In this document: positions 1 through 64,000 of the stretch, piece by piece
Layout: every line of letters begins with the position of its first letter
Numbering within the stretch: the first letter of the stretch is position 1
Source: an uncultured candidatus Brocadiaceae bacterium
GTDB lineage: Bacteria; Planctomycetota; UBA1135; UBA2386
DNA length: 64,000 bases
Reading direction: 5' to 3'
Assembly (NCBI GenBank): GCA_964418595.1
Contig: CAYQMF010000015.1
Location: 5,756 to 69,755, forward strand
Notes under the pieces: generated by a model
What the model was told of the DNA's origin: nothing
The model's input: the letters and a program-made list of their open reading frames with translations, nothing else
The model's database searches: none
Program-made: the position numbers and the translations under genes

Positions 1-1146
1 TGCCTCGCCGCCCAGGACCTCCCGCCCGCGCCCCCCGGCGTCGCCATCCCCGTCGATCGCGATCCGGTCACCACGGCGTCGGGCCTGCGCTACACGGTGC
101 TCACGCCCGGTGCGCCCGACGGGGAGCGGCCGCGCGTGGGCGATCGCGTGCGCGTGCACTACACGGGCTGGCTGAAGGACGGCACGCAGTTCGACTCGAG
201 CCGCGGCGGCCAGCCCGCCGAGTTCCTGCTCGGCCGCGTGATCGGCGGGTGGAACGAGGGGGTTGCGCTGATGACCAAGGGGGCGCGCTTCAAGCTGACC
301 ATCCCGCCGGCGCTGGGCTACGGCGCCGCGGGCGCGCCGCCCACGATCCCAGGCGACGCGACGCTCATGTTCGACGTGGAGCTGCTCGACTTCGTGGCGG
401 GCCCGCGCTTCGTCGCCATCGACGGCGACAAGGCCAAGTCCACCGAGTCGGGCCTTCGCCATCAGGTGCTGGCCGCTGGCGAAGGCGACGCCCTCGCGGC
501 ATCCGATCGCTTCGAGCTGCGCTACGGCGTTTGGACTCCGGCGGGCGAGTTCGTGCTGAACTACCTCGGTGAGCCGCGGCCCGTGCGCATCGCGCTCGAA
601 CAGATGAGCATGGCGTTCATGAAGGAACTCGTCGGCCTGCTCAAGACCGGCGGCCGGTGCGTGGCCGAAGTGCCGGTCGAGGCTGCGTTCCCCGACGCCG
701 AGCGTCGCCCGCCGACCCTCGGCGACGCGAAGCTGTGCGTCTGGCAGTTCGAGGTCGTGCGCACCTTCCGCCCCATGCCGGTGCCGGAGTTCAAGGCGAG
801 CGACGCCGACAAGCTGAAGAAGACCGCGAGCGGGCTCGCCTACGAGACGCTGCGCGAGGGCACCGGCAAGACGCCCACCGCGGACGACGTCGTGCAGGTT
901 CACTACGTGGGCTGGCTGGAGGACGGCAAGGTCTTCGACTCCAGCTACGCCAGCGGCGAGGAGGCGGAGTTTCCCCTGCGCGGCGTGATCGACGGGTGGA
1001 CCGAGGGCTTGCAGCTCATGAAGGAGGGCGGCATGGCCCAGTTCGTGATCCCGGCGGCCCTTGCCTACGGGGCCGAGGGGCGACCGCCGGTGATCCCCGC
1101 GGGCGCCACCCTCGTGTTCCGGATCGAGCTGATCACGGTGCGCTGA
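1..1146 (+). CDS. FKBP-type peptidyl-prolyl cis-trans isomerase with two FKBP domains (5' end outside window)
   Basis: Frame 1 is open from nt 1 (..TTASGLRYTVLTPG..), so the GTG at 97 is internal. Two FKBP halves are present: 'GDRVRVHYTGWLKDGTQFDSSRGGQPAEFLLGRVIGGWNEGVALMTKGARFKLTIPPALGYG' and 'DDVVQVHYVGWLEDGKVFDSSYASGEEAEFPLRGVIDGWTEGLQLMKEGGMAQFVIPAALAYG'. Confidence 0.92.
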   Translation, partial: CLAAQDLPPAPPGVAIPVDRDPVTTASGLRYTVLTPGAPDGERPRVGDRVRVHYTGWLKDGTQFDSSRGGQPAEFLLGRVIGGWNEGVALMTKGARFKLTIPPALGYGAAGAPPTIPGDATLMFDVELLDFVAGPRFVAIDGDKAKSTESGLRHQVLAAGEGDALAASDRFELRYGVWTPAGEFVLNYLGEPRPVRIALEQMSMAFMKELVGLLKTGGRCVAEVPVEAAFPDAERRPPTLGDAKLCVWQFEVVRTFRPMPVPEFKASDADKLKKTASGLAYETLREGTGKTPTADDVVQVHYVGWLEDGKVFDSSYASGEEAEFPLRGVIDGWTEGLQLMKEGGMAQFVIPAALAYGAEGRPPVIPAGATLVFRIELITVR

Positions 1147-1213
1147 AGAAGAGTTGCGGAGTCCCGCGGTGAGACGCGGTGCTGGCCGATGCACATGGAG
1201 AAGGGGAAGAACC

Positions 1214-1942
1214 ATGCACAGACGGCAGTCCGGTTTCACATTGATCGAGTTGATGATCGTGGTCGCGGTGATCGCGGTCCTCGCGGCCATCGCGGTCCCG
1301 AACCTCGTCGGGTCGCGGGCGGTGGCGAACGAGACCGCCGCGATCGCGACCCTGCGGGAGATCGCGCGCGCCCAGATGCAGTGCCGCGTGTCGGGTGCCA
1401 TCGACGTCAACACCAACGGAACCGGGGAGTACGGCTTCCTCGCCGAGCTGAATGCCGGCGTCGGGATCCGCCAGCGCAACGGGCGACAGTCGAACAACCT
1501 GGTGCAGCCGAGGCTGCTCGGGCCTGCCGACGTGACGGCGGTGCGGTACCGGGGGAATCCCAACCAGGGCTGCGCCATCGAGCGCAGCGGCTATTTCTTC
1601 TCGGTCTTCCTCCCCAACGCCACCGCCCGCTTCGTGGCGGAGGCGACCACGGGCGGCGCATCGAACCGCAACAACCCTGACGCGACGGCTGCCCAGAACC
1701 TGTGGTGTGCGTACGCGTGGCCGGTGCAGTGGTCGGTGACGGGATCCCGGGTGTTCTTCGTCAACCAGGCGGGCGACATCCTGGTCGCCCCCAACCAGAC
1801 CAACGCGTCGAAGTACAGCGGCGCGACGCGCGGCCCGCGGGCGGACTCGGCCTACCTGCGGGGTGGCGGGCGCACGATGACGGCGCCGTTGGCGATCAAC
1901 GCCACCGGCAACGACGGCCAGACCTGGATCCCGGTCCGCTAG
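1214..1942 (+). CDS. prepilin-type N-terminal cleavage/methylation domain protein (type IV pilin / T2SS pseudopilin-like)
   Basis: Prepilin leader and hydrophobic helix 'MHRRQSG|FTLIELMIVVAVIAVLAAIAVPNL'. The ATG at 1214 lies 20 codons inside the TTG-started track ORF 1154..1942. Confidence 0.88.
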   Translation: MHRRQSGFTLIELMIVVAVIAVLAAIAVPNLVGSRAVANETAAIATLREIARAQMQCRVSGAIDVNTNGTGEYGFLAELNAGVGIRQRNGRQSNNLVQPRLLGPADVTAVRYRGNPNQGCAIERSGYFFSVFLPNATARFVAEATTGGASNRNNPDATAAQNLWCAYAWPVQWSVTGSRVFFVNQAGDILVAPNQTNASKYSGATRGPRADSAYLRGGGRTMTAPLAINATGNDGQTWIPVR

Positions 1943-1964
1943 CTAGGCCGACTCGCCTGCTCGC

Positions 1965-3257
1965 TCAGCCGGGCAGGCCGTGCCGGGCGACGTGCTCGAT
2001 CGCTGCGCTCAGTGTGTCGAGTTCGTCCAGCGTGGTGAAGACGTTGGCGCTGATCCTGATCCCCTCGAAGCGGGGATGCTTGATCCCGGCCACCAGGATC
2101 CGGCGCTCGTCCCACAGCCACTTCGCCAGCGCGAGGCTGTCGATCCCCTCGAGTTCCAGCGTGCCGATCGCGCAGGAGAACGCGGGCCGCAGGCTGGTGT
2201 GCAGGCGCGCGCGTCCGGTGGCCAGGGCGCGCCTGGCCCAGGTGTCGCGCAGGAAGCGCAGGCGCGCCGACTTGCGGGCCATGCCGATGGTCTGATGCAG
2301 GGTGAGCGCTTCGGCGATGGCCAGGTAGGGAGCCAGCGGGTGCGTGCCGATCTCCTCGAACTTGCGGATGTCGTCGTCGAGCGCTGCCGGGGCGGCCTGC
2401 AAGGGCCATAGACCGCCGATGCGATCCTTCCGTACCCAGAGCAGGCCGCAACCCACCGGCGCCGCGAGCCACTTGTGCAGGCTGGTCGCGAAGTAGTCGG
2501 CGCCGAGGTCTGCCACCGCGAAGCCGAACTGCGCCAGCGAGTGTGCGCCGTCGACGATGACGGGGATGCCGCGGGCGCGGGCGAGGTCGGCGACCGCGCG
2601 CACCGGCAGGATCTGGCCCGTGAGGTTGATCACGTGGCTGATGAGGATGACGCGGGTCTTGTCGGTGAGCGCGGCGGCGAATCGGCGCACGACCTCGGCG
2701 TCGTCCTCGCACGGGACCGGCAGCTCGATCTCCCGCAGCACGATGCCGTCGCGGCGCTCGCGCTGCTTCCAGGTGTTCAGCATCCGCGGGTAGTCCTGGT
2801 CGGTGGTGACGACCTCGTCGCCGGCCTTCAGGTCGAGCCCCGCCTCGCAGATCTGCAGGCCTTCCGACGCGTTGCGGGTGATGGCGATCTCTTCCGGATC
2901 GGCGCCGAAGGCCCGCGCGAGCTGCGCGCGCACGGCCTCGCGCTGCGGCGGGAGTTCCGTCCACAGGGTGTACGGCGGCGCCTTGTTGCAGTAGTCGAGG
3001 TGCCGCTTCATCGCCTCCAGCGCCATCGACGACGTGGGACTGCAGCCGCCGCTGTTGAGGTTCAGGATGCTGCGGTCGAGTGGGAACGCGCGCGCCACCT
3101 CGGCCCACAGCGCTTCGTCCTCGGCGTCGGACTCCGGCGACCGGCCGCGCCGGTCCGCGGCCTCGAGCGCGGCGAGCGCCCCTTCGTGGTCGCGGCGGAG
3201 CGCATGCGTGGCGAGGAGCGGCGCGCCGATGGCGCCGAGGAAGCGTCGACGGTCCAT
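1965..3257 (-). CDS. aminotransferase class V-fold PLP-dependent enzyme (isopenicillin-N-epimerase/cysteine-desulfurase-like) with Tat-type signal
   Basis: N-terminal twin-arginine motif 'MDRRRFLGAIGAPLLA'. PLP-lysine region 'ATSLHKWLAAPVGCGLLWV'. Protein-like composition, unlike the overlapping 806-aa shadow ORF. Confidence 0.85.
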   Translation of the reverse strand: MDRRRFLGAIGAPLLATHALRRDHEGALAALEAADRRGRSPESDAEDEALWAEVARAFPLDRSILNLNSGGCSPTSSMALEAMKRHLDYCNKAPPYTLWTELPPQREAVRAQLARAFGADPEEIAITRNASEGLQICEAGLDLKAGDEVVTTDQDYPRMLNTWKQRERRDGIVLREIELPVPCEDDAEVVRRFAAALTDKTRVILISHVINLTGQILPVRAVADLARARGIPVIVDGAHSLAQFGFAVADLGADYFATSLHKWLAAPVGCGLLWVRKDRIGGLWPLQAAPAALDDDIRKFEEIGTHPLAPYLAIAEALTLHQTIGMARKSARLRFLRDTWARRALATGRARLHTSLRPAFSCAIGTLELEGIDSLALAKWLWDERRILVAGIKHPRFEGIRISANVFTTLDELDTLSAAIEHVARHGLPG

Positions 3258-3323
3258 CGCGGCAGTCTACGCCTGTGACCCAAGGCTGCCTGCGGTGCTT
3301 CGCACCGCCAGGCGGAGCGGGGC

Positions 3324-4766
3324 TCAGGTCCGGCTTGCCTGGTAGCCGTCGGTGATGCCGACGCCCAACCAGGAACCCTCGCGCAGGTAGCGGATGCTGC
3401 GTTGGCCGGCCGCCAGCATCGGCACCACTTCCATCGCCATCTCGATGCACTCGTTCTGGTTGCAGTAGCGGAACAGGCCCTGGCGCCCCACGGATACCAG
3501 GTTCCTGGCTTCGCCGAGCGCCTCGAGCAGCCGGCCGGCGCGCTCCTTGTACTGCTGCACCTGGACCGGGTACGCGAAGCGCGTGCGCACGACGTCGTAG
3601 CCGAGCACGTCGGCGCGGTTCAGGAAGCCGAGCTGGCACAGCGCCGTGATGCTGTCCTCGGCGATGGTCGTGTCCGCCTGCTGCCAGGCGGGCTCTTCGG
3701 GACTCATCGCGACCTCGAGCACGAGGCCGGTGGTGCCTGGCGGGCACATGTCGGCCTCGAACAGGCCGAACTCGGTGCTGCGCTGGAACGGTACCTTGGC
3801 GTCCGGGAAGTAGATCCAGTGGTTGCCGGTCACGACCGGCTTGCCGACGCGCAGGAAGACGAACGCCATGCCCCGGAAGGGCAGGTGGTTGTCGGCCAGC
3901 AGCCGATCGGCGCGCGGGCCCAGCACCATCCTGGTGAGCGCCGGCAGCGGGATCGTGGACACCACGCTGTCGAAGCCGCCGTGCGTCGAGCCGTCGGCGA
4001 ACCGGAGTTCGTCGATGTCGCCGTCGGCGTTGCGGCGCACGGCCACGAGCTGGCGTCCGAACTCGATGCTGCCGCCCAGTTCCTCGAAGGCGCGGCGCAG
4101 GTGGCGCTGCAGCGTGCCCGCGCCGCCGCGCGTGTACAGGAAGTCCTTGCGGAACTCGCTGTGGGTCTTCTTGAAGTCGTCGGCGCCGAGCCAGCGGTGC
4201 TTGACCATCTTCTTGAAGAGGTCCCACACCGAATCGACCGTGATCCGGTCCGAGGCGGTGCGCGGGTCGATGTCGTGCGGATCGATGCCCCAGACCTTCT
4301 GCGTGTAGGGTCCGAAGTACACGTCGTACAGCGAACGGCCGAACCGCGCCTTGGTCCACGCCGCGAAGCTGTCGTCGGCCGGCTTGCGGAACAGGTTGCA
4401 GAGCCGGTTGAACGCGGCCTCGAAGCCGGCGCGCAGGGTGATCAACGGGTTGATGCTGCGCACCACGTCGACCAGGCCGAACGGGTAGGGGACGAGGCGT
4501 CCGCCGAAGTGCTGCGAGGTCTTCTTGACCACCGTCAGCAGGTCGTCGCCGCAGACCTCGCGCAGGAGGGCCTTCAGCTCCTCGTTGTCGGTGACGAACT
4601 CGTGCGGCCCGAAGTCGAACGCGAACCCGCTCGGGTGCCGGTAGGTGCCGGCGAGGCCGCCCTCCGTCGCCGCGGCCTCGAAGATGCGCGCCGGGATGCC
4701 GCGCTTGGCCAGCAGATAGCCGAAGGCGAGGCCGGTGATGCCGGCGCCTAGGATGGCGACGGTCAT
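3324..4766 (-). CDS. NAD(P)/FAD-dependent oxidoreductase (amine-oxidase / protoporphyrinogen-oxidase-like fold)
   Basis: N-terminal dinucleotide-binding motif 'VAILGAGITGLAFGYLLAKRGIPARIFEAAATEGGLAGT'. Full-length 480-aa ORF with normal composition. Confidence 0.8.
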   Translation of the reverse strand: MTVAILGAGITGLAFGYLLAKRGIPARIFEAAATEGGLAGTYRHPSGFAFDFGPHEFVTDNEELKALLREVCGDDLLTVVKKTSQHFGGRLVPYPFGLVDVVRSINPLITLRAGFEAAFNRLCNLFRKPADDSFAAWTKARFGRSLYDVYFGPYTQKVWGIDPHDIDPRTASDRITVDSVWDLFKKMVKHRWLGADDFKKTHSEFRKDFLYTRGGAGTLQRHLRRAFEELGGSIEFGRQLVAVRRNADGDIDELRFADGSTHGGFDSVVSTIPLPALTRMVLGPRADRLLADNHLPFRGMAFVFLRVGKPVVTGNHWIYFPDAKVPFQRSTEFGLFEADMCPPGTTGLVLEVAMSPEEPAWQQADTTIAEDSITALCQLGFLNRADVLGYDVVRTRFAYPVQVQQYKERAGRLLEALGEARNLVSVGRQGLFRYCNQNECIEMAMEVVPMLAAGQRSIRYLREGSWLGVGITDGYQASRT

Positions 4767-4949
4767 CGCGGCTCGATGGGATTGGGACGCGGCGGCAGCA
4801 CGGGAGGATCAGAGTCTATATCGGCGATGCGGGCCCTGACCTTGGCGCCGAGTGGGAAAGCATCGGTCGTGTCGCGGTCTGGCGCGGTCCGCCGTGTGCG
4901 CCACCACCTTGATTCGTCGCCCGGCAGCGCAGAGATTGCCCGCCCTGCC

Positions 4950-5261
4950 ATGGTCAAGATCCACCGCAACCAGTCCGACGACGACCGCCTCGAGCAGATG
5001 CTGGCCGCGTTGTGTGCGAGGCAAGGCTACCGGTTGGACGTCGAGGGGTGGGCGCGCAAGACCTTCGACATCTACGCGGGCACGGTGCGGAATCGCGACA
5101 GCGTCCTCCTCGTGCGCACCGAGAGCTTCACCCTGCAGAACGGCGAGATCCGCGTGTTCGACGATCGCGGGCTGCCGCTCGCCCAGGAGATCGGCGAGGC
5201 GCTGGAGCGCGACTTCGGCGTGAAGGAAGCGGTCGTGATCCCCGACCGGTTGCCGGACTGA
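4950..5261 (+). CDS. hypothetical protein (103 aa)
   Basis: The protein-like part of track ORF 4776..5261 starts at the internal ATG ('MVKIHRNQSDDDRLEQMLAALCARQGYRLDVEGW..'). I recognise no motif. Confidence 0.45.
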   Translation: MVKIHRNQSDDDRLEQMLAALCARQGYRLDVEGWARKTFDIYAGTVRNRDSVLLVRTESFTLQNGEIRVFDDRGLPLAQEIGEALERDFGVKEAVVIPDRLPD

Positions 5262-5262
5262 G

Positions 5263-6054
5263 TCAGTTGCGCTTGCGCGAGAAGATCGCGAACTTCGCCA
5301 GCCGCAGCTTCGCGAGCGTGAACTGCAGCAGCGTCCAGACCGTGAGCAGGCCGTAGCGCAGGCTGCGCTTGAAGTTGATCGACGACGCTTCCTTGAAGTA
5401 GCGGCACGGCACCGGCACGTCGCTCATGCGGAAGTCGAAGAATGCGACCTGGGCGAGGAACTGGCTGTCGAACACGAAGTCGTCGGAGTTCGCCTGCCAG
5501 GGGATCTGCTCGAGCACCTCGCGCGCGTACGCCCGGTAGCCGGTGTGGAAGTCGCCGAGGTTCTGCCCGAGCACCACGTTCTCGGTCATCGTCAGCAGGC
5601 GGTTGGCGAGGTATTTCCAGCGCGGCATGCCGCAGCGCACGGCTTCGCGCCGGCTGCGGATGCGGCTGCCCAGCACGACGTCGCAGATGTTGAGGCCGAT
5701 GAACTCGGCCAGCGTCGGCACCACGCGCGGGTCGTACTGGTAGTCGGGGTGGAGCATCACCACGATGTCGGCGCCCATCTCGAGCGCGAGGCGGTAGCAG
5801 GTCTTCTGGTTGCCACCGTAGCCTAGGTTGCGCTCGTGGCGCACCGCGCGGATGCCCAGCCGCTGCGCCGTCGCCAGCGTGTCGTCGGGGCTGTGGTCGT
5901 CGACCAGGAGGAACTCGATGCGCGGGTCCTTCGGCACCGCGGCGACCGTGGCCTCCACCGTCTTGGCGGCGCGATACGCCGGCAGGACCACCACGATCTT
6001 GCCGACCTTTCGTGGCGGTGGTTCGTCGACGAAGGCGGGGTGGAGTTCGCTCAC
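5263..6054 (-). CDS. glycosyltransferase family 2
   Basis: GT2 signature 'VVVLPAYRAAKTVEATVAAVP...FLLVDDHSPDDT...RHERNLGYGGNQKTCY'. Confidence 0.88.
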   Translation of the reverse strand: MSELHPAFVDEPPPRKVGKIVVVLPAYRAAKTVEATVAAVPKDPRIEFLLVDDHSPDDTLATAQRLGIRAVRHERNLGYGGNQKTCYRLALEMGADIVVMLHPDYQYDPRVVPTLAEFIGLNICDVVLGSRIRSRREAVRCGMPRWKYLANRLLTMTENVVLGQNLGDFHTGYRAYAREVLEQIPWQANSDDFVFDSQFLAQVAFFDFRMSDVPVPCRYFKEASSINFKRSLRYGLLTVWTLLQFTLAKLRLAKFAIFSRKRN

Positions 6055-6085
6055 GGGTTGCCGCGGAGCCTACGCCGCACCGCGG

Positions 6086-6523
6086 TCATGTCGAGGCCGA
6101 GTCCGGCGCCGGAGCATCGGGCTGCAGGGGGTGCGTGCCGATGGCGCGATGGTGCACCGGCCGGCCCGCAAGCAGATGTTCCTGGATGATCTCCTCGAGT
6201 GTCGCGGGGTCGCAGCCCCCGTACCAGGTGCCTTCGGGATAGACGACGGCGATCGGGCCGCCGGCGCAGATGCGCAGGCAGTTGGCCTTCGTGCGCTGCA
6301 CCCCACCGTGTTCGGAGAGTCCGAGTTCCCGCAGCCGCCGCTTGAGGAACTCCCACGCCGCGAGCGACTCGCCCTTGTCGCAGCACTTGGGCACGGTCTG
6401 ATCGCAGCAGAGGAAGATGTGGCGCCGCACCTGGGGGAGCCCCAGGCGTTCGGCGATGGCGCGTTGCTCGGCGGTTGCCGGTGCGGGCACGGGCGCCGGC
6501 GGGGGATCTCGACTCGGGTCCAT
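6086..6523 (-). CDS. thioredoxin-like (2Fe-2S) ferredoxin domain protein
   Basis: Cys pattern '[17 protein letters not shown]...[23 protein letters not shown]'. The start at internal ATG 'MDPSRD' sits 2 nt after the upstream gene stop. The N-terminal 116 codons of the track ORF are Arg-rich shadow. Confidence 0.75.
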
Positions 6524-6525
6524 CG

Positions 6526-6915
6526 TCACTCGACGAAGTCGTAGACCACGACCCGCTCGAGGTGTTCGCCCATCAGGGTCCGCAGCTCTTCGTGCACCGG
6601 GTGCGTCTGCCAGTCGGCCTCCGCTGCGCCGTCCGCGAAGCGGACGATGCTCATGAGCGAGAACGAGTCGTCGACCACGTCGCGGCCGGACGGCCGCGCC
6701 TTGCCGATCCAGACTACCTCCACGCCGGGCACGCTGCCGTGCAGCCGCCGCGTGTAGAACTCGACCATGCGCGTGCCGAGCTCGGGCGGCGCGCTCGGCT
6801 TGATCCAGAAGGCGACGACGTGGACGAGGGCGCCGGCACCTGGGGCGGTGACGTGGGGCACGCTGGCGCATGCGGAGAGCAACGCCGCCTGGGCGAGGCC
6901 GAGTGCGAGACGCAT
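6526..6915 (-). CDS. Dabb (stress-responsive alpha/beta-barrel) family lipoprotein
   Basis: Lipobox 'LLSACAS', then '[11 protein letters not shown]...[10 protein letters not shown]...[30 protein letters not shown]', typical of Dabb domains. Confidence 0.7.
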
Positions 6916-6937
6916 CGCGCCGATCGTAGCCGAAGGA

Positions 6938-8305
6938 TCAGCCGCGCCTGAACACCATGCTCTGCACCGGCGGGAGCAGCGGCTTGGCGAGCCGGCGTTC
7001 GGTGTACATCGCCCCGACGACCGCCGACATCAGCATCAGGTGTGGCTGGCGCAGGAACGAGTCGCCCCAGGCCGAGAACGTCAGCCAGCCGATGATGGGG
7101 GCGAGGTAGGCGCCGATGTAGGCGAAGGGCGTGTTGCCGGCGAACGCGGCACGCCCGACGTACCACGCGACCGCCAGCCAGAACGAGACGATCAGCACGG
7201 CGCCCGGGAACCCATAGGCGAGCGTGTGCAGGAGGAGGATGCCGTCGATCACCTTGATCGGGCCCGGCCGCTGGTAGTTCTCGCCGAACCCCACCCAGGG
7301 CGTCGAGTGCACCATCGACTTGAAGTGATCGATCTGCAGGAACCGGTAGTTCAGGGTCTGGCCCGTGGAGCCGATGTCGTCGTTGGTGGCGCCGAGGTAG
7401 TGCGCAGCTTGGGCGCCAGAGCCGAGCGGACTCATCATCCACACGAAGAGAGCGAAGCCGGCCAGGCCCAGAGCGACCCCGAGCCAGCGCGTGTTGCGCA
7501 GCAGGACGGGGCCGAGCAGCGCCAACGCGAGTCCCGTGATCGGCCCGCGACTCAGCGTGAGCAGGCAACCCGCTGCCGTGGCGAGGGCTGCTGGCAGGAG
7601 GAAGCGCGGCAGTGGCTGGCCCTGACCGCGCCAGCCGCGCCAGGTGCCGAGGAAGAGGATCGCCGCCAGCCCCATGTGGTGGCCGAGCTCGAGCGTGTCG
7701 CTGGCGAACACCGTGGGCCGGTACAGCCCCCCGCGCATGTCGGTGACCGTCCAGACGCCGTAGAGCGACGGGCGGAACACGGGTCCCATGCGGGTCTCGA
7801 TCAGGATCAGGCCGAGGTACAGGATGAAGAGAGGGATCGTGGCCTTGATGAAGGCCTGCAGGTCGTCGTGCGAGTGCAGATAGAGTCGGCCGGCGACGTA
7901 CGGGACGACCAGGCTCACCAGCATGACCATGAACCTCGCGAGCGCCGGCCATGTGCCCTGCAGGAGGAACACGCAGAACACGCCCCAGGCGACGAACGCG
8001 TACAGGAACGCGTCGGGCCACGCGGTACGGTAGGCGGCCCAACGTTGCCGGCTCGTGGTGAGCAGCAGGAACAGGGCAGGCAGGGTCACCGCCGTCCTGC
8101 GATCGAGGTCGGGAAGCGCGGGGAGGTTCCACACCACGTTCGGCGGCAACAGCAGCGTGCCGCAGAAGAGCAGGAACGGGATCAGCCGGTCGGGACCCAG
8201 GACGAGCCCGCCCCACAGGCAGACCAGGAACACGAGCCCCAGTGTGATCAGGGCGGAGGTGGTCATCCGAGGCGGCCTCTCGATCCACCGCGGTGGGTGC
8301 GGCAA
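6938..8305 (-). CDS. O-antigen ligase (Wzy_C)-like polytopic membrane protein
   Basis: About 10-12 hydrophobic segments and a loop motif 'CLLTLSRGPITGLALALLGPVLL'. It sits in a cluster with the GT2. An alternative start is ATG at 8266. Confidence 0.7.
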   Translation of the reverse strand: MPHPPRWIERPPRMTTSALITLGLVFLVCLWGGLVLGPDRLIPFLLFCGTLLLPPNVVWNLPALPDLDRRTAVTLPALFLLLTTSRQRWAAYRTAWPDAFLYAFVAWGVFCVFLLQGTWPALARFMVMLVSLVVPYVAGRLYLHSHDDLQAFIKATIPLFILYLGLILIETRMGPVFRPSLYGVWTVTDMRGGLYRPTVFASDTLELGHHMGLAAILFLGTWRGWRGQGQPLPRFLLPAALATAAGCLLTLSRGPITGLALALLGPVLLRNTRWLGVALGLAGFALFVWMMSPLGSGAQAAHYLGATNDDIGSTGQTLNYRFLQIDHFKSMVHSTPWVGFGENYQRPGPIKVIDGILLLHTLAYGFPGAVLIVSFWLAVAWYVGRAAFAGNTPFAYIGAYLAPIIGWLTFSAWGDSFLRQPHLMLMSAVVGAMYTERRLAKPLLPPVQSMVFRRG

Positions 8306-8504
8306 CGGACCCAGGTGCCGGTGATCCGGGGGGAGGCTGCGGCCGGGACGGGCATGTGTGGATCGGCAGCCATGGCGAGCGCGTGCGGTTGATTTCGGCA
8401 GGACAGGGTCGGTGAGTCAACGAGCGACGCGCGGAAGCTGCGTTGGCGTCGGGGCGTGGCTAAGATCGCGGCCTTCGCCTGACCCCATCCCCAACCGACA
8501 ACTC

Positions 8505-9080
8505 ATGCGCACCCTCGCCATCGCCGCCACCCTTCTCGCCATCGCTCTGCCCCTCACCGCGCAACGCGGTGGTTCCGCCAACCGGGCCGTGCCCAAGGCG
8601 ACCCAGGGCATCGAGTTCGCCAATGGCTGCTCGATCGAGATCAAGTACCGCTCGCTGAGCTGGGCGCAGGGCCGGTTCATGGAGGCGCTGAAGACGGAGG
8701 CGGGGCGCACCCGCACCAACACCGACCTCAAGGCCAACCCCACCGGGTCGCTGACGGTGTCGAAGGACTGCACGATCGGCGGCCAGGGCGTCAAGACCGG
8801 CACGCACAAGCTGTACTTCGAGGTCGATGCCGACGTCGCATTCCACCTCGTCCTCGAGGACGAAGCCGGCGGCACCGTGAAGGTCAAGCTTGCCCTCGCG
8901 GAGCAGGACGCGATGAACTCGCGCCTGTCGCTGGTCCTCACCGCCGGCAAGGGTGACACCGACGGGAACCTCGCGGTCGCCTTCGGCTCGATGGCCGGCA
9001 CGCTCGCGGTGAGCGCGACGGCCGCCAAGGCCGAGAAGGCCGAGAAGGCCGAGAACGCCAAGAAGGGCGAGCCGCGCTGA
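8505..9080 (+). CDS. secreted hypothetical protein (possibly DUF2911-like beta-sandwich)
   Basis: Signal peptide 'MRTLAIAATLLAIALPLTAQ' at an internal ATG. Beta-rich body and a low-complexity tail 'AKAEKAEKAENAKKGEPR'. Confidence 0.6.
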   Translation: MRTLAIAATLLAIALPLTAQRGGSANRAVPKATQGIEFANGCSIEIKYRSLSWAQGRFMEALKTEAGRTRTNTDLKANPTGSLTVSKDCTIGGQGVKTGTHKLYFEVDADVAFHLVLEDEAGGTVKVKLALAEQDAMNSRLSLVLTAGKGDTDGNLAVAFGSMAGTLAVSATAAKAEKAEKAENAKKGEPR

Positions 9081-9163
9081 CACCGCAGGGTGTCGATCTG
9101 CGCGTCGATGGTGACGCGCACGCGCCCTGGACGCTCGCGCTGGCGCACGGCGCCGGCGCGCCG

Positions 9164-9718
9164 ATGGACTCGCCGTTCCTCGAAGACCTGACAGCGGGCT
9201 TCGTGCAGACGGGGCTGCGCGTCGCGCGCTTCGAGTTCCCCTACATGGCCGCGCGGCGCGACGGATCGCGCCGGCCGCCCGACCGCGAGCCGGTGCTGCG
9301 GCAGACATGGCACGACGTGGTCTCGGCCCTCGCGGCCGACGTGCCACGGTCGCGGCTTGCCATCGGCGGCAAGTCGATGGGGGGGCGGATCGCGAGCCTC
9401 GTCGCCGACGACCTGGAGGTCGGCGCGCTGGTTTGCCTCGGCTATCCGTTCCATCCGCCGAAGCAGCCGGCGCGGCTGCGCGTGGCACACCTTGCCGACC
9501 TGCGGACGCCCACGCTCATCGTGCAGGGTGAGCGCGATGCCTTCGGCGGGCGCGCCGAGGTGGCTGGCTATGTGCTCTCGCCGGCGATCGAGCTGGCGTG
9601 GTGCCCCGATGGCGACCACTCGCTCGTGCCGCGGCGCGCGAGCGGGCACACGGCGGCGTCGAATCTGGCGTTGGCCGTGGCGCGAGTTGCCGCTTTCCTC
9701 ACGGCGCGACCCGTCTAG
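9164..9718 (+). CDS. alpha/beta hydrolase (KANL3/Tex30-like family); true start probably upstream of the first ATG
   Basis: 'GGKSMGGRIASLVA' nucleophile elbow, 'CLGYPFHPPKQP', 'LIVQGERDAFG', 'PDGDHSL'. The family-typical N-terminal strand 'LALAHGAGAP' is encoded in frame just upstream of 9164, where no ATG/GTG/TTG exists (see finding). Confidence 0.8.
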   Translation: MDSPFLEDLTAGFVQTGLRVARFEFPYMAARRDGSRRPPDREPVLRQTWHDVVSALAADVPRSRLAIGGKSMGGRIASLVADDLEVGALVCLGYPFHPPKQPARLRVAHLADLRTPTLIVQGERDAFGGRAEVAGYVLSPAIELAWCPDGDHSLVPRRASGHTAASNLALAVARVAAFLTARPV

Positions 9719-9728
9719 ATTGCGCGCG

Positions 9729-10721
9729 ATGCGCAGCAGCCCCGTCCTCATCGCCAGTCTTTTCGTCCTTGTCACCGCGAGTTGCGGCCCCGGCGCCCCG
9801 GCCGGTCCGACCTTCACCGACGCCGACCTCGCGGCGTTCCGGATCGAGCCCACGCCGCCGGCCCTGGACACCGTCCTCACCAAGGCGAAGGTCGACCTCG
9901 GCAAGGTCCTCTACCACGACAAGCGTCTGTCGAGCGACGGCACCGTGGCGTGCGCGAGCTGTCACGAACTCACGCGTTTTGGCGTGGACGGCAAGCCCGT
10001 GTCCGAGGGCGTGGGCGGTCAGAAGGGCGGGCGCAACGCGCCGAGCACGCTCAACGCCGCGCTCCACTTCGAGCAGTTCTGGGACGGCCGCGCGCACACG
10101 ATCGAGGATCAGGCGATCGGGCCGGTCCTCAACCCCATTGAGCACGGCCTCGCGGACGAAGCCGCGCTCGTGGCCAGGCTCAACGCCGACCCCACGCTCG
10201 TGGCGTCGTTCCAGCGCGCGTTCCCGGGCGAGCCGCAGCCGGTCACGGCCAGGAACTTCCAGCGCGCGGTGGGCGCGTTCGAGCGCACGCTGGTGACGCG
10301 CTCCCGCTTCGACGACTTCGTCGACGGCAAGGCGGACGCGCTGACGGCCGAGGAGCGCACCGGCCTGAAGACGTTCCTCGCCACGGGCTGCGTGACGTGC
10401 CACATGGGGCGCCTGATGGGCGGCAGCATGTTCCGCAAGCTCGGGCTCGTGAAGCCCTACGAGACCAAGGATCCCGGCCGCTTCGAGCACACCAAGGACG
10501 AGGCGGACCGCGGCGTGTTCAAGGTGCCGTCGCTGCGCAACGTGGCCGAGACCGGCCCGTGGTTCCACGACGGCAGCGTGACGTCGTTGCAGGACGCGGT
10601 GAAGCTCATGGCGCGGCACCAGTTGGGCAAGGAACTGGCGCCGGCGGATGTGGCGGCGATCGTCACCTTCCTGCGGGCGTTGACCGGCGAGGTCGATCCC
10701 CGCTTCGCGCCGAAGGAGTAG
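9729..10721 (+). CDS. di-haem cytochrome c peroxidase (CCP/MauG family) lipoprotein
   Basis: Lipobox 'LVTASCG'. Haem motifs 'CASCH' and 'CVTCH'. 'GRNAPSTLNAALHFEQFWDGRAHTIEDQAIGPVLNPIEHG', 'FKVPSLRNVAETGPWFHDGS'. Confidence 0.92.
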   Translation: MRSSPVLIASLFVLVTASCGPGAPAGPTFTDADLAAFRIEPTPPALDTVLTKAKVDLGKVLYHDKRLSSDGTVACASCHELTRFGVDGKPVSEGVGGQKGGRNAPSTLNAALHFEQFWDGRAHTIEDQAIGPVLNPIEHGLADEAALVARLNADPTLVASFQRAFPGEPQPVTARNFQRAVGAFERTLVTRSRFDDFVDGKADALTAEERTGLKTFLATGCVTCHMGRLMGGSMFRKLGLVKPYETKDPGRFEHTKDEADRGVFKVPSLRNVAETGPWFHDGSVTSLQDAVKLMARHQLGKELAPADVAAIVTFLRALTGEVDPRFAPKE

Positions 10722-10751
10722 GCGGCCCGCGCGGCGCGGGCACGCGCCGTG

Positions 10752-11366
10752 TCACGCGATTCGACTGTACCACTCGACGATGAAGTTCTCCTTCACGTCG
10801 AGCTGCACGTCTTCGCGGGCCGGGTCCTGGATGAACTCGACCGTCACCTTCTCTGCGTCGAACGTGAGGAAGGGAGGCACCTGGCGGCCAGGCTCGGCGA
10901 GCGAGTTCTGGACCAGCGCCATCTTCTGGGCGGCAGGCTTGAGCGTGACCTTCTCGCCGGAGGTCAGCACGCGGCTGCCGATGCTGCAGCGGCGACCGTC
11001 CACCAGGACGTGGCCGTGGTTCACGAGCTGCCGCGCCGCGCGGATCGTCGGCGCGATGCCGACGCGGTACAGCACGTTGTCGAGGCGTGACTCGAGCAGT
11101 TGCAGCAGGCGCAGGCCGGTGTTGCCCGGCGACTTCTTGGCGATGCGGAAGAACCGGCGCAGCTGCCGCTCGGAGAGCCCGTAGTTGAACCGCACCTTCT
11201 GCTTCTCATCGAGGCGCAGCTTGTACTCGCTCACCTTGCGGCGCGGCAACGCACCGTGCTGGCCCGGCCGGTTCTGGCGGTGCTTCGGTTGCTTCCAGGT
11301 GAGGCCAGGGAGCACTTCGCCGAGACGACGCAGGATCCTGATGCGGGGGCCGGTGTAGCGAGACAC
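10752..11366 (-). CDS. rpsD: 30S ribosomal protein S4
   Basis: 'MSRYTGPRIRILRRLG...EYKLRLDEKQKVRFNYGLSERQLRRFF...LLESRLDNVLYRVGIAPTIRAARQLVNHGHVLVDGRR' is the canonical S4 N-terminal plus S4 RNA-binding domain. Confidence 0.97.
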   Translation of the reverse strand: MSRYTGPRIRILRRLGEVLPGLTWKQPKHRQNRPGQHGALPRRKVSEYKLRLDEKQKVRFNYGLSERQLRRFFRIAKKSPGNTGLRLLQLLESRLDNVLYRVGIAPTIRAARQLVNHGHVLVDGRRCSIGSRVLTSGEKVTLKPAAQKMALVQNSLAEPGRQVPPFLTFDAEKVTVEFIQDPAREDVQLDVKENFIVEWYSRIA

Positions 11367-11430
11367 TTACTATTCTCCGAAAATGGCGCGGTAGGAGGGC
11401 GCGGGATCAGAGCAGAACCCGGCCGACGAG

Positions 11431-11904
11431 TCAAGAGCGCGCGGGGCGCGCGGCCAGGTACGCGTACGCGACGCAGTGTCCCGTGGGGATCAGGTTCACC
11501 AGCACGAGGGTGCGCCGGTAGTCGCGACCCTCGAACGCGTCGAGGCGCGCCCAGGCCGAAGGCAGGTCGTCGGACTCGAGCACGCCGACGGGTACCGCGG
11601 TCGTCGCCGGCTCGAGGTCGAGGCCGGGGTGGCCGCTGCCGAGTGTGCGCAGCGAACCCACGACCGAGCCGAGCCGCCACCGACCGCGCAGTGCCGCCAC
11701 CTGACCGTGGTTCGACTCGCCGGGTCGCAGCGTCCCGTATGCCGCCAGCCGACGCGACGGTCGGTCCAGGTACTCGTCGAGCGCCGCGCGGGGATCGGCG
11801 CTCACGGGTTGGCGGAGCACCGCGAGCGCGCGCGTGTGCGCGTCGACCTCGTCGATCGCGTGCTCCCGCAAGAGCGCCAACGCTTCGCGGATCAGGATCT
11901 GCAC
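11431..11904 (-). CDS. gamma-glutamylcyclotransferase (GGACT/AIG2-like) family protein
   Basis: 'LAAYGTLRPGESNH...VGVLESDDLPSAWARLDAFEGRDYRRTLVLV'. Start placed at the in-frame GTG ('VQILIREAL'). The longer track ORF would overlap the divergent gene at 11993. Confidence 0.7.
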   Translation of the reverse strand: MQILIREALALLREHAIDEVDAHTRALAVLRQPVSADPRAALDEYLDRPSRRLAAYGTLRPGESNHGQVAALRGRWRLGSVVGSLRTLGSGHPGLDLEPATTAVPVGVLESDDLPSAWARLDAFEGRDYRRTLVLVNLIPTGHCVAYAYLAARPARS

Positions 11905-11992
11905 GGCGATCGCGGTTGCAGCATGGCCGGCGCAGGTTACTCTGCGCGCGTCCTTTGTCGCTTCGGCGGTTTCCTGACGGAGGATTCTCCTT

Positions 11993-13108
11993 ATGTCGTT
12001 TCTCGCTCCGCGACCGGCATGTACCGGTCGCCTCGTCGCCGCGTTGCTCGTGGCGTCTCTCTTCTCGGCGTGTGGTGGGGACGGGGATGGATCTCCCACC
12101 GGCATCCAGGCCCTGTCGCTCGAACCGACCGGTTCGCCGAGCATCAGCTCGGACGGTGATGGTCGCACGCGCGTGCTGATGTCGTTCGTGGCGCGCGCGT
12201 CCCTCAGCGACTCGCGGCGCGCCATGACGGTCGCCGAGACCAAGATCGAGTTCTATCTCGACGGCGCCAAGGTCAGTGGCGAGTCGGTGCTGGACCGCAA
12301 CGAACTCGGCGGCGACATGATGTACAGCCTCGTGCTCGACGGCAGCTACTCGATGATCGTCGACCACCAGCCGCCGGCGTTCCAGCCCATGCTCGCCGCG
12401 GCCCGCGCGAGCGTGGAAGCAGTGACCGCCGAATGGCAGGCGCGCGGCAGTCTGGCGCAGGTTCGCGCCGACTGGCTGTGGTTCGACGACTACATCCACT
12501 ATCCCGACGACAAGTCGGTGACCAACATCAGCCTGATCACGGCGCCACGCAGCGGTGAGAACGACACGCGCCTGTTCGGTGCCGTCGACTTCATGCTGCA
12601 GAAGCACGTCGCCGCGGTCGCCAGCGGCTTCGCCACCAAGGCGCAGGACCGCCACGTCATGGTGTTGTTCACGGACGGCCGCGACAACCGCAGCTACTTC
12701 GTGACGCAGGAGACCAACGAACAGCTCGCGGTGCCGTTCCCGCACCTCAAGCACCGTCCCGGTCAGCCCACCAACACCCATCAGGTGTTGGTCGATCGCA
12801 TCGCGGCGCTCCGGGCGCAGGGCAAGCTGCCGACCTTCACGCTGCACTCGATCGGCCTCGGCACCAATCTCGATGCCGAGCCGATCCGTCAGCTCGCCGA
12901 GAGCCAGGGTGGCGTGTTCGTGCAGAACCCGTCGAGCGGCAAGCTCGCGTCGTTGTTCGAGACGATCACACGGGAGGTCGTGAGCATCCAGACGGCGGGG
13001 GTCAAGCTGCCGCTGCGCGCCGGGGCCTACCAGCTCACCGTGCGGGTCATGGTGAAGGACCAGCCGGAGCTCTTCGCAGACCACGTGATCGACTTCACCG
13101 CGCAGTGA
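11993..13108 (+). CDS. VWA (von Willebrand factor type A) domain lipoprotein
   Basis: GGAGG-like RBS upstream. Lipobox 'LFSACGG'. MIDAS 'VLDGSYSM'. 'VMVLFTDGRDN', 'HSIGLG'. Confidence 0.85.
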   Translation: MSFLAPRPACTGRLVAALLVASLFSACGGDGDGSPTGIQALSLEPTGSPSISSDGDGRTRVLMSFVARASLSDSRRAMTVAETKIEFYLDGAKVSGESVLDRNELGGDMMYSLVLDGSYSMIVDHQPPAFQPMLAAARASVEAVTAEWQARGSLAQVRADWLWFDDYIHYPDDKSVTNISLITAPRSGENDTRLFGAVDFMLQKHVAAVASGFATKAQDRHVMVLFTDGRDNRSYFVTQETNEQLAVPFPHLKHRPGQPTNTHQVLVDRIAALRAQGKLPTFTLHSIGLGTNLDAEPIRQLAESQGGVFVQNPSSGKLASLFETITREVVSIQTAGVKLPLRAGAYQLTVRVMVKDQPELFADHVIDFTAQ

Positions 13109-13112
13109 CCCG

Positions 13113-14090
13113 ATGACCGCGCGCGGCGTCGCATTCGCCGGCGGGTCGATCACCCTCCTGTTGCTGGCTGCGTGGTCGTTGGCGCCGTGGGTGCGAGAGC
13201 CCTTGGCGCCGTCGCCCGCGAACCGCGACGAGGGGCAAGGGCCGGTCGCCGTCATGGTCGCCGTGTCGCTCCCGCCGACGCAGGTCGGCGTGCAGCGCAC
13301 CGCGAGCCCGGCATCGGGTTGGACCCTGACGCCCGTCGCGCCGACCGCGACCTCGTCGTCGGGTGTCGCTGTACTCCTGCACCAGCCGCGCTTCGCTCCC
13401 CGCGTCGACGTCGAGGGAGAAGTGTGGGCCGCGTTTGCCGCGACGCCCCGCGGTGACCCTCGCGCGCGCTGGGCGGCGGTCGCCGATCGGTTGGCGCGGC
13501 TCGGGCTGGCGTGCGACTGGGAGCGGGACTGGACCGGGGGTGGCTTGTCCGAGGCGCAGCCGGAGGCGGACGGCGATCTCCGCCTCGCCCTGGTCCTGAC
13601 CGGCGACGCGATCGGAGTGGTGCGGGTGACGGCGGCGATGGTGGACGTGCGGCTCCCGCTCTGGGCGACGGCGGAAGTCGTCTTCGCGCCCGGCGACCCT
13701 GCGTGGGACCACGCGGCTGCCTGGTCGGCGAGTGCGTTCGCCGGGCCCCACCTGCTGCGACCCGGCGCCGTGGTTCCAGCGGCCTGTCTGCGGGTCGTCG
13801 CGTGGCGGGAAGCGACGCCGCTGACGGTCGGGTTCTCGGATCCCCTCCTCCCCGCCCCCGGGGGGCGCGCGGTGGTAACCTTCGCACCGAAGCGACGGGA
13901 ACGGGATCTCGATCTCCCCCCGGGGTCGCTGGCGCTGCGCTGCGCCGCGTCAGGCTGGTCCAGCGTGGAGATTGCGCTCGGTGCGCCGCGGGCCCCACTC
14001 CGGGTGATCGAACTCGGCGTACCGTTTGGCGAGTACGGGACTTCCCCCGCACCCCGAAGCGCGAGAGCTCTGGGCGCCGGTGGGTGGTAG
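13113..14090 (+). CDS. hypothetical membrane-anchored protein
   Basis: Starts 4 nt after the VWA gene stop. N-terminal anchor 'GGSITLLLLAAWSLAPW'. No recognised motif. Confidence 0.5.
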   Translation: MTARGVAFAGGSITLLLLAAWSLAPWVREPLAPSPANRDEGQGPVAVMVAVSLPPTQVGVQRTASPASGWTLTPVAPTATSSSGVAVLLHQPRFAPRVDVEGEVWAAFAATPRGDPRARWAAVADRLARLGLACDWERDWTGGGLSEAQPEADGDLRLALVLTGDAIGVVRVTAAMVDVRLPLWATAEVVFAPGDPAWDHAAAWSASAFAGPHLLRPGAVVPAACLRVVAWREATPLTVGFSDPLLPAPGGRAVVTFAPKRRERDLDLPPGSLALRCAASGWSSVEIALGAPRAPLRVIELGVPFGEYGTSPAPRSARALGAGGW

Positions 14091-14219
14091 GCTTCCCACC
14101 ACGTCTCGGCATCTCGTCTCCCCCGGGTACGGCGACCTGCGCGGGTTACCGCGTCCCGCCCGCCTGATATGAAGGTCGAGGCGCGCGTTCCTCGGTGCCC
14201 GACTCTCTCCCCGCTGCCC

Positions 14220-17200
14220 ATGCGTGAGACCAATCGCCGGTTCTCCCTTCTCCTCCTGACCCTGCTCCCGCTCACCGCCGGCTGCGGCGGCGGTGGTGGG
14301 AACGCTCCGGGCTTGGGCGCTGGCGGCACCACCGCGGTGCTGGCGGTGGAGTACGGCTCGCTGGTGGACGTGTACGGCTTCCGCCGCACGGCGGCAGGGG
14401 GCTTTGGCACCGCGCTGGTGGCGCAAGACGTGCTCATCGGGGCCGACATCGTGGACGAGCGCGATGGCGCGAATCGCAACAAGCGCGACAACGAGATCCT
14501 CTACGACTTCCTCGCCGCCAACCCCGACAACCTGCAGCCGCGTCTGCTGATCACGCGCGAGATCGGCACCCCCGAGTTCGAGCGCGCGTTCGATGCGCTC
14601 GACGACCGGGTGCGGCGCGTGGGTCCCGGCCGGTTCGGGCAGGACACGACCCAGTCGCCGTTCACCGTGGTTCCGCGCAACGGCGCGATCCGGGTCACGT
14701 TCACGCGCGACCTCGGCATCGACACCTCGTTCTTCTACGAGATGCAGAACGGGCAGATCGTCGGCGTGAAGAACAGCGAGGCGATCCAGGTGCTGCGCAT
14801 CGTCGGCGATCCCAACGACGCGAACACGACGGGGGACTTCGAGGTCATCCCGGCGCGGTTCGTGCCACGCGGTGCACAGCTCATCATCGACCCGGTCCTC
14901 CTCGGCAGCGAGGGCGTCCGGCTGCAGGTGCGGAACCAGGCCGGCGGACTTCCGGAGGCGGCGGACCAGGTCGGGGCCAACATCCGTCTCGCGTTCGCGA
15001 TCGAGGGACCGCTGGGGATCCCGTCGCTGCGGCGCGACGACGAGGCCCAGCTCACCGGGCTCAACAACGGCGGCAGCAAGAGCGTGATCCGCGACTTCCG
15101 CTCCGGCAACTCGCTCGACGACACCGCCGAGATCTCGCGTGGGTTCCGGCGTGACCCGGTGCCGCCGCGCCTCGTCGGCGAGATGTTGATGTACCTGGAG
15201 CGCGTCGAGGATGTGGACGCCTTCACCCAGTTGCTGACCATCTACAAGGGCAGCGTCGCGCATCGGATCGACGCGGGCGACGCGCTGCGCATCGTGAGTG
15301 CCGACGGCTTGGCGACGCAGTTGGCGGTGACGGAGATCGTGGCCGATCCGCGCGATCGCAAGGAGCTCACTCACACGCTCGTGCTGGTGCGCCGTGAGCC
15401 GGCGCTCGCGGCGGCCGACCCGGCGAAGATGCCGGGGTACCCGGCAGATCGGGTCGAGCGTGAACAGTGGTTGCCACAGTTCGCCCCGCGTGCGGTCGTC
15501 GTGGCCGAGTACGAGTCCGGGGACGGTGGTGCCGGCAGCGACGACCCGCAGTACTTCGTGCGCTTCTCGCCATCGCCCATCGCCGGCGCCGGTGGGGCGC
15601 AGGTGCCCAACCGCGACATCTCACCGTTCGCGGCGGTGATCGTCCGGTTCAGCAAGCCGATCGATATCCACTCGGTGCGCGCCCAGGACAGCTTGTTCTT
15701 CGCGACCAAGCCGCTGACCGGCACGCGTGGCGAGGAAGCCATCCAGCAGTTCCTCACCGACAGCGTGATGGATCCTGCGTCGTTCGACCGGAACAAGTTC
15801 GTCACACCCCATCTGGTGGTGGGACGACGCTTCGACGAGGACGGGTCGCAGACGACCGTGCGCCTGCAACCGCCGCTCGGCTTCTACCTGGACGACGAAC
15901 TGCGGCTGCCGCAGAACGAGGCGTTCCGGACCTACTACCTGCACATCCTCGGTGGGCAGAAGGGCATCAAGGACCTCGCCGGCAACGAACTCGACTTCCT
16001 GGCCGATGCCGGCCGCCTGCAGGACTCGATCCTCGTCGACTTCACCCTGGACGTGCGGAACGATGCGCGCGGCCAGCCGCTCTTCCCGAACAACCGGGTC
16101 GTCAACGTCGCGCGCCGCTTCGAGGCGATCGACGAGGACGAGCAGCCGTCCTACTACCGTTCGGACGAGATCCGACGCGTCGGCGGTCAGGCGAACGACA
16201 AGGCCTACCCGCTCGAAGACTTGTTCGGCGCCGTCAACTACTTCGCCGGGCGGATCCACGCGCGGCCCAGTGCGCGCATCTCGCGCGTGGCCGACGACCT
16301 CAACCAGCAGCCGCCGCCGTCGCAGGACAGCGAGTTGCGCTGGTGCCCGGAGTCGGACGGCGGCGAGGCGCAGATCGCCGCGAACACGGCGGGGACCAAG
16401 TTCGGCCAGCCGATCCAGAACCCGCTCAACCCGTACGGTTGTCGTCTCATGACCGTGTGGCGTGAGATCGATCTCAACCTCTCGCGCGTCGACCCGTTCG
16501 ACTTCAACCTCGATCTCGAGGAGGTGCACTGGGCGCCGCACACGAACAGCACGCTGGTGTTCGACGAGTTCGACCGCATGAGCCTCTTCGTGGGGCACTC
16601 GGAGTACCGGGCCGAGAACTGCGTCGGCACCCAGTGGGCGTTGCCGTACGCGATCGAGAGCTCCGGCCTCGACCCCACCTTCGCCAGGAACTTCGCACGC
16701 GACACGGACACCCGCGGCGCACCGGAGCCGGCCGGTCCCCGCAACCCGCCGGAGCACGTTGGCTATCGCGACCACTACGTGGTGATCGACGCGAACCTCG
16801 CGTTCACGGAGCCCAACAACGTCAACCGGTTCCACCCGCTGCCGCCGCTCGAGAAGCCCTACTTCGTATGGCGCGACGAGACCCTGGACGTGCAGGGTGG
16901 CGTGAGCCGGCACAGCGCGGATGTCGCCAACGGCAGCCGTGACTGGGAACCGTACATCATCTCGCCCTTCCTCACCGGCGGCGGCCGCTTCGTGACGCGC
17001 ACCTCCAACGGCCAGTTGAGCTTCAACTACGGCCGCTGGATGAACACGCGGAACTTCCACCTCCGCAGCCGGACGACCGTCGAGACCATCACCGACGGGC
17101 TCGTTGGCGCGATCGCGCTGCCGCTGCTCGGCGACTTCCAGATGTACCCCGACGCGGCGAACTTGCCGGAGGGTCGCGGCTACGTGGCGTCCGGCGCGAA

Positions 17201-18038
17201 CGGCTGGCAGATCGCGCTTACCGTCACGTCGTCGTCGGTGCCGTATTTCCGGGTCTACTCTGCGGGCGGCGTCGCCAACGGCCAGATCCGCCGCGTGACC
17301 CCGGGCTCGTCGCAGTGGAGCCGGGCGAGCGGCGGCATCAATCCGGTCACCGGGCAGCCGACCGCCTTCGGCGACAACTCCTTCTACTGGATCCAGACCG
17401 ACTTCCTGAAGCGGCAGTCGGTGGTGACCGCGGGGTTCGTCGATCTGCTCGACCCGCACCGCGTCGATCCGGCCTTCCCCAACCGTGATCCACGCCTCGG
17501 CCCGTACTTCCCGGCGGGTGCGACGAGCGTGATGCCGCGCGGCACGGCGCCGATGTTCACCACGCTCTTCGAGCCGTCGCTCGACTCGCTGCCGGGCGGG
17601 ACGGAGATCGTGCCGCAGTACCGCGGTGCGAGCATCGTCGACCCGCGGCCGTGGATCGCCGTCGAGTGCGCGTTCCCGTTCTGGACGCGGCGCAACCAGG
17701 TGCGGCCCGACAACCTCAACTTCCCGCTCGATCCGCGCAAGGCGGGGGATGCCGGCATCCGCAAGTACAGCGACCAGTTCAACGCGAGCAACCAGGCGCG
17801 CAACTTCTGGACGCACACCTACAACCTGCACGTCACCGACTACGTGGACGATCCCAATCGTCTGGCGGAGGACGGTTTCCTCGCCAGGTTCGCGGGTCCG
17901 GCCGACTCCTTCCGCGCCAACGAAGTGCGCTACGCCAACTGGCGCTTCATCATGAAGAACAACGTCGAGTCGACGCCGCCGGTGGCACCGAGCCTCGAGT
18001 CGTTCGCGCTGCTGTATCGCTTCCAGGAAACGCGCTGA
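14220..18038 (+). CDS. very large lipoprotein of unknown function (about 1270 aa) with Ig-like (SbsA_Ig/Big-type) segments
   Basis: Lipobox 'LLLLTLLPLTAGCGGGGG' at an internal ATG. Segments such as 'IRVTFTRDLGIDTSFF' and 'VIVRFSKPIDIHSVRAQDSLFFA' resemble bacterial Ig-like domains. Normal composition over 3.8 kb. Confidence 0.7.
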   Translation: MRETNRRFSLLLLTLLPLTAGCGGGGGNAPGLGAGGTTAVLAVEYGSLVDVYGFRRTAAGGFGTALVAQDVLIGADIVDERDGANRNKRDNEILYDFLAANPDNLQPRLLITREIGTPEFERAFDALDDRVRRVGPGRFGQDTTQSPFTVVPRNGAIRVTFTRDLGIDTSFFYEMQNGQIVGVKNSEAIQVLRIVGDPNDANTTGDFEVIPARFVPRGAQLIIDPVLLGSEGVRLQVRNQAGGLPEAADQVGANIRLAFAIEGPLGIPSLRRDDEAQLTGLNNGGSKSVIRDFRSGNSLDDTAEISRGFRRDPVPPRLVGEMLMYLERVEDVDAFTQLLTIYKGSVAHRIDAGDALRIVSADGLATQLAVTEIVADPRDRKELTHTLVLVRREPALAAADPAKMPGYPADRVEREQWLPQFAPRAVVVAEYESGDGGAGSDDPQYFVRFSPSPIAGAGGAQVPNRDISPFAAVIVRFSKPIDIHSVRAQDSLFFATKPLTGTRGEEAIQQFLTDSVMDPASFDRNKFVTPHLVVGRRFDEDGSQTTVRLQPPLGFYLDDELRLPQNEAFRTYYLHILGGQKGIKDLAGNELDFLADAGRLQDSILVDFTLDVRNDARGQPLFPNNRVVNVARRFEAIDEDEQPSYYRSDEIRRVGGQANDKAYPLEDLFGAVNYFAGRIHARPSARISRVADDLNQQPPPSQDSELRWCPESDGGEAQIAANTAGTKFGQPIQNPLNPYGCRLMTVWREIDLNLSRVDPFDFNLDLEEVHWAPHTNSTLVFDEFDRMSLFVGHSEYRAENCVGTQWALPYAIESSGLDPTFARNFARDTDTRGAPEPAGPRNPPEHVGYRDHYVVIDANLAFTEPNNVNRFHPLPPLEKPYFVWRDETLDVQGGVSRHSADVANGSRDWEPYIISPFLTGGGRFVTRTSNGQLSFNYGRWMNTRNFHLRSRTTVETITDGLVGAIALPLLGDFQMYPDAANLPEGRGYVASGANGWQIALTVTSSSVPYFRVYSAGGVANGQIRRVTPGSSQWSRASGGINPVTGQPTAFGDNSFYWIQTDFLKRQSVVTAGFVDLLDPHRVDPAFPNRDPRLGPYFPAGATSVMPRGTAPMFTTLFEPSLDSLPGGTEIVPQYRGASIVDPRPWIAVECAFPFWTRRNQVRPDNLNFPLDPRKAGDAGIRKYSDQFNASNQARNFWTHTYNLHVTDYVDDPNRLAEDGFLARFAGPADSFRANEVRYANWRFIMKNNVESTPPVAPSLESFALLYRFQETR

Positions 18039-18047
18039 CCGACCCGT

Positions 18048-19490
18048 TCAGAAGGGGAGGTCTTCGGCGGCCACGGGCTCCGCGCGCGGCGTGATGCGCT
18101 GGTCGGCAGACCAGGAGTCGAACTCGAGGGCAAACGGATCGCCGAGCAGGCGCCAGCGGCCCGTTGTAGGCTCGTAGACCCCGCCCCAGTCCACGCGCAG
18201 GCCGGGCATGCCGCCGTGGGCCGCCAGGAAGCGCGCGCGGGCGCGGGCGCGCGTCGCCACCGGCGGGACCCACCGTTCGGTCTCGGTGCCGGCGGCCATC
18301 GGTGCGCCGACGCGGTGCTCGATGAGGCCTGACCCGACCATCGTGTCGAACACGCTCGTCGGATCGGTGATCGCGTGGTAGCTGTGGTCGATGAGGGTGA
18401 GCGCACGGAGACGCTGCGCGTCGCCCGGCAGCGTCGCCCAACTGCCGCCCATGTGCGTGAGCACGGAGTCGAACAGGCGCAGCTTGGCGAACGCGTCGAG
18501 CCGCCGGGCGAGCCACGGCTCGTCACCGCGCTGCATGGCGGCGAGGGTGTCCGCCCAGTCCTGCAGGCAGCGCGCGACCCACGGCGGCGCGTCGCGGCGG
18601 CGATCGGCCCACGCCCGCGCGAGGCCGAGGTACAGCGCCTGGATCTCGAGCACGATGCCGTGCACGCGCACCGCTTCGCCCGGGCCAGCGAGGCGACAGC
18701 ACGTGCGCAGGGTCTCCGCCCAGCTTCCGCCCAACGGCAGGCCGAGCCGTGCGCACGCAGCGGCGACCGCGGCCGGCACGCTCGGGTCGGCTTCGAGCGC
18801 GCGCAGCACCAGCGCGGTGGCCCCGTGCTGCAGCGCGAGGTTGAACTGCGATCGATGCCCGTCGCCGACCAGCAGGTGGCAGCGGTGGTAGCTGCGCTTG
18901 CCGGGCGTGTGGTGTTCTTCGCGGGCGGTGCTGAAGACGGCGCGGGCCGCGGTCGTCCCGCCTCCCGCGTCGTGGGTCATGAACAGGGGCCGCGTCGCCG
19001 CGAGCCGTTCGCCGCTGGGGAACAGCACGCCGCCGGAGCCGGCGTAGATGCGCGTGGCGAGGAACGGCAGCATGGCCGCGCCCAGGGTCGCGGCCGGTCG
19101 CGTCAGCAGGTAGTTCTCGTGCGTGCCCCACGTGTGCGCCTGCGGATGCAGGACGCCGTCGTGGTTGTTGGCGTGCAGTGACAGCACCAGACCATCGGCT
19201 GCGAGTTCGCGCACGGCGCGGGCGAGCAGCCCGACCTGCGCTTCGACCAGGAGCGCCAGCTCGTACGGATCGCTGCACTCCAGCGCCGCCAGCTCCGGGT
19301 GATCGTTGACGTCGACGTAGACTCGCCCGTAGGCGTTGAAGAACCCGCGGCCCACGTCCGGGAGCGAAGGCGCGTACGTCGCCATCAGGTCCAGCAGCCG
19401 CCGCAGCGCGGCAGGGCGTGGACCCGCCTGCACGAAGCACATCAGCTCGTGCTCCACACTCAGGAGGAACCTGGATCCGGGATCGGCCAT
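18048..19490 (-). CDS. Pup-ligase/deamidase family protein (PafA/Dop homologue, canonical motifs)
   Basis: Ordered family motifs: 'LLSVEHELMCF' (E-x-E), 'NAYGRVYVDVNDHPELAALEC', 'HTWGTHENYLL', 'LPFLATRIYAGSGGV', 'HRCHLLVGDGH'. Confidence 0.85.
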   Translation of the reverse strand: MADPGSRFLLSVEHELMCFVQAGPRPAALRRLLDLMATYAPSLPDVGRGFFNAYGRVYVDVNDHPELAALECSDPYELALLVEAQVGLLARAVRELAADGLVLSLHANNHDGVLHPQAHTWGTHENYLLTRPAATLGAAMLPFLATRIYAGSGGVLFPSGERLAATRPLFMTHDAGGGTTAARAVFSTAREEHHTPGKRSYHRCHLLVGDGHRSQFNLALQHGATALVLRALEADPSVPAAVAAACARLGLPLGGSWAETLRTCCRLAGPGEAVRVHGIVLEIQALYLGLARAWADRRRDAPPWVARCLQDWADTLAAMQRGDEPWLARRLDAFAKLRLFDSVLTHMGGSWATLPGDAQRLRALTLIDHSYHAITDPTSVFDTMVGSGLIEHRVGAPMAAGTETERWVPPVATRARARARFLAAHGGMPGLRVDWGGVYEPTTGRWRLLGDPFALEFDSWSADQRITPRAEPVAAEDLPF

Positions 19491-19498
19491 GGCTTCGC

Positions 19499-19702
19499 CT
19501 ACTGGCCGCTCGCGTTGCGGCGCGCGTTGAGTTCGCGCTCGACATCGACGCCGCTGACGCAGCGCTCGTGCGCCTGCTGCGCGATGGCATCGAGCGCTCG
19601 CACCTGCCGGAGCAGGCCCCCGGGTACCGGGGGCTCGGGATCGTGGTTGGCGGTCGTCGTCTGGGGACGCCGTTCGGCGCTGCGCTTGCGTTCGTCACTC
19701 AT
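19499..19702 (-). CDS. Pup/UBact-like small modifier (67 aa, C-terminal Gly-Gln)
   Basis: Fills the gap between the two ligase paralogues exactly (8-nt overlap upstream, 8-nt gap downstream). High GC3 codon usage. Polar, probably disordered N-terminus, helical C-half, and terminus '...ELNARRNASGQ*'. Confidence 0.7.
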   Translation of the reverse strand: MSDERKRSAERRPQTTTANHDPEPPVPGGLLRQVRALDAIAQQAHERCVSGVDVERELNARRNASGQ

Positions 19703-21359
19703 GGTGGGTTCCTCGCGTGGGTCGGGTCCGTGGGCTGCAGCAGGTCTCGCTCGGGCGCGACAGCTCGGGCCGGAGATCCTGCAAGGGGTGCGTCGTGTGC
19801 ACGGTGTCGTCCGCGTCGCTCAGGGACGCGAGGTCCATGACCTCGCGGGCGGCACCCAGCGCGTGCTCTGCCACCGCGCGACCGAGCCGGCCGGGGTGCG
19901 GCATGTCGACGCGGAGCCGGCGACCGAATCGCTCGTCGGTCAGGCTCAGCTCGACGTGGTCCCAGTCGACCGCCTCGATGTCGTCGGCGAAGCGCTTGAT
20001 GAGGCGGCCGCGCGTCCAGCTCCGACTCGCCTCCGGCCCATCGCGCAGGCACGCATCGATCTGCGCCCGGTCGATCAGCGGGTCGATGCGATCGTGTTCG
20101 AGCAGGCGCCAGATCGCGCCACGCGTCGGGTCGGTGTTGGTGAAGTCGTGGTCGAGCAGGCGCACGGCCGACGACTCGAGGCCTTCGCCCGTCCGCTCGC
20201 AGTGGCCGAGCAGGACCATGAGCTTGGCGGCCCAGTCGAGGTGGCGCGAGCACGCGGCGATGTCGCCGCGATCGGCGCGCTGCGCCAGCTCGACGATGCG
20301 GGGCAGGAGCTGCGCGGCGCAGGGCGCCACCGCGTCCTGGATCACGCCCTCCTCGACGAGGCGCAGCATCGCCTGCGCGATCTCGGCGACGTAGGCGCCG
20401 AGCGTCACCTGGCGACCGTCGGCGAGCGGCGCCGTCCCGCGCAACCGGCCGGACTCGAGGTCGAGCCCGAGGCTCCACGCACGCAGCGCCTCGACGGGCG
20501 AGGCGAGCAGGAGCTGGCCGTAGCCGACCTCGGCGGCGGCGAGGCAGCACTGCACGAAGCTCGTCATCAGCGCGCTCGAGACGAGGGCGAAGTCGAAGCC
20601 GATGAGGTGCAGCCGGTCGATGCCCTGCGCGTGCGGCTCGCGGCGGGCGTTGAGCAGGCCGCGCGAGAACGCCTCCGTCGTCGACAGCCCGCACACCCGC
20701 GACAGGTGGTGGGCGCGCGCGCTGAGGCTGAAGACCACCGAACCGTCGCGCAGCGGGAGCAGGTAGCCGCTGCCGAAGAACGGGACGGCGGCGGCGATCG
20801 CACTGGTGACGAAGCCGAGCACGCCTGGGTGACGCGGATCGACGATGAGGTCGTCGAAGAGCTGCGGTGCGATCGAGATGTTGAAGTGCGAGCCCCACGA
20901 GATCGACGGATCGAGGAGGTCGACGTTGGCGGCCGTCAGCAGGTAGCGCGTGCCCGCCTCGGCGTCTTCCTGGGCCTGCTGCCGCGCCGCCTCCGCGACG
21001 ACCAGCGTGCTCCAGCTCTGCGCGGCCACTTCGCACGGGCGATGCGTCTCCGCCGTGCACACCTCGACGTGCGCCATGTCGGAGTAGTAGCACTGGCCAT
21101 TCGACGGCCACTGGCGCAGGCAGTCGGTGGAACTCGCCGACGCGTACGACCCGCCCCAGTGGTCGCCCCGGCTCCAGCTCGAATCGCGCCGCGTGCGGCG
21201 TCGCCAGACGTTGCCTCCGACCCGCACGAAGGCCGTGTCGATGGCCCCGAGCACGCGTTGCGCCACGGTCCAGCTCGGGATCGCCTGGCCTCGGCCGTCG
21301 ATGCCGGTCGTCGACAGCTCGCAGTCGCGACCGACGAACTTCACGACGGGCGCGCTCAT
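19695..21359 (-). CDS. Pup-ligase/deamidase family protein (larger, divergent Dop-like paralogue)
   Basis: 'FVGRDCELST', 'NGQCYYSDMAHVEVCTAE', 'ISWGSHFNISI' (in place of HENY), 'VPFFGSGYLL', 'FSLSARAHHLSRVCGLSTTEAFSRGLLNARREPHA', 'DRLHLIGFDF'. Only the last 554 codons of the 802-aa track ORF are protein-like. The ATG overlaps the upstream stop (ATGA). Confidence 0.8.
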   Translation of the reverse strand: MSAPVVKFVGRDCELSTTGIDGRGQAIPSWTVAQRVLGAIDTAFVRVGGNVWRRRTRRDSSWSRGDHWGGSYASASSTDCLRQWPSNGQCYYSDMAHVEVCTAETHRPCEVAAQSWSTLVVAEAARQQAQEDAEAGTRYLLTAANVDLLDPSISWGSHFNISIAPQLFDDLIVDPRHPGVLGFVTSAIAAAVPFFGSGYLLPLRDGSVVFSLSARAHHLSRVCGLSTTEAFSRGLLNARREPHAQGIDRLHLIGFDFALVSSALMTSFVQCCLAAAEVGYGQLLLASPVEALRAWSLGLDLESGRLRGTAPLADGRQVTLGAYVAEIAQAMLRLVEEGVIQDAVAPCAAQLLPRIVELAQRADRGDIAACSRHLDWAAKLMVLLGHCERTGEGLESSAVRLLDHDFTNTDPTRGAIWRLLEHDRIDPLIDRAQIDACLRDGPEASRSWTRGRLIKRFADDIEAVDWDHVELSLTDERFGRRLRVDMPHPGRLGRAVAEHALGAAREVMDLASLSDADDTVHTTHPLQDLRPELSRPSETCCSPRTRPTRGTHHE

Positions 21360-23152
21360 GCGTGTTCTCCCGCTGCACGGTCTCCCACGGCCCGTTCTCC
21401 CACCACAGGCCCGACGAGATCGCGTTGCCAGCCGACTTCGTCGCGCGGCACGGTCTCGACGCGCTGGATGCGGCCGCGGACCCGCAGCAGGCGCTGCAGC
21501 GTGATCCAGTCGGCCTCCATCGCGCTCGCGGCTGCGCAGGCCTGATCGACGAGACCGGCGACGACGTCGTCGAGGCCGACTGCGCCGAAGCCGATGCCGC
21601 TGCGGCGGCGCCGCGCGCCGCGCAGCTTGGCCTGGCTCATCGCTTCGCGGTAGTGCACCGCGGACAGCAGCGTGCCCGCGGTGACGTCGATGCTGCGCTG
21701 CGGCTCGGTGCCGTAGCGCAGCACGACGGTGTCCAGGATGGTCGCAAGCGCGGGCCGCAGGATCGTGGCCTCGAGCACCGCGGGGGCGACGCCGTGGCGC
21801 ACGTCGCCATCGATCAGCCAGGGCACCTCGGCGGGCGCGTACACGGCCATGACCTTCGCCGCGGCCTCGGCGCCGAGCGGCGGCATCTCGAGGACGAGGT
21901 CGCCGAGGCGACCGGGCCGCTTCAGCGCCGGATCGACGGCGTCGGGGCGGTTGGTGAGGCCGAGCCACAGCACATGGGCGCGCGGCGTGGCCTCGGTGCG
22001 GACGAGCCCGTCCAGTTCGACGAGCAGGGCCTGGATCGCGTCGTTGTGCGCGCTGGACAGGAGCTCGCCGCCGTCGTGGCCCCCGGCACGCCGACCGAGG
22101 CAATCAATTTCGTCCATGACCACGATTTGGACGATGGGGCGCGTGCGCGGCACCGCCTGGCGCGCGCGGATGCTCCCGCACAGGTCTTCGCGCACGAGGC
22201 GCGCATCCTCGCCGTGCCACATCGACTTGAGCTCGTTGGGCTTGACCACGTAGAGCACGACGTCGAAGCCGCGCGTCGCACCGACGTCGCGCAGCCACGT
22301 GGCGACGAGACGCGTGAGCAGGGTCTTGCCCTCACCGGGCTTGAGCGACCACAGCAGCACGCCGTGCAGGGGTTCGAGGGCGAACTCGCCGCGGACGTCG
22401 TCCGCGAGGAGCCGCAACTCGATGGCCTCGAGCAGCGGTTCGAGCACGGGCTCGAGGCCGGCGACGTCCTCGGCGTCGACGGCGACGGAATCGATGCCGA
22501 CCTCGAAGCGGCTGTTGCTGCTGATGCTCGCCGCGCGCGCGATGGCCCAACCGGGCGCCTCACGGCTGAGGACGAGCCGGTCGCCGGGCCGCAGTGGTTC
22601 GTCGCGAAGGCACCGTGCGATCTGCACGATGTCTTCCTGCCCACCGACGCGGGCGACATGCACCTGCTCGCGCCCATCCGCATGCCAGCCGCGCATCTCG
22701 ACGACTTCGCCCAGGGCCCGCGCGCGCGCGCCGGCGTCGTCGGCGACGCCGATCAGCACCTGCTCCTTGGTGTGCACGCGCACCGGCTCCCAGGGTTCGA
22801 GGTCGCGGAGGCGGGCGATGTCGACTTCCGGGTGGATCGCGAGTTCGAGCACGTCGCCGCGCCAGCGCACCCGGGCGGCCGGGCCCTGCGGCGTGGTCAG
22901 CAAGCCCTCGCACACGCACAGCGCCGCCGGTCCGCGGAGCATGCCCTCGAGGATCTCGCGCATCTCCTTCGCCGCGGCCGCGGCCTGTTCGCACTCACGC
23001 CGGGCGCGCAGCCACCGCGCCGCGACGGTGACCGGATCCTGCGCGGCCTCCTGGAGGACGGTCTCGATCTCCTGGATCTGCGCGGGCGTCACGCGATCGA
23101 GGCGCACGCCGGCGAGGCGCAGGAGTTGGACGATGGTCTGTTGGTTGCTCAT
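21356..23152 (-). CDS. AAA+ ATPase, proteasomal-ATPase (Mpa/ARC/PAN)-like architecture
   Basis: N-terminal helical/coiled-coil region 'RECEQAAAAAKEMREILEGML'. Two OB-like segments ('ARVRWRGDVLELAIHPEV..', 'GEVVEMRGWHADGREQVHVARVGGQEDIVQIA..PLRPGDRLVL'). Walker A variant 'LKPGEGKTLL', Walker B 'IVVMDEID', 'KRPGRLGD'. Confidence 0.85.
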   Translation of the reverse strand: MSNQQTIVQLLRLAGVRLDRVTPAQIQEIETVLQEAAQDPVTVAARWLRARRECEQAAAAAKEMREILEGMLRGPAALCVCEGLLTTPQGPAARVRWRGDVLELAIHPEVDIARLRDLEPWEPVRVHTKEQVLIGVADDAGARARALGEVVEMRGWHADGREQVHVARVGGQEDIVQIARCLRDEPLRPGDRLVLSREAPGWAIARAASISSNSRFEVGIDSVAVDAEDVAGLEPVLEPLLEAIELRLLADDVRGEFALEPLHGVLLWSLKPGEGKTLLTRLVATWLRDVGATRGFDVVLYVVKPNELKSMWHGEDARLVREDLCGSIRARQAVPRTRPIVQIVVMDEIDCLGRRAGGHDGGELLSSAHNDAIQALLVELDGLVRTEATPRAHVLWLGLTNRPDAVDPALKRPGRLGDLVLEMPPLGAEAAAKVMAVYAPAEVPWLIDGDVRHGVAPAVLEATILRPALATILDTVVLRYGTEPQRSIDVTAGTLLSAVHYREAMSQAKLRGARRRRSGIGFGAVGLDDVVAGLVDQACAAASAMEADWITLQRLLRVRGRIQRVETVPRDEVGWQRDLVGPVVGERAVGDRAAGEHA

Positions 23153-23175
23153 GGCGGGTGTCGGGTCGGGGCGGG

Positions 23176-24201
23176 TCAGTCGGAGAAGCTCAGCCAGGGG
23201 ATCGAGGCCATGCGTCCGCCGCGCCACGCATGCACGGCGAGCACGGGACGTCTGCCGGGTGCGCCGAAGCGGCGGCCGGCGATGGGGAACACGGTGGTCT
23301 TGCTCGGGAACATGGCCTCGAGCACCTGGTAGTCGTCGAGCGACACGTGCTCGCAGCTCGGCAGTGCGCACTCGGCCTTCTGGTTGCAGTTGCCGCAGTC
23401 CTTGCCCCATCCGTGGCTGTGGAACACGGTGAGCGGCCGCTCGCCGCGGCCACGCAGCGCGGCCAGCTCGCCGGCTTCGGCCATTGCCTCGGGGTCGAAC
23501 TGGAGGCTGGCGAACGATCCGACGTGTCGGGTGTCGCCGAGCGCCTCCGACAAGACGGTGACGATGCGGGTGCGCGTGCCCGGCAGCGGTTCGCTCAGCC
23601 GCAGGAGCGTGCCCAGCACGCAGCCACCGATCTCCGCCGAGCCGGCGGCCTCGGTGCGATCGACGATGTCAGCGACGGCCCGGGCGCACATGAGCACCGG
23701 GCGGTCCGCGGCGAGTCCGCCGTCGCCGAGCGAGACGACCCCGAGGTCCTGTAGCGTGCCGTCGCGCACCAGCAGCGGCAGCAGGCGGGGCGGACGGGGC
23801 GTTGCCGGACCGGGCGTGGCGGTGAGCACCGTGTGCACGCGCTGGCCGGCCGACACTTGGATCTGCCGCGCCTGCAGCATCGTCGACATGCGGCGATCCC
23901 AGCGACCGGCGTCGAAGCGCTGCGCGTGCTCCGCACCGCTCGCCGCCGTCACGGTCACGTCGAGGCCGAGCACGCGCTCGCCCGCCGCAGAGACCGGTTC
24001 GATGGCGATGCGCACCGGCTCGGGCTCGGTGGGCAGCACATCGGCGAGGACGCCGCTGGTCCAGGCCTCTTCGGCGACGTCGGTGATGTCGTCGGTCACC
24101 GGGAACCAGGCCAGCGCCTCGCCCCCGGTCGCCTCGGTGCGCAGCTCCACGGCGAACTGGTGGCGGCAGGACAGCTCGACCTCGACGGCGATGGCGCTCA
24201 T
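23176..24201 (-). CDS. JAB/MPN (JAMM) metallopeptidase domain protein with N-terminal unknown domain
   Basis: JAMM elements in order: 'AEIGGCVLG' (Glu), 'TVFHSHGW' (HxH), 'VSLDDYQ' (S..D). A Cys-rich insert 'CGNCNQKAECALPSCEH' lies between them. The ATG overlaps the Ubl stop (ATGA). Confidence 0.8.
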   Translation of the reverse strand: MSAIAVEVELSCRHQFAVELRTEATGGEALAWFPVTDDITDVAEEAWTSGVLADVLPTEPEPVRIAIEPVSAAGERVLGLDVTVTAASGAEHAQRFDAGRWDRRMSTMLQARQIQVSAGQRVHTVLTATPGPATPRPPRLLPLLVRDGTLQDLGVVSLGDGGLAADRPVLMCARAVADIVDRTEAAGSAEIGGCVLGTLLRLSEPLPGTRTRIVTVLSEALGDTRHVGSFASLQFDPEAMAEAGELAALRGRGERPLTVFHSHGWGKDCGNCNQKAECALPSCEHVSLDDYQVLEAMFPSKTTVFPIAGRRFGAPGRRPVLAVHAWRGGRMASIPWLSFSD

Positions 24202-24461
24202 GGCCTTCCCGCCGAGACCTCCGGCAGGACGGTCCAGCGCGCGTCGTCCGCGGGGACCTCGTGCAGCAGGCTCTTGTTGTCGAGGCGGCGGCCGCGGCTG
24301 AAGGCCAGCCAGCGCAGGCCGTGGTCGGGGATGTCGAGCTCGCTGCGGAAGAACTCGATCGCCTGGCCGACGGTGTGGTCGGGCGTGAGGTCGTCGCCGA
24401 CGACGGCGCGCACGCGCTTCTGCTGGCTGAGGTCGGTCATCTCGATGGTGGCGGTGGTCAT
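24198..24461 (-). CDS. ubiquitin-like (beta-grasp) small protein, 87 aa
   Basis: The size, its position between the E2 side and JAB, and a C-terminal half 'LAFSRGRRLDNKSLLHEVPADDARWTVLPEVSAG-RP' that aligns ungapped by eye with ubiquitin '[34 protein letters not shown]'. Confidence 0.6.
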   Translation of the reverse strand: MTTATIEMTDLSQQKRVRAVVGDDLTPDHTVGQAIEFFRSELDIPDHGLRWLAFSRGRRLDNKSLLHEVPADDARWTVLPEVSAGRP

Positions 24462-25270
24462 GACGTTGCGTCTCCTTGGTTGGGGTCGTGGTGGATCGGC
24501 GCGTGGCCGAGGATGGCACGCGCGTACCGCGCGCGGAGATCCGCGTCTCCGCACAGCAACTGCAGCGAGGGCGCGGCGTGCTGGGCGAAGGCGGCGATGG
24601 CGCGCACCGTGCGCGCCAGGAAGGCGGGGGTGACGTCGAGCGCGTCGAGGCGAGCCTCGGCGTGCAGCTCGTGGCCGTGCCGGTCGCTCGCCTGCAGGGC
24701 GAGGCGCGCGAAGCGCACGCGGCCGTTGACGCGCAGCGCCTGGTCGGCCGCGGCGTCGCGGGCGGCGTCGGTCGGCCACGACGTGATCAGCCGGTGGGTG
24801 AGGCGGAGGCCGGTGCCGTCGGGATCGATCGTCACCGGCCGCACGAGACCGTCCAGGCTCACCCGCACCTCGACGCCGCGCGCACGGGCCGCGATCGCGT
24901 CCGGTTCGAACCGGCCGGCGCGCAGCAGGGCCCCGAGCGCATCGGGGTCGCAGCTCGTGGCGGCGCCGGTGTCGGCAGTGAGGGGACGCGCACTCGCGGC
25001 GACCGCGAGCGCGTCCACGAGCGTCTCGGCGCGGCCGCGCGGACCCGGCGGCAGGTCGGCCACGATCCAATGGCTCGCGGTGAACGCGGCGACGCGCGCG
25101 TTCCCGGGCAGGCAGGCGGTGTGCAGGAGCAGCGACGTCGGATCCGGGCCCGGCATGCCGCGCGGATCGAGGGCGAGTTCGATCGCGTACCCGCCATCGA
25201 GCGTCGGCGTGATGCGCGGCCCCGGCGCATGACGACGGCGCCGCGGCGTGCTGACGGTGGGGGTGGTCAC
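24458..25270 (-). CDS. hypothetical protein (270 aa), possible YbjN/CesT-chaperone-like C-terminal half
   Basis: GTG start overlaps the E2 stop (GTGA) and its stop overlaps the Ubl ATG (ATGA). Normal composition. The pattern 'ALRVNGRVRFARLALQASDRHGHELHAEARLDALDVTPAFLARTVRAIAAFAQ' resembles chaperone-like alpha/beta folds (weak, by eye). Confidence 0.55.
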   Translation of the reverse strand: MTTPTVSTPRRRRHAPGPRITPTLDGGYAIELALDPRGMPGPDPTSLLLHTACLPGNARVAAFTASHWIVADLPPGPRGRAETLVDALAVAASARPLTADTGAATSCDPDALGALLRAGRFEPDAIAARARGVEVRVSLDGLVRPVTIDPDGTGLRLTHRLITSWPTDAARDAAADQALRVNGRVRFARLALQASDRHGHELHAEARLDALDVTPAFLARTVRAIAAFAQHAAPSLQLLCGDADLRARYARAILGHAPIHHDPNQGDATS

Positions 25271-25857
25271 GCGGCCCCCTTGCCCCACAGGGGCGTGGCG
25301 GCCGGCAGCGCGGCGAGGGCTTCGCGGCCTTCGGCGAACCACTCCGCCGCGTCGTGATCGGCGGGGTCGACGGTGCTGACGTTGGCGTAGGTGAGGATCG
25401 AATAGATGTGCTCGAGGAGCGTGGTCAGCTGCATCGGGCCGCGCGGCAGCGCCCCCAGGCACAGGATCCCGAACAGGCGCGAGTAGTTGGGGTGCAGGAG
25501 CCCGGTGTCCCTCCCGATCAGCACGCACACCGACGGCTGGTCGAGGCCGGCCTCGAACGGATCGGCGCGGTAGACGATGGTGCCGCGCAGGGGACCTGCG
25601 GCGACGTCGACGCCTTCGCCGGGGCGGTGCTGGCGCAGGTAGGGGATCGCGAGCGTGAAGTCGAGGACACGCCGTGCGGGCAGGTGCGGCTCGATGCGCA
25701 GCTTCGGCGCGCCGCTGAGCAGCGGCTGGGCCGCGTCCCAGTTGCCCGCGAAGAACTCGGCAGCGAGCTGGGTGATGGGCGCGTCGGCTTCGGTGGACGG
25801 CTCCAGGAGAGAGAGCCGCCGCAGGAGGTCGGCGAGGTCGGGCGTCTGGTCGGTCAT
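25267..25857 (-). CDS. E2 (UBC-fold) ubiquitin-conjugating-enzyme-like protein
   Basis: 'DTGLLHPNYSRLFGILCLGALPRG' carries the HPN triad, with a Cys 9 residues after the Asn as in eukaryotic E2s. The ATG overlaps the E1 stop (ATGA). Confidence 0.7.
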   Translation of the reverse strand: MTDQTPDLADLLRRLSLLEPSTEADAPITQLAAEFFAGNWDAAQPLLSGAPKLRIEPHLPARRVLDFTLAIPYLRQHRPGEGVDVAAGPLRGTIVYRADPFEAGLDQPSVCVLIGRDTGLLHPNYSRLFGILCLGALPRGPMQLTTLLEHIYSILTYANVSTVDPADHDAAEWFAEGREALAALPAATPLWGKGAA

Positions 25858-27080
25858 TCGAGAAGGCCTCGTTGGGCAAAGGGCGTGTGCGCAGGGCGGA
25901 GCAGGAGATCGGTGCGCGTTGCGCCGGCGCGGGCGACGACCAGGGCGCCGTCGGGGATGCCGAGCGCGGCGAGGGGCGCATCGAGGATCCGCAGGTGCGC
26001 CGCTTGCGCGGCGCCGATCGACGCGAGCAGGGCGTCGCGCCGCCAGTACATCGCTCGGCCGCAGCGCGGGCAGGCCGGCGGGGTCGACCACACGCACGCG
26101 GGCTGCACGACACCGCTGCCGCAGGAGCAGGCGGCAGCCAGCGCCAGCGGAGCGGCGAGCGGAGTCAGGGTCGGGTCCGGCGCGCGCAGGAGGTCGCGCG
26201 CCTTGGCGAACAACCCGCGCAGGGTGATCTCCGCCGTGGTCGACGCGAGCGCGACCGCGGTGATCGGCGCATGGTCGCCGAGGCAACGGGCGCTGCGCGC
26301 CAGCGCGAGCGTGTGCAGCACGCCGCCGGTGAGGTCGAGGAGGGTCTCGTGGTCGAGCGCCCGCTCGCGGTCGCGGCCGCCGACCAACCGTTGCGCCTGC
26401 AGCAGACCGAGGCCGACGACGGCCAGCGTCGTCGCCATGCCGGCCAGCGTCGGCGCGCGGCCTTCCGCGCCATCGTCGGCGCGGCCGCCGGGACAAGGCG
26501 TCGGTGGTCCGCCGACGAGGTCTTCGACGCCGTACGAGCAGAGCTGGCAGGCGTGGCCGCCCCCGCCGTGCGACACGAGGACGCGGCCCATCTCGCGCGT
26601 ACCCGTGCCATCGACGGCCAGCCGGACCAGCGGGATCGCGGCGGCGTTGGAGATCGACGTCAGGTGCCGAGCGAGGCCGCCGGCGTCGGTGCAGTCCACG
26701 ATCAGATCGCAGGCGGCGAGCACGCCGTAGCCGACGCCACGCACGTCGATCGGGAGCGCGAAGGCCCGGCCGGGCTCGATCGCGTCGCACGCGTCGACCA
26801 CGGCGTCGACCTTGCGGCGTCCCACCGCCGCGATGGGGACGGCCTGTGTGCCGACGTTGTGGGCCTCGACCCGATCCGCATCGATCGCGAGCACCACCGC
26901 GCCGCTGCGCACGACCGCCAGCGCGAAGTGCGAGCCCAGCGCCCCGGCGCCGATGATCGCGATGCGTGCCGTGCGCCAGCGAGCGAACGGATCGCCCGTG
27001 AGCAGTGAGGTGCCACGCACCCGCGCCAGGCGGTCGCTCGCGGGTGCGGCCACGGGCATGGCGTGCAGCTCAGCGCGCAT
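25854..27080 (-). CDS. ThiF/MoeB/E1-like adenylyltransferase (ubiquitin-activating-enzyme-like)
   Basis: 'ARIAIIGAGALGSHFALAVVRSGAVVLAIDADRVEAHNVGTQ' (Rossmann GxGxxG plus DxD..N), 'DLIVDCTD', and Cys pairs 'CQLC' and 'CPRC'. The ATG at 27080 overlaps the upstream stop by 11 nt (alternative ATG at 27059). Confidence 0.85.
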   Translation of the reverse strand: MRAELHAMPVAAPASDRLARVRGTSLLTGDPFARWRTARIAIIGAGALGSHFALAVVRSGAVVLAIDADRVEAHNVGTQAVPIAAVGRRKVDAVVDACDAIEPGRAFALPIDVRGVGYGVLAACDLIVDCTDAGGLARHLTSISNAAAIPLVRLAVDGTGTREMGRVLVSHGGGGHACQLCSYGVEDLVGGPPTPCPGGRADDGAEGRAPTLAGMATTLAVVGLGLLQAQRLVGGRDRERALDHETLLDLTGGVLHTLALARSARCLGDHAPITAVALASTTAEITLRGLFAKARDLLRAPDPTLTPLAAPLALAAACSCGSGVVQPACVWSTPPACPRCGRAMYWRRDALLASIGAAQAAHLRILDAPLAALGIPDGALVVARAGATRTDLLLRPAHTPFAQRGLLE

Positions 27081-27663
27081 CGCGGCCCTCCTTCGCCATC
27101 GCCAGCAACTCGGCGAGGCGCGGGCCACCGCGGCGTGCCGGCGGGCGCCAGCGACGGGCGCGCGGGTCGAACCCGCACTGGTGGCAACGCAAGGTCGGCC
27201 GCCACGCGGTGCGCTTGAACATGCCCGCGCACGGCGTCGTCGGCGTGCCGGGGCAGACCACGATCGGCTCGCCCGCGGCGAGTCGCGTCCGCGTGCGCAG
27301 GCAACGCTGGTCGTCGCCGTGCTGCGCCGGATCGTAGGTCGTCTCCACGGGTTCCGTGTCGGCCGAGACCCACGTCGGGTGGCCGCCCATGTCGATGCGA
27401 TCGCCGTGCCGCAGGACGTGCAGCCCGATGCCCGCCGGCGTGCCGTTGATCGTCACGCCGCCGCCGAGGTCAGCCGGCACGAGGAGCGCACCGACGGTGC
27501 GCCCGCGGCGGGCGGCGAACACGGTCGCGTGGTGCGCCGCGTCCTGCGGGTCTTGGACCGCGACGCCGGTGGCGGCGATACCGACGATGCGACCGACGAC
27601 CTGCTCCGTGCCGCCGTCGCCGTACCAGAGCGTGACCTGCGTGATCGGAGTTTGCGGGTTCAT
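27070..27663 (-). CDS. FHA-domain protein with C-terminal Cys-rich zinc-ribbon-like segment
   Basis: FHA-like 'VVGR...AAHHATVFAARRG...LLVPADLGGGVTINGTP...HVLRHGDRIDMGG'. C-terminal 'CLRTRTRLAAGEPIVVCPGTPTTPCAGMFKRTAWRPTLRCHQCGF'. The ATG overlaps the upstream stop (ATGA). Confidence 0.65.
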   Translation of the reverse strand: MNPQTPITQVTLWYGDGGTEQVVGRIVGIAATGVAVQDPQDAAHHATVFAARRGRTVGALLVPADLGGGVTINGTPAGIGLHVLRHGDRIDMGGHPTWVSADTEPVETTYDPAQHGDDQRCLRTRTRLAAGEPIVVCPGTPTTPCAGMFKRTAWRPTLRCHQCGFDPRARRWRPPARRGGPRLAELLAMAKEGRDAR

Positions 27664-28259
27664 GGGGTGGCCTCGTCGGTGGAGTAGCCCTTCAACCGCG
27701 CGCGCACCGCGTCTGCCAGAGACGGGTCGGCGAGCGCCTTCACGTACCGATCCACGTACGCCTGCAAGATCGGCGACATCGGCACCTGCCCGAGCCCGGG
27801 CACGCGCAGCGTCGCCGCGAGCCGGCCACCCTGTCGCTGCTGCACGAGGGGCGCGACGGAGTGGCCCGGCCACGCCCTCGCTGCCGCACGCGCGATCTTG
27901 GCGTTGAGGGTACGGATGTACGTGCCGACGCCTTCCGCATGGATCGGCACGGAGTGGCCGTCGAGGATCGCGAGCAGCGCGGCGAGCCCAGCCAGAGTCG
28001 GGCGGCCGCGGCGCCAACTCGGCCGTGGGTCGCTGGCGCGCGGGGTGACCGCGTCGGTGATCTCGACGAACAGCAACGCCAGCAGCAGGCGGGTGCAGCG
28101 CGCCGGGATCGCGACGCGCAGCGGCGGGCGTGGCTCGGTGGCGTGCACTTCCAGTTCGCCGCGACCGTCGTCGTCGATGCGCAGCGTGTAGGAGATCGGC
28201 GGAGTTGACGGCGAACGCGGGTCGGCGGAGCGTTTCATCGTGAGGATGAAGGTCCGCAC
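27660..28259 (-). CDS. hypothetical protein, possible OmpR/PhoB-type winged-helix (Trans_reg_C-like)
   Basis: First gene of the operon. 'LRVAIPARCTRLLLALLFVE....VGTYIRTLNAKIARAA' resembles the winged-helix recognition pattern (by eye only). An alternative start is ATG at 28238. Confidence 0.5.
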   Translation of the reverse strand: MRTFILTMKRSADPRSPSTPPISYTLRIDDDGRGELEVHATEPRPPLRVAIPARCTRLLLALLFVEITDAVTPRASDPRPSWRRGRPTLAGLAALLAILDGHSVPIHAEGVGTYIRTLNAKIARAAARAWPGHSVAPLVQQRQGGRLAATLRVPGLGQVPMSPILQAYVDRYVKALADPSLADAVRARLKGYSTDEATP

Positions 28260-28512
28260 GCGCGAGCAACCTGTCGACCGGGTGCGGATGGCATTCGGCG
28301 CTGAATACGCGCTCTCGCTTCGCGGCCTTACGCGGTGCGTGAGCGCGGCTCGCGTTCAGTGTGGAAAGCCGCAGACTCGCGGGGAGTCACGCGGCGCGAG
28401 GGGGGAGCGGAGTCGGCGCGCGGTGTCCATGATGTCGATCCGCGGTCATGCTCCCCCTCGGCGCATCGAAGGCCGCAACCGTCACCGTTCCTCCTTCCAA
28501 GGACTCGCACCC
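28260..28512. promoter_or_regulatory. divergent intergenic region between the Ubl/Pup operon and the SorC-type regulator gene
   Basis: 253-nt non-coding gap flanked by divergently oriented start codons. Promoters for both units must lie here, but I could not identify specific boxes confidently. Confidence 0.4.
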
Positions 28513-29697
28513 ATGCCGAAGGCTCGCACGCGTTTCACCGATCCCGAAATCCTCGCCGCCGCGATCCTGCGCTCGCGTGGTGCTCTCCAGGCCAGCATCG
28601 CCGAAGCGCTGGGCGTGTCGCCGGCGACCGTGACCCGGATGCTGGATGAAGCGGAGGCCAACAAGTGGTTCAACCCGAACCCGGCGGTGCTGTTCCGCAA
28701 CGTGCCGCCCGGCCTCGTCGACGAGGCGAATGCCTACCTCGCGCCGTCGGAGCTCGGCGAGAAGCTGCGGCTCGCGATGGGCAGCGAGCACCGCTGCCAT
28801 GTCTCGATCATCCGCGACAAGACGACCCGCGCGTGGAACGTGGGCGCCGCCGGGGCGGTCGTCCAGCAGTTGATCGACGCCGGCGTACTGGGAGTATCCT
28901 GGGGCTGGGCGATCTCCGGCGTGGTCGACGGCCTGGAGCGGATGGTGATGTCGCCGCCGCGGGCCGACGGGCGTACGCCGGTCCGGCCGATCCCGGTGTG
29001 TGGCGATCCGATCTGCGCACACAAGACCCGGCAGGAGTTCTCGTCGACCTGGCTGGCGGACTGCATCGATCGGGTTCTCAACGACGACGCGGCGCGCGAG
29101 GCGGTGCCGTCGTTGTCGGCGGTGTTCGCCTACATCCCCCGCGCCATGGCCAAGCCTTCGAGCGGCGTGCGCGAGTTCCTGGCGAACAGCCCCGGCTACA
29201 GCGAACTCGTCGGCGCGACCCCCGGCGGAGGCCTCTTCGCCAAAGTCGACACCCTGCTCACGGGCATCGGGATTCCGGCCACCTCCGGTCCCTACTCGCT
29301 CGGGGTCTTCGTGCGCGAGCGCGCCGAGTGCGAGAAGATCCCTGAGGCGGAGATGAGCCGGCTGGTCTTCGGCGACATCGCGGGCGTGCTCATCCCGCGG
29401 CCGAACCTGAGTGCCGCCGATCGCAAGCTCGTGCAGAGTCTCAACGAGGGGTGGACCGGCCTGCGGCTCGCCGACATCGAGCGCTGCGCCCGCGAGGGCC
29501 GCGCGAAGGGCCGGGGCGGCGTGATCGTCGTCACGCAGGGCAAGCTCAAGAAGGACTTCATCCTCGAGTTGCTGCGGTTGGGTCTCGTCAACCGGCTCGT
29601 CGTGGATGGCGAGCTGGCGGATGCGCTCTCGGCGCACGGGCGGGCTGCTCCGGCGAAGTCGGCGGGGCTTGCCTCGTCCGGCGCAGCCGAATCGTGA
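28513..29697 (+). CDS. SorC/DeoR-like transcriptional regulator (HTH plus sugar-phosphate-binding-type domain)
   Basis: N-terminal HTH 'LQASIAEALGVSPATVTRMLDEA'. C-terminal 'GVSWGWAISGVVDGL', 'LLTGIGIP', 'GDIAGVLIP', 'VIVVTQGKLKKDFILELLRLGLVNRLVVDGELADAL'. Internal ATG at 28513. Confidence 0.7.
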   Translation: MPKARTRFTDPEILAAAILRSRGALQASIAEALGVSPATVTRMLDEAEANKWFNPNPAVLFRNVPPGLVDEANAYLAPSELGEKLRLAMGSEHRCHVSIIRDKTTRAWNVGAAGAVVQQLIDAGVLGVSWGWAISGVVDGLERMVMSPPRADGRTPVRPIPVCGDPICAHKTRQEFSSTWLADCIDRVLNDDAAREAVPSLSAVFAYIPRAMAKPSSGVREFLANSPGYSELVGATPGGGLFAKVDTLLTGIGIPATSGPYSLGVFVRERAECEKIPEAEMSRLVFGDIAGVLIPRPNLSAADRKLVQSLNEGWTGLRLADIERCAREGRAKGRGGVIVVTQGKLKKDFILELLRLGLVNRLVVDGELADALSAHGRAAPAKSAGLASSGAAES

Positions 29698-29847
29698 GGC
29701 CGAGGCTCATGGGCCGCGAGGTTTTTCGAGATCGGATTGGATGATCGGCCTCCTGACGGCGCTATGGCGCCGGCACGATTGCGCGGGGCTTCCCCGACGC
29801 CTCGCAGGCACCTAGGATCGGCCACCCCTCGTTCCAGGAAGGACAGC

Positions 29848-32835
29848 ATGATCGCTCCCGTACCGTTGGTTCTCGCCGCCAGCCTGGCGGTGAGTGGGAC
29901 TTCCGTCGCCGCGCAAGGTCCGCGGCTCGATCTGCCGCAGCATCCCGTACGCTGGAGCCAGGACGTCGGGTCCGCGCGCAATCCCGCCCGCGCCGCCGTC
30001 GTGGTCACTGCCGACACCTACGACGCGCGACCGAACTGGGCGTTGCCCGCGGCGGCGGCCGCGGGCGACCTGGTCGGCAAGGCACTCGAGGAGGCCGGGG
30101 GATTCTCGAATGGCATCACCCGGGTGCACCGCGAGCGCGCGATCCCGTACTACGTGGAAGATGCGATCGTGGAGGCCGGCCGGAGCCTGACCCGCCCGGG
30201 CGTGCTGCTCGTGTATTGGCTGGGGCACGGCTGCGTGAAGAGCGGGCAGCAGGAGTTGTTCACGCATCACTCGAAAGATGTCGGCTCCGACTACGACCAG
30301 ACGATCGGGCGCGCGACGATCGTCCAGTGGCTGGACAAGGCGCGTGCCGAAGCCGAAGGACGCGGCGTGCGCCTCACGACCGCGTTGATCGTGGATGCCT
30401 GCCGCGTCGAGACCGCTGGTCCGCCCCCCAAGGCCAGACTGATCGCCAGCCAGACCTGGGAGGTCTACAGCACGGAGGAGGGCCACTTCGTGCCGGCCGG
30501 AAGCGGCGACGCGTTCCCGTTCAGCCACCAGTTCGCGGCGGCGATGCGCAGCCACGCGGAGCGCAACATCGTGGTCTCGCTGGTGGACGTGTTCCGTGAC
30601 TGCGACTACGAGACCCGTCGGGCGCCCGGTGGTCTGAAGCCGAAACTGATTCCCCCCAACGGGGATCTGACCGCGGCCGCGCCCGCGCTCGTCGTGCCGC
30701 CGCGCGTGGCGTTCACGTTGCGCGTCAAGGATGCCCTCGCAGACACTGCGGTGGCCGGCGCGGAAGTCGTGTTCAACGACCAGAAGATCCAGCTCGACGG
30801 TCCCACGTGCCAGCTCGAGGGTGGGGCGAGCCGGGACAGCCTCGTCAGCCGCCACAACCTCGTCATCAATTGCCGGGGCTATCTCTCCCGCGCCGATCGG
30901 GTCGAGCTGCGCCGTGAGCACACCGGCCGGGAGTTGACCATCGCGCTCCTCCCCGCGCTCTGCGTCGTCACCGGCAGGATCGAGCCGCGACCCAAGGGCC
31001 GCGTGCGCGTCGAGGCTTCGTCGATGGAGGGGATCAGGTCGGGCTTCCACGTGGCGGCTGCGCTCACCGATGCGGACGGAAGGTTCGAGTTGCGTCTGCC
31101 GCGGGTAACCGAGGGCAGCAAGGTGCGGATCGTCGCGGGCACGAAGTCGATCGCCGACTACGACATCCCGCGCACGACGCGGCTCGTGTCGGTTGGGGCC
31201 CACGATGGGATCAGCCTCCACGAGATGACCCTGAACCTGGGCTTGGAGGCCGGCGCCGCGCTCGGCGTGGAGGCCGTCATGAGCAAGCCGGCGGACGCAC
31301 CGGCGAAGGACCCGGAGTTCGCGAGTCGGATCGACCGCATCGAGTGGGGGTACGTGCTGGATGCCGTGCGCCTCGAGAACTTCGACCTCGCCGTGGAGCG
31401 CATGGCGCAGTTCAAGGGCAACGAGCCCGGACTCGACGCGTGGCGCACGTTCGTTGCGAGCCGCTGGGCTCCGGTCCGCTTGCGCGAGGGCCTGAAGGCC
31501 GGCAAGGCAGAGGGCGACTGGAGCAAGGCGGAGCAGGTCGTGACGTGGTTGAGTCAGCCGCGACGGGTCGCGCTGCCCAACGAGGTCGAGATCGAGGAAC
31601 TCGTGGCAGAGGTGACCCGCGAGAAGATGCCGTTGGCGGCGCGCCGGGCATACGAGGCGGGATACCAGGCTCGCCGTGAAGGCCGCCTGGAGGATGCACT
31701 TGCGGGCTACGTGGCTGCTCGCTCTGGCGTGAGCGCGCACTACCGCGCCGAAGTGGAGATGGCGATCGAGGATGTATCCGCCCAGCTCTACGAGCGGCAC
31801 AGCAGCGCCGGGTCGGATGCGGAGCTGAGCGGCGATTTCGAGAAGGCCCTGGCCGCCTACATGCGGGCGGCGGAGTACAACAAGCGCGCGGAGTGGAACG
31901 TCGAGCGGTTGCTGAAGGATCCACGGTTCGTGGGGACGGCGACGGGGCGCGCCGCGCTCGTGCGGCTCAACCGCGGCGCCGAAGTGTTCGGTTCGTGGAA
32001 CGTGAAGATCGTGGAGGCTTCGTTCGGCACTGTGTCCGGCTACCCGCGACGGGTCGAGGACCAGACCACGGGCATCGTGCTCATCCTGGTGGAGCCCGGT
32101 GAGTTCGCCATGGGCAGCACGGCCGACGCGAACAGCCGCCCCGTCCATCAGGTGCGGATCACCCAGCCGTTCTACCTGGGCGAGACGGAGGTGACCGTCG
32201 AGCAGTGGCGGCGCTTCGCGATGGCGAACCGCGCGAACCGTGACCTGGCGCGTGGCCTCGCCGACCCGCGCACCAACGCGCCGTGGAAGAAGGCGGTTGC
32301 GTGGGACGAGTCGCATCCGGTCGTCAACGTGCGGTGGAGCGAGGCCAATGCGTTCTGCCGGCACTTCGGCATGCGCCTGCCCACGGAGGCCGAGTGGGAG
32401 TACGCATGTCGAGCCGGAACGCCCGGTCCGTTCTGGTTCGGCTCGAACCCGAGCGACGGTCAGGGCAACGGCAACTTCTTCGGCCGCGACACACAGCGCG
32501 CGTCCGGACTGACGCAGGGGATGCCCTGGCCGTTCGAGGATGGACACCTGCTCACGGCGCCGGTTCGCAGCTTCCGCCCCAACGCGTGGGGCTTCTACGA
32601 CATGTCTGGCAACGTCGCCGAGTACTGCGCCGATGCCTACGACCCGCAGGCGTACTCCGGCAGGCGCGGTGAGGTCGTCGACCCGTTCGTGCAGGCGGGC
32701 CCGCAGCGCGTGTACCGCGGTGGCTCGTGGGTGCACGTGCCCACGGCCGCGACCTCGGCATCGCGGGTCGGGCGTGACCCGGAGAAGGGAACGGACTACG
32801 TGGGGTTCCGCGTCGCGAGGTCGGTGGGATCGTGA
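29848..32835 (+). CDS. secreted caspase-like (peptidase C14) - CarboxypepD_reg-like - TPR-like - FGE-sulfatase (SUMF1) domain protein
   Basis: Signal peptide 'MIAPVPLVLAASLAVSGTSVAAQ'. Caspase dyad 'LLVYWLGHGCV' and 'ALIVDACRVE'. 'TDADGRFELRLP'. C-terminal 'VEPGEFAMGS...RWSEANAFCRHFGMRLPTEAEWEYACRAGT...NAWGFYDMSGNVAEYC...YRGGSW...VGFRVAR'. Confidence 0.85.
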   Translation: MIAPVPLVLAASLAVSGTSVAAQGPRLDLPQHPVRWSQDVGSARNPARAAVVVTADTYDARPNWALPAAAAAGDLVGKALEEAGGFSNGITRVHRERAIPYYVEDAIVEAGRSLTRPGVLLVYWLGHGCVKSGQQELFTHHSKDVGSDYDQTIGRATIVQWLDKARAEAEGRGVRLTTALIVDACRVETAGPPPKARLIASQTWEVYSTEEGHFVPAGSGDAFPFSHQFAAAMRSHAERNIVVSLVDVFRDCDYETRRAPGGLKPKLIPPNGDLTAAAPALVVPPRVAFTLRVKDALADTAVAGAEVVFNDQKIQLDGPTCQLEGGASRDSLVSRHNLVINCRGYLSRADRVELRREHTGRELTIALLPALCVVTGRIEPRPKGRVRVEASSMEGIRSGFHVAAALTDADGRFELRLPRVTEGSKVRIVAGTKSIADYDIPRTTRLVSVGAHDGISLHEMTLNLGLEAGAALGVEAVMSKPADAPAKDPEFASRIDRIEWGYVLDAVRLENFDLAVERMAQFKGNEPGLDAWRTFVASRWAPVRLREGLKAGKAEGDWSKAEQVVTWLSQPRRVALPNEVEIEELVAEVTREKMPLAARRAYEAGYQARREGRLEDALAGYVAARSGVSAHYRAEVEMAIEDVSAQLYERHSSAGSDAELSGDFEKALAAYMRAAEYNKRAEWNVERLLKDPRFVGTATGRAALVRLNRGAEVFGSWNVKIVEASFGTVSGYPRRVEDQTTGIVLILVEPGEFAMGSTADANSRPVHQVRITQPFYLGETEVTVEQWRRFAMANRANRDLARGLADPRTNAPWKKAVAWDESHPVVNVRWSEANAFCRHFGMRLPTEAEWEYACRAGTPGPFWFGSNPSDGQGNGNFFGRDTQRASGLTQGMPWPFEDGHLLTAPVRSFRPNAWGFYDMSGNVAEYCADAYDPQAYSGRRGEVVDPFVQAGPQRVYRGGSWVHVPTAATSASRVGRDPEKGTDYVGFRVARSVGS

Positions 32836-32968
32836 CCCTCGCGGCGGTCGCGGGCCGTCCCGCTCCGCCCGGTGTGGTCAGGTATTGGGTTGATCTTCGT
32901 CCATGTCTTTTTCAGAGGAGCCGTTCGTGGGATACGCACAGTTGTCAGATCGTCGCCCGGGTTGCTGC

Positions 32969-33814
32969 ATGGCGGTGACGAGGGCGCTCGTCTTGGTCGC
33001 GCTCGCGCTGCCGGCGGCCGCCCAGTTCGAAGAGGGTGAGAAGCAGGACCAGGGTGTCGCCAAGCCGCCGCCGAAGGAGGTCGAGCGCCCGGTCACGCCG
33101 CCGCGTTCCTACACGCCGTCCCGCACGCTGAATGCCGTCGAGTTCGGCAAGGGCGAACTCACCATCGCCTTCGGCGCCGGCGACGAGACGCACGAGACGA
33201 TCGGTGCCAGTCCGCCGCTGGATGGCGAGGTGGATTCCACCTACTTCCGGCTCGGCCTGGCCGCGGCCGACGGCGGAGTGCTCCGCTTCGGGTTGGAGTG
33301 GATGGCCTCGGACGACGACCTGTTCCCGACCTTCGCGGGCGAGGAATCGTCGGAGATGATCGATGTCGAGTTCCTGGGCGGCGGCGAGGTCCGAGGGCGG
33401 CGCGCTCGGCTCCAGATCATGGGCGGACTGACGATCCACCAGTTGAGCCTCGACTTCGACCCGCAGACCGTCGACTGGCTGGGGGTCGGCTTCCGCCTCG
33501 CGGTGGCTCCGGAGATCGCGCTCGTGGCCTCCGATGATGGCGAGAGTTTCCTCTCGGCGTTCGGCATGCTGTCGGGATCGTTCTCGGTCTACGACATCGA
33601 CGCGTCGACGCAGTCGGAGACCTTTACCTCCACGGGCACGCAGTTCGGGGTGGACGTTGGTTTGCGCGTGCAGGCAGAGCGGTTCGTCGCCAGCCTCTCC
33701 TACGTCCTGCGGTCGATGAGCGTCGACGACAGCGATCCTGCGGGCGGCGTGTTCGTCCGCGAGATCGACCACGAGTTCTCCGGGATCGTCGCGTCGGTCG
33801 GCGTGCGCTTCTGA
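32969..33814 (+). CDS. outer-membrane beta-barrel-like protein
   Basis: Signal peptide 'MAVTRALVLVALALPAAAQ', alternating-residue beta strands, and a C-terminal '...GIVASVGVRF' ending in Phe. Confidence 0.6.
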   Translation: MAVTRALVLVALALPAAAQFEEGEKQDQGVAKPPPKEVERPVTPPRSYTPSRTLNAVEFGKGELTIAFGAGDETHETIGASPPLDGEVDSTYFRLGLAAADGGVLRFGLEWMASDDDLFPTFAGEESSEMIDVEFLGGGEVRGRRARLQIMGGLTIHQLSLDFDPQTVDWLGVGFRLAVAPEIALVASDDGESFLSAFGMLSGSFSVYDIDASTQSETFTSTGTQFGVDVGLRVQAERFVASLSYVLRSMSVDDSDPAGGVFVREIDHEFSGIVASVGVRF

Positions 33815-33823
33815 CGCAGAAAC

Positions 33824-33880
33824 GACGAGAGCCGGGCGGGTCCCCGGCTCTCGTCGCGGCGGGCGCACCTGGGTGCGCCC
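33824..33880. terminator. two GC-rich hairpins between convergent genes (putative bidirectional terminator)
   Basis: Perfect 13-bp stem GACGAGAGCCGGG/CCCGGCTCTCGTC (33824-33855, 6-nt loop) and an 8-bp stem GGGCGCAC/GTGCGCCC (33861-33880, 4-nt loop). There is no U-tract. Confidence 0.5.
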
Positions 33881-33898
33881 GCGAGCTTCATCCCTCGC

Positions 33899-36418
33899 TC
33901 AGTTCATCGGGTTGGCGCTGTGGACCAGCACCGCCTTGGCCGGCGTGGCGACCGGCGCCTGGCTGAGGTTGAGCACCGGGCAGCTCAGGTCGATCGGGCG
34001 CCACTGCGCGACGGTGTTGGCCGTCGGGATCGTGGTGCTGCCCGTGCCGACCGACCAGACCACGGCGTCCACGGGGCCGCCCGTGAACTGGATCGAGCCG
34101 TCGGTGATCGTCTGCCCGCCGGCCGCCGAGGTGGAGAGCTGGGTCGACGCGCCGACCACGGAGCTGGTCGCGATCACGAACACATCTTCGCTCGCCGTGC
34201 TCACGGTGTTGGTGCGCTTGGCGAACGCGACGTGCAGGCCGTCCTTGGAGACGACCATGCTCTGGATGTAGTTGACCGTCGATGTCGTGCCGCCGGCCGT
34301 CGCGAAGTTGGTCAACTGCACCGCCTGGCCGCCGTTCTCCATGTCGAAGCCGAAGATGTTGGCATCGTTGTAGAGGCTGGCAGTTGCGCCAGCGGCGTTC
34401 TCGGCGGCGAAGTAGGCCATGTCGCCGACCGGGGACTTCTTGAGCTGCGTCTCGACTGCGCACCACGGATCGGTGGTACGCGTGGTCGCGCCGCGGTAGA
34501 TGTCAGGGGCGGTGCCGGCCGAGAACTCGCTGCCGGTGATGTCCTTGAGCGCGAGCGTGTTCACGTTCACGCCGACGATGTTCTTGCGGAACGCGCCGGG
34601 CACGAGGGTGAGGTTCACGCCGCGCACGAAGTACAGCCAGTTGCCGTTCTCGGACTTGAACGTGCTGTGCACGATGATGTTGCCCGTGTTGCCGCCCTGG
34701 GTGAAGGGCGGGACCAGCGAGCCGGTGGACGTCCTGGTGAGGTTCGTCACCGTGTTGAGGCCCACGTCGTACGCGTACAGGTCGAGGTTGCCCGCCGACG
34801 AGCTGTGCGTGGTGCCGGCCCAGAACAGGACCGTGTTGTTGGTCACGAACTCGACGCCGCACATGTAGACCACCTGCGCGTCGAACAGACCGCCGGTCAC
34901 CGGCACCAGCGTGCCGGCATCGGCGCCGTTGGTGCGTGCGACGTAGAGCTGCGTGGGGTTGGCAGCCAGATTGGTGCCGCTCAGGAACGCGACGCGGGAA
35001 CCGTCCGGAGACAGGTCGACACGCTTGCCGATGCTCGATCCTGCCGAGCTGGAGAACGTGTAGGTGCCCGTGCCGAAGAAGCGCTGCAGCGCGGTGTTCG
35101 TCGGGAAGCCCGACGCATTGGCCACCGTGTAGCCAGTGCCGGTGATCCCGGTGATGGCCACGACGTCGTTGTGGTCCGCCGAGTTGCCGGTGTTGCCGCC
35201 GATCGGGATGACGACCGTCTGGCGGTCACGGCTGACGCGCCACGCCGGCGAGTAGATCCAGTAAGGCGCGAGCGCGGTGCCGGTGTTCGGGAGCGCGATG
35301 GGCGTCAGGATGCCGGTGTCGTCGATCGGGCACGACTGCCAGCTGTAGTTGCCTGCCGCGAACAGCCGGCCGTTGCCGAAGAAGATCGTCTGCGAGAAGT
35401 ACAACGGACCCGGCTGGGCGATGGTCACGTTGAGCACCGCGGTGCCGCTCGACGTCCAGGTGCTGCCGTCGGTCTTGACCAGCCAGCAGCGGTTGTAGGT
35501 CGTTGAGGCCGTGTTGGTCTCGTCGCGCACGTACACGCCGACCAGGTTGCCGTCATCGCTGACCGCCACCTGCGAGTGGTACATCACGGTCGGCGTCGCC
35601 GACGCCGCGACGTTGTCCTGCAGCACGGTGCCGCTGAGGATCGCCGCCTGACCGGTGTTCACGTTGATCGTCATCAGCGCGAACTCGCGCGTGTTGGTGC
35701 CGTTGCGCACGATCATCAGGTCGCGATCGGCGTTGAGCACGAGGCTCTGGAAGCCCGTGCCGGTCGCCATGTTGCGCGCCGGACGGTTGCGCTTGTAGGC
35801 GTTGATGTCCTGGTAGAACGGCGTGCCGGCGAACGCGTGCGCGTACGCCTCGACCCAGCCTTCCTGGCCGTAGTGCTGGATGGTCTGCACGCTGTACGAG
35901 CCGATGCCCTGACTCGTCGGCGCGCCGAGGCTGCCATTGGTCACCTTCTGGACGTCGAGGCTGCCGGTGGTCGTCGAAGTCGAGGCACCCTGGAAGAGCA
36001 CGGTGGTCCCGATGTTCTTGAACTCGACGAGGACATCGTTGACGCCGAAGTCGAAGGTCAGGCTCGGGCCGATGTTCAGCGGTTGCAACTCGACAGAGCC
36101 GCCGACCAGCGACGAGTTGTTCGGGATCGGCACGCCCTGGAGGTCGATGCCGCTACCGGGCACGACGCCGAAGTAGATGAGCAGGAGCGGGCTCGTGCCG
36201 ATGAGCAGCGTGCCGCCGATGCCCGGGATGGGGAGCGAGCCTGCGCTGGGCGCCGACAGGAACATCGCATACACGTCCGTCGGGGTGCCTTGGTATTGCA
36301 CGCCGAGCGTGGAGCCGATCAGTGCCGGCGTCGTCAGCGTCGTGATCCGTTGCGCGGAGGCGGTCGACGCCAGGGCCGCACACGTGGTCAGGGTTGCGAG
36401 AAAGGAGGCGGTACGCAT
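33899..36418 (-). CDS. secreted beta-propeller (TolB/PD40-like repeat) protein
   Basis: Signal peptide 'MRTASFLATLTTCAALASTASAQ'. Repeated 'SPDGSRVAFLSG', 'VSKDGLHVAFAKR', 'VSDDGNLVGVYVRD' motifs. Confidence 0.7.
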   Translation of the reverse strand: MRTASFLATLTTCAALASTASAQRITTLTTPALIGSTLGVQYQGTPTDVYAMFLSAPSAGSLPIPGIGGTLLIGTSPLLLIYFGVVPGSGIDLQGVPIPNNSSLVGGSVELQPLNIGPSLTFDFGVNDVLVEFKNIGTTVLFQGASTSTTTGSLDVQKVTNGSLGAPTSQGIGSYSVQTIQHYGQEGWVEAYAHAFAGTPFYQDINAYKRNRPARNMATGTGFQSLVLNADRDLMIVRNGTNTREFALMTINVNTGQAAILSGTVLQDNVAASATPTVMYHSQVAVSDDGNLVGVYVRDETNTASTTYNRCWLVKTDGSTWTSSGTAVLNVTIAQPGPLYFSQTIFFGNGRLFAAGNYSWQSCPIDDTGILTPIALPNTGTALAPYWIYSPAWRVSRDRQTVVIPIGGNTGNSADHNDVVAITGITGTGYTVANASGFPTNTALQRFFGTGTYTFSSSAGSSIGKRVDLSPDGSRVAFLSGTNLAANPTQLYVARTNGADAGTLVPVTGGLFDAQVVYMCGVEFVTNNTVLFWAGTTHSSSAGNLDLYAYDVGLNTVTNLTRTSTGSLVPPFTQGGNTGNIIVHSTFKSENGNWLYFVRGVNLTLVPGAFRKNIVGVNVNTLALKDITGSEFSAGTAPDIYRGATTRTTDPWCAVETQLKKSPVGDMAYFAAENAAGATASLYNDANIFGFDMENGGQAVQLTNFATAGGTTSTVNYIQSMVVSKDGLHVAFAKRTNTVSTASEDVFVIATSSVVGASTQLSTSAAGGQTITDGSIQFTGGPVDAVVWSVGTGSTTIPTANTVAQWRPIDLSCPVLNLSQAPVATPAKAVLVHSANPMN

Positions 36419-36655
36419 GTGGACTCCGGAGAGGAGCGATGGGGGGCTGAGGGGAGAGATGGCTTCGCGGACCGAAGTGGTCGGCGAGCGCGCGGCAACA
36501 ATCCGGTCGCTTGCCCTCCCCGTCAACGCCCGGCGAACGATCGGGCATACGCCCGCGCGGGCCGAGGGACGGCGGCCCGAGGCAGCGTTCTTCCTCGCCG
36601 TACGGCTGACCGCGGTGCGGTCGGGAGATTCGGCTGCTGCGGTGGAACGGATCCG

Positions 36656-38437
36656 CTACCGCGTGCCGCGCGCACGCGCGCGATCGAAGCGGCGGACCGT
36701 ACGAGCGCCGCGCGCGGCCGGCTCGTGCCGCGCAACGTGACCGGGCGCCGTGTCGTCGAGCAGCTCGATGAACACCCCGGGGTCGCGGGCGTCCGGCCGG
36801 CTCACGCGCGCCGCAAAGTCGACTGCGCACTCCGACGCCACGTCGAAGGTCGCGGAGTGCGCGCCGATCTGGATGCCGCCGATCGCGCCGCTGCGGATGT
36901 CGCCGCGCCGGCACACGTGCGCGAGGATCCGCTGCGGGCTAGCTCCCCCGCGCGTACCCCAGTTGATGGAGAATCGCGTGAACGCGCCGTCGTGGCGCTG
37001 GCGTTGCAACGGCGGCCGGCCCGGCGCTTCCGTGGTCCACGCCGGCGCGGCGCGCGGTGCCGCACTCGCGACCTCGCGCGGAGTCGTGGCCGTGCGTCCG
37101 TCGTCCAGCATGCCGAGCAGGGTGGCCACCACCTGGGTCGGGTCACCCGCGTCGAGGAGCTGGCGCGCGAACGCGAGGCGGTCCTCGCTGGGCGCCGCCG
37201 CCGACGCGAGCGCGGCCTGCACTCGCGTCTGCGCGCGCGCCGCCAGCTCGGCGCGTACGACCTCCGCGCCCGGCGCGCGTCGCCACTCGATGCGCACGCG
37301 CGCCGCGGCGACGAGGCGTTCCATCTTGCGCTGCGCGAACGCGGGCGCGAGCAGCACGCTCACGCCCTTGCGTCCGGCGCGGCCGGTGCGTCCGCTCCGG
37401 TGCGTGTACACCTCGCCGTCCATCGGTGGGTCGAAGTGCACGACGCTCTCGATGCCCTGGATGTCGAGGCCCCGCGCCGCCACGTCGGTGGCCACCAGCA
37501 CGGTCGTCACGCCCTCGCGGAAGGCCGCGAGCGTGCGCGTGCGTTGCGCCTGCGCCAACTCGCCGCTGATCGGCGCCGCCGCGAACCCGTCCTTCCGCAG
37601 TTGCTCCGCGAGGTCGGTCGAGTCGCCGCGCGTGCGCACGAACACCAGCGTGCGCTGGTCGCCCGCCAGCAGCAGCAGGTTGACGAGCGTCGCGTAGCGC
37701 TCGCGGGCGTGCAGGAGGTGGCCGACGTGCTCGATGTCCGCGTTGGCGGCGCCGAGGCGCGTGCCCTCGACGTGCTGCGGGTCGCGCTGGAACCGGTTCG
37801 CCAGCTCCAGGACGTCGGGCGGGAGCGTCGCCGACACGAGGTGCGTGGCGCGCTCGGCGGGCATGGTGGCGAGGATCGCATCCAGGTCCTCGCGGAAGCC
37901 GAGGTCGAGCATCTGGTCGGCCTCGTCGAGGACGAGCTGCGCGACGGTGGTGCAGTCGACCACGCCGCTGCGGATGTGGTCGAGGAGGCGACCTGGCGTG
38001 CCGACGAGCACGACGGGTGGGCGAGCGAGGCGCCGCCGCTCCGCGCCGAGGCTCGTGCCGCCGGTGACGCAGTCGACGGCGAAGCCCTTCACGTCCGCGA
38101 ACAGCCACGCCAGTTCGCCGCTCACCTGAGCCGCCAGCTCGCGCGTCGGCACGATCACCACCGCGACCGGGCCGTGGCGGCGGCGCGTGCCCGCGCCGGC
38201 GAGGATCGGGGCCGCCATGGCGAAGCCCAGGGCCACGGTCTTGCCCGAGCCGGTCTGCGACGAGATGCGCAGGTCGCGCTGGGCCTCCGCGGCTGCCAGG
38301 GCGGCGACCTGGACGGCGGTCAGCTCCGTGAAACCGCGGCGGGTGAGCGCGGGGCGGAGGATCGCGGGGACGGCGGCGAAGGCCTCGTCGGCGCTGGCGG
38401 GGGCTCCGGTTTCGGAGCGTGGAATCGCATCAGTCAT
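36656..38437 (-). CDS. DEAD-box ATP-dependent RNA helicase with DbpA-type C-terminal RNA-binding domain
   Basis: 'SQTGSGKTVALG' (motif I), 'VLDEADQMLDLGF' (DEAD), 'SAT', 'ATDVAARGLDI', 'HRSGRTGRAG'. C-terminal 'FSINWGTRGGASPQRILAHVCRRGDI'. Confidence 0.92.
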   Translation of the reverse strand: MTDAIPRSETGAPASADEAFAAVPAILRPALTRRGFTELTAVQVAALAAAEAQRDLRISSQTGSGKTVALGFAMAAPILAGAGTRRRHGPVAVVIVPTRELAAQVSGELAWLFADVKGFAVDCVTGGTSLGAERRRLARPPVVLVGTPGRLLDHIRSGVVDCTTVAQLVLDEADQMLDLGFREDLDAILATMPAERATHLVSATLPPDVLELANRFQRDPQHVEGTRLGAANADIEHVGHLLHARERYATLVNLLLLAGDQRTLVFVRTRGDSTDLAEQLRKDGFAAAPISGELAQAQRTRTLAAFREGVTTVLVATDVAARGLDIQGIESVVHFDPPMDGEVYTHRSGRTGRAGRKGVSVLLAPAFAQRKMERLVAAARVRIEWRRAPGAEVVRAELAARAQTRVQAALASAAAPSEDRLAFARQLLDAGDPTQVVATLLGMLDDGRTATTPREVASAAPRAAPAWTTEAPGRPPLQRQRHDGAFTRFSINWGTRGGASPQRILAHVCRRGDIRSGAIGGIQIGAHSATFDVASECAVDFAARVSRPDARDPGVFIELLDDTAPGHVARHEPAARGARTVRRFDRARARGTR

Positions 38438-38589
38438 GGGTTGGCGCCAGCGGTCCGGCAAAAGGGGCCGCGAAGGGTAGCGAGCCGGAGGCGGCGCGCA
38501 ACCTTCGCCTACGTCCTCACCGGGGTTTGCGCCGCACCGGGTGCCGGGCGACGGGCGGGACGCGTGTCAGCCCCGCCAACGCGCTCGCC

Positions 38590-40587
38590 CTATCCGTCTT
38601 TCTTCTTCTTCCCGCCGAGGATGTCGGAGAGGCCGCCGGGCAGCTTCTTCTTCATCTCCTCCTCCGCCTTGCGCTGCAGCTCGGCCTTCTTTCTCTCGGC
38701 CTCCGCGTCGGCGAGCTTCTTCGCCTCCGCTTCGGCGGCGGCCTTGGCTTCCGCGGCGAGCTGCTCCGGCGTCTTCGTGCCCTGCAGCAGGTCGGCGGCC
38801 GCGCCGCTGACCGCGCCGGCGGCGCCGGCCGGGACCGGCAGGTCCTTCAGCAGCGCCTGCGCGCGGGTGCGCACCTGATCGGCGAGTTCCTTGCGGCCGG
38901 CCGCGACCAGCGCGTCCGACAGCTTCTGGTCGTCGACGTGGATGCGCGGGTTGGTGAGCGGGCCGCGGATCCCGAGTGGCAGGGCGAGGGTGTCCACCGC
39001 CGCGGCCTGTCCGAAGAGGTGCAGGGTCGTGCCGCGCAGGGTCACCTGCAGGGGCAGATCCAAGGTCAGACCCTCCGGCGTGAAGGCGAGGTCGCCCTCG
39101 AGCACCGCGTCGACCTTGCCGCCCTGGATCGGGGCTGAGCCGCCGACCGCGAGGGCCGCGCCCAGCGCATCGCCGTCGAGGTCCTTCAGCGCCAGGCGGA
39201 GGTGCGGCTTGCCGCCCGCAAGTGAGAACGTGAACGCGTAGCGCCCGCTCTTCGACGCGATCGACAACGTCATCGGCTCGGTGAGCAAGGCGGGCTCCGA
39301 AGCGAGATTGCTCGCCGTGATGGCGAAAGAGTCGCCGGGCATGTCTGCCACCGCCACGTCCTCGAAGGCGAGGTGCTTCACGAGCACGGTCGGCGCCTGT
39401 TCGAGAAGATGCGTCGCGCGCACCTCCGTGATGCCGTCCTGCTTCTCCCGTTCGATGCGCGCCGTGCGCTCCTCCTTGGTCTCCTTGGCGCCGCCCGTGA
39501 CGGAGCCGAGCTTGCCGAGCCACTCGTTGGCCTGCACGAGGCGATCCTTCCAGACCTGGGCATCCTTGACGTACTCGTCGAGCGTCTTGCCCGCGCCGGG
39601 CGGCGGTGGCGGCGGCACCGGCGGCTTGCCGATGCGCTTCGCCGGCGCGTTCCGCTTCGCGCCGTGACTCGCGTCGGCCGAGACGATGCTCTCCACCACG
39701 AAACGCTTGCGCAGGAGGTCGCCGGTGCCGACGTCGAGTTCGAGGGTCTTGGCCCGGAAACTGTCGCGTTCGAGCTGGTTCGCGTCGGCGACCGCCAGCC
39801 CGGCGAGACTCACGCGTCCCGCGGCAAGGTCGAGATCGAGCCCTTCGATGTCGGCGGTGGCGCCGTTGATCGCTTCGAGCGCGCCCTGCATGGAAGAGCG
39901 CGCCATCGGCCCGGCGAGCGTTGCGTGCCCGAACCACAGCGCTGCGGTCACCACCAGCACCACGACGATCCCGGCGATCCGGATCGGCAGGCCCTTCTTG
40001 TCGCTCTCCGCGAGGTCGCGGTAGGTCAGCTTGCCCATCTTGTTGCCGCCGAACAGCAGCCACGTGAGGAAGCGCGCGCTCTTCTTCGTGGCGAGGCTCT
40101 TCATGCGGTCCGAGTTCTCCTGCAGGTCGGCCATCTTGCGCCGGAAGCCCTGCAGGCCGCGCCACAGCACGACGCCGAGCACCAGGCCGAACACGAGTCC
40201 GCACGCCAGCCCACCCGTGGTGGAGTAGTGCTCGAGGCCGAACCACGCCGTCACGCGCGAGTTGATGAGCGCCTTGAACAGGCCCTGGGTCGGGCCGTCG
40301 AGCAGCCACTGCCCGAGCGCGAAGTTCATCGGCAGCATGACCAGCGACAGCAGCTTGGCGACCAGCGTCACGAGTCCGAAGACCGCGAGGTTGGCGTTGA
40401 GCACGAGCACCAGGAACACGAGGCCGAGGATGAGCCCGGGCGCCTGCAGGAAGCCGCCGCCGAGATCGCCCGGCAGGAAGAAGCCAGGCACGAACCCGAG
40501 CATGCCGCCCAGCGTGGCGGCGAGCATCACCTGGGTGACGGTCGCCTTGCCGCGGAGGATCTTGCCGATCTTGCGAGTGAGGAACAT
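38590..40587 (-). CDS. membrane protein, DUF2062/TIGR03546-like N-terminus fused to an AsmA/TIGR03545-like region
   Basis: 'MFLTRKIGKILRGKATVTQVMLAATLGGMLGFVPGF' plus several TM segments, then a long periplasmic-type region, a poly-Pro 'PPVPPPPPPG' and a Lys/Glu/Ala tail. The family assignment is from memory. Confidence 0.55.
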   Translation of the reverse strand: MFLTRKIGKILRGKATVTQVMLAATLGGMLGFVPGFFLPGDLGGGFLQAPGLILGLVFLVLVLNANLAVFGLVTLVAKLLSLVMLPMNFALGQWLLDGPTQGLFKALINSRVTAWFGLEHYSTTGGLACGLVFGLVLGVVLWRGLQGFRRKMADLQENSDRMKSLATKKSARFLTWLLFGGNKMGKLTYRDLAESDKKGLPIRIAGIVVVLVVTAALWFGHATLAGPMARSSMQGALEAINGATADIEGLDLDLAAGRVSLAGLAVADANQLERDSFRAKTLELDVGTGDLLRKRFVVESIVSADASHGAKRNAPAKRIGKPPVPPPPPPGAGKTLDEYVKDAQVWKDRLVQANEWLGKLGSVTGGAKETKEERTARIEREKQDGITEVRATHLLEQAPTVLVKHLAFEDVAVADMPGDSFAITASNLASEPALLTEPMTLSIASKSGRYAFTFSLAGGKPHLRLALKDLDGDALGAALAVGGSAPIQGGKVDAVLEGDLAFTPEGLTLDLPLQVTLRGTTLHLFGQAAAVDTLALPLGIRGPLTNPRIHVDDQKLSDALVAAGRKELADQVRTRAQALLKDLPVPAGAAGAVSGAAADLLQGTKTPEQLAAEAKAAAEAEAKKLADAEAERKKAELQRKAEEEMKKKLPGGLSDILGGKKKKDG

Positions 40588-40657
40588 CGCGGGCGGTTGT
40601 ACCCGGGCCGCGACAGCGGTCGTAGGCGATTCGTCGGGTGCCGAGTCCGGGCGCCGA

Positions 40658-42110
40658 TCAGTCGTCGAGGCTCATGTCGCCCGCGCTGCGCACGAACATG
40701 ACCCGGGGGACATCGCGGGTGAGCGCGTCCAGCCGGTCGAGGAAGGCGCCTTCGTTCGGCTCCGCGGGGAGGTCGAAACCCACGATGACGAGTGCGGACG
40801 AACTGCTGTGCTCGAGGAGCGCGGGCCGGAACTGGCTGCCGACGACGACGACCGGGGTCACGGTGATGCGCGCGCCTTCGCTGAGCTGGGCGAGGTGTGC
40901 GAGCGAGCCCTCGCGCCCGGCGTCCTTCTCGATCATCCGGATGAGGCGGATCTGCCGGCCGATCCAGCCGTCGTTCTTCCGCACGAGGAGTGCGAGCAGG
41001 AGCATGAGTGACCCGTTGGCCTGCCCGCGCCACCAGACGTCGATGTGGCCTTGCGGCGGTGTCCAGGGATCGTCTTCGCCGCGTTGATGCCGCCTGACAA
41101 ACGTCTGCGCCACCGTGACCGCGGGGAACGCCTCGAGATCGTTGTCGACGATGAACGTGCGCAGCAGCCGCCGGTGCGTGACGTGTCGCTCGAGGTACGC
41201 GTCCGGCTCGGCGACCAGAACGTGGCCGAGGATGAGCAGGCCGAGCGGCCCGGCGATCCAGCGGCTGAAGGCGGCGAGATGGATGCGGTCGTCGCGCCCG
41301 ACCCCGAGGGCGAGCACGGCGGGCCGCCAGTTCTTCGGGTGGTAGCGCTCCTGTTCCAGGGCCACGAGGCTGCGGGGCGCGCGTTCGAGCATCGAACCAC
41401 CGTGCACGTCGCCCCAGGTGGCCTCCAGATCCTTGAACGTGAGGAACCCGTAGACCACCGCCATGCCGACGATCGCGATGACCGCCCACAGCGGGTCGAT
41501 GACGAACATCGCGACGGCGCAGCCGAGCGCGCCCGCCAGCGACGTGCTCCAGTGCGAGAAGCGGAACGCCGGCCGGTAGCTGGGGTTGTTGCTGATCGCC
41601 TCGACGAACGTCGCGGCGCTGAGCGCGCCGTAGGTGATCATGAAGAACCTCGTGATCATCGGCGCGATCGCGTCGAGATCGCCGAGCAGGATGCCAGCCT
41701 GGGCGATGCCGAACGACAGCACGGTCGCGCGGCGCGGCTCGTTGGAGGGGCCGCTGCCGCGGGCGAACACCGTGAGTCTGCGGAAGACGCGGTCCTTGGC
41801 CATCGCCTGCAGGATGCGCGGTGCGCCCATCATGCTGCCGAGTGCCGAGGACAGGGTGGCGGCGAACACACCGGCGAGGATCAGCGACTCCGACCACGCG
41901 AGTTCGGCGACGACCAACCGTCGTGATCGCCTTGGCCAGGAGCGCGACGAGCGCCGCGTGCAGGATCCCCGACCGGCCGACGACCTGCCCGAAGCGCAGG
42001 AACATGATCACGCCGAAGATGGTCAGCGCGCACGGCGTGAACACGCCGCCGAACGTGCCAAACCTGGTGGGGGCGGCGGAGTCGGCGCGAGCCATGGGCT
42101 GCGACGACAT
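40658..42110 (-). pseudogene. cation:chloride (SLC12/APC-superfamily) symporter pseudogene with internal deletion and frameshift
   Basis: The N-terminal 65 codons 'MSSQPMARADSAAPTRFGTFGGVFTPCALTIFGVIMFLRFGQVVGRSGILHAALVALLAKAITTV' (TM1-2) switch frame at about 41915-41920. They join directly to 'VVAELAWSESLILAGVFAATLSSALGSMMGAPRILQAMAKDRVF...' (late TMs plus the cytoplasmic C-domain). The central TMs are absent. Confidence 0.7.
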
Positions 42111-42474
42111 CAACCCGGAAAGTACGACGCCAGGTGCAGCGGCTTGCCGCTGCACCGAGGTGTCGGACACGGGTCGATCCTCCGGATCCGCAGCCTCGCG
42201 GAACGCGAGGGTGCGGGAACGGAGGATCAACCCTTCGGGTTGCGGCCGCCGGCCGCGATGGGGAGGCGTCCTCGGAGCCGACGCCGGGCGGGTGATCGCC
42301 CTGCGTGCGCGTGGCGTTGGGGCGGGAGCGTAGCGACGCACGCCGGGTCGGCACGAGCTTCTTGGCTGCCTGCCCGGGGCCCGTGGGCTGGCCGGACCGG
42401 GGTCGTCACGCTCTGATTGTGGTCCCCGCGCAGCAGGCGTTGCGCCGCGGGTTCCACGCCACCACGGAACCGCC

Positions 42475-43641
42475 ATGCGATCAGTCTTCGTCGTCGTAGC
42501 TCTCGTCCTTGCACCTCTGGCCTCAGCGTTGGGCGCGCAGCCGCCGCCGGGTGGGCAGCCGCCTGCGGCGCCGACCCTGACCGATCCCGGCCAGCTCCTG
42601 GCGCGGGCCGTGGTGACCGGCGAGTCCATGGCGAGCGCGGCAGCGGTCGAGAGCCTGCTCAAGGCGGGTGCTGAAGGTCGCGCGCGTCTGCGCGGTCTCG
42701 TCGAACGCGCCATGGCGGCCGGTGAGACGCTGCCTCCCGTCGATCCAGCCGTGCCGCAAGACCCGAAGGCCGCGACCCAGCCCCTCGACGACGCGACCGC
42801 GGCGCTGGTCGCCGGTCTCGTGAGCGACGACGCCGAGAAAGCCGACGCCGCCGTGGTCGCGTTGAAGGAGGCCGCCGGCTCGGCGTCGGACCAGGTCCGC
42901 CGGCTCGTCGGCAGGTGCCAGGCCGTGCTCGGGTCGTACGTGCTCCGCGTGTTCCGCGACCACGCCCAGTCCAACGCGATCTTCGCGGGTCAGTACACCC
43001 CGCTGCGCGAACTCGGGCCCGCGGGCCTGCGGCTGGTGAGTGGGTGGATGGTGACGCCGCCGATGCGCAGTGCGACCGCCGCGCTGCGCGCGCAGTGCAT
43101 CCGGGCACTGCGCGACATGGTCGAAGGCCAGCCCGACGAGGCGCTCGCTGCGTCGCTCCGCGGCGTCGCCGGCAAGGCGACGGAAGATCGCGAGGTCCGG
43201 CGCGAGGCGATGTACGCACTCGCCCAGTTCGGCGACCGCACCTTCGTCGATCCGGAGCAAAAGCGTCTCGAAGCCCAGCTCGAGGGCGAGAACGTCGCCG
43301 CCAAGGGCGCCGCCCTCGCCGGCCTGGCGGACATGCACTACCAGCTCCGCGACTACGCGCGCGCCGTCGAGGCGTACGAACAGCACATCGCCTTGATCGA
43401 GGCCGGCACGCTGCCGCGCAGCAGCGTGGCGAGCATGCCGACGCTGTACTACAACGCATGCTGCTCGATGGCGCTGGGCGGGATGACCGACAAGGCGTTC
43501 ACCTTCCTCGAGAAGGCGATCGCCGAGGGACGCAAGGGTCAGCCCCTCGGGCGTCGGTTGCTCGAGGTCGACATGGACATCGACACACTGCGCAAGGACC
43601 CGCGCTTCGCCAAGGTGATGGAGTCGCTCGGCGGCCGCTGA
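42475..43641 (+). CDS. secreted HEAT/TPR-like repeat protein with TPR end-of-group-type C-terminus
   Basis: Signal peptide 'MRSVFVVVALVLAPLASALGAQ'. C-terminal 'LYYNACCSMALGGMTDKAFTFLEKAIAEG...DMDIDTLRKDPRFAKVMESL'. Confidence 0.65.
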   Translation: MRSVFVVVALVLAPLASALGAQPPPGGQPPAAPTLTDPGQLLARAVVTGESMASAAAVESLLKAGAEGRARLRGLVERAMAAGETLPPVDPAVPQDPKAATQPLDDATAALVAGLVSDDAEKADAAVVALKEAAGSASDQVRRLVGRCQAVLGSYVLRVFRDHAQSNAIFAGQYTPLRELGPAGLRLVSGWMVTPPMRSATAALRAQCIRALRDMVEGQPDEALAASLRGVAGKATEDREVRREAMYALAQFGDRTFVDPEQKRLEAQLEGENVAAKGAALAGLADMHYQLRDYARAVEAYEQHIALIEAGTLPRSSVASMPTLYYNACCSMALGGMTDKAFTFLEKAIAEGRKGQPLGRRLLEVDMDIDTLRKDPRFAKVMESLGGR

Positions 43642-43653
43642 CGGGCGCGGGGG

Positions 43654-44223
43654 TCAGCCCTGCCACTCGTGCGCGAGCAGGCCGTACAGGTACTCGTCGA
43701 TCCACGCGCCGTGCAGCGTCGAGTGCTGGCGGAGGATGCCCTCGCGCTGCATGCCGAGCTTCTCCATGAGCCGCCAGGACGCCACGTTCTCAGGCACGCA
43801 GTGGGCGATCACCTTGCGCACGCGGATGGATCGGAACATCCACGTGAGCAGGCGGTGGCACGCCTCGAAGGTGATGCCCTGGCGCTGGTGATCCGGGTGC
43901 AGCCGGTAGCCGATCTCGACGGTCTGGTTGGCGATCAGCGTGATCCGCAGCGCGAGCATGCCGAGCATGCGGTAGTCGTCGCGCCGCGCGATCACGATCG
44001 CCAGCCACTCGCCGTCGCCGCCGCGCCACGGCTCGAGGAAGCCGGCCACCTTGGTGCGAGTGGCCTCGATGGGTTGGATCTCGCGTACGTAGCGCATGAT
44101 GCGCGGGTCCTGCTCGTGTTCGATCGCGGTGCGCAGGTCTTGCGAGCGGAAACGGCGCAGGACCAGCCGCGGGGACTCGAGGTGCAGCGCCGTGACGTCG
44201 TCGGTCATCCGCGTCAGGTCCAT
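43654..44223 (-). CDS. GNAT family N-acetyltransferase (RimJ/RimL-like)
   Basis: 'LESPRLVLRRFRSQDL...VEIGYRLHPDHQRQGITFEACHRLLTWMF...VIAHCVPENVASWRLMEKLGMQREG'. Internal ATG at 44223. Confidence 0.88.
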   Translation of the reverse strand: MDLTRMTDDVTALHLESPRLVLRRFRSQDLRTAIEHEQDPRIMRYVREIQPIEATRTKVAGFLEPWRGGDGEWLAIVIARRDDYRMLGMLALRITLIANQTVEIGYRLHPDHQRQGITFEACHRLLTWMFRSIRVRKVIAHCVPENVASWRLMEKLGMQREGILRQHSTLHGAWIDEYLYGLLAHEWQG

Positions 44224-44276
44224 CGCCCGGAGCGTAGCGAGTCGGGAGTCGCGGGCTCCATGGTCCGCCCGCGCAG

Positions 44277-46061
44277 TCACGGAGAGCGACGCACCTCGAC
44301 CTGATACGCGCCGTACTCGCCCTTGGTATCCGCCAGAGTGACACGCAGCGCAGCAGGTCCCGCGGGCAGGTCGAGGGCGAACTCCGCGTGCGCTGCCTCG
44401 CGAGTCAGCTCGAACTCGGCGGTCACGTCGCCGCAGCGCAGCACACCGCGCGTGGCTTCGCGGCCCCTGGGCATCCGCACGGTCGCGAGGTATTCGCCGG
44501 CGCGCCGCACGTCGACCAGCCACTCGCCTTGCGCGCCCCAACCCTGGCCGGCGACGCGGCGCCAATCCTGACGTGTCAACACGGTCACCAGCTCGGCTTC
44601 GCTGCCGACGAAGATCCGCGGCGGTGCGAACGCATCCGACCGCGTCGCAGCCACGTCGTCGAACCATGCGTCGTATCTGGCGCTCAGCTCGGCCACCACG
44701 TCTTGATGCTGCGCGGCCACATCGTGCTGCTCGAAGGGATCCTCGACCATGTCGTACAGCTCCGGGCGCAGCGGCGGCGGCGCGTCGAGTTCACGCCAGA
44801 ACCCGGTCGGGTTGACCAGCTTCCACCGCTGCGTGCGCAGGGCGAAGTGGTGGTAGCGCACCGGCACATCGCCCCGGTTGGCCTGGATCACCAGGGTCCG
44901 ATCGGGCCACGGCGCGTCGCGGCGCTCGAGGAGGCCGAGCACGCTGCGCCCGTCCAGGCGGACACTCGCGGGTGCGGCCACACCGCACGCCTCGAGGATC
45001 GTCGGCATCAGATCGACGTGCGCGGTGATCCGATCCGACGCGTCGCCGGGCTGCAGACGCGAGGGCCAGTGTGCCCACAGCGGTGAGCGGATCCCGCCCT
45101 CGTACACATCGCCTTTGGAGCCACGGTAGCCGGCGACCCAGCGGCGGCCCTCCGGCCCGTTGTCGCAGAGGAACACGACGAGCGTGTCGTCGAGGCAACC
45201 GAGCGCACGCAGGCCGTCCACCAGCCGTCCGACGTTCGCGTCGACGTTCTCGATCATGGCGTAGGTGCGCGCGAGGACGTCGGCGTCGACCCTCTCCTTC
45301 GCTGGCCAGCCCGGCGTCGCGGGAAACCTCTCCGCGCCGACGCCCTCCTTCGCGTACCGCTCGCGCAGGTCCTCTGGCACATCGCCGAAGGGACCATGCG
45401 GTGCGTTGGTGGGCAGGTAGCAGAAGAACGGCCGGCCCGCCGCGCGACAGGTCGCCATCCACCGCAGTGCGGCGGCGAAGAACACGTCGGTGCAGTAGCC
45501 GTTGGCCTGCTCGCGCGCGCCGTTGCGGAACAGGACCGGGTCGGTGTACCTGCGTTCCCCGCCCACCGGATCGCTCGGTTGGCCGATGCCGCCGCCGCGC
45601 AGCACCAAGGTCTCCTCGAACCCCTGGTCGCTCGCGCGCAGCGGGTGGCAGTCGCCGAGGTGCCACTTGCCGAAGATCCCCGTCGCGTAGCCCGCTGCCC
45701 GCAGGATCTCCGCCACCGTCACTTCGTCGGGCTCCATCATCGCGCGTCCGATGTAGGTGTCGAAGGCGCGCGTCCGCTGGCACCAGCGCCCCGTCATCAG
45801 CGCCGCCCGCGTCGGCGTGCAGACCGGCGAGACGTAGAACGCCGTGAGCCGCGCACTCGCGCGCGCCAGGGCATCGAGATGCGGGGTGCGGATCACCGGG
45901 TTGCCGGCGAAGCCGAAGTCGCCGAAGCCCTGGTCGTCGGTCATCACGAGCACCACGTTGGGACGGGCGGCAGGCGCGTCCGTCTGCGCGCCGACCGTCC
46001 CGACCATGAGCAAGCCCACCAAAGCGACCCTTGCCATGCCGCGACCATAACCCCTGGCCAT
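44277..46061 (-). CDS. sulfatase (arylsulfatase A family)
   Basis: Signal peptide, then 'NVVLVMTDDQGFGDFGFAGN...SPVCTPTRAALMTGRW' (C-x-P-x-R formylglycine motif) and 'GKWHLG'. Alternative ATG at 46037. Confidence 0.92.
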   Translation of the reverse strand: MARGYGRGMARVALVGLLMVGTVGAQTDAPAARPNVVLVMTDDQGFGDFGFAGNPVIRTPHLDALARASARLTAFYVSPVCTPTRAALMTGRWCQRTRAFDTYIGRAMMEPDEVTVAEILRAAGYATGIFGKWHLGDCHPLRASDQGFEETLVLRGGGIGQPSDPVGGERRYTDPVLFRNGAREQANGYCTDVFFAAALRWMATCRAAGRPFFCYLPTNAPHGPFGDVPEDLRERYAKEGVGAERFPATPGWPAKERVDADVLARTYAMIENVDANVGRLVDGLRALGCLDDTLVVFLCDNGPEGRRWVAGYRGSKGDVYEGGIRSPLWAHWPSRLQPGDASDRITAHVDLMPTILEACGVAAPASVRLDGRSVLGLLERRDAPWPDRTLVIQANRGDVPVRYHHFALRTQRWKLVNPTGFWRELDAPPPLRPELYDMVEDPFEQHDVAAQHQDVVAELSARYDAWFDDVAATRSDAFAPPRIFVGSEAELVTVLTRQDWRRVAGQGWGAQGEWLVDVRRAGEYLATVRMPRGREATRGVLRCGDVTAEFELTREAAHAEFALDLPAGPAALRVTLADTKGEYGAYQVEVRRSP

Positions 46062-46188
46062 CGCCACCGACCGCCATGTGTCCCGCGGCGAGACGGCGTC
46101 GGGGCTCGGCGAACAGTGTCCCGCCGATCGTGACGACACAGGCGAGGAGCCGGCGCGCGGTGGCGCCGGCGGTCCAGGGAAACCCACC

Positions 46189-49100
46189 ATGCGATCGCAC
46201 CTTTGTCATGCCCCGTCGCGCGCGCGCGCCGACGTGCCCGCCCTCCCGCTTCGTCGTCCTTCGTCGGTCTCACCTCGTCGGTTCGGCTGGCTGGCTGCGG
46301 CAACCCTGATCCTCGCGGCTTGCGGCGCCGGGGGCGAGAACACCGCCGGCGGTGGCGGTGGTGGTGGCGGCGGCGGAGGTGGTGGCGGTGGCGGTGGCGG
46401 CGGGGGCTGGGGCAACGGCGGCGGCGGCAATCGCCCTGGTGCGGCGATCGACCTCGGCTCGGCGACGCTCGCCAACTACGACACGCGGCGGCGACGCCTC
46501 ATGCAGGTGGTGTGCCTGCCGTTCAACGAGCGCGATCTCTTCACGGCCAACGACCCCATCACGGTGCTCGATCCCGGCACCGGGCGGGACGAGCGGTGTC
46601 AGGTGGAGGCCGACTGGCTCACGCCGTACGCCGACGGCGTGCAGCGCGGGGTCCGCGTCACCTTCCCGGCGGTCGTCGATCCCGGCACGCGCACGACCTT
46701 CGAGTTCCGTCGCGGCGACACGGGTGCCGCGCCGGCGTTCGCGGCGCGCCCGAACGTGATCGCGGGCCTGGTCGCGACGGGCCTGACGTTCTTCGCGGGT
46801 CCGCGGGCCACGCACTTCGTGCGCTTCAAGGCCGCCGGCGAGCCGCTGCCGACTCCGGTCTATCTGGGCGCGCGGTCGGTCGTCTATCGCTGGTTCGCCC
46901 GTATCTACCAGCCGGCGCACGCGCCGACGCTGCGCACCCAGATGTGGTGCGAACTCGACATCGAGGTCTTCCATGACGAGGACTACGCGGAGTTCTCCAC
47001 GCGTTGGGGTTGTTGCGATCCACGCGTCGACGAGCCGGACGGCTTCAATCGTTCCGGCTTCAGCGACGCCGACACGCAGGTGGGCTTCGAGTTCGCCATC
47101 CAGAGTCCCACCGTGTGCCAGCCGGTTCCGTTCTTCCCGGAGCAGTGCGTGGTGTCGCTGACCCACGACGGCGCGCGCTGGCGCTGGGTCCAGGATCAGC
47201 GCAACCGCTACCAGGGCCAGATCCTCAACGACATCCTGCCCTGGGGCATCTGTGCGCAGGCGCGCGGCGTGCTCCTCTTCCGGGGCACCAACGGCACCAT
47301 CGGCGAGCCGCTGCGCGACGCGTCGCTGCAGGCGTTCCTGTCGTTGCCGGAGCCGGTCTTCGCCATCGCGAACACCTGGGGGATCCGCGACGAGGCCTAC
47401 GGCCCGGTCGGCACCCTGCCGCGCCCGTTCAAGCGCCACGAGCACTACGACCGCACGCGCGACTACGACTACGTGCGCGGCAAGCTCGAGCTGGAAGCGC
47501 GCACGCTCGCCGAAGGCTCGTCGCCTTCCGACTTCCCGTACATCTGGTACAAGGACAACGCCGTGGGGATGTCGATCCATCAGCAGTACGGCTCGACGTC
47601 CACCGGCACGCACGGCTCGTGGCAGAAGCTGCCGCACTACCCGGCGTGCGCGTACGCGGTGCCGGGGCTCGGGCTGTATGTGGAGAAGTTCATGCAGGCG
47701 TTCGCGGCGCCGTTCGCGTTCCGCGAGGCCGACGGTCGTCTGGTGACGGTGTTCGAACATCCCGAACTCGACGTCGATCGCATGAGCCCCGGACGCACGG
47801 GTGGTCGCGGCGACATGCTGGGCAAGACCGCCGATCAGGCCTGGCGGCTGTCGCAGACGTCCTGGCTGATCCGCTCGCCGGCCAACATCGGCGGTGCGAT
47901 CGGCCCCGCGAACGAAGGCACCGCGGAGTCGCACTTCGACCAGCCGTTCCCGTTCGTGCAGGCCGCGGTGTTCGGCTCGCGCAACATGCGCCGCTTCGCG
48001 GAGTCGCTCACCTACTTCTCGATCCTCGGCGGCTGGCAGCCCACCGAGTGGAGCCTCGGCCGCACCGGCCAGCCGCGCGGGCTGCAGCGCGGCGGCATCA
48101 TGCATTCGTGGGCGCTGTGGATGTTCGGCGCCGACACGCGCCTCGCCGATCGCTGCTACGACTCGCTCTACACGCACTACTACGCGCGCGCGGTGAGCGA
48201 CACGAACGCACAGTTCGGCCTGCAGGCGAACCGGCTCGTGAAGACGCCCAACATCATCTCGCCCAACGCCAGCGCCGGTCCCGACCGCGTCGAACTGCGC
48301 AACTACCCGTACTTCCGGCCGTGGGAGGACGGCCTCGGTGTCGGCGCGTGGTACGGCATCGCCCGCCTCGGCACGCACCAGCGTCCGGAGCTGGCGATCT
48401 GGAAGACGGTGGCGAAGGACTTCGCCACCGACGCCTATCGCTACGGGACACCGACCGAGGTCGATGCCAGCGGGCGCATCCTCTATCGCTACCTGCGCCC
48501 GCACGCCAACGGCGCGGGTGGCTCGATCTACGAGCCGGGCGCGGCGGTGGCGATCGGCGCCAACCAGGGCAACCGCGCCCTGCTGCGCACGGAGATGCAG
48601 CAGAACAACTGGGAGCTGTGCTCGGGCCAGAGCGGCAACTGCACGGCATCGAACGATGGCTTCATGCGCCTCGGCACTCCTGGTGCCGGCACGACCTCGT
48701 TCACCATGGGTGCTGCCGCCTACATCCTGGAACTCGAGGGTGGCGTCGGCGACGTCATGCTGACGCGCTACGTGCAGCAGTTGTTCACCACGCGCGCCGG
48801 CATCCCGGGCGGGTGGACGCCGCAGTTCACCTGGCTCACCGGCGAAGCCAAGTGGCCGATCGCGTTCGAGACGGTCATCTTCGGCGCGCAGCGCACGCGC
48901 GGGGCGATGCCGGTGCGGCGCGGCAAGGGCAGCTCGATGTCACGGCTCGAGGGTCAGCTCGATCATGCGTGGGTCGTCACCGACGACGACACCGCGCTGC
49001 GGCGCATCAACATCGCCACCGGTCAGGTCCTCGCCACGGTCACGCCATCCGTGGCTCCTGCCGGTGGCCGCTGGAGCGACATCCATTGCATGCGCTACGG

Positions 49101-49638
49101 CGAGGAAGACATGCTCTGCGTCCTCGACGGACGCGACACGGGCTTCAACCGCGGCAGCTACCGCTTCGCGTACACGCGCGAACAGACGCCGACCACCGGG
49201 TGGCAGACCGTCGCCTTCACGTTCGGCGACGGGCTGTCACGCACGTGCTCCGGCATCGCCTGGGACCCCAACCTCGGCGGCTGGCTCATCATCGCCCGTC
49301 GTCCTGCCGCGGGCAGCGAGGGTGACGTGAGCATCTGGCGCGTGCCGATCGCGGGTGGCGTCGCCGAGCGCGACAGTGACCGCACCGTGCTCGACGTGGA
49401 CTTCGCCGAAGGTGTCGACGTGCTCGAAGACGGCCGGCTCATGGCCGTCACGCGCGTCGACGGCACGGTCGATGTCTACGCCTACGCCAAGGGCGGCTAT
49501 TGGGGTTCGCCGCGCAACCAGTACACGCTTCCTTCGGGGACCTCGGTCGCGTGCTTCACGCGTCATCGTCGTTTCGACGACTCGCTCCGCCTGATCATGG
49601 TGGGCGATGGTGGGTCGTTCTACGAGGTGGAGATCTAG
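46189..49638 (+). CDS. large lipoprotein of unknown function with poly-glycine linker
   Basis: Lipobox 'LILAACGAGG' followed by 20 consecutive Gly. After that, about 1040 aa of normal composition with no motif I recognise. The start choice (ATG 46189) is uncertain. Confidence 0.65.
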   Translation: MRSHLCHAPSRARADVPALPLRRPSSVSPRRFGWLAAATLILAACGAGGENTAGGGGGGGGGGGGGGGGGGGGWGNGGGGNRPGAAIDLGSATLANYDTRRRRLMQVVCLPFNERDLFTANDPITVLDPGTGRDERCQVEADWLTPYADGVQRGVRVTFPAVVDPGTRTTFEFRRGDTGAAPAFAARPNVIAGLVATGLTFFAGPRATHFVRFKAAGEPLPTPVYLGARSVVYRWFARIYQPAHAPTLRTQMWCELDIEVFHDEDYAEFSTRWGCCDPRVDEPDGFNRSGFSDADTQVGFEFAIQSPTVCQPVPFFPEQCVVSLTHDGARWRWVQDQRNRYQGQILNDILPWGICAQARGVLLFRGTNGTIGEPLRDASLQAFLSLPEPVFAIANTWGIRDEAYGPVGTLPRPFKRHEHYDRTRDYDYVRGKLELEARTLAEGSSPSDFPYIWYKDNAVGMSIHQQYGSTSTGTHGSWQKLPHYPACAYAVPGLGLYVEKFMQAFAAPFAFREADGRLVTVFEHPELDVDRMSPGRTGGRGDMLGKTADQAWRLSQTSWLIRSPANIGGAIGPANEGTAESHFDQPFPFVQAAVFGSRNMRRFAESLTYFSILGGWQPTEWSLGRTGQPRGLQRGGIMHSWALWMFGADTRLADRCYDSLYTHYYARAVSDTNAQFGLQANRLVKTPNIISPNASAGPDRVELRNYPYFRPWEDGLGVGAWYGIARLGTHQRPELAIWKTVAKDFATDAYRYGTPTEVDASGRILYRYLRPHANGAGGSIYEPGAAVAIGANQGNRALLRTEMQQNNWELCSGQSGNCTASNDGFMRLGTPGAGTTSFTMGAAAYILELEGGVGDVMLTRYVQQLFTTRAGIPGGWTPQFTWLTGEAKWPIAFETVIFGAQRTRGAMPVRRGKGSSMSRLEGQLDHAWVVTDDDTALRRINIATGQVLATVTPSVAPAGGRWSDIHCMRYGEEDMLCVLDGRDTGFNRGSYRFAYTREQTPTTGWQTVAFTFGDGLSRTCSGIAWDPNLGGWLIIARRPAAGSEGDVSIWRVPIAGGVAERDSDRTVLDVDFAEGVDVLEDGRLMAVTRVDGTVDVYAYAKGGYWGSPRNQYTLPSGTSVACFTRHRRFDDSLRLIMVGDGGSFYEVEI
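46348..46407 (+). repeat. 20 x GGN codon tract (poly-Gly) inside CDS 46189..49638
   Basis: Read directly: ggc ggt ggc ggt ggt ggt ggc ggc ggc gga ggt ggt ggc ggt ggc ggt ggc ggc ggg ggc. The antisense reads as poly-Pro (track ORF 46206..46475). Confidence 0.95.
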
Positions 49639-49642
49639 GCGA

Positions 49643-49670
49643 GCGATGGCCGAGCTTGCTCGGCCATCGC
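49643..49670. terminator. GC-rich hairpin between convergent genes (putative terminator)
   Basis: Perfect 12-bp stem GCGATGGCCGAG / CTCGGCCATCGC with 4-nt loop CTTG, 5 nt after the stop at 49638. Confidence 0.5.
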
Positions 49671-49714
49671 AGGTGCCAGCCTGTTGTCGGCGCAGATCCC
49701 GACGCACAACGACC

Positions 49715-52402
49715 TCACCGGTCGTCGTCGTCATCTGCACCTTTGTTCACCGCCCACTCCGGGTACGGCGCCGCGCTGCCCTTCATCGCCCGCCACAGGA
49801 TGCGGTTGAGTGCGTCTTCCGGCGCGCGGTCGACCCTGGAGAAGTCCATCTGCGCCGACGCCTCGGCGTCGGCGCGCAGGCGCGGATCGAGGAGCGCGGT
49901 CGACCCGGGGTTCATCTGATCCAGGGGCACGTTGGCCGCCCGCGCCGTGAACGGCCGCAGGTCGGGCGTGTCGGTGAAGCAGTCGAACATCGGCGTCGCG
50001 CTCGCGTCGAATGCGTTCATCGGCGGCAGCCCGAGGATCTGCTCGATCGTGCGCAGCACGCTGGTCGTGTTGTACTGCGTGCTCACCGTCACCCCGCGGC
50101 GCGCGTACGGGCTCGCAACGTACGCCGTCGTGCGGTATCCGCTCACGTGATCCCACCCCGCCTGCGGGTCGTCCTCGATCACGAACACCGCCATGTCCTT
50201 CCAGAACGACGAGCGGCTGAGACCGTCCAGGATGCGACCCAGGGCCAGGTCGTTGTCGGCCACGCAGGCCGCCGGCGTCGGGCAGTCCTTGCTGGTGCCG
50301 CTGGTGTGGTCGTTCGGGAGGCAGATCAGCGTCAACTGCGGGTACACCCCGCGCGCTTCGCACTCGGCCAGCTCGCGCAGCACGAAGTCGGCGCGGTACT
50401 GGTCGGGCACCGCCATCTCCCAGCCCACGTAGGCCGGCGGCGAGTACGGCACGAGCGACTCGACCACGGGTCGGCTCTGAAAGACCACGGCATCGCTCTC
50501 GCCCTTCCAGGTCCGCCAGCAATCGCGGAAGCGGATCGCGTCCTGGCGGGCCGGATCCTTCCACCGCACCAGCGGTTCGCAGAATTCGCCGTAGTTGCGC
50601 AACGTCACGCCGCGCGCGATGGCGAGGTCCCACAGGAACCCGCTGCTCGCGTAGGAGAGGGCGTCCTTGTCGTCCTCGCCCATCCCGTCGGGATAGCTCC
50701 GCGGGAAGCCGGCGAAGCTCTTCTCGAGGTAGTCGGTCGAGAACGCCGCCGTGCTCCACTGGTGCCCGTCGGCGCTGAGGATGCCGGCGCAGTAGGTGTT
50801 GTCGAGGAGGACGAACTCGCGGGCGAGCGCGTGCTGGTTCGGCGTGATCCGTTCGCCGAACACGCACAGGCTCGCATCGCCGTTGCCCGCGGCGACATCG
50901 CCGAGCACCTGGTCGTACGTCCGGTTCTCCTTGATCACGTACACCACGTGCCGGATCAGGCTCGGCTCGCCGCTGCGCTCCGGGATCGCCCGCGCGGGCT
51001 GCCCGGGGCGCGCCGGCAACCGCGCCTGGGCGATCGCCGGCGCGCGCAGGTCGATCGCGAGGCGTGCCGACAGCGCGGCGAGTTCCTCCGCGTCGGGGAT
51101 CGGCGCGAGCGACACCGACCCGTGGTACTGATGGCTGTTGAACTCCGGGCCGCGCCCTGCGGCGCCTTCACCCTCGCGCGCCCGGCCGAAGCCGATGCCC
51201 TTGATGTTGGCGACGCAGAGCTGCGCGCGCGCAGCGTCGACGACCAGGGCGCCCGGAAACCAGCCGACCGGGATCAGACCCGCCAGCCGGCTCTCGCGGT
51301 CGGCAGGATCGAAGCGGACCACGGCGATGGCGTTCTGCGTGCCGTTGGCGACGTAGAGCGTCTTGCCGTCGGGGGCGAAGGCCAGCGCGTTGGGCGTGGC
51401 GGTGAGCAGGTCCGAGGGCTTGGGACGCATCCAGATCGTCTCCACGATCCGGCCATCGCCCGCGTCCAGCACCGACAACGTGTCGCTCGCCGCGTTCGCG
51501 CACACGACGAAGCGCGCGTCGGGGGACACGGCGAGTGCGCTCGCGTGCAGGCCCGTGATGATCTCGGCCATGACGCTGCCGGCCTCGAGGTCGACGATGC
51601 TGACCGAGCCCTCGCTCGCGATGTGGCGCACGGGATCGACGCGCACGACGGTGCCGCGTCCCGCGGGGCCGACGACATCGCCCTCCCCGGGGCGTCGACC
51701 ACCCCAGTTGCTGACGAAGGCGCGGTTGCGCACGCGCACGACGTCGTACGGCGCGACTCCGACCGGGAAGGTCCGTCGCACGGCGCCCGTGCCGGTGTCC
51801 ACCTCGAGCAGCCGGTTGGAGAGATTGCCGCACACGAGCAGCGTCGCACCATCGCCGCTCAGCGCGAGCCCGCTCGGAATCTCGGCCTCGCGCCGCGGCG
51901 CGTCGGCATTCGGCAGCGGGATCGAGTGCGACGCGCGCACCGTCCCTCCGTCGAGGGCGAAGACCTTCACGGAGCCGCGCACGTTGCTGAGGTAGGCGCG
52001 CGTGCCATCCGCGCTGACCGCGAGCCCGGTGAAGCTGACCTGATCCCCCTTGTCGGGCTGCAGGATGTTGCGTGACACCGGATCCTGTGGCGTCGTCTGC
52101 CGGTCGCTCGGCAGCGGCACCCGGGCGCGCACGGTGCCGGTGTCGGGATCGAGGACCAGGAGCTGGTTGGACTTGCCGGCGACGAGGAGCGAGCGTCCGT
52201 CCGGCGTGAGCGCGATGACCTGCGGGCGCAGGCCGTCGAGATCGACGAGCCTGCCGTGCGGGCGCAGGTTCTGATTCACCGGCGTCGCAGTGTGGTCGGC
52301 GTGGCGTCCCACGGGCTCCGCCGTGTGGATGACGCGCGCGTCGATGGCGACGCCACACGAGGTGAGGGCCACGGCGGCGAGGGTGGTGAGGCGCGTGTGC
52401 AT
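49715..52402 (-). CDS. bifunctional YncE-like beta-propeller / phosphoesterase (PLC / acid-phosphatase family) lipoprotein
   Basis: Lipobox 'AVALTSCG'. N-terminal propeller repeats ('SPDGRSLLVAG', 'SADGTRAYLSN', 'SGDGATLLVCG', 'APDGKTLYVANG'). C-terminal 'VVYVIKENRTYDQVLGD', 'HTSGT', 'DDPQAGWDHVSGYRT'. Confidence 0.85.
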   Translation of the reverse strand: MHTRLTTLAAVALTSCGVAIDARVIHTAEPVGRHADHTATPVNQNLRPHGRLVDLDGLRPQVIALTPDGRSLLVAGKSNQLLVLDPDTGTVRARVPLPSDRQTTPQDPVSRNILQPDKGDQVSFTGLAVSADGTRAYLSNVRGSVKVFALDGGTVRASHSIPLPNADAPRREAEIPSGLALSGDGATLLVCGNLSNRLLEVDTGTGAVRRTFPVGVAPYDVVRVRNRAFVSNWGGRRPGEGDVVGPAGRGTVVRVDPVRHIASEGSVSIVDLEAGSVMAEIITGLHASALAVSPDARFVVCANAASDTLSVLDAGDGRIVETIWMRPKPSDLLTATPNALAFAPDGKTLYVANGTQNAIAVVRFDPADRESRLAGLIPVGWFPGALVVDAARAQLCVANIKGIGFGRAREGEGAAGRGPEFNSHQYHGSVSLAPIPDAEELAALSARLAIDLRAPAIAQARLPARPGQPARAIPERSGEPSLIRHVVYVIKENRTYDQVLGDVAAGNGDASLCVFGERITPNQHALAREFVLLDNTYCAGILSADGHQWSTAAFSTDYLEKSFAGFPRSYPDGMGEDDKDALSYASSGFLWDLAIARGVTLRNYGEFCEPLVRWKDPARQDAIRFRDCWRTWKGESDAVVFQSRPVVESLVPYSPPAYVGWEMAVPDQYRADFVLRELAECEARGVYPQLTLICLPNDHTSGTSKDCPTPAACVADNDLALGRILDGLSRSSFWKDMAVFVIEDDPQAGWDHVSGYRTTAYVASPYARRGVTVSTQYNTTSVLRTIEQILGLPPMNAFDASATPMFDCFTDTPDLRPFTARAANVPLDQMNPGSTALLDPRLRADAEASAQMDFSRVDRAPEDALNRILWRAMKGSAAPYPEWAVNKGADDDDDR

Positions 52403-52580
52403 GCGGATCGCTGGCACGATCCTGCCACGCGGGGAGGCGGATTCCACGACGGGGAGACGCGGTGTGACCCTCGGCGGCGGCGAGAACCGCGGATCGGATT
52501 GGTGCATCGCCGCCCTGTCCGGCGATGATGCGGCACGCGCATCTTGCGATGGGCGAAGCGACGCCCGCGCGGTCCCGACC

Positions 52581-53858
52581 TTGACCTTCCCCGTCTACAT
52601 CACCGGCGTCGGTGCCAGCCTGCCGGAGCGGACGCTCACCAACGAGCAGATCGCCGCCGGCATGCCCTGGCTCGACCTCAGCGCCGACTGGGTGCGCGAG
52701 CACACCGGGATCCGCCGCCGCCATGTGGCCGCGCCCGACCAGCACGCGATCGATCTCGGCTACGCGGCGGCGCGGCAGGCGCTGGCGCGCAGCGCCTGCG
52801 ACGCGGACGACATCGACCTGATCATCATGGCCACCAACACCGCCGAGTTCGTGTATCCGGCGGGGGCGGCGATGATCCAGGAGCGCCTCGCCGCGGAGTG
52901 CGCGAAGTTCTCGCGCATGGCGCGTGCGGCGGCGCTCGACCTGCAGCAGGGCTGCGCCAGCTTCGTCGCCGGCATCGCCATCGCGGCGTCCATGATCCAG
53001 AGCGGGGCCTGTGCGCGCACGCTGGTGATCGGCGCGGACGTCGCCACGCGCATGGTGGACTGGACCGACCGCAGCGCGGTCCTGCTCGGCGACGGCGGCA
53101 CGGCCTGCGTGCTCGGTCGCGATCCGCCGTCGGTCTCGGCGGCCCACCCCGGGCTCGAGGTCCTCGCGTCGTTCATGCGGACGATCCCGGACCGGGAGTC
53201 GATCTACCAACGCGGCGTGCTCGACCCGCGCAACGACCCGTTCCAGCACATGGAGTTCGCGAAGCGGCTCAACGGGCCCGTCACGCGGCGTTCGCTCTAT
53301 GCGCGCTTCAACCCGCCGGGCGGCACCGACGAGGTCTCGCGCTTCTTCCAGATGGACGGGCGCAAGGTCTACCGCTTCGTGCGCCGCACGGTGGCGGCGT
53401 CGGGCTACCTGGAGGTGATGTGCCGCGCCGGGCTGGTGACCGACGCGGAGCGCGAACGGATCGAACAGCACCTGCGCGCCGACGCCCCGGCGTTGGCCGA
53501 ACTGAGCGAGGAGTTCCTGGCGCGACTCGCGGGGCGGATCGACCGCTTCATCCCGCACGGCGCCAACATGGTCCTCGACCAGGAACTCGCCGACCAGATG
53601 CAGATCCCCTACGAGCGCATGGCGCTCACGCTCGCCGAGCACGGCAACACCTCGGCGGCGAGCGTCGGCATCACGCTCGAACGCCTGCTGCGTAACAGCG
53701 TCGCCTTCTCGACCATCGCCAAGCGCGACGCGCAGGGCGTGATCAGCAAGCCGGCCCGCGACGTCGTGGTGCGGCCGCTCGCGCGCGGCCATACCGCGCT
53801 GTTGTTGTCCTTCGGCGCGGGGACGAGCTGGAACTACGTGGTCGCGCGCGTGGTCTGA
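52581..53858 (+). CDS. 3-oxoacyl-ACP synthase III (FabH-like KAS III) with extended insert
   Basis: 'VYITGVGASLPERTLTNEQI', Cys 'DLQQGCASFVAG', His 'FIPHGANMV', Asn 'LAEHGNTSAASVGITL', 'SFGAGTSW'. Start placed at the in-frame TTG 52581, because upstream track codons are Arg-rich and overlap the divergent gene. Confidence 0.8.
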   Translation: MTFPVYITGVGASLPERTLTNEQIAAGMPWLDLSADWVREHTGIRRRHVAAPDQHAIDLGYAAARQALARSACDADDIDLIIMATNTAEFVYPAGAAMIQERLAAECAKFSRMARAAALDLQQGCASFVAGIAIAASMIQSGACARTLVIGADVATRMVDWTDRSAVLLGDGGTACVLGRDPPSVSAAHPGLEVLASFMRTIPDRESIYQRGVLDPRNDPFQHMEFAKRLNGPVTRRSLYARFNPPGGTDEVSRFFQMDGRKVYRFVRRTVAASGYLEVMCRAGLVTDAERERIEQHLRADAPALAELSEEFLARLAGRIDRFIPHGANMVLDQELADQMQIPYERMALTLAEHGNTSAASVGITLERLLRNSVAFSTIAKRDAQGVISKPARDVVVRPLARGHTALLLSFGAGTSWNYVVARVV

Positions 53859-54937
53859 CGGTCGGACGTCGGCACCGACACTTCGAGCAGCTCGCAGTCG
53901 TCGCTCAGCGCGGTGAATGCGAATCCGTCGTCGGCCGGGAGCGTGCAGGCATCTCCCTCGCGCAGCGCGTGGCGTCCGTGCGTGGCGCTGCACAGGTCGG
54001 CCGTGCCGCGCAGCACGGCGAAGAAGCACAGCTCGCCGGCGGCGCGCCGGTTCGCATGTCCGGCCCGGCCCTCGCTCGCGCGCAGCACCCGTGCCTGCGC
54101 GAGCCCATGGGTCGCCGTGCCGATACCGAGGTCGCGCGCTTCGAGACCGCCGCCGGCATCCTGCCAGGCGGCGTCGGCCCCGCGGTGGTGCACGAAGCGC
54201 TGGCCGCCGAAGTCGCGCGTGCGGTCGACTCGTGCCGTCGGCAGCGACAGGTCGTGGTCGGCGAGGGTCTCGTGGTCGGCGGGGCAGGTCAACTCGATCA
54301 CCTCGAGCCCAGGCGAACTCTCGAGTACCCGGTGCCGGATCCTCGGCGGCTGCAGCACGCAGTCCCCGGCCTCCAGCACGAACGGCGGGCCCTGATCCTC
54401 GTACACCACGCGCACCCAGCCGCGGCGGCAGTAGATCATCTGCAGGCGCACGCGGTGGAAGTGGACGTAGTCGGGCACGGGTCCGCCCGCGTCGATCTTG
54501 ATGTGCGAGGCGATGAAGCGCCCGCCCTGGCGACCCGGAATGAGGTCGCGGTAGCGCATGCCGGCGCGGCCTTCGATCCACGGCGCATCGGCGCGTGCGA
54601 GGGTGAAGGTCGCGGCGGCGTCGGGGACGCGAACCGGCGGGTCGGCGTCGACAATCACGACGTGCGTGCCGTTGGGGGCGAGCAGGTCGCCTTCGGAGCG
54701 CGCGAGGGCCGAGGGCAACCGGCAGCGCAGGCGTAGGACGCCCGGTGTGCCGATCGCGTCGCGCTCCAGGCGCAGGGTCACGCCGTGTCCGGAGACGACC
54801 GCGGTGGAGGGATCGTCGGCCGGATGGATGGCGTCGACCCGGAACCCGAGCCGATCACAGAAGAACGCGAGCGTCGGCGCGAGGTCGGGACACGGCAGGA
54901 CGACCTCGGCGCCGAGGATGGATCCGTCGGCCGGCAC
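53834..54937 (-). CDS. cupin (bicupin) domain protein with VOC/glyoxalase-like N-terminal segment
   Basis: 'VVLPCPDLAPTLAFFCDRLGFRVDAIHPADDP' (VOC-like). 'PDYVHFHRVRLQMIYCRRGWVRVVYEDQGPPFVLEAGDCVLQPPRIRHRV' (cupin). GTG start 12 nt after the upstream stop. Only the last 367 codons of the 1067-aa track ORF are protein-like. Confidence 0.65.
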   Translation of the reverse strand: MPADGSILGAEVVLPCPDLAPTLAFFCDRLGFRVDAIHPADDPSTAVVSGHGVTLRLERDAIGTPGVLRLRCRLPSALARSEGDLLAPNGTHVVIVDADPPVRVPDAAATFTLARADAPWIEGRAGMRYRDLIPGRQGGRFIASHIKIDAGGPVPDYVHFHRVRLQMIYCRRGWVRVVYEDQGPPFVLEAGDCVLQPPRIRHRVLESSPGLEVIELTCPADHETLADHDLSLPTARVDRTRDFGGQRFVHHRGADAAWQDAGGGLEARDLGIGTATHGLAQARVLRASEGRAGHANRRAAGELCFFAVLRGTADLCSATHGRHALREGDACTLPADDGFAFTALSDDCELLEVSVPTSDRQTTRATT

Positions 54938-54948
54938 GCCGGCGGATC

Positions 54949-57612
54949 CTACCGCGCGGCGCCGAAGGTCAGCGCGAGCCCGTTGCTCGCCGACGCGCCG
55001 CTCGGCGCCGCGGCGTCGAGCAGGAAGAACTGCTCGTAGATCGTGAGGCCCGCGACCACCGGCGGGATGACCAGCGGGATCGTCAACGCGCCCGCGCCCG
55101 CCTCGCCCGTGGTGCCCGAAAGCGGCATGACCGAGATCCCGATCGGCGCCACGAACAGGCGCAGGCCGGGAAGCGGAGTGTCGGCGAGGTCGACCGGCTG
55201 CGTGCCGATCACGAACACGCCGAACGTGCCGCCGACGCCGCCGACGAGGCGCGTCTCCGTCGCCACGTTGCCGCGCATGGGCCCGCGCGCGCCGAGCGTG
55301 GGCACCACGCCACCGGTCCCCGGTGACCCGACGCCGTACTGGCGGATGGCGCCGGCGTCGGGACTGTCGATGGCGATGCACGGGATGATGCCTTCGAAGG
55401 TCACCGCGTCGCGGTCGCCGTCGCCGTCGATGTCGACCAGCGACATCGGCGCCACGATCTGATCGACCGGCGGCGCGAAGCCGCCACCGGGGAGGCCGCG
55501 CGCGAACCAGGTGCCGAGGCTCGACGCCGCCTGTCCCACGACGAGGTCGGGCACGCCGTCGCCGTCGATGTCGCGCACGAAGTTGCGCCGCACGGAGTTC
55601 AGGTACTCTGTTGCGGGCAACTGGTTGCTCTGCACGAAGCCGCCGACGCCGTCGTTGAGCAGCAGGCTCGTCACACCGCTGGTGCCGACCGAGCCGCCCA
55701 CGAGGTCGAGATCGCCGTCGCGATCGAAGTCGGCCACCTCGACGCGATCCCAGTACGGATGCAGCAGGGGGTTGCCGGGGAAGGCCGGGCCGGGCGCGAA
55801 CCTGAAACTGCCGAGGCCGCGCCACCACAACAGTTGTCCGACCGTGATCCCCTGCCACGCCGTCACCGTGACGAGGTCGACGTTGCCGTCGCGATCGAGG
55901 TCGGCCACGTACTGGGGCACCTGGCCGTTGATCCGGCCCATGTCCTCGAAGTGGCCGCCGCCCGTGTTCCGCCACAGCAATGTGAAGTGCGTGACCGCGC
56001 CCTCGCGCGTGAAGGTCAGCAGGTCGAGGTCGCCGTCGCCATCGAGGTCGGCGGGCAGGTTGGTGATCGAGTCGGTCTGCCACTCGCGCATCGGATGGAA
56101 GTCCATCCCCAGCGGACCGGCCGCGCCGCCGTCGTGGAACGCGCCGCCGACGTTGCGCATGAGGCGCATGGAGATGAGCTGCGAGCCCTGCATGTGGCGC
56201 ACGAGGAGATCGACGTCGCCGTCGCCGTCGAAGTCGCCCGGGATGCCACCCTGCTCGTAGAACGTGCCAGCGCTCGCCGCGGGGAAGATCAGGTTCGCGG
56301 TGTCGAACTTGCCGTCGGCGGAGTTGCGTTCGACCGCGCCCATGCGGACGCGCAGGTCGATGTCGCCATCGCCTTCCACGTCGTGGAACTGCGTCTCGAG
56401 GTTCCAGCCGGGCATGCGGGTGTGCGGCGCACGGCGGATCGGGCCGCGTGCGTAGTAGATGCAGCGACCGCCCACGAGGTCGAGGTCGCCGTCGCCGTCG
56501 AGGTCGATGGCGGCCGCGAGCCGCTCGGACCCCATCGCCGGAATCTCGATCGCTGGCGCGAACAGCCCTTGGTCGTTCCGCGCGATGCGGAACATCGACG
56601 CCGTCTTGTTGGGGGTGGGGTAGGGACCGCCGCCGCCGCAGCACACGCCGTCGAGGTCGCCATCGCCATCGATGTCCTTCAGGTAGCGCGCCGGACCACC
56701 GACCGCGCTCGCCTCCTGCACGAAGGTCGTCGGCCCCGTGCGCCGCATCACCACGTAGCGGTCGGGGGCCATGCCCCACAGCACGATGTCGCGGTCGCCG
56801 TCGCCGTCGATGTCGCCGCACGCGGGCTTCACCTCGTTGAGGCCGTGCGCGTGGCCGGAGACCGGCACCGGCACGCCGTTGACGATGCGGATGAGGCGCA
56901 GGGTCGTGGCGTCGGAGAGGAGCAGATCGGGCGTGCTGTCGCTGTCGACGTCGCCGGGTTCGAGCTCGCTCGGCGCCGCGAGTGCCGCGATGGTGGCGGT
57001 GCCGGCGAGCGTGAACGACGCGCCGTCGTTGCGCCACAGGCGCACCGATCCCGGGATCACCACGGCGAGGTCGTCGCGGCCGTCGCCGGAGAAGTCGAGG
57101 ACGAGCAGGCGCTCGATCGAGTCCGCCTCATTCGTGGACCAGAGCAGCGCCGGCGTGCCGTCGGGTTGGGACGTGTACACGCGGATGCCGAGCCGCATCG
57201 AGATTGCCCAGTCGGTGCGGTTGTCGCCGTCGAAGTTGCCGACGTCGAGGACCGGCGGCCGCAACGTCCCGCCGCCGACCGAGGTCGTCTCCCGCCATGC
57301 CAGCGACCACCGCCCCGCCTGGTCCTGCCGGTAGGTGGAGAGGTGGACCGTGTTGGAGTAGTTGTTCGTGTACCACCAGCCCAGCGCCTCGACCCGACCG
57401 TCGCCGTCGAGGTCGGCGACCTTGCGGATGCTGGTCCATTGGTCGAAGGCGACCAGCGGTGCGTCGAAGAGGGTGGCTGCCTGTTGGGCGGCTCCCGACG
57501 TCGGAATGACGACGGCCGCCAGCGCCACGGCGACGGCGGACGCCGGCGCGAATCCGGCGGAGCACACGCGCAGACCTGGGGATACGAACGCGGAGACGCG
57601 AGACTCGAGCAT
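54949..57612 (-). CDS. FG-GAP/VCBS repeat-containing secreted protein
   Basis: Many 'DxDGDGDxD' calcium-binding repeats ('DFDGDGDVDLLV', 'DLDGDGDLDLL', 'DIDGDGDRDAV', 'DVEGDGDIDL'). N-terminal signal-like segment. Confidence 0.88.
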   Translation of the reverse strand: MLESRVSAFVSPGLRVCSAGFAPASAVAVALAAVVIPTSGAAQQAATLFDAPLVAFDQWTSIRKVADLDGDGRVEALGWWYTNNYSNTVHLSTYRQDQAGRWSLAWRETTSVGGGTLRPPVLDVGNFDGDNRTDWAISMRLGIRVYTSQPDGTPALLWSTNEADSIERLLVLDFSGDGRDDLAVVIPGSVRLWRNDGASFTLAGTATIAALAAPSELEPGDVDSDSTPDLLLSDATTLRLIRIVNGVPVPVSGHAHGLNEVKPACGDIDGDGDRDIVLWGMAPDRYVVMRRTGPTTFVQEASAVGGPARYLKDIDGDGDLDGVCCGGGGPYPTPNKTASMFRIARNDQGLFAPAIEIPAMGSERLAAAIDLDGDGDLDLVGGRCIYYARGPIRRAPHTRMPGWNLETQFHDVEGDGDIDLRVRMGAVERNSADGKFDTANLIFPAASAGTFYEQGGIPGDFDGDGDVDLLVRHMQGSQLISMRLMRNVGGAFHDGGAAGPLGMDFHPMREWQTDSITNLPADLDGDGDLDLLTFTREGAVTHFTLLWRNTGGGHFEDMGRINGQVPQYVADLDRDGNVDLVTVTAWQGITVGQLLWWRGLGSFRFAPGPAFPGNPLLHPYWDRVEVADFDRDGDLDLVGGSVGTSGVTSLLLNDGVGGFVQSNQLPATEYLNSVRRNFVRDIDGDGVPDLVVGQAASSLGTWFARGLPGGGFAPPVDQIVAPMSLVDIDGDGDRDAVTFEGIIPCIAIDSPDAGAIRQYGVGSPGTGGVVPTLGARGPMRGNVATETRLVGGVGGTFGVFVIGTQPVDLADTPLPGLRLFVAPIGISVMPLSGTTGEAGAGALTIPLVIPPVVAGLTIYEQFFLLDAAAPSGASASNGLALTFGAAR

Positions 57613-57664
57613 GAGGAGGCTCCTTGGGTCAGGACGTGGCCCCAAGGTTAGCAACCACCGTGCC

Positions 57665-59887
57665 TCACAGGTTGCGCTTCCAGAAGTCGATCATCGTGGT
57701 GAACAGGTGCACGCGCGCGGGGCGGTCGGCGATGCCGTGCTTGCGCATGGGATAGAGCTGCAGCTCGAAGAGCTTGCGTGCGGCGATCAGCTCGTCGACG
57801 AAGTGCAGCGTGTTTTGCGGGTGTACGTTGTCGTCGTAGGTGCCGTGCACGAGCAACAGTCGCCCGTGCAGGTCCTTGGCGCGCGCGGTGAGGTCGCAGT
57901 GCGCGTAGCCCTTCGGGTTGTCCTGCGGGCGCTTGATCGACGCCTCGCCCCACTTGGTGTCGTAGTACTCCCAGCGCGTGACGCCCGCGACGGCGATCCC
58001 GGCCTTGAACTCGTGCGACCGCGTCATCGCCAGCAGGGTCATCGAGCCGCCGCCCGACCAGCCCCAGATGCCCACGCGCGCGGGGTCGACGAACGGCTGG
58101 GCCTTCAACCACTTCACGCCGGCGACGAGGTCGGTCACCTCGCTGTCGCCGTACATCTGGCCGAGGAGCACGTTCTCCGTGTGCTTCGAGATGGCGGTGG
58201 CGGAGCGGTTGTCGATACAGGCGACGAGGAACCCCTGGTCGAGCAGGAGCTGGTGGTAGAAGACGTCGCTGCCGCTCCACTCGTTCTTGACCGAGGGCGC
58301 CGAGGGCCCGCCGTAGCAGTACAGGATCACCGGGTAGCGGCGCTCGGGGTCGAAGTCCTTCGGCTTGCAGAGATACGCCGGCATCGCGAAGCCGTCGTCG
58401 GCCGGGACCGTGAACAGCTCCGGGATGGCGGCATCCCAGGTCTCGAGCGCCTTGGTCGAAGGCGCTGCCACGACCGCGATGCGGCTGCCATCGGCCTTGC
58501 ACAGCGTGAGGCTCTTGGGCGTGCGCGCGTCGGAGAACGCATCGAGGAACACGCTCGCGTCCGGCGCGAACGAAGGGGCGTGATTGCCGCGCGCCTTCGT
58601 GATCGCCGTCGGGGTGGTGGCATCCGTGCCGTCGAGGCGCGCGCGGTACACCTGCGTCTCCACCGAGTTGTCGCGGTGCGAGCTGAAGTAGACGACGCCC
58701 GCCTTCTCGTCGACGGCCTGGATCGCCTGCCGCAGCCAGTAGATCGCGCCCGCCGCGTGCACCGCCCAGTCGCCCGCAGTCACCGCGTTGCGCAGCTTGC
58801 CGTCGAGGTCGTAGCGATAGATGTGGGCGAAGCCGGTGCGCTCCGACACCCACAGGAACTGCTTGCCTCCGGCGAGGAAGGTGAGGTCGTCGTTGATGTT
58901 GATCCAGGCCGGGTCGGTCTCGTGGAGCATCGGTCGCGCGGCACCGGAGCCGCGGTCGACGATCGAGAGGTCGAGCACGTCCTGCGCGCGGTTCATGGTC
59001 TGCACCGCGTAGCTCTTGCCGTCGGGCAGCCAGGTCACGCGGCAGAGGTATTCGAAGGGCGTGGCCGAGAGGTCGGCCCAGATGGTCTTGCCCGCGGGGT
59101 CGGTCACCGACACGCAGCCGAGCGTCACGATCGGGTTCTCGTCGCCGGCCTTGGGATAGCGCTGGCGATGCACCGCCGGCGTCGCCGGCTCGAAGTCCAC
59201 GAACGACGACACCGGCACGTTGCCCTCGTCGGTGCGCAGGAAGGCGATCGCGGTGGAATCGGGCGACCACCAGTAGGCGAGGTCGGCGCGGCCGAAGATC
59301 TCCTCCCAGTACACCCACGAGAGCGTGCCGTTGAGGATCGAGTCGGACCCGTCGTGCGTGAGGCGCGTGGCCTTGCCGCTGGCGAGGTCGCGCACCCAGA
59401 GGTCGTTGGCGGTGACGTACGCGACGCGGGTGCCATCGGGCGAGAGACGCGCGGCCTTCTCCTCGGCCTCGGGCGTCTCCGTGACGCGGAAGGCTGCGAG
59501 CGTCGTGAGGTCGAGCACGAACACGTCGTTGCCGATCTCGTACAGCGCGCGCCGGCCCGCCTTGTCGAAGCCCGACGGCCACCCGATCGCTTCCACCGCA
59601 GCGCCGACCTTGGCGAGCGCGGCGCGCGCCCTGCCGCTGTCGCAAGCTGGCGTCAGCTTGCCCGTCTTCGGATCGAGCTGCTGCAGGCCGTCTGGCGTGC
59701 GTGGGTCGAAGACCCATGCGCTGCCGTCGGCCGCCCAGGCGTGCTCCGGGACGACGTCGGTCGCGGCGACCACCGGACCGTAGAGGTCGTCGACGGTGAG
59801 CTTGGGTCTGGCCTGCGCCGGGAGGAGGGCGACGAGGAAGAGCGGTGCCAGTCCGCGAACGAGGGAGCGCGAGCCAGGGTCAGGCAT
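57665..59887 (-). CDS. S9 family peptidase, dipeptidyl-peptidase IV-like
   Basis: Signal peptide, a DPP-IV N-terminal propeller region, then 'RVGIWGWSGGGSMTLLAM' (Ser nucleophile) and 'LLLVHGTYDDNVHPQNT' (Asp/His region). Confidence 0.92.
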   Translation of the reverse strand: MPDPGSRSLVRGLAPLFLVALLPAQARPKLTVDDLYGPVVAATDVVPEHAWAADGSAWVFDPRTPDGLQQLDPKTGKLTPACDSGRARAALAKVGAAVEAIGWPSGFDKAGRRALYEIGNDVFVLDLTTLAAFRVTETPEAEEKAARLSPDGTRVAYVTANDLWVRDLASGKATRLTHDGSDSILNGTLSWVYWEEIFGRADLAYWWSPDSTAIAFLRTDEGNVPVSSFVDFEPATPAVHRQRYPKAGDENPIVTLGCVSVTDPAGKTIWADLSATPFEYLCRVTWLPDGKSYAVQTMNRAQDVLDLSIVDRGSGAARPMLHETDPAWININDDLTFLAGGKQFLWVSERTGFAHIYRYDLDGKLRNAVTAGDWAVHAAGAIYWLRQAIQAVDEKAGVVYFSSHRDNSVETQVYRARLDGTDATTPTAITKARGNHAPSFAPDASVFLDAFSDARTPKSLTLCKADGSRIAVVAAPSTKALETWDAAIPELFTVPADDGFAMPAYLCKPKDFDPERRYPVILYCYGGPSAPSVKNEWSGSDVFYHQLLLDQGFLVACIDNRSATAISKHTENVLLGQMYGDSEVTDLVAGVKWLKAQPFVDPARVGIWGWSGGGSMTLLAMTRSHEFKAGIAVAGVTRWEYYDTKWGEASIKRPQDNPKGYAHCDLTARAKDLHGRLLLVHGTYDDNVHPQNTLHFVDELIAARKLFELQLYPMRKHGIADRPARVHLFTTMIDFWKRNL

Positions 59888-60147
59888 GGGTGGGATTCGA
59901 ACAGAGCGTGCGCCGAACGCCTACGGGGCAGATGCGGGCTCGATCGCAGGCGGTGGGACCGTGGTGGGAGGGGAATGGCTTGCTTCCTGTGGGGGCCGTT
60001 GGCGGCGACCATCCTCGTGAACCTCGCTCCGGTCGCCGACCTCGATGCCGAGCTGGTGCAGGCCGAGTTGGCGAAGGCGCTGTCGCGCTGAAGAACCGCG
60101 TACCTCCGGGTCGCCCGCCCGCCGCCGGCTCGCTAGCCTTCGGCGCC

Positions 60148-63100
60148 GTGACTCGGGAGACCATCGAGGAACGCGAACGGATCCGGCTTGCGGCGCTGTG
60201 CGACGCGGGTGCCTTCCTGCAGGTACAGGCCAGCGTGGCCGACCTGCCACCGCCGGCGCACTGGCGCGGCGCCGAGTCGACCCTCCTCGCGGCGCGCCTG
60301 CTCTACCCGCTGGGGGCGGAGCGTCTTGCCGACGCCGTCGCCCGGCGCGGCCTGCGCCGGCACCCCAGGTCGATCGACCTGCTCGAGCGCGTCGTGTTCG
60401 CACAGATCCGGCGCCGTGGGGCGCTGTCCGCGAAGCGGATGCTCGCCGCGGCGCCGACGCCCAGCACCGTTGCCGAAGAGTCGACGCTGTGTGGCGTGCG
60501 CGCGCACGGCGCGACCGAGCTGCGCGACTTCGACACGGCCGACGAGGCGCTGCGACGCGCGCTCGAACTCGAGCCGGACTCCGGCTGGAACCACGTCATC
60601 GCCAGCGCCGTGCGCGCAGCGGAAGACCGCTATGACGAGGCGCTGGCGGCGGCGCGGCGGGCCGTGGCCCTGCGGCCGGGGATGGGGGCGGCGATCAGCG
60701 CGCTCGCCCACCTGCTGCAGTTGCGCGAGCACGACGACGAGGCGATCGAGGTGTTGCAGGCCGGCGTTGCGCGCACGGAGATCGCGTACCTGTCGGTCCA
60801 GCTCGCCGGTGTCCTGCTGGAAGTCGAGCGCGCGGACGAGGCGCTGGTCGCGCTCGACCGTGCCGCGGCCTGCGCACCGCTCGCCGAGTCCGTGTTCCAG
60901 GAAGGCATTCGCTCCCTGCGCTTCAGCGCGCTCTACCAACAGGATCGCATCGACGACGCCCGGCAGGTCGCCGCGGCGATGCGGTCGCCCTTCCACCAGC
61001 GCCAGGCGGACCGGCTGGCGACCGCGACCGACCAGCCCGTGCTGCGCTGCCCCGTTCCGTTCGTGCGCCAGCACCATCTCACCTGCGGGCCGGCGACGCT
61101 GACGGCGTTGGCGATGTCCTTCGGCGCGTCGACCGATCATCTGGCCGTCGCCGACGCGATCTGCTGGGGCGGCACGCGCGGCTACGTGGAACGACGCTGG
61201 GCGCTGCAGAACGGGTTCGCTGCGCGCGAGTTCACGCTCACCGTGCCGGCGGCGCGGGCGCTGCTGGCGCGGGGCATCCCGTTCGCGGTGGCGACCCAGG
61301 AGGCGACCAGCGGTCACCTGCAGGCGCTGATGGGACACGACCCGCGCCGCGGGGTCATGCTCGTGCGCGACCCGTACTTCCGGCACACGCGCGAGTGGCT
61401 CGACGAGGAGTTCCTCGAGCGGTACCGCAGCTCTGGCCCGCGCGCCATGGCGATCGTGCCGGCGGCGCGGGCAGCGGAGCTGGCGGAACGGGACCTTCCC
61501 GATGCGGAGCTGTTCGACCTGCTGTTCCAGGTGCAGGAGGCGCTGCACGCGCACGACCACGCCGCGGCGCGCCGCGTGCACGCGGAACTCGTCGAGCGGG
61601 CGCCCGACCACGCGCTCACCATCTACTCGCGCTGGTCGTTGACCGACTACGAGCAGGACGCGGTCGGTGCCCTGGCCTGCATCGAGCGCATGCTCGCGCT
61701 CTACCCCGACGACCACGGTCTCCTGCTGCGACGCGTGGCCGCGCTGGAGGCTTTGGGCCGCGGTACGGACAGTCGGGCGGCGCTCGAGAGCGTGGTCGCG
61801 TCGCAGCCGTCGGATCCGGCGTTCCTCGTGCACCTCGCGAGTGTGCTCGCCCGCGACCCTGGGCAGCAGCCGCGCCGGCGCGAACTGCTGCGCCGGCTCG
61901 AACGGTACGCCGCGGGACACGCGGGGATCCTGCGCGCGCTCGCCTCGTGGCACTGGGATGAACAGGATCAGGCGACGGCGGTGGAGCTGTTCCGGCTGGC
62001 GGCGTGTGCGGACGAGGTCTCGGAGTCCACGGCGTTTGCGTCGTACTTCCGCGCAGCGCACGCGTGCGGGCGGCAGGACGAGGGGCTCGCCTTCCTGCGC
62101 CGGCGGTTCGAACGGCATGGGCGCAAGGACGCCGGACCCGCGCGCAGCTTGTTCCTGGCGCTGGATCTGCTGGGGCGGACGCACGAAGGCCTCGCCGTGC
62201 TCGACTCGGCGCTGGAGCTGCGGCCGGACGACCCCGAACTCCTCCTGTTCGCCGCGGACGTGTTCTCGGCGAATGGGCGGGACGAGGACGCACGCGGTCT
62301 GCTTCAGCGCGCCCGCGGTCGCGCGAACGTCGCGGAGCACGCGGCCACCGCCGCGCGCCTGGCGGAGCGTCGGGGCGAGTTGGCGGCCAGCCTGGGTCAC
62401 TGGCGCGAGGTCGTCGCGTGCGAGCCGCTGCATTGGCGCGCCCACGATGCGATCACGGCCGCACTGGCGGCGACGGTCGGGCACGCGGCGGCGGCCGAGC
62501 ACATGCGCGGCGTCGTCGAGACCTTCCCGTTCCTGAGCGAGCCGCGGCGCCGGCTCGCGATCCACCACGGAGCGCGGGAACCGGAGCGTGCGGCCGAGGC
62601 CCTGCGGGAACTGCTCGAACTCGAACCGGACGATGCGTGGGCGCGCCGCGAACTCGCACTGCGCTGCGTCGATCTGGGGCAGCGCGAGCAGGCACTGGCC
62701 GAGGTCGAGCGCGCGTGTGAACTCGAGCCACGCGCCGCCGCCAGTCACGGCATCCGCGCCTTCGTGCTCACCGAACTCGGACGCCGTGCGGAAGCCGCCA
62801 CGGCGGCACTCGTGGCCCTCCGTCTCGACCCGGACTACGCGCTCTGCATCGAGCCGGCGATCACGCACGCGGCCACCGACGCAGCGCGCCTCGCGGCGAT
62901 CGACACCGTGTTCGAGCTGATGTCGGCCGGGGGTACGGGCGCAGGCGTCGCCACGCTCTTCCGGGTCGCGAGTGTTCACCTGCCCACACCGGAGGTCGAG
63001 TGGCGGCTCAGGGAGTTCGTGACGCGTCGACCGGCGGTGTGGCAAGCGCGCGCGCTGCTCGCCGCGCACGAGTTGCGCTCCGGTCGTCCGGCCGCGGCGC

Positions 63101-64000
63101 GAGCCTGCGCGGAACGCCTCGTGGCCGACCACCCGCTCCTGCCGGTGGGGTGGCGGACGCTGGCGGAAGCGTGCGCCAAGGTCGGCGATGCCGAGGCGGC
63201 AGGGGCCGCGTGCATGCGCGCCATCCGGCTCGCGCCCGAGGACGACGCCGGTTGGGACCTGCTGGGGGGGCTGTGCGGCGCGTCGGTGACCGCGGAGCTG
63301 GCGCGCGAACTCGTGGCGGAGCGTCCGCAGGACGCCGAGCGCTGGGCGCGCGTGGCGACGATGGACCTCGCGACCGGCGAGCGGCTCGCGGCCCTCGGTC
63401 GCGCCCGCGACCTGCGCCCCACGTGGTCGCAGCCGTACGACGAGGCCGCGGCGCTGCTCGGCGCGGAGGGGCGATGGGAAGATGCCAGGGCGTGGCTCGC
63501 GACGTACCCGGGCGACCTGCCCTTCAACCTGCGCGGTCGCGCCGCCTGGCTGCAGCATCGGGCCGGGGACCCCGACGGGGCGATCGCGGCGATGCGCGGG
63601 ATCCTCGCGGAGGTCGCGACCTACGCCTGGGGGTGGTTCCAGCTCTGCGCGTGGCTGGAGGAGCGCGAGGATTGGGCCGACCTGCGCGAAGCGGCCACGC
63701 GTCTCGCCGAGCTGAGTCCCGACGACCCGGTGCCCCTCGCGTACCTGGCCGATGCGCATCTGCACACCGACGAGCCCGCGGCGGCGGACGCCGCGCTCGG
63801 GCGCGCGGTCGAACTCGCCCCCGGCTATCGCTTCGCGTTGTGGAAGCTGGTGCAGCGGCGACTCGCGGCCGGCGAGTACGACGCGGCTGCCGAGGTCGTC
63901 GCGCGCGCCCACGCCCGCGCACCGGGAGCCACGACCACCGCCGCTGCGGTCGTGGTGGCAGCCGCGCGCGGCGATGAAGCCGCCGCGCGGAGGGCCTTCG
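60148..64000 (+). CDS. TPR-repeat protein with peptidase C39-like (papain-fold) domain; 3' end outside window
   Basis: Not in the ORF track because frame 1 has no stop before nt 64000; translated by hand. 'LRCPVPFVRQHHLTCGPATLTALAMSFGAS...ARGIPFAVATQEATSGHLQALMGHDPRRGVMLVRDPYF' (Cys/His C39-like). It is flanked by more than 1000 aa of TPR-like helices ('ALELEPDSGW', 'ALELRPDDPELL', 'ELLELEPDDAWARRELA'). The GTG 60148 start is tentative. Confidence 0.8.
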   Translation, partial: MTRETIEERERIRLAALCDAGAFLQVQASVADLPPPAHWRGAESTLLAARLLYPLGAERLADAVARRGLRRHPRSIDLLERVVFAQIRRRGALSAKRMLAAAPTPSTVAEESTLCGVRAHGATELRDFDTADEALRRALELEPDSGWNHVIASAVRAAEDRYDEALAAARRAVALRPGMGAAISALAHLLQLREHDDEAIEVLQAGVARTEIAYLSVQLAGVLLEVERADEALVALDRAAACAPLAESVFQEGIRSLRFSALYQQDRIDDARQVAAAMRSPFHQRQADRLATATDQPVLRCPVPFVRQHHLTCGPATLTALAMSFGASTDHLAVADAICWGGTRGYVERRWALQNGFAAREFTLTVPAARALLARGIPFAVATQEATSGHLQALMGHDPRRGVMLVRDPYFRHTREWLDEEFLERYRSSGPRAMAIVPAARAAELAERDLPDAELFDLLFQVQEALHAHDHAAARRVHAELVERAPDHALTIYSRWSLTDYEQDAVGALACIERMLALYPDDHGLLLRRVAALEALGRGTDSRAALESVVASQPSDPAFLVHLASVLARDPGQQPRRRELLRRLERYAAGHAGILRALASWHWDEQDQATAVELFRLAACADEVSESTAFASYFRAAHACGRQDEGLAFLRRRFERHGRKDAGPARSLFLALDLLGRTHEGLAVLDSALELRPDDPELLLFAADVFSANGRDEDARGLLQRARGRANVAEHAATAARLAERRGELAASLGHWREVVACEPLHWRAHDAITAALAATVGHAAAAEHMRGVVETFPFLSEPRRRLAIHHGAREPERAAEALRELLELEPDDAWARRELALRCVDLGQREQALAEVERACELEPRAAASHGIRAFVLTELGRRAEAATAALVALRLDPDYALCIEPAITHAATDAARLAAIDTVFELMSAGGTGAGVATLFRVASVHLPTPEVEWRLREFVTRRPAVWQARALLAAHELRSGRPAAARACAERLVADHPLLPVGWRTLAEACAKVGDAEAAGAACMRAIRLAPEDDAGWDLLGGLCGASVTAELARELVAERPQDAERWARVATMDLATGERLAALGRARDLRPTWSQPYDEAAALLGAEGRWEDARAWLATYPGDLPFNLRGRAAWLQHRAGDPDGAIAAMRGILAEVATYAWGWFQLCAWLEEREDWADLREAATRLAELSPDDPVPLAYLADAHLHTDEPAAADAALGRAVELAPGYRFALWKLVQRRLAAGEYDAAAEVVARAHARAPGATTTAAAVVVAAARGDEAAARRAF

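Follow-up and report, generated by a model that had tools for sequence, protein, structure and literature searches.

The ten genes analysed here combine a ubiquitin-type tagging set that resembles that of eukaryotes (E1, E2, ubiquitin-like (Ubl) precursor and JAB peptidase) with a Pup-type half, and no proteasome accompanies them. This suggests a two-tag protein-unfolding machine that is not described in the literature we searched. On the minus strand of the window, i.e., the whole 64,000-nucleotide stretch of DNA that was analysed, positions 18048-23152 encode an AAA+ ATPase similar to Mpa/ARC, a Dop-like enzyme, a 67-aa peptide with a C-terminal Gly-Gln and a ligase similar to PafA; the content and order of these four genes, as proposed in the initial annotation, were borne out by ORF, Pfam and NCBIfam matches. 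This segment is only the 3' half of a transcription unit that extends to 27663 (28238 in this genome) and has the order FHA-like/zinc protein, ThiF-type E1, UBC-fold E2, protein G, Ubl, JAMM protease, AAA+ ATPase, Dop-like, Pup-like and PafA-like protein. Adjacent genes overlap by 4-11 bases or are separated by gaps of 8-23 bases (junctions of -11 to +23), and no minus-strand promoter-like or terminator-like sites were found inside the ten-gene unit. The ten genes are one translationally coupled unit. Since its gene junctions are tight and the arrangement recurs at every related locus, it is far beyond chance.

Upstream of the cassette, the additional ORF K (27660..28238, minus strand; 192 aa, no Pfam match) overlaps the first cassette gene by 4 bases; it is missing at all other loci and is therefore a lineage-specific addition or a regulator. 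The divergent neighbour (28516..29697, plus strand) is a candidate regulator with weak sub-threshold Pfam matches to HTH and sugar-binding-like families, and a homologue of this protein occupies the equivalent position beside the closest cassette, L003. At the other end, the convergent downstream gene (14169/14220-18038, plus strand) carries the lipobox LTAGC, in agreement with its initial designation as a convergent lipoprotein, and its stop codon is 9 bp away from that of the PafA-like gene.

At all of the related loci found, at least 28 in number, the gene order was identical; this holds for all loci retrieved with the ATPase as a seed and for three of three new loci retrieved with the E2. 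The ATPase gene always directly follows that of the JAMM protease and directly precedes the genes for the Dop-like enzyme, the Gly-Gln peptide and the PafA-like ligase, and the genes for E1, eukaryote-like E2 and Ubl precursor are always upstream of it. The coupling of the Ubl set to the Pup-type half is thus obligatory, and this linkage fits the earlier proposal of an unfoldase that acts on substrates tagged with Ubl or Pup. The related loci come exclusively from MAGs or metagenome contigs, mainly of Planctomycetota and Gemmatimonadota. Their flanks are unrelated, with no conserved flanking gene and no conserved protease among the loci (each examined over ±10 kb). Across these loci, the cassette travels between phyla as a protease-free unit of ten genes.

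The same distribution might reflect use in conflict or anti-phage defence of the Bil or CBASS kind, where tagging and unfolding would neutralise invader proteins instead of serving housekeeping proteostasis. The cassette is rare and patchy (approximately 25 loci in 185,579 species representatives, in Planctomycetota and Gemmatimonadota) at constant gene order; an IS110 transposase adjoins one of the loci (L001), and one MAG bin contains two diverged cassette copies. Furthermore, evolution is fastest in the presumed specificity parts (protein G, the FHA-like protein and the Pup-like peptide), the models Cap2 and 6A-MBL match the E1, and PADLOC TRIP13 has a weak match to the ATPase. However, eight of the ten cassette proteins have no PADLOC match, defence genes are not enriched in the flanks (the only PADLOC matches there were two generic Ser/Thr kinases), no copy was found in IMG/VR or on plasmids, and a toxic effector domain is absent from the cassette. 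We consider a role in defence possible but rather unlikely. The reading that we favour, and that we hold to be somewhat probable, is a proteasome-independent dual-tag unfoldase, with two tagging chemistries joined to one proteasomal-type unfoldase and no dedicated 20S; its role may be regulated proteostasis or defence against mobile elements.

The ATPase (21356..23152, minus strand; 598 aa) matched PF00004 (1e-13), and its best NCBIfam model was pup_AAA (TIGR03689). It consists of N-terminal helices with a coiled coil (residues 2-72), two beta (OB-like) domains (76-207), an AAA module (approximately 234-440) and a C-terminal domain (445-580), followed by a disordered tail (582-598). In Foldseek searches of the PDB with the AF2 model (pLDDT 90.7), the top 30 matches were all Mpa (E approximately 1e-28 to 1e-22), and Rpt subunits came next. 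The predicted architecture is that of Mpa/ARC: a coiled coil, two OB-like domains, a single classic-clade AAA module and a C-terminal domain.

The atypical P-loop LKPGEGKT noted initially is indeed present. The region reads WSLKPGEGKT, and the variant Walker A (S269-L-K-P-G-E-G-K276-T277, 22322..22348, minus strand) has a Ser and a one-residue insertion instead of the first Gly. This is a family-wide feature: the canonical first Gly was found in none of the 58 ATPase homologues, and 57 of them, those matched by the motif search, have S-x-[KQR]-[PA]-G-x-G-K-[TS] with the one-residue insertion. Invariant in all 58 were S269, G273, K276, G314, the Walker B pair D347-E348 (22109..22114, minus strand), sensor-1 N401 and the arginine fingers R412/R415 (21908-21919, minus strand), and T277 and H313 were at least 90% conserved. 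Pore loop 1 (W312-H313-G314; 22211..22219, minus strand) aligns with the aromatic-hydrophobic-Gly loop of VAT/Cdc48. In this alignment, the protein keeps all residues that ATP hydrolysis and substrate threading require. Since the Lys/Thr, the Walker B Asp-Glu, the sensor Asn, the arginine fingers and the pore loop are retained, the ATPase is probably active, and the variant P-loop, being conserved in the family, is no hint of inactivity. Loss of the first P-loop glycine throughout the family could still be taken to mean a degenerate, non-catalytic scaffold, but the variant motif is itself conserved (S269 is invariant), and at 40% overall identity the family has still kept its pore loop, sensor 1, the Walker B Glu and the two arginine fingers, which makes a dead enzyme highly improbable.

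The C-terminal tail (residues 582-598, ...GERAVGDRAAGEHA; 21359..21409, minus strand) is predicted to be disordered and ends in DRAAGEHA. As initially reported, it has no HbYX/GQYL docking motif, and the motif was likewise found at the C-terminus of none of the 58 family members; an aromatic motif just before the C-terminus is conserved, however, as EL..HR[YF] in the family and as W.RDL in this clade, which is a point against proteasome independence. The missing HbYX/GQYL and the variant Walker A are therefore, across the homologues compared, traits of the family and not oddities of one gene. This family is small and isolated (approximately 90 clusters).

That no proteasome subunit is linked to these genes in the window was corroborated by a Pfam scan, in which PF00227 and ClpP had no match among all GC3-supported ORFs of the 64 kb, and by six-frame searches. 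For the latter, ORFs of at least 50 aa were searched by phmmer/hmmsearch with PrcA, PrcB, archaeal beta, HslV and ClpP as queries; the positive controls cross-hit. A first set of protease references gave nothing in the window at E ≤ 10, and Nonomuraea references and a six-sequence HMM gave only short off-frame fragments (E 0.1-9, 4-10 bits). No protease was detected in cis within ±10 kb of 27 related loci (L001-L027), nor did the precomputed Pfam tables for the called genes of L001 and L099-L101 contain a proteasome family.

A split canonical Pup-proteasome, whose ATPase would feed a 20S encoded elsewhere (prcBA) via a non-GQYL interface, would be in line with the Mpa-like fold and with the Dop-like, Pup-like and PafA-like genes and the Gln-terminated tag, which fit the logic of the actinobacterial pathway. 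Pup/UBact-proteasome clusters have been reported from some Gram-negative phyla, Planctomycetes among them. Cpa, which has no GQYL, binds 20S in vitro (PMC8223512), and the missing motif therefore does not strictly exclude 20S binding. Nevertheless, prcBA was found within 10 kb at none of approximately 28 loci, whereas at a genuine actinobacterial locus (L098) 12 kb suffice for dop, pup, prcB, prcA and pafA; the uniform lack of HbYX and the spread of the cassette across phyla as a protease-free unit likewise argue against a split system, and we regard it as unlikely.

The Dop-like enzyme (19695..21359, minus strand; 554 aa) matched PF03136 (4.5e-45), and the Dop model outscored the PafA model. 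Its D94, H97 and E99 are invariant, it has an N-terminal acidic pair (R-D12-x-E14) and an insertion where the Dop loop sits, and two canonical motifs are altered in the family (GxExE to R-D-x-E and HEN to H-[FL]-N). The PafA-like ligase (18048..19490, minus strand; 480 aa; PF03136, 3e-49) has the motifs E-x-E, Y-V-D...H-P-E and WG(T/S)HENY without the Dop-loop insertion. The catalytic Asp and the acidic motifs are kept in both proteins. The Pup-like modifier between them (19499..19702, minus strand; 67 aa) ends in NASGQ, with an apparently disordered N-terminus, a central segment that is amphipathic by eye and a conserved C-terminal motif R-R-N-x-S-G-Q. An ORF of 63-70 aa is present in the equivalent position at 20 loci; its R..N is invariant, and it ends in [GA][QE] (GQ in 17, GE in one, AQ or AE in two). 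This combination is the Pup signature of Iyer et al. 2008 (PMC2588565). The size, position and C-terminus make the peptide a candidate ligated tag, and its terminal Gln implies deamidation ahead of ligation.

The peptide had no match to Pup or any other Pfam family and no similarity to Mtb Pup detectable by hhalign. Together with the two changed motifs of the Dop-like family, this could mean that the ORF is not a conjugated tag (a regulator, or unexpressed) and that the GS-fold enzymes act on something other than the peptide, such as the Ubl, the ATPase or a small molecule. Such an explanation is quite unlikely in view of the signature shared by 20 loci, the coding-like GC3 of 0.85 and the invariable position next to a PafA homologue. 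By sequence, the ATPase, Dop-like, Pup-like and PafA-like proteins form a distinct, deeply divergent family. The initial interpretation is partly supported: its gene order and labels stand, but the comparison to an actinobacterial locus that lacks prcB-prcA is misleading because the HMM scores are far below the cut-offs, similarity to Pup is missing and the genes belong to a ten-gene hybrid cassette.

The Ubl half starts with a 197-aa protein (27070..27663, minus strand) that joins a beta-sandwich resembling FHA (weak PF00498) to a Cys-rich zinc module at the C-terminus; C121, C137, C145, C160 and C163 are invariant, and no match was found among PDB sequences. The E1 (25854..27080, minus strand; 408 aa; PF00899, 5e-16) is a single adenylation domain (one ThiF match) with a GxGxxG nucleotide-binding motif, zinc cysteines C178/C181 and C337/C340 and, in the alignment, an invariant crossover-loop Cys196; its profile matched Uba4, Cap2 and MoeB. 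The E2 (25267..25857, minus strand; 196 aa) carries the motif H122-P-N124, and Cys133 is its candidate catalytic residue. In both alignments (17 and 43 sequences) H122 and C133 do not vary, and N124 is invariant among the 17 and at least 90% conserved among the 43. Its profile retrieved only eukaryotic E2s from the PDB, and the top 50 Foldseek matches of the AF2 model (pLDDT 89) were eukaryotic UBC enzymes throughout. The E2 family is small and isolated (46 clusters).

The divergent protein G (24458..25270, minus strand; 270 aa; weak TY-Chap1/YbjN match) is the fastest-evolving component. None of its Ser, Cys, His, Thr or Asp residues is invariant; a role as an enzyme or protease is therefore unlikely, and it is probably an adaptor or chaperone. 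The Ubl precursor (24198..24461, minus strand; 87 aa) has a conserved C-terminal W-x-V-x-P-x-V-[ST]-A-G motif (G85 at 24207-24209); the closing Ala-Gly of this motif does not vary, and its most frequent form is PEVSAG. The AG is followed by 0 to approximately 40 variable residues (RP in this window), and 6 of 21 orthologues end exactly at AG. The JAB/JAMM metalloprotease (23176..24201, minus strand; 341 aa; weak PF14464) has E190, H261-S-H263 and S287-x-x-D290, as well as a Cys-rich insert and an approximately 170-aa N-terminal domain without an assigned fold. As in the E1 and E2, its active site is invariant in the alignments. A single apparent JAB-AAA fusion was discounted as a sign of physical coupling, as it lies on an indel-ridden contig.

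In the proposed dual-tag unfoldase, the JAB protease would trim the Ubl tail to expose ...SAG, and the Ubl would be conjugated to target lysines via E1 (Cys196) and E2 (Cys133), with the FHA-like/zinc protein and protein G as putative specificity or adaptor factors. The Dop-like enzyme would deamidate the Gln at the end of the Pup-like peptide, which the PafA-like ligase could then join to a lysine of the target or of the Ubl itself. Pup binds the coiled coil of Mpa (PMC8223512); similarly, the coiled coils of the ATPase may bind the Pup-like helix, its disordered N-terminus beginning the threading. The hexamer would unfold or extract the tagged protein, and the JAB protease (cf. Rpn11) and the Dop-like enzyme would recycle the tags. 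The output might be unfolding, disassembly or inactivation, not obligatory proteolysis, as for ARC and ferritin in Corynebacterium: C. glutamicum has no prcBA, yet its iron mobilisation from ferritin requires pupylation, which the review reads as degradation-independent (PMC8223512). Which of the two tags would be attached first, and to which targets, is pure inference.

Among known systems, the 19S particle (Rpt1-6 and Rpn11) and Cdc48 with DUBs similarly associate a coiled-coil/OB/AAA unfoldase with a JAMM protease and a Ubl cascade, and Rpt subunits are the best structural matches of the ATPase after Mpa. In contrast to the 19S particle, the cassette has no 20S core, ubiquitin receptors or lid scaffold and adds a Pup-like tag, and its JAB protease and ATPase are paired as adjacent genes. 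Bil (BilABCD) and type II CBASS Cap2/Cap3 share the E1, E2, JAB peptidase and Ubl precursor with C-terminal trimming, the compact operon and the sporadic distribution. The cassette differs from them in its E2 with the eukaryotic HPN motif, for which eukaryotic UBCs rank first by profile and fold, in its 408-aa E1 with one adenylation domain, and in four more obligatory genes (AAA+, Dop-like, Pup-like, PafA-like); the Bil/Bub literature searched made no mention of a linked Pup ligase or AAA+. The actinobacterial Pup-proteasome has the same order of AAA+, Dop-like, small tag and PafA-like genes, a coiled-coil/double-OB/AAA ATPase, a Gln-terminated tag and the catalytic Asp in both ligase-fold enzymes. 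Here, however, prcBA and GQYL are missing, Walker A is variant, the HMM scores are 4-5 fold under the NCBIfam equivalog cut-offs (115/505, 132/492, 119/551), the tag shows no recognisable homology to Pup, the genes are always in a single operon with E1, E2, Ubl and JAB, and the cassette is hosted by MAGs of Planctomycetota and Gemmatimonadota. Proteasome-less pupylation in Corynebacterium also pairs a Pup-type tag with an ARC-type unfoldase for disassembly instead of degradation, with no 20S (PMC8223512), but there prcBA was lost secondarily from a locus that is otherwise canonical, as are its proteins, whereas the cassette proteins diverged as a family of their own, independently, and come with a second tagging system (Ubl). 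Finally, the Pup/PafA neighbourhoods of Plesiocystis and Rhodopirellula contain non-actinobacterial Pup ligases with no linked proteasome genes; these ligases have a four-TM insertion and are linked to a membrane protein (Iyer, Burroughs and Aravind 2008, PMC2588565). In contrast, the Dop-like and PafA-like proteins of the cassette have no TM insert and are colinear with soluble Dop/PafA, and their partners are an AAA+ ATPase and a Ubl system.

The cassette genes are all encoded on the minus strand. The order AAA+ ATPase, Dop-like, Pup-like and PafA-like that the initial annotation had given for 18048-23152 was borne out by Pfam and NCBIfam matches. The 598-aa ATPase (21356-23152) has a Pfam AAA match (1e-13), a weak match to the proteasomal-ATPase OB domain, and pup_AAA as its best NCBIfam model. 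It is followed by a 554-aa Pup-ligase family protein with a higher Dop than PafA model score (19695-21359), a 67-aa Pup-like ORF with the C-terminus NASGQ (19499-19702), and a 480-aa member of the Pup-ligase family with a slightly higher PafA model score (18048-19490). The four make up half of a unit of ten genes, which continues upstream with the genes for a JAB/JAMM protease (23176-24201), an 87-aa ubiquitin-like (Ubl) protein (24198-24461), a divergent 270-aa protein designated G with a faint TY-Chap1/YbjN match (24458-25270), a 196-aa E2 with an HPN...C signature and without a Pfam match (25267-25857), a ThiF-type E1 (25854-27080), and a 197-aa protein combining an FHA-like domain with a tail rich in Cys (27070-27663). 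The junctions of these six genes are -4 to -11 bases, plus one 23-base gap, and no sigma-70-like promoter or minus-strand terminator-like site was found inside the ten-gene unit, which is weak evidence for a single unit. The G+C content of the window is about 70%.

The convergent lipoprotein gene reported downstream of the PafA-like gene was confirmed: it encodes 1289 aa including a lipobox, and the two stop codons are 9 bp apart. It is one of four very long, high-GC3 ORFs (693-1289 aa) without any Pfam domain, located at 14169-18038 (+, the predicted lipoprotein), 33899-36655 (-), 38590-40671 (-) and 46051-49638 (+). At the other end, ORF K (27660-28238, minus strand, 192 aa, no Pfam match) and the first cassette gene have 4 bases in common. 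As no counterpart was present in any of the related loci compared, K looks like a lineage-specific add-on or regulator. The gene of a protein with weak, sub-threshold matches to HTH and sugar-binding-like Pfam families also adjoins the cassette and is transcribed divergently (28516-29697, +). Its homologue (37% identity) was found beside the closest related cassette (L003, 4116-5390, -) and nowhere else, and it is a candidate local regulator. Further along, the 1032-aa product of 29737-32835 (+) has an FGE-sulfatase domain at its C-terminus, and 44277-46205 (-) is a sulfatase gene. Both genes, like the origin of the closest related cassette in a Planctomycetota MAG, are suggestive of a source in that phylum.

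Searched against 5.8 billion proteins, the ATPase gave about 90 clusters at 40-64% identity, below which the scores fell steeply to generic Cdc48/PAN/ARC matches near 100 bits. The family profile picked out 25 family loci among 185,579 species-representative genomes, every one of them titled as a MAG. The hosts were mostly Planctomycetota (Pirellulales, Planctomycetaceae, Thermoguttaceae and Phycisphaerae), including that of the closest related cassette, and three of the loci belonged to Gemmatimonadota; separate scans found no family members in IMG/VR or on plasmids. When the window proteins were used in tblastn, the identical ten-gene order was recovered in every locus, as far as the contigs extended. 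A second, independent search that started from the E2 profile gave 46 clusters, all of about 200 aa and all labelled 'hypothetical', and the three new long contigs examined from this search all carried the complete cassette. In an all-against-all comparison of the flanks, no gene outside the ten was recurrent; the 81 nearest flanking ORFs matched 85 different Pfam families, none of which was enriched. Since the ten-gene order is conserved, the flanks share nothing and the loci are few, we conclude that the cassette, ten soluble proteins encoded in about 9.6 kb, is a rare self-contained module placed in unrelated contexts.

This distribution raises the question of whether the cassette serves defence rather than proteostasis. 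Its rarity and spread across phyla, its variable flanks and the fast evolution of its presumed specificity parts would fit such a role, as would an IS110-family transposase gene about 650 bp downstream of the cassette of a Pirellulales MAG (L001, 15885-16859) and two diverged copies in one MAG bin. However, no defence genes were found as neighbours and the flanks, when tested, did not resemble a defence island, the PADLOC matches among the 81 flanking ORFs being just two ordinary Ser/Thr kinases; moreover, most cassette parts have no PADLOC match and no effector domain was found. We regard a function in defence as possible, though less likely than not.

The two copies come from the bin of the Thermoguttaceae MAG SPRUCE 536 (loci L013 and L014); their ATPases are 70.6% identical, and they are either true paralogous copies or the result of a mixed bin. 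Genes for Ser/Thr kinases or phosphatases (Metallophos, SpoIIE) occur within a few genes of several cassettes, namely in the related loci L009 (1174-3951), L027 (15325-18162), L099 (4464-7250 and 3008-3871) and L100 (19952-20597). The phyla hosting the cassettes are rich in kinases. This proximity is intriguing given the FHA-like first gene, but the linkage is inconsistent. A 972-aa JAB-AAA fusion protein (P0085, encoded at L083, 10001-12919) was considered as evidence for a physical coupling of protease and ATPase and rejected: both Pup-ligase genes are split on this contig and the E1 has apparently also been called as split ORFs, so the fusion is probably an indel artefact.

The scores of the ATPase, Dop-like and PafA-like proteins were all 4-5 fold under the NCBIfam equivalog cut-offs. 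The Dop-like protein reached 131.6 bits with TIGR03688 Dop (cut-off 492.3) versus 85.4 bits with the PafA model, and the PafA-like protein 119.1 bits with TIGR03686 PafA (cut-off 551.3). Against PDB sequences, the Dop-like protein matched Dop with 96 bits and PafA with 37 bits, whereas the PafA-like protein matched both about equally (93 bits for Dop and 90 bits for PafA). As a reference we used the Nonomuraea locus L098, which contains dop, pup, prcB, prcA and pafA. Here the Dop-like protein scored 86 bits with Dop versus 53 with PafA, and the PafA-like protein 103 bits with PafA versus 82 with Dop. An insertion at the position of the Dop-loop is common to the Dop-like family and Nonomuraea Dop and absent from the PafA-like family and PafA. 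A crude neighbour-joining tree of the Dop-like, PafA-like and three actinobacterial sequences grouped actinobacterial Dop with PafA, at odds with both the pairwise scores and the shared insertion. The pairing of the two families with Dop and PafA by orthology is thus a candidate assignment. Another putative canonical Pup-proteasome locus, L062 from Thermoleophilia, proved to be an unrelated TPR/AAA region and was discarded.

The catalytic residues are kept in both ligase-fold families. In the Dop-like protein, the stretch Y-S-D94-M-A-H97-V-E99 aligns with the catalytic Y-V-D-H-A-H-P-E of Acidothermus Dop (4B0R, D94), and the motif residues D94, H97 and E99 are invariant in 21 sequences; the motif changes in this family are R-D-x-E for GxExE and H-[FL]-N for HEN. 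Nineteen sequences of the PafA-like family share the E-x-E nucleotide/metal motif as S-V-E-H-E, the catalytic Asp in Y-V-D...H-P-E, and the HEN motif in W-G-T-H-E-N-Y. The PafA-like proteins of six loci have, in addition, an alpha-helical, weakly TPR-like C-terminal extension of about 310 aa (L010, 5805-8132; L011, 5522-7876; L012, cut; L014, 4870-7230; L022, 11426-13759; L027, 11103-13397). This extension, which is absent in the window and the other loci, may be a substrate-recognition module.

The small ORF is invariably situated between the two ligase-fold genes. Its 20 orthologues are 63-70 aa long and share a conserved C-terminal R-R-N-x-S-G-Q, with 17 ending in GQ and one each in GE, AQ and AE. 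Iyer et al. 2008 recognized Pup by a length of 50-90 residues, a G-[EQ] terminus and a position adjacent to PafA (PMC2588565), and the Pup-like family has these features. None of the 20 members matched Pfam Pup (PF05639) at E<=10, and hhalign found no similarity to Pup from M. tuberculosis (probability 0.06). The latter query matches the real Nonomuraea pup at 5e-17.

The ATPase was modelled with AlphaFold (AF2) from an alignment with 58 homologues (pLDDT 90.7). The predicted structure begins with N-terminal helices, one of them long (40-72), and continues with beta-rich domains at 76-136 and 147-207, followed by the AAA module, a C-terminal domain at 445-580 and, at 582-598, a disordered tail. 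In a Foldseek search of the PDB, M. tuberculosis Mpa accounted for all of the top 30 matches (23% identity over about 515 aligned columns, E 1e-28 to 1e-22), and eukaryotic Rpt subunits ranked next. The model thus predicts the architecture of Mpa/ARC, with a coiled coil, two OB domains and a single classic-clade AAA module. Taken on its own, the AAA module is nearest by sequence to VAT/Cdc48 D2, and the whole protein scored 115.5 bits with TIGR03689 pup_AAA, under the equivalog cut-off of 504.75.

G273, K276, G314, D347, E348, N401, R412 and R415 are invariant in the 58 ATPase homologues, and T277 and H313 are conserved in at least 90% of them. W312-H313-G314 aligns onto the aromatic-x-Gly of the VAT pore loop. 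The motifs for hydrolysis and threading (Walker A Lys/Thr, Walker B DE, sensor 1, Arg fingers and pore loop) are all present, the first Walker A Gly alone being replaced. The Walker A motif had been described as atypical, and the protein indeed contains WSLKPGEGKT; in a residue-level alignment S269 corresponds to the first Walker A glycine of VAT, with a one-residue insertion. Since this glycine is replaced by variable residues following an invariant Ser in all 58 sequences, the P-loop is atypical yet conserved.

The lack of a GQYL/HbYX tail was confirmed as well. The window protein ends in ...DRAAGEHA, and none of the 58 family members has a C-terminal Hb-Y-X. Conserved instead is a subterminal helix, with E-L-x-x-H-R-[YF] in most sequences and W-x-R-D-L in the clade of the window protein, followed by 4-20 variable residues. 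The pockets between the 20S alpha subunits must receive the terminal carboxylate and the penultimate aromatic residue of a GQYL/HbYX tail, and Cpa binds 20S in vitro without such a motif (PMC8223512). Because of this precedent, its absence from the aligned sequences is strong but not absolute evidence against docking to 20S.

In agreement with the initial annotation, Pfam and six-frame searches revealed no linked proteasome subunit in the window. Pfam detected no Proteasome or ClpP family in the GC3-supported window ORFs, the only peptidase being a DPP-IV/S9 enzyme (57665-59920). PrcA, PrcB, Thermoplasma beta, HslV and ClpP also served as phmmer queries for all 4,889 six-frame ORFs of at least 50 aa from the window and 27 related loci. 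These queries matched the real Nonomuraea locus at 1e-72 and 3e-78, and the controls cross-matched; there was no match among the six-frame ORFs at E<=10. A repetition with Nonomuraea PrcA/PrcB and a six-sequence HMM with filters off returned only noise. Neither the 64-kb window nor the +/-10 kb around L001-L027 thus yielded a prcB/prcA linked to the cassette, and precomputed Pfam tables listed no proteasome family among the called genes of four related loci (L001 and L099-L101).

In protein G, the fastest-evolving part of the cassette (mean pairwise identity 28%, versus 56% for the Ubl), none of the Ser, Cys, His, Thr or Asp residues is invariant, and a homologue search with G alone returned only G itself. 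Judging from this alignment, G is not the missing protease, and it looks like an adaptor. The Ubl ends in the motif W-x-V-x-P-x-V-[ST]-A-G with an invariant Ala-Gly. While 6 of 21 orthologues terminate there, the others carry 2-40 unrelated extra residues, the pattern expected of a peptidase-trimmed precursor. The Ubl also possesses a near-invariant Lys19 within a Q-K-[RK] motif. The JAB protein matched Pfam Prok-JAB with 18.4 bits, under the 25-bit cut-off; its E190, H261-x-H263 and S287-x-x-D290, which make up a JAMM zinc site, are invariant in 21 sequences. In the E1, whose profile matched Uba4, Cap2 and MoeB, the crossover-loop Cys196 is invariant, and the zinc cysteines and nucleotide-binding glycines are kept.

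For the E2, H122 and C133 are invariant in both alignments (17 and 43 sequences), and N124 is invariant in the smaller set and conserved in at least 90% of the larger one; this agrees with UBC-fold E2 enzymes, where an HPN motif precedes the catalytic Cys by about 8-10 residues. The E2 profile matched only eukaryotic E2 enzymes in the PDB, with HPN...C aligned, and the 50 top Foldseek hits of its AlphaFold model (pLDDT 89) were all eukaryotic UBC enzymes. By profile and by predicted fold, eukaryotic E2s outranked all bacterial E2s of the Cap2 or Bil type in the PDB. Equivalent PDB profile searches gave nothing useful for the FHA-like/zinc protein and JAB.

The cassette's parts list, intact active sites, obligatory co-occurrence, tight junctions and Mpa-like architecture are established. 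The first reading of the locus, a proteasome-less unfoldase, stands as far as the docking tail and a linked 20S are absent, but it was too narrow for a ten-gene unit with two putative tags. We lean, with somewhat more confidence than doubt, towards a proteasome-less dual-tag (Ubl and Pup-like) unfoldase cassette, a new variant made of known part types. We infer its mechanism from the established behaviour of homologous systems (PMC8223512; bioRxiv 10.1101/2024.11.21.623953). The Ubl would be matured by JAB and conjugated by E1 and E2, while the Dop-like enzyme would deamidate the Gln of the Pup-like peptide, which the PafA-like enzyme would ligate to a lysine. The coiled coils of the ATPase would then catch the Pup-like helix and the hexamer would unfold the tagged protein, with JAB and the Dop-like enzyme finally taking off the tags. 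By analogy, tag binding through the coiled coil and unfolding of tagged substrates are probable functions of the ATPase. An attractive idea for the presence of two tags is that the folded Ubl would provide selectivity and the disordered Pup-like peptide an initiation handle for the motor, for which the near-invariant Lys of the Ubl's Q-K-[RK] motif could be the acceptor.

A more specific proposal, which we consider unlikely, is a relay of the two tags on one substrate. Targets would be chosen by the FHA-like/zinc protein and the fast-evolving G; the eukaryote-like cascade of E1 and E2 would add the beta-grasp Ubl, and the PafA-like enzyme would then add the disordered Pup-like peptide, the handle for the start of threading, possibly onto Lys19 of the Ubl. 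The ATPase would thread the substrate and the JAMM protease, acting at the ATPase in the fashion of Rpn11, would strip the Ubl. If true, this would be a prokaryotic case of ubiquitin-type and Pup-type chemistry cooperating.

In bacteria, protein tagging by pupylation and by ubiquitin-like conjugation is regarded as two independent solutions. In the dual-tag cassette that we favour, one operon obligately joins both chemistries to an Mpa-like unfoldase and an Rpn11-type protease, and it includes no proteasome. In the literature searched, which was partial, no paper joined PafA/Dop with ThiF/JAB/AAA+ operons or pupylation with CBASS or Bil, and the list of bacterial Ubl operon families in the Bub/Bil papers contained no Pup or AAA+ link. 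Because all loci are on MAG or metagenome contigs, the cassette was probably invisible to early comparative-genomic surveys. If the tags cooperate, it would offer the first example of cross-talk between Pup-type and ubiquitin-type tagging and a simple bacterial model for handing a Ubl-tagged folded protein to an AAA+ motor, and it would place proteasomal-type ATPases as stand-alone segregases well beyond Actinobacteria. The eukaryotic HPN...Cys signature of the E2 bears on the debate over the prokaryotic roots of the ubiquitin system, and a cassette this compact could be reconstituted in E. coli.

Several known systems resemble parts of this cassette. Some Planctomycetes possess 'a single copy' PafA/Dop paralogue, which Hecht et al. 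2020 took as outgroup (PMC7947786). The proteasome-less Pup ligases of Plesiocystis and Rhodopirellula contain a four-TM insertion after core strand 4 (PMC2588565). In contrast to these TM-anchored ligases, the cassette enzymes are colinear with soluble Dop and PafA and have neither this insertion nor any run of TM-grade hydrophobic segments. A precedent for a non-degradative outcome is the pupylation of C. glutamicum, which lacks prcBA and needs pupylation to mobilise ferritin iron, read by the review as degradation-independent release (PMC8223512). In Bil, separate genes for Ubl, E2, JAB and E1 are the whole system, and the E1 has the organization IAD-AAD-CYS (bioRxiv 10.1101/2024.11.21.623953). 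All four gene types of BilABCD are also found in the cassette, but its E1 has 408 aa with one ThiF domain, no Bil proteins were among the PDB profile matches of its E2 and E1, and six further genes are obligatory. As a relay, the cassette would be a machine similar to the 19S regulatory particle, working without the 20S core.

Follow-up and report, generated by a model that had tools for sequence, protein, structure and literature searches.

Pupylation is known from Actinobacteria and the UBact system from a few Gram-negative phyla, and the Pup and UBact tags alike are seen as leading to the proteasome. The locus described here raises the question of what a 67-residue protein ending in Gly-Gln might be when its gene is wedged between two members of the Pup_ligase family, in a 64,000-nucleotide stretch of DNA (the window) from an uncultured candidatus Brocadiaceae bacterium. 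The reading that we favor, at a probability of roughly 0.6, is that this protein is a conjugatable and largely disordered tag, Pup- or UBact-like in its action, representing a third sequence family, one not yet cataloged. Four adjacent genes frame the question:

21356..23152, minus strand: Mpa/PAN-like AAA ATPase, comprising an N-terminal helix, an OB-like region and a single AAA module.
19695..21359, minus strand: Lig1, 554 aa, Dop-like Pup_ligase-family enzyme, a candidate deamidase and de-tagging enzyme.
19499..19702, minus strand: the tag gene, 67 aa, ending in RRNASGQ, with residues 1-26 predicted to be disordered and 27-65 helical.
18048..19490, minus strand: Lig2, 480 aa, PafA-like Pup_ligase-family enzyme, a candidate ligase.

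The tag gene is real and conserved, to a degree far beyond chance. The 67 residues and TAG stop quoted in the first-pass annotation are exactly the translation of the minus-strand ORF at 19499..19702. The TGA of Lig1 (19697-19695) and the ATG of the tag (19702-19700) together make up the 8-nt overlap string ATGAGTGA, and eight bases (19491-19498) separate the stop codon of the tag from the ATG of Lig2 (19490). Although the frame of Lig2 is open across the tag ORF, none of ATG, GTG or TTG occurs in that frame there, and an upstream start for Lig2 is hence impossible. The GC content of the tag ORF at the three codon positions (0.79/0.52/0.85) is the coding pattern of the window (70.9% GC), and a Shine-Dalgarno-like GAGGA is found 7 nt 5' of the ATG. 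Coordinates, overlap, gap and GC pattern thus all bear out the original observation that the ORF fills the space between two ligase paralogs. The identity of these neighbors was likewise correctly called, with both matching the Pfam Pup_ligase model PF03136 (E = 4.5e-45 for Lig1 and 3e-49 for Lig2); in the window, and in all loci of sufficient length, both flanks of the tag are PF03136 genes. A G[QE] ending is seen in only three of the 795 ORFs of the window (stop-to-stop, 30 aa or longer).

A word-indexed protein search with the 67-residue tag returned only the self-match. Homologs were recovered by a full HMMER scan of 1.84 billion representatives, which yielded nine further proteins, of which eight have Q as the last residue and one has E. 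A tag-family HMM additionally detected a small ORF directly 5' of the Lig2 homolog in 35 of 37 related loci, the 36 matching ORFs from these loci having E-values of 1e-5 to 1e-23. The last residue of these 36 is Gln in 30 and Glu in six, with no other residue observed, so that all 45 homologs (36 from loci and nine from the database) end in Q or E. The loci come from Planctomycetota, Gemmatimonadota and one MAG labeled Chloroflexia. Across seven close pairs, substitutions in the tag fall mostly at the third codon position (48/42/122 for positions one to three). The notion that the ORF is a chance product of GC-rich intergenic DNA, to which the abundance of spurious ORFs in high-GC genomes and the unnamed status of the protein in the NCBI set might lend some appeal, is refuted by these conservation data and has a negligible probability: sequence, position, orientation and terminal residue are kept in 36 homologs from at least two phyla, and the third-position substitution bias, the coding GC pattern and a ribosome-binding site are all found.

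The tag family is characterized by a tail of the pattern R-R-N-x-[SP]-G-[QE]. Its endings (n=36) are SGQ in 21 members, PGQ in seven, PGE in three, SGE in two, and SAE, PAQ and GGQ in one each; in terms of frequencies the tail reads R (62%), N (86%), R/G/T, S (55%) or P (39%), G (88%), Q (81%) or E (19%). The tag of the window carries an A at position -4. The family also has a near-invariant Cys that the Pup and UBact sets examined lack. An AF2 model of the tag, computed with a 10-sequence alignment, shows residues 1-26 without secondary structure (pLDDT ~53) and residues 27-65 as a helix (pLDDT 85-93). The tag is thus predicted to combine a disordered N-terminus with a helical C-terminal half. 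The first-pass description of a Pup-style small protein is supported insofar as the protein is genuine and conserved, has a predicted disordered N-terminus and helical C-terminal half, ends in G-Q/E and is encoded between Dop-like and PafA-like enzymes.

Judged by its sequence, the upstream enzyme Lig1 is Dop-like. It scores 131.6 bits with the Dop model TIGR03688 versus 85.4 with that of PafA, and among solved structures in the PDB it reaches 96 bits with Dop versus 37 with PafA; since its score is well under the equivalog cut-off of 492, it is best described as Dop-like and no equivalog. The Dop loop is inserted between the GhExE strand and that of the catalytic Asp, and the spacer measured at this point has a median of 70 residues in the Lig1 family, which is of Dop-loop length (79 residues in Dop versus 42 in PafA). 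The catalytic Y92, D94, H97 and E99, along with most of the phosphate-binding Arg residues, are kept in Lig1 and strongly conserved across phyla. The HEN motif, invariant in Dop and PafA, has Leu or Phe in place of its Glu throughout the Lig1 family, and two otherwise invariant Arg have been lost, one being replaced by Ala and the other in an N-R pair that has become A-L. These replacements make the activity of Lig1 uncertain. Lig1 is kept also in loci whose tag already ends in Glu, as would be expected if it also acts in de-tagging. The proposal in the first-pass annotation that a pair of paralogs fits a tag in need of deamidation is in keeping with the Dop-like paralog found here; the deamidation itself we infer.

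The downstream enzyme Lig2 appears to be PafA-like, although the Dop-versus-PafA call is weak by scores alone: it obtains 119.1 bits with the PafA model (TIGR03686) versus 114.4 with Dop, and 93.4 bits with Dop versus 90.1 with PafA among the solved structures. It has no Dop loop, its spacer being 43 residues versus 42 in PafA, and retains nearly all the residues invariant in Dop and PafA, including the catalytic ones. Bifidobacterium PafA proteins score on average 86 bits with Lig2 as the query versus 7 with Lig1. Many relatives of Lig2 bear a C-terminal TPR domain. Behind the catalytic Asp, the Lig2 of the window has an extra residue of the PafA type; it was dropped as a PafA signature, being found in only nine of 33 homologs, and the Asp-His spacing is Dop-like in the other 24 of the 33. 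Lig1 and Lig2 are strongly diverged from each other, with no significant BLASTP match between them. Both are also distant from the known enzymes: they are 22-26% identical to the Dop/PafA of UBact systems and just 22-24% to those of Actinobacteria, while the UBact-system and actinobacterial enzymes are 33-36% identical to one another. A crude neighbor-joining tree computed without the UBact-system enzymes placed Lig1 next to Dop and Lig2 next to PafA. Adding the UBact-system enzymes broke this topology, and the tree is therefore not relied upon.

These features bear on the possibility that the small protein is indeed a tag, with Lig1 as a catalytically dead, tag-binding paralog (a receptor or chaperone) and Lig2 alone either deamidating and ligating the tag or ligating it undeamidated. 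Such a division of labor would accommodate the missing HEN Glu and the two missing Arg of Lig1, the equal nearness of Lig2 to Dop and PafA by score and the Dop-like Asp-His spacing in most Lig2 homologs. We nevertheless consider it quite improbable, given that Lig1 has its catalytic Asp, Tyr, His-x-Glu and most phosphate-binding Arg conserved across phyla and persists where the tag ends in Glu.

The likeness of the tag to Pup is extensive in its general features: about 60-70 residues, a disordered N-terminus, a helical C-terminal half, Gly followed by Gln or Glu at the end, and a gene placed between Dop-like and PafA-like enzymes, 3' of an Mpa-like AAA ATPase. The differences lie in the tail (F-V-Q-K-G-G-[QE] in Pup versus the R-R-N pattern here, with GGQ in only one of 36), in the near-invariant Cys of the tag family and in its sharing of an operon with an E1-E2-Ubl-JAB module. 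With UBact, which is reported from Nitrospirota, Verrucomicrobiota, Armatimonadota and others, the family has in common the occurrence of a Pup-like tag outside Actinobacteria, a resemblance in the terminal hexapeptide (R-[QN]-[R/x]-[ST]-G-[EQ]) and a gene directly 3' of a Dop-like gene and an Mpa-like AAA; however, UBact loci have prcB and prcA between the tag and pafA, whereas here Lig2 follows the tag after 8 nt. Pup has been described with this architecture of a disordered N-terminus and a helical C-terminal half (PMC2588565).

The UBact tail had been correctly given in the first-pass annotation: it is R-Q-R-[TS]-G-[EQ] in 89 real UBact sequences. The accompanying claim that the tail studied here is nearer to UBact than to the K-G-G-[QE] of Pup also held, with a profile similarity over the right-justified last six residues of z = 4.9 for tag versus UBact and 3.5 for tag versus Pup. 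The likeness to UBact is confined to these six residues, and the tails of all three have [QN]-[KR]-x-G-[QE] in common. The terminal residue is E in 52% and Q in 48% of the Pup control set, and E in 56% and Q in 44% of the UBact set.

Beyond the tail, the assignment as a UBact-type modifier did not survive. The search with Pup and UBact profiles that had been suggested as a check was run with 13 members of the tag family against PF05639, TIGR03687, PF20513 and NF033388 (Pfam and NCBIfam) and gave no match at E <= 10; as positive controls, M. tuberculosis Pup matches TIGR03687 at 4e-21 and the UBact consensus matches NF033388 at 1e-16. Profile-profile comparison by hhalign was not significant either with Pup (probability 0.2%) or with the 89 real UBact sequences (1.6%). 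Membership in the Pup or UBact families is thus rejected by both the curated profiles and hhalign, and the distant enzymes and the proteasome-free loci (see below) also count against the UBact assignment. Pup and UBact themselves also fail to match each other in the same profile-profile test.

The AAA gene overlaps the start of Lig1 in an ATGA. Its product matches PF00004 (E = 1e-13) and, weakly, Prot_ATP_ID_OB_C (7e-4 and 19.8 bits, under the Pfam cut-off of 23). Its alignments in the PDB span residues 65-445 for Mpa (7px9) and residues 160-435 for PAN, with the D2 domains of Cdc48 and VAT giving the top scores. The order AAA(Mpa-like)-Dop-like-tag-PafA-like equals arc-dop-pup-pafA minus the proteasome genes, and the same holds relative to the UBact locus order Mpa-Dop-UBact-PrcB-PrcA-PafA. 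It also parallels the order in the proteasome-less Bifidobacterium, which is dop, one further gene, pup and pafA. A Thermoplasma beta-subunit probe matched neither the window nor any of 38 related loci, and proteasome genes are absent from the gene lists of the related loci L001, L003 and L005; in the UBact loci L086 and L087, PF00227 comes directly after the tag.

It could still be argued that the tag has simply diverged within the UBact (or Pup) family and feeds a 20S proteasome whose genes lie outside this locus. The UBact-like terminal hexapeptide, the alignment of the AAA protein to Mpa and PAN with its weak proteasomal-ATPase OB match, and the naming of small proteins of Plesiocystis and Rhodopirellula as 'Pup orthologs' (PMC2588565) are all compatible with this. 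We regard it as unlikely on four counts: the curated Pup and UBact models remain unmatched while their positive controls pass, and hhalign is not significant; Lig1 and Lig2 lie at a greater distance from the UBact-system and actinobacterial enzymes than separates these two groups; no proteasome gene was found in ~38 loci, whereas in UBact loci it directly follows the tag; and the AAA protein lacks a tail of the QYL type, with which Mpa ends.

The named 'Pup orthologs' were predicted by Iyer, Burroughs and Aravind in 2008 in a deltaproteobacterium (Plesiocystis) and a planctomycete (Rhodopirellula), as proteins of 50-90 aa with a G[EQ] end, encoded beside two PafA paralogs and unlinked to proteasome genes (PMC2588565). 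They and our tag family may be one and the same. The ligases of that study were reported with a 4-TM insertion and a membrane-protein neighbor (PMC2588565). The insertion was not reproduced on Lig1 or Lig2: Lig1 has just two borderline hydrophobic stretches, both aligning to the Dop core. A further difference is that PMC2588565 mentions neither a JAB nor an E1-like enzyme.

Such genes are present here: a ten-gene operon that includes an E1-E2-Ubl-JAB module has the Lig1-tag-Lig2 trio at its 3' end. This context was overlooked in the first-pass annotation. The six genes directly 5' of the AAA gene, translationally coupled, are:

23176..24201, minus strand: JAB/JAMM metalloprotease-like protein, 341 aa, with a weak Prok-JAB match (2e-3).
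24198..24461, minus strand: putative Ubl, 87 aa, ending ...PEVSAG-RP.
24458..25270, minus strand: TY-Chap1-like (YbjN/T3SS-chaperone-like) protein, ~270 aa (E = 0.018, under the cut-off).
25267..25857, minus strand: E2-like protein, 196 aa, in which an H-x-N ... C motif is invariant.
25854..27080, minus strand: E1-like ThiF-family adenylating enzyme, ~408 aa (PF00899 at 5e-16).
27070..27663, minus strand: FHA-like, Cys-rich (zinc-ribbon-like) protein, 197 aa, with a weak FHA match (0.029).

The full set of ten is found together in 23 related loci. The FHA-like gene is the first conserved gene of the cassette, with its position and Cys pairs conserved, and the position of the TY-Chap1-like gene is conserved in most cassettes. 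The E1-like protein has conserved GxGxxG and Cys pairs and matches the PADLOC E1-E2 models at 2e-12. The E2-like protein has no Pfam match; its H122, N124 and C133 are conserved in 21 homologs. Similarly, the E..HxH..S..D motif of the JAB-like protein is invariant in 27 homologs. The C-terminus of the putative Ubl, W-T-V-[ML]-P-E-V-S-A-G, is conserved in 23 homologs, being either the end of the protein or followed by a short variable extension. A PDB profile search and a Pfam scan of the Ubl gave only sub-threshold ubiquitin/SUMO-like matches, and its single-sequence AF2 model (pLDDT 52) was too low in confidence for a fold search; we infer a beta-grasp fold for this protein. No cassette protein looks membrane-bound.

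This half of the operon resembles the known E1-E2-Ubl-JAB operons (Iyer et al. 2006, PMC1779556) and the Bil-type defense operons (PMC10557695) in its ThiF-type E1, its E2 with H-x-N...C, its JAMM/JAB peptidase and a small protein whose Ala-Gly may or may not carry an extension. It differs from them in that the literature checked on these operons mentions no Pup, PafA or AAA ATPase, and we found no description of a combined Pup-like and E1-E2-Ubl-JAB cassette in the literature searched. A reading of the cassette as a defense system was considered and is unsupported: the PADLOC matches are to generic E1 models only and viral contigs contain no relatives.

If the 67-residue protein is a tag of the kind that we propose, its action would follow three steps. 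The C-terminal Gln67 would be converted to Glu through deamidation by Lig1, which probably also strips the tag from its targets. Lig2, using ATP, would then activate the gamma-carboxylate of Glu67 and join the tag to lysine side chains of target proteins, and the C-terminal TPR domain seen in many of its relatives could recruit substrates. Finally, the Mpa/PAN-like AAA protein would engage the helical part of the tag and unfold or remodel the tagged protein.

An alternative is that the small protein is never attached to other proteins. In that case it might serve as a scaffold or as a precursor peptide, with the two GS-fold enzymes modifying its C-terminal Gln/Glu (by ligation to a small amine, for example), or it might act non-covalently, regulating the ligases or the AAA protein or serving as their adaptor. 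The carboxylate-amine ligase superfamily's products are mostly small-molecule amides (PMC2588565), which along with the near-invariant Cys lacking a Pup or UBact counterpart and the altered metal-site motif of Lig1 would fit such a role. We hold it to be unlikely, as Lig1 and Lig2 belong specifically to the Dop/PafA family and not to GCS2, the Q/E alternation at the terminus and the disordered-plus-helical architecture fit protein tagging, and so do the adjoining Mpa-like unfoldase and the dop-pup-pafA-like gene order.

Returning to the conjugated tag as the preferred reading, its relationship to the rest of the operon can be sketched tentatively. It is possible, though doubtful, that the ten genes specify one pathway with two unrelated tags, a putative Ubl ending in -SAG handled by the E1, E2 and JAB and a tag ending in -SGQ handled by the Dop-like and PafA-like enzymes, and that both tags lead to the same Mpa/Cdc48-like unfoldase, with no proteasome involved. 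Sequential or hybrid tagging, cross-regulation, or an unrecognized stress or anti-phage system are possibilities for what such a pathway might do. In it, the near-invariant Cys of the tag might be the site at which the thioester-based E1/E2 module communicates with the tag.

These observations would add a third family of Gln/Glu-terminated tags, from Planctomycetota, Gemmatimonadota and the organism of the window itself. Lig1 and Lig2 would be relatives of Dop and PafA more diverged than any studied so far, without linked proteasome genes, and would serve as an outgroup pair for the Dop/PafA divergence: in one study planctomycete proteins were taken as a 'single-copy' outgroup (PMC7947786), whereas this locus has two very different copies. 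The locus would also offer a natural test of Pup-type tagging apart from proteasomal degradation, and, if its two modules do cooperate, would bring two convergently evolved tagging chemistries together within one bacterial pathway.

The tag, a 67-aa small protein, and the two enzymes flanking it, Lig1 upstream and Lig2 downstream, are the last three genes of a ten-gene operon on the minus strand, the cassette, with the 5'->3' order: FHA-like Cys-rich protein, E1, E2-like protein, TY-Chap1-like protein, an 87-aa protein, JAB peptidase, AAA ATPase, Lig1, tag and Lig2. Consecutive genes are joined by 4-nt ATGA/GTGA overlaps or by overlaps of 8-11 nt, with short intergenic gaps only at the JAB-AAA and tag-Lig2 junctions.

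Features of the cassette
23176-28259, minus strand: complete E1, E2, putative Ubl and JAB/JAMM module with the FHA-like and chaperone-like genes, translationally coupled to AAA-Lig1-tag-Lig2
Gene 2, minus strand: E1, ThiF-type
Gene 3, minus strand: E2-like protein, invariant H-x-N...C motif
Gene 4, minus strand: chaperone-like protein, weakly TY-Chap1-like
Gene 5, minus strand: putative Ubl, 87 aa, ending PEVSAG-RP
Gene 6, minus strand: JAB/JAMM peptidase, invariant E..HxH..S..D motif
19695-21359, minus strand: Lig1, 554 aa, Pup_ligase PF03136, Dop-like
19499-19702, minus strand: tag gene, 67 codons and TAG, product MSDERKRSAERRPQTTTANHDPEPPVPGGLLRQVRALDAIAQQAHERCVSGVDVERELNARRNASGQ
18048-19490, minus strand: Lig2, 480 aa, Pup_ligase PF03136

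The first-pass annotation had placed a modifier gene between two ligase paralogues: its location and sequence for the ORF are exact, both neighbors match Pup_ligase, the TGA of the upstream gene and the tag ATG overlap as claimed (within ATGAGTGA), and 8 nt separate the tag stop from the Lig2 ATG at 19490. This trio stands, but the ten-gene operon with its E1-E2-Ubl-JAB half had been missed. The Lig2 reading frame is open across the tag ORF but has no start codon there; hence, an unannotated N-terminal extension of Lig2 does not account for the space. A GAGGA motif lies 7 nt 5' of the tag ATG, GC per codon position is 0.79/0.52/0.85 (window GC 70.9%), and 3 of 795 ORFs in the window end in G[QE]. 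Seven pairs of tag genes with 70-89% DNA identity together show 48/42/122 differences at first/second/third codon positions, implying purifying selection on this frame. The tag ORF is almost certainly a real protein-coding gene.

A word-indexed search with the tag protein returned no relatives, only the tag itself as an unnamed NCBI entry. With HMMER run over all 1.84 billion representatives, nine homologues of 65-71 aa were recovered, all ending R-[RHK]-N-x-S-[GA]-[QE]. Homologues of Lig2, named 'PafA2 family' at NCBI and 40-56% identical to it, come from Planctomycetota, Gemmatimonadota and one MAG labelled Chloroflexia; in 35 of 37 such loci a small ORF detected by the tag-family HMM (36 ORFs; E = 1e-5 to 1e-23) lies directly 5' on the same strand. 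Of these ORFs, 30 terminate in Q and 6 in E, with the endings SGQ (21), PGQ (7), PGE (3), SGE (2), SAE (1), PAQ (1) and GGQ (1). One locus, L024, has a tandem pair of tag genes (9313-9669, ending RRNGPGQ; 9749-9958, ending RRNEPGQ) 5' of a single Lig2 homologue. The tag also has a cysteine, C48, in an HExC motif. It is invariant in the 10 database homologues and shared by at least 90% of sequences in the wider alignment, and no Pup or UBact sequence examined has an equivalent; a role in cross-talk with the thioester-based E1/E2 module is speculative.

The earlier reading made the tag a member of the UBact family. In profile searches, 13 tag-family members gave no match at E <= 10 to the Pup models PF05639 (Pfam) and TIGR03687 (NCBIfam) or the UBact models PF20513 (Pfam) and NF033388 (NCBIfam), the positive controls being M. 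tuberculosis Pup (4e-21) and a UBact consensus (1e-16). Using hhalign, the 47-sequence tag family showed no significant similarity to 89 real UBact proteins or to 42 real Pup proteins encoded at Bifidobacterium and Actinomyces loci; the Pup and UBact sets were likewise not significantly similar to each other, so that absent profile similarity cannot separate 'Pup-like' from 'not Pup-like'. In right-justified comparison, the tails are: R90-R62-N86-[R/G/T]-[S/P]-G88-[Q81/E19] in the tag family; Y-R-Q-R-[T/S]-G-[E56/Q44] in UBact, as the first-pass annotation had correctly given it; and F-V-Q-K-G-G-[E52/Q48] in Pup, with [QN]-[KR]-x-G-[QE] common to all three. Against column-shuffled nulls, the last six tag-family residues score z = 4.9 versus UBact and z = 3.5 versus Pup. 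The likeness to UBact appears real, but limited to the tail. AF2 prediction from a 10-sequence alignment gives a disordered N-terminus (residues 1-26) and a helical region (27-65, pLDDT 85-93), a layout that fits the Pup architecture described in PMC2588565. What survives is the kind of protein, a Pup/UBact-like tag that ends in Gln and has a Dop-like enzyme as partner; the family membership does not.

BLASTP of Lig1 against Lig2 is not significant despite their common PF03136 membership, the two being strongly diverged. By sequence, Lig1 is Dop-like: it scores 131.6 bits with the NCBIfam Dop model versus 85.4 with PafA, and 96 versus 37 bits against the respective solved structures; it aligns to Dop without gaps around the catalytic strand (NGQCYYSDMAHVE versus NGARLYVDHAHPE); and the median length in the family of the spacer from the GhExE strand to the catalytic Tyr is 70 residues, versus 79 in Dop and 42 in PafA. 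Lig2 has a short, PafA-type spacer (43 residues), keeps nearly all residues invariant across both Dop and PafA, and as a query scores Bifidobacterium PafA proteins at 86 bits on average (7 with Lig1); the Dop and PafA models score it about equally, and only 9 of 33 homologues have the additional residue that follows the catalytic Asp in PafA. In the Lig1 family the Glu of the invariant HEN motif is replaced by Leu/Phe and two invariant Arg are lost (residues 158-160, A191, 258-259); Y92, D94 (the catalytic Asp), H97, E99 and most phosphate-binding Arg are kept. Members of this family may use metal or nucleotide differently, or may be pseudo-enzymes. Identity of both enzymes to their actinobacterial or UBact-system counterparts is only 22-26%, against 33-36% between those two groups; this fits the earlier use of Planctomycetes enzymes as an outgroup (PMC7947786), reported as single-copy there, in contrast to the two very different copies here. 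In a crude NJ tree Lig1 grouped with Dop and Lig2 with PafA, a topology lost once UBact-system enzymes were added. About a third of Lig2 homologues (~775 aa; L011, L014, L015, L017, L020, L022, L023, L025, L026, L027, L030, L034) have a C-terminal extension of ~300 aa, annotated as TPR repeats in some sources and absent from the window Lig2, which could be a substrate- or partner-recruitment domain.

The Ubl C-terminus reads W-T-V-[ML]-P-E-V-S-A-G in 23 homologues, either as the exact end or with a short variable extension, as in ubiquitin-like precursors that a JAB peptidase trims; the Ubl is a putative β-grasp protein. The AAA ATPase can be aligned with PAN and, over residues 65-445, with Mpa; its proteasomal OB match is sub-threshold, and its top AAA-module scores are to Cdc48/VAT.

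By tblastn, 23 related loci of Planctomycetota and Gemmatimonadota carry the ten-gene set in this order (every gene detected in 20; the chaperone-like gene below threshold in three); in most others a contig end cuts the cassette, and two lack it although upstream DNA is present. On the Longimicrobiales chromosome OZ252253.1 (L005/L007, 5491-8324) an IS110-family transposase separates Lig1 from a shortened AAA gene (317 aa), and the genes from E1 to JAB are absent; with Lig1, tag and Lig2 remaining, this is a decayed or reduced cassette. No proteasome genes are in the gene lists of three loci (L001, L003, L005), nor did a Thermoplasma β-subunit probe match in the window or 38 loci. Viral contigs yielded no relatives, and E1 alone matched PADLOC. 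Window flanks are ordinary chromosomal genes, e.g. ribosomal protein S4 and a DEAD-box helicase, and the window, L001, L003 and L005 do not share the same flanking genes; hence, the cassette apparently moves as one block.

Several neighbors deserve mention. A ~190-aa ORF (27660-28259, minus strand; coding-like GC 0.71/0.56/0.88), its stop overlapping the FHA-like gene start (ATGA), gave no tblastn match among the related loci, so the operon may here start with a lineage-specific gene. The divergent gene at 28240-29697 (plus strand), encoding a SorC-like regulator with HTH and sugar-binding domains, is conserved only beside the two closest cassettes (L003, 47% identity; L006, 36%) and is possibly a local regulator. 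A 1289-aa ORF (14169-18038, plus strand; GC3 0.91, a strong coding signal), convergent on Lig2, has no Pfam match and was not found beside other cassettes. At 29698-32835 (plus strand) a ~1030-aa protein combines a long N-terminal region without Pfam match with a C-terminal FGE-sulfatase (formylglycine-generating-enzyme-like) domain. A few kb 3' of the L003 cassette (14962-15812) are a nucleotidyltransferase/HepT-like (MNT-HEPN) toxin-antitoxin pair and an AAA_14/DUF4143 gene.

UBact loci have the order Mpa-Dop-UBact-Proteasome-(alpha)-PafA, whereas the cassette loci searched yielded no proteasome gene; proteasome-less Bifidobacterium loci read dop, one further gene, pup, pafA. 'Pup orthologs' ending in G[EQ] in Plesiocystis and Rhodopirellula, adjoining two PafA paralogues without proteasome linkage (Iyer, Burroughs and Aravind, 2008; PMC2588565), may, compared by description only, be the same family as the tag; the 4-TM insertion and membrane-protein neighbor described there do not fit Lig1 and Lig2. 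The literature searched, partial in coverage, makes no mention of a Pup-ligase module joined to E1-E2-Ubl-JAB, and an earlier description is possible.

We propose a conjugated-tag model, which as a whole we hold at a probability of about 0.6: Lig1 would deamidate the tag Gln67 to Glu and probably also remove the tag from targets; Lig2 with ATP would activate the γ-carboxylate of this Glu and ligate it to lysines; and the AAA ATPase would engage the helical region of the tag. Loci encoding a tag with a terminal Glu nonetheless keep Lig1, just as actinobacteria whose Pup ends in Glu keep Dop. The main interest lies in the cassette itself: a conserved dual-tag, proteasome-less operon.

Follow-up and report, generated by a model that had tools for sequence, protein, structure and literature searches.

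Does the short open reading frame (ORF) that lies between an E1-like gene and a YbjN-like gene in this DNA encode a genuine bacterial E2 with a eukaryote-type active site, and, if so, which tag does it carry and to what end?

The E2 gene and its motif

In the window (the whole stretch of DNA analyzed, 64,000 nt), the gene and its predicted active-site residues were located as follows.

25267..25857, minus strand: E2 (UBC-fold) protein, 196 aa, assigned by conservation, profile matches, AF2 model and Foldseek
25486-25494, minus strand: E2 HPN, H122-P123-N124
25459-25461, minus strand: E2 Cys133, predicted catalytic residue, 9 residues past Asn124
within 25357-25371, minus strand: E2 loop-8 Asp164-Pro165

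Translation of the minus-strand ORF confirmed the 196-aa protein with H-P-N and a Cys 9 residues past the Asn that the initial annotation had described. The gene overlaps that it had reported at both ends were found in the plus-strand letters as well: tcat at 25854-25857 is ATGA on the minus strand, so that the E2 start runs into the E1 stop, and tcac at 25267-25270 is GTGA, so that the E2 stop overlaps the GTG start of the next gene (YbjN-like). Identical 4-base overlaps are present at both E2 ends in an orthologous locus (L001). Translated in all six frames, the window held a single HPN-x(6-9)-C pattern, the one in the E2, and mononucleotide shuffles of the window (71% GC) yielded the pattern 0.44 times on average. 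Thus, the bare HPN...Cys motif alone was not significant.

Conservation and sequence relatives

The motif was strongly conserved among 55 homologues: His in 55/55, Pro in 52/55, Asn in 52/55 and Cys in 54/55, with the Gly next after the Cys kept in 53/55. In the sole homologue without the Cys, the alignment shows a gap at this position. Asn124 was substituted in 3/55 (His twice, Gln once). Most family members also share a conserved PL[YW] C-terminal end. Every member is known from metagenome assemblies, and a scan of GTDB representative genomes with the four closest E2s found no relative.

Family profiles (A1, A3 and A6) run against the PDB matched canonical E2s. With the family profile, 43 of the 44 matches at E ≤ 1 were canonical eukaryotic E2s (best E, 3.5e-5); a wider profile gave 114 matches, and the 60 listed were all E2s. 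The profile alignments set H122, P123 and N124 on the HPN triad of Ubc1, UBE2K, UBE2H and UBE2D2, and C133 fell on the catalytic Cys in every HMM and hhalign alignment to canonical E2s. The Asn-to-Cys spacing of 9 is the spacing in the Ubc1/UBE2K alignments (HPNISSVTGAIC); in canonical E2s, the Cys comes 7-9 residues past the Asn and opens the short helix ahead of loop 7. Comparison of profile A4 with UBE2D2 by hhalign (E = 1.4e-3) placed HPN, Cys and Asp-Pro in register, with D164-P165 of the window E2 opposite D117-P118 of UBE2D2. The loop-8 Asp (D117 in UBE2D2, D127 in Ubc9) positions the acceptor lysine; in the family, the Asp164 column holds H, D, S or N in about equal shares. Alignment to canonical E2s reached through alpha3 and, at the sequence level, covered the C-terminal two thirds only. 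No solved bacterial E2 was found among the PDB profile matches listed, and profile A4 showed no similarity to E. aridi BilB by hhalign (E = 0.22 over 17 unrelated columns).

The suggested comparison with UQ_con and Prok-E2 gave UQ_con matches for some relatives of the window E2 and none for the window E2 itself. The latter had no match in Pfam (E ≤ 0.1), NCBIfam or PADLOC, UQ_con and Prok-E2 included. UQ_con was matched by 4 of the 23 family members (best E, 4.7e-4), with no other E2 model matched, and the sister-clade E2 profile picked up a UQ_con-annotated protein at 2.6e-7. Pfam Prok-E2_A to Prok-E2_E matched neither the window E2 nor any of the 23 family members or 21 sister-clade and other distant relatives. 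Because the window E2 lies under the Pfam UQ_con gathering threshold, we class it not as a UQ_con member but within the UBC superfamily, in a new family nearest to UQ_con. Prokaryotic E2s with the oxyanion-hole Asn are said to have been noted already by Burroughs et al. in 2011, and the HPN signature alone is therefore not unprecedented.

Predicted structure

The AF2 model of the E2, built from 27 sequences, had a pLDDT of 87.5 and a pTM of 0.85; it replaced a 4-sequence version with a pLDDT of 40.9. Its topology is that of a full UBC domain (helix 27-48, four-strand sheet, HPN loop and helices 144-155, 168-176 and 178-183), with both C-terminal helices, alpha3 (168-176) and alpha4 (178-183), present. 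An N-terminal helix (8-18) and a beta-hairpin insertion in the sheet (about 70-89) are additions to this topology. The top 50 Foldseek matches in the PDB were all canonical E2s (probability 1.00, target-normalized TM 0.5-0.7), with no solved bacterial E2 among them. The UBC fold for which an AlphaFold model had been suggested as a check was thus borne out.

These results bear on the reading left open by the shuffles, in which HPN...Cys is a chance match in a GC-rich non-E2 ORF. We rejected it, and its probability is negligible: the motif is conserved in 55 homologues, the profiles match E2s in the PDB, AF2 and Foldseek agree on a confidently modeled UBC fold, and the gene is translationally coupled and syntenic with those of an E1, a Ubl and a JAB peptidase. 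By its conservation and its alignment to the canonical E2 HPN...Cys, the site is a real E2 feature. The profile matches, the aligned HPN-Cys, the modeled fold and the E1, Ubl and JAB neighbors likewise support the earlier suggestion of an unusually eukaryote-like E2. Judged by sequence and model, the gene is a real bacterial E2, previously unannotated, with an active site and a fold most like those of eukaryotic E2s. It probably encodes a genuine thioester-forming UBC-fold enzyme of a bacterial family outside the curated libraries searched, in which the canonical eukaryote-type active site has been kept; we infer that this E2 is catalytically competent.

Operon partners

The E2 gene is the third of ten genes. 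The other nine are given below in operon order.

27070..27663, minus strand: Cys-cluster protein, 197 aa, first conserved operon gene (ortholog alignment, collinearity)
25854..27080, minus strand: E1, single-domain ThiF/MoeB-type adenylating enzyme, 408 aa (Pfam ThiF, 5.3e-16)
24458..25270, minus strand: YbjN/TY-Chap1-like (T3SS-chaperone-like peptide-binding) protein, 270 aa (weak TY-Chap1 match, E 0.018)
24198..24461, minus strand: ubiquitin-family Ubl, 87 aa (profile, Pfam in relatives, terminal Gly)
23176..24201, minus strand: JAB/JAMM metallopeptidase, 341 aa (Prok-JAB, E 0.002)
21356..23152, minus strand: classical-clade AAA ATPase with proteasomal-ATPase OB domain (Mpa/ARC/PAN/Cdc48-like), 598 aa (Pfam AAA and Prot_ATP_ID_OB_C)
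19695..21359, minus strand: Pup_ligase family protein, Dop-like (depupylase/deamidase), 554 aa (Pfam Pup_ligase, 4.5e-45)
19499..19702, minus strand: Pup-like protein, 67 aa, ending ...RRNASGQ (C-terminus, place between two Pup_ligase genes)
18048..19490, minus strand: second Pup_ligase family protein, PafA-like, 480 aa (Pfam Pup_ligase, 3.1e-49)

The E1 carries GAGALG (residues 44-49) and two CxxC motifs, CQLC (178-181) and CPRC (337-340), that form a putative Zn site. Its Cys196, which lies in the loop that follows the first of these motifs, was invariant in 11 orthologues of both clades and is a candidate catalytic Cys. The closest PDB sequences were Cap2 and MoeB, not eukaryotic E1s. The Ubl ends in a conserved ...PEVSAG (Gly85, 24207-24209), with two further residues, RP, as a tail; in the Ubl alignment (A7), the terminal AG was invariant, and sister-clade Ubls end exactly at the Gly. 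Pfam ubiquitin or Rad60-SLD was matched by 3 of 7 Ubl members, and the Ubl profile matched ubiquitin-like chains in the PDB (best E, 4.9e-4). The JAB peptidase motifs (Glu190, HSH 261-263, SLDD 287-290) were kept in orthologues.

YbjN/TY-Chap1-type families were matched in all five orthologues (5/5) of the 270-aa protein, from both clades, one of them above the Pfam cut-off, and its position was conserved; it is a candidate substrate adaptor. The 197-aa protein has a C-terminal Cys cluster, C-x16-CPG-x7-C-x17-C-x2-CG[FY]DP. An FHA identity for this protein was rejected, the match (E = 0.029) being seen in the window only and absent in three orthologues.

The AAA ATPase matched NCBIfam pup_AAA at 2.7e-33, under the model cut-off; its PDB matches were VAT/Cdc48, and Mpa/ARC aligned over residues 65-445. 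At the 3′ half of the operon, a small SGQ-ending protein lies beside PafA/Dop-family ligases. The 554-aa ligase-family protein was closer to NCBIfam Dop than to PafA (3.6e-38 vs. 3.2e-24), and the 480-aa protein scored slightly better with PafA than with Dop (1.9e-34 vs. 5.6e-33). The Pup-like protein had no Pfam match, and its C-terminus, R[RH]N[AST]SGQ, was kept in four loci. A Pup with a G[EQ] terminus has been described between two Pup_ligase genes (PMC2588565).

Distribution of the operon

A genome scan with the Ubl alignment found related loci. The ten-gene operon (Cys-cluster protein, E1, E2, YbjN-like, Ubl, JAB, Mpa-like AAA, Dop-like, Pup, PafA-like) was strictly collinear and was found only in Planctomycetota MAGs, which also make up all the nearest relatives of the window. 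All ten genes were in identical order in L001-L003, L009, L010, L015 and L016, and the order was partial in four cut-off contigs. Identity to the window proteins was 30-65% for nearly all operon proteins and up to 84% for the Ubl. The sister E2 clade, in other phyla, has an E1-E2-YbjN-Ubl-JAB-AAA core without Pup genes (L004, L006-L008); no YbjN-like gene was called in L004, and the incomplete L005 shares the start of the core. The Planctomycetota operon thus brings together a Ubl tagging cascade and a complete set of Pup tagging genes with one unfoldase that the two would share.

The solved proteins that come closest to the E2, in both sequence and fold, are without exception canonical E2s of eukaryotes, as would be expected if the gene had been acquired recently from a eukaryote by horizontal transfer and were not of a native bacterial lineage. 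We regard such a transfer as very unlikely: identity to eukaryotic E2s was only about 13-24%, UQ_con misses the window E2, and its partner E1 belongs with the bacterial Cap2/MoeB enzymes. Moreover, Planctomycetota members of the E2 family are as far apart as 30-58% identity, yet the operon around them is the same in every case; a deep sister clade exists in other phyla; and the GC content of the E2 gene is like that of its host.

The sister clade also bears on a noncatalytic role, in which the UBC-fold protein would bind Ubl or Pup without a thioester, either as a UEV-like or RWD-like adaptor or by scaffolding the AAA ATPase or the Pup ligases. Inactive UBC folds (RWD-like) are known in bacteria, the PL[YW] end could be a docking motif, and the operon holds a second, E2-independent tagging chemistry, Pup. 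Nevertheless, UEV and RWD domains are without the Cys, which is kept here together with His, Pro and Asn in nearly all homologues, and the sister clade pairs its E2 with E1, Ubl and JAB and has no Pup genes, so that the E2 goes with the Ubl cascade. A noncatalytic role is therefore improbable, and the protein is most likely a thioester-forming E2 that serves the adjacent Ubl and feeds the unfoldase.

Characterized bacterial E1/E2/Ubl/JAB systems act in phage defense, and PADLOC Cap2 "E1-E2" models match the E1 across its adenylation domain; the E2 might then belong to a mobile anti-phage system like Bil or type II CBASS, with phage proteins, not substrates of host proteostasis, as its targets. 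The flanks of the operons argue against this. They consist mostly of ordinary cellular genes (e.g., FtsA/FtsZ, sulfatase, phosphoglucomutase), with no known defense gene or CapW/CapH-CapP regulator among the called genes flanking the operons examined, and the sole transposase lies several kilobases upstream, in L008. Beyond generic E1 and AAA similarity, the E2 and the other operon proteins had no PADLOC match, and the collinearity of the operon in Pirellulales-type MAGs looks vertical. A defense role is accordingly unlikely, if somewhat less so than a noncatalytic one.

Proposed pathway

For a cellular tagging role of the E2, the following steps can be proposed. By analogy with BilC and CsRpn11, the JAB peptidase would trim the two residues past Gly85 of the Ubl. 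The ThiF-type E1 would then adenylate Gly85 and bind the Ubl through a thioester to its invariant Cys196, from which the Ubl would be handed to Cys133 of the E2. In the alignment to UBE2D2 on which this last step is based, His122 would brace the HPN loop, Asn124 would stabilize the oxyanion, and Asp164 would help to position the attacking lysine. Transfer of the Ubl to target lysines is speculative, as is a choice of targets by the YbjN/T3SS-chaperone-like protein, the upstream Cys-cluster protein or both. Tagged proteins would be taken for unfolding by the Mpa/PAN-like AAA ATPase, as the presence of the AAA gene in the operons of both clades suggests. No E3, proteasome or protease gene was found in the operon, and the fate of tagged proteins is for that reason a guess. 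In Planctomycetota, a full Pup set (Pup-Q, Dop-like, PafA-like) appears to have been added to the same operon, so that one unfoldase may read two chemically different tags.

Implications

The operon adds a further variant to the known ubiquitination-like systems of bacteria. A broader proposal, which we put forward tentatively and hold to be somewhat less than an even chance, is that the E2 family and its sister clade are the bacterial lineage nearest to canonical eukaryotic and archaeal E2s and define a "ubiquitin-unfoldase" pathway (Ubl-E1-E2-JAB plus a Mpa/PAN-like AAA), fused in Planctomycetota with a complete Pup system, the two tags either converging on one unfoldase or modifying each other. 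If true, the two tags would be unrelated, one a ubiquitin fold linked through Gly and the other a disordered Pup linked through Glu.

The literature searched contains no description of this operon, of such a pathway or of a combination of ubiquitin-type and Pup-type tagging in one operon; an earlier mention in Aravind-lab papers is possible. In the characterized bacterial systems (CBASS Cap2, Bil and Bub), E2 active sites are divergent; these systems have been tied to phage defense, and none is wired to an unfoldase. Here, a canonical HPN-Cys site with a full (modeled) UBC fold, a ubiquitin-family tag and a proteasomal-type AAA are always co-encoded in two deep clades. The operon could provide a tractable bacterial model for the coupling of ubiquitin-type tagging to ATP-dependent unfolding, on which the emergence of the ubiquitin-proteasome system centrally depended, and its arrangement of Ubl and Pup would make it possible to see directly whether the two tags act together, compete or modify each other.

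Comparison with known systems

Compared with canonical UBC-domain E2s (UQ_con; UBE2H, Ubc1/UBE2K, Rad6/UBE2A, UBE2D, Cdc34), the predicted fold is the same, with both C-terminal helices, and HPN and Cys are in register. "F-x-x-D-Y" stands here opposite "FPxxYPxxPP," and loop 7 past the Cys is shorter and without the W-S-P-A motif. The host is bacterial, the gene is operon-encoded, and the partner is a single-domain Cap2/MoeB-like E1.

Like Bil (BilA Ubl, BilB E2, BilC JAB and BilD E1; types I and II), the system has its Ubl, E2, JAB and E1 encoded separately within a single operon, a short tail extends past the conserved Gly of the Ubl (removed in Bil by the JAB peptidase), and the E2 uses a catalytic Cys (here predicted). 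In contrast, the BilB site is of the CEHH type, in which HPN is missing and the Cys is followed by a His; this description and the hhalign comparison with E. aridi BilB set it apart. Gene order also differs, BilD combines an inactive and an active adenylation domain whereas the E1 here has one domain, and Bil operons are without the AAA ATPase, YbjN-like protein and Pup genes present here. Bub (6E/DUF6527) and type II CBASS Cap2/Cap3 share E1/E2-type conjugation with a JAB peptidase, and Cap2 is by sequence the solved protein closest to the E1. However, Bub forms Ser/Tyr oxyesters without a catalytic Cys, and BubB, like Cap2, is without the two C-terminal helices; the E2 here has the Cys and, in the model, both helices. 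In Cap2, E2 and E1 are fused and the protein conjugated is a CD-NTase, whereas the E2 here is free-standing, with a Cys and a complete UBC fold in the model.

Caldiarchaeum/Asgard-type and bacterial "eukaryote-like" Ub-E1-E2-RING-Rpn11 operons (Nunoura 2011; Hennell James 2017; reportedly also Burroughs 2011) resemble ours in that a prokaryotic operon encodes a ubiquitin-family Ubl and an E1 along with an E2 that has HPN and a peptidase of the JAB/Rpn11 type. Their E2s were gathered by the InterPro UBC signature and a small RING E3 is present, whereas the window E2 is missed by UQ_con and no RING was found in the operon. The YbjN-like, Cys-cluster and Mpa-like AAA proteins are extras here, as are, in Planctomycetota, Pup, Dop and PafA.

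As in the Pup-proteasome system (Pup, Dop, PafA, Mpa/ARC) and in the Pup loci that Rhodopirellula and Plesiocystis have without a proteasome, a GQ-ending Pup-like gene lies between Pup_ligase paralogues, beside a Mpa-like AAA, and proteasome genes are unlinked, as reported for planctomycetes (PMC2588565). That paper describes Pup loci linked to a membrane protein, and the terms JAB, UBC, ThiF and E1-like are absent from its text; here, by comparison, a ubiquitin-type cascade occupies the 5′ half of the operon and the Pup genes its 3′ half.

The E2 gene and its operon

The initial annotation had placed a 196-aa E2 at 25267-25857, and translation of the minus-strand ORF agreed with it. The overlaps that it described, ATGA with the upstream gene and GTGA with the downstream gene, were both read in the DNA. 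The operon genes were all on the minus strand, closely packed or overlapping, and translationally coupled:

27660-28259, minus strand: unannotated 199-aa protein, with an orthologue in one locus (L001) only
27070-27663, minus strand: 197-aa protein that opens the conserved operon, with five conserved Cys (C-x16-CPG-x7-C-x17-C-x2-CG[FY]DP)
25854-27080, minus strand: ThiF-type E1 (Pfam, 5.3e-16), closest solved sequences Cap2 and MoeB
25267-25857, minus strand: E2, fourth gene, between the E1 and YbjN/TY-Chap1-like genes
24458-25270, minus strand: 270-aa YbjN/TY-Chap1-like protein, between E2 and Ubl
following the YbjN-like gene, minus strand: Ubl, 87 aa, ubiquitin family
following the Ubl gene, minus strand: JAB peptidase; its motifs are Glu, HSH and S-x-x-D
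following the JAB gene, minus strand: AAA ATPase with proteasomal OB domain, residues 65-445 aligning to Mpa/ARC
19695-21359, minus strand: Dop-like Pup_ligase, before the Pup-like gene
19499-19702, minus strand: Pup-like 67-aa ORF ending ...RRNASGQ, flanked by the Dop-like and PafA-like Pup_ligase genes
18048-19490, minus strand: PafA-like Pup_ligase, after the Pup-like gene

As judged from its sequence, the Ubl is a ubiquitin-family member: three of seven orthologues matched Pfam ubiquitin or Rad60-SLD, its profile matched ubiquitin-like chains in the PDB, and in all orthologues the C-terminus was ...VSAG with at most two residues after it. Two CxxC pairs are present in the E1, whose likely catalytic cysteine is Cys196 (26493-26495, minus strand), located in a loop 15 residues past the first pair, followed by a conserved P-T-L motif and unchanged across 11 orthologues representing both E2 clades. 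The YbjN/TY-Chap1 match (a T3SS-chaperone-like peptide-binding fold) recurred in five orthologues besides the window copy, spanning both E2 clades; this protein may act as substrate adaptor, the system having no recognizable E3. The 197-aa Cys-cluster protein may be of the zinc-ribbon or treble-clef type; an FHA assignment was rejected, the match being weak in the window copy and absent from orthologues. The C-terminus of the Pup-like ORF, R[RH]N[AST]SGQ, was kept in four loci, and the ORF had no Pfam Pup match. No protease or proteasome genes were found in the operon, in agreement with the earlier report of planctomycete Pup loci without proteasome genes (PMC2588565).

Divergently upstream of the operon region lies a gene (29737-32835, plus strand) whose 1032-aa product has an FGE-sulfatase (formylglycine-generating enzyme-like) domain (8.8e-53) at its C-terminus and an N-terminal region of ~780 unannotated residues. 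A 1289-aa ORF (14169-18038, plus strand), for which Pfam gave nothing at E<=1e-3, is convergent with the operon end.

Active site, fold and homology of the E2

The HPN triad occupies residues 122-124 and Cys133 follows Asn124 by nine residues, as had been claimed. The pattern HPN-x(6-9)-C occurred once in the window, at the E2, against a shuffled mean of 0.44, and the bare pattern is statistically unremarkable in a window of 71% GC. Thus, the case for the E2 stands on homology instead of on the motif.

The AlphaFold2 model (27-sequence alignment; pLDDT 87.5, pTM 0.85) agreed with a UBC fold: helix alpha1 (residues 27-48) leads into four main strands, the second and third of which are separated by an inserted hairpin; the HPN loop and Cys133 come next, ahead of the crossover helix (144-155), and two C-terminal helices (168-176 and 178-183) follow it. 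An extra helix spans residues 8-18.

Word-indexed searching of 5.8 billion proteins returned only four relatives. When 1.8 billion cluster representatives were searched exhaustively with a profile, 21 relatives came up at E<1e-10, along with a more distant sister clade, homologous over the full length (hhalign probability 99.9%, E 4e-31). All family sequences came from MAGs. In the combined alignment of 55 sequences from both clades, His122 was kept in all, Pro123 and Asn124 in 52 each, Gly135 in 53, and Cys133 in 54, with a gap in the remaining one. In most family members, the last residues are a conserved ...(E)PLY (25267-25290, minus strand, in the window; alignments A3 and A4), and the window subgroup ends in PLWGxGAA; a docking role is possible for this conserved PL[YW] at the very C-terminus.

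Ubc1 and UBE2K were the top PDB matches of the four-sequence profile, with 'HPNYSRxFGILCL' pairing with 'HPNISSVTGAICL'. With 23 sequences, canonical eukaryotic E2s accounted for 43 of 44 PDB matches at E<=1 (best 3.5e-5); with 55, there were 114 matches, and among the 60 matches listed all were E2s. The 55-sequence alignment reached further upstream, pairing the family 'F-x-x-D-Y' with the canonical 'FPxxYPxxPP'. In an hhalign comparison with UBE2D2 (E 1.4e-3), H122/P123/N124 corresponded to H75/P76/N77, C133 to C85, and D164-P165 to D117-P118. The same family profile showed no similarity to E. aridi BilB by hhalign. On sequence, canonical E2s are only remotely similar, and the register of HPN and Cys together with the PDB profile matches supports the eukaryote-like E2 originally proposed. 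UQ_con was matched individually by 4 of 23 family members and Prok-E2 models by none; the window protein matched no Pfam, NCBIfam or PADLOC model. Among the matches of the sister-clade profile was a metagenomic protein annotated as UQ_con (2.6e-7).

Conservation of the operon

Starting with the Cys-cluster gene and closing with the second Pup_ligase, ten genes kept one order in every sufficiently long locus recovered (L001-L003, L009, L010, L015, and L016); four cut-off contigs carried partial copies. Nearly all the proteins were 30-65% identical to those of the window; for the Ubl the figure reached 84%. Where taxonomic labels were present, all these loci were from Planctomycetota MAGs (Pirellulaceae, Planctomycetaceae, Pirellulales, and UBA2386). 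The MAGs of the sister clade bear labels such as Deltaproteobacteria and 'Ca. Sulfopaludibacter', and its operon order was E1, E2, YbjN-like protein, Ubl, JAB, and AAA ATPase, with no Pup_ligase genes. Therefore, Ubl cascade and unfoldase are the constant companions of the E2, and the Pup module is a Planctomycetota-specific addition.

Past the AAA ATPase, sister-clade operons also carry a second, short ThiF-family gene (245 aa; L006 12818-13555, L007 10093-10830) and three unannotated genes (100, 269, and 252 aa), in the position of the Pup module in Planctomycetota. The second Pup_ligase is longer in L001 (618 aa, 10169-12025) and L002 (786 aa, 16459-18819) than in the window (480 aa), and the extra length may be the transmembrane insertion reported for planctomycete Pup ligases (PMC2588565). 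In L001, a Reprolysin_5 metalloprotease gene follows this ligase gene.

Proposed mechanism

The analysis itself shows the fold, the active-site register with canonical E2s, and that every cascade partner is present and conserved; the chemistry below follows established E1/E2 chemistry and the Bil and Caldiarchaeum precedents. JAB would cut off the RP tail of the Ubl, exposing Gly85; the E1 would adenylate the Ubl, load it on Cys196 and hand it to Cys133 of the E2, where Asn124 would stabilize the oxyanion while the target lysine attacks. More speculatively, the YbjN-like peptide-binding protein and the Cys-cluster protein might choose substrates instead of an E3, and the operon AAA ATPase might unfold tagged proteins and, in Planctomycetota, read Pup too.

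Comparison with known systems

Bacterial E2-like families 6a-6e keep the His in some cases and have it moved or lost in others (Iyer et al. 2006), and a 2024 review describes bacterial homologues of human E2 catalytic domains as isolated only. The 2008 pupylation paper (PMC2588565) makes no mention of JAB, UBC, ThiF or E1-like proteins. Whereas Bil has a CEHH active site and Bub forms Ser/Tyr oxyesters, the E2 described here has HPN and Cys133. Prokaryotic E2s with a eukaryote-type oxyanion-hole configuration beside RING E3s were reportedly described by Burroughs et al. in 2011. In the literature searched, we found no E1/E2/Ubl/JAB operon that also includes an AAA ATPase or Pup genes, although Burroughs et al. 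2011 may list members. The data support a eukaryote-type E2, predicted to be catalytically competent; against the literature searched, it rates as a new family within a known superfamily, and the operon as a new variant among bacterial ubiquitination-like systems. The finding draws its weight mainly from the link with an unfoldase, which is conserved, and from the combination with a Pup system.
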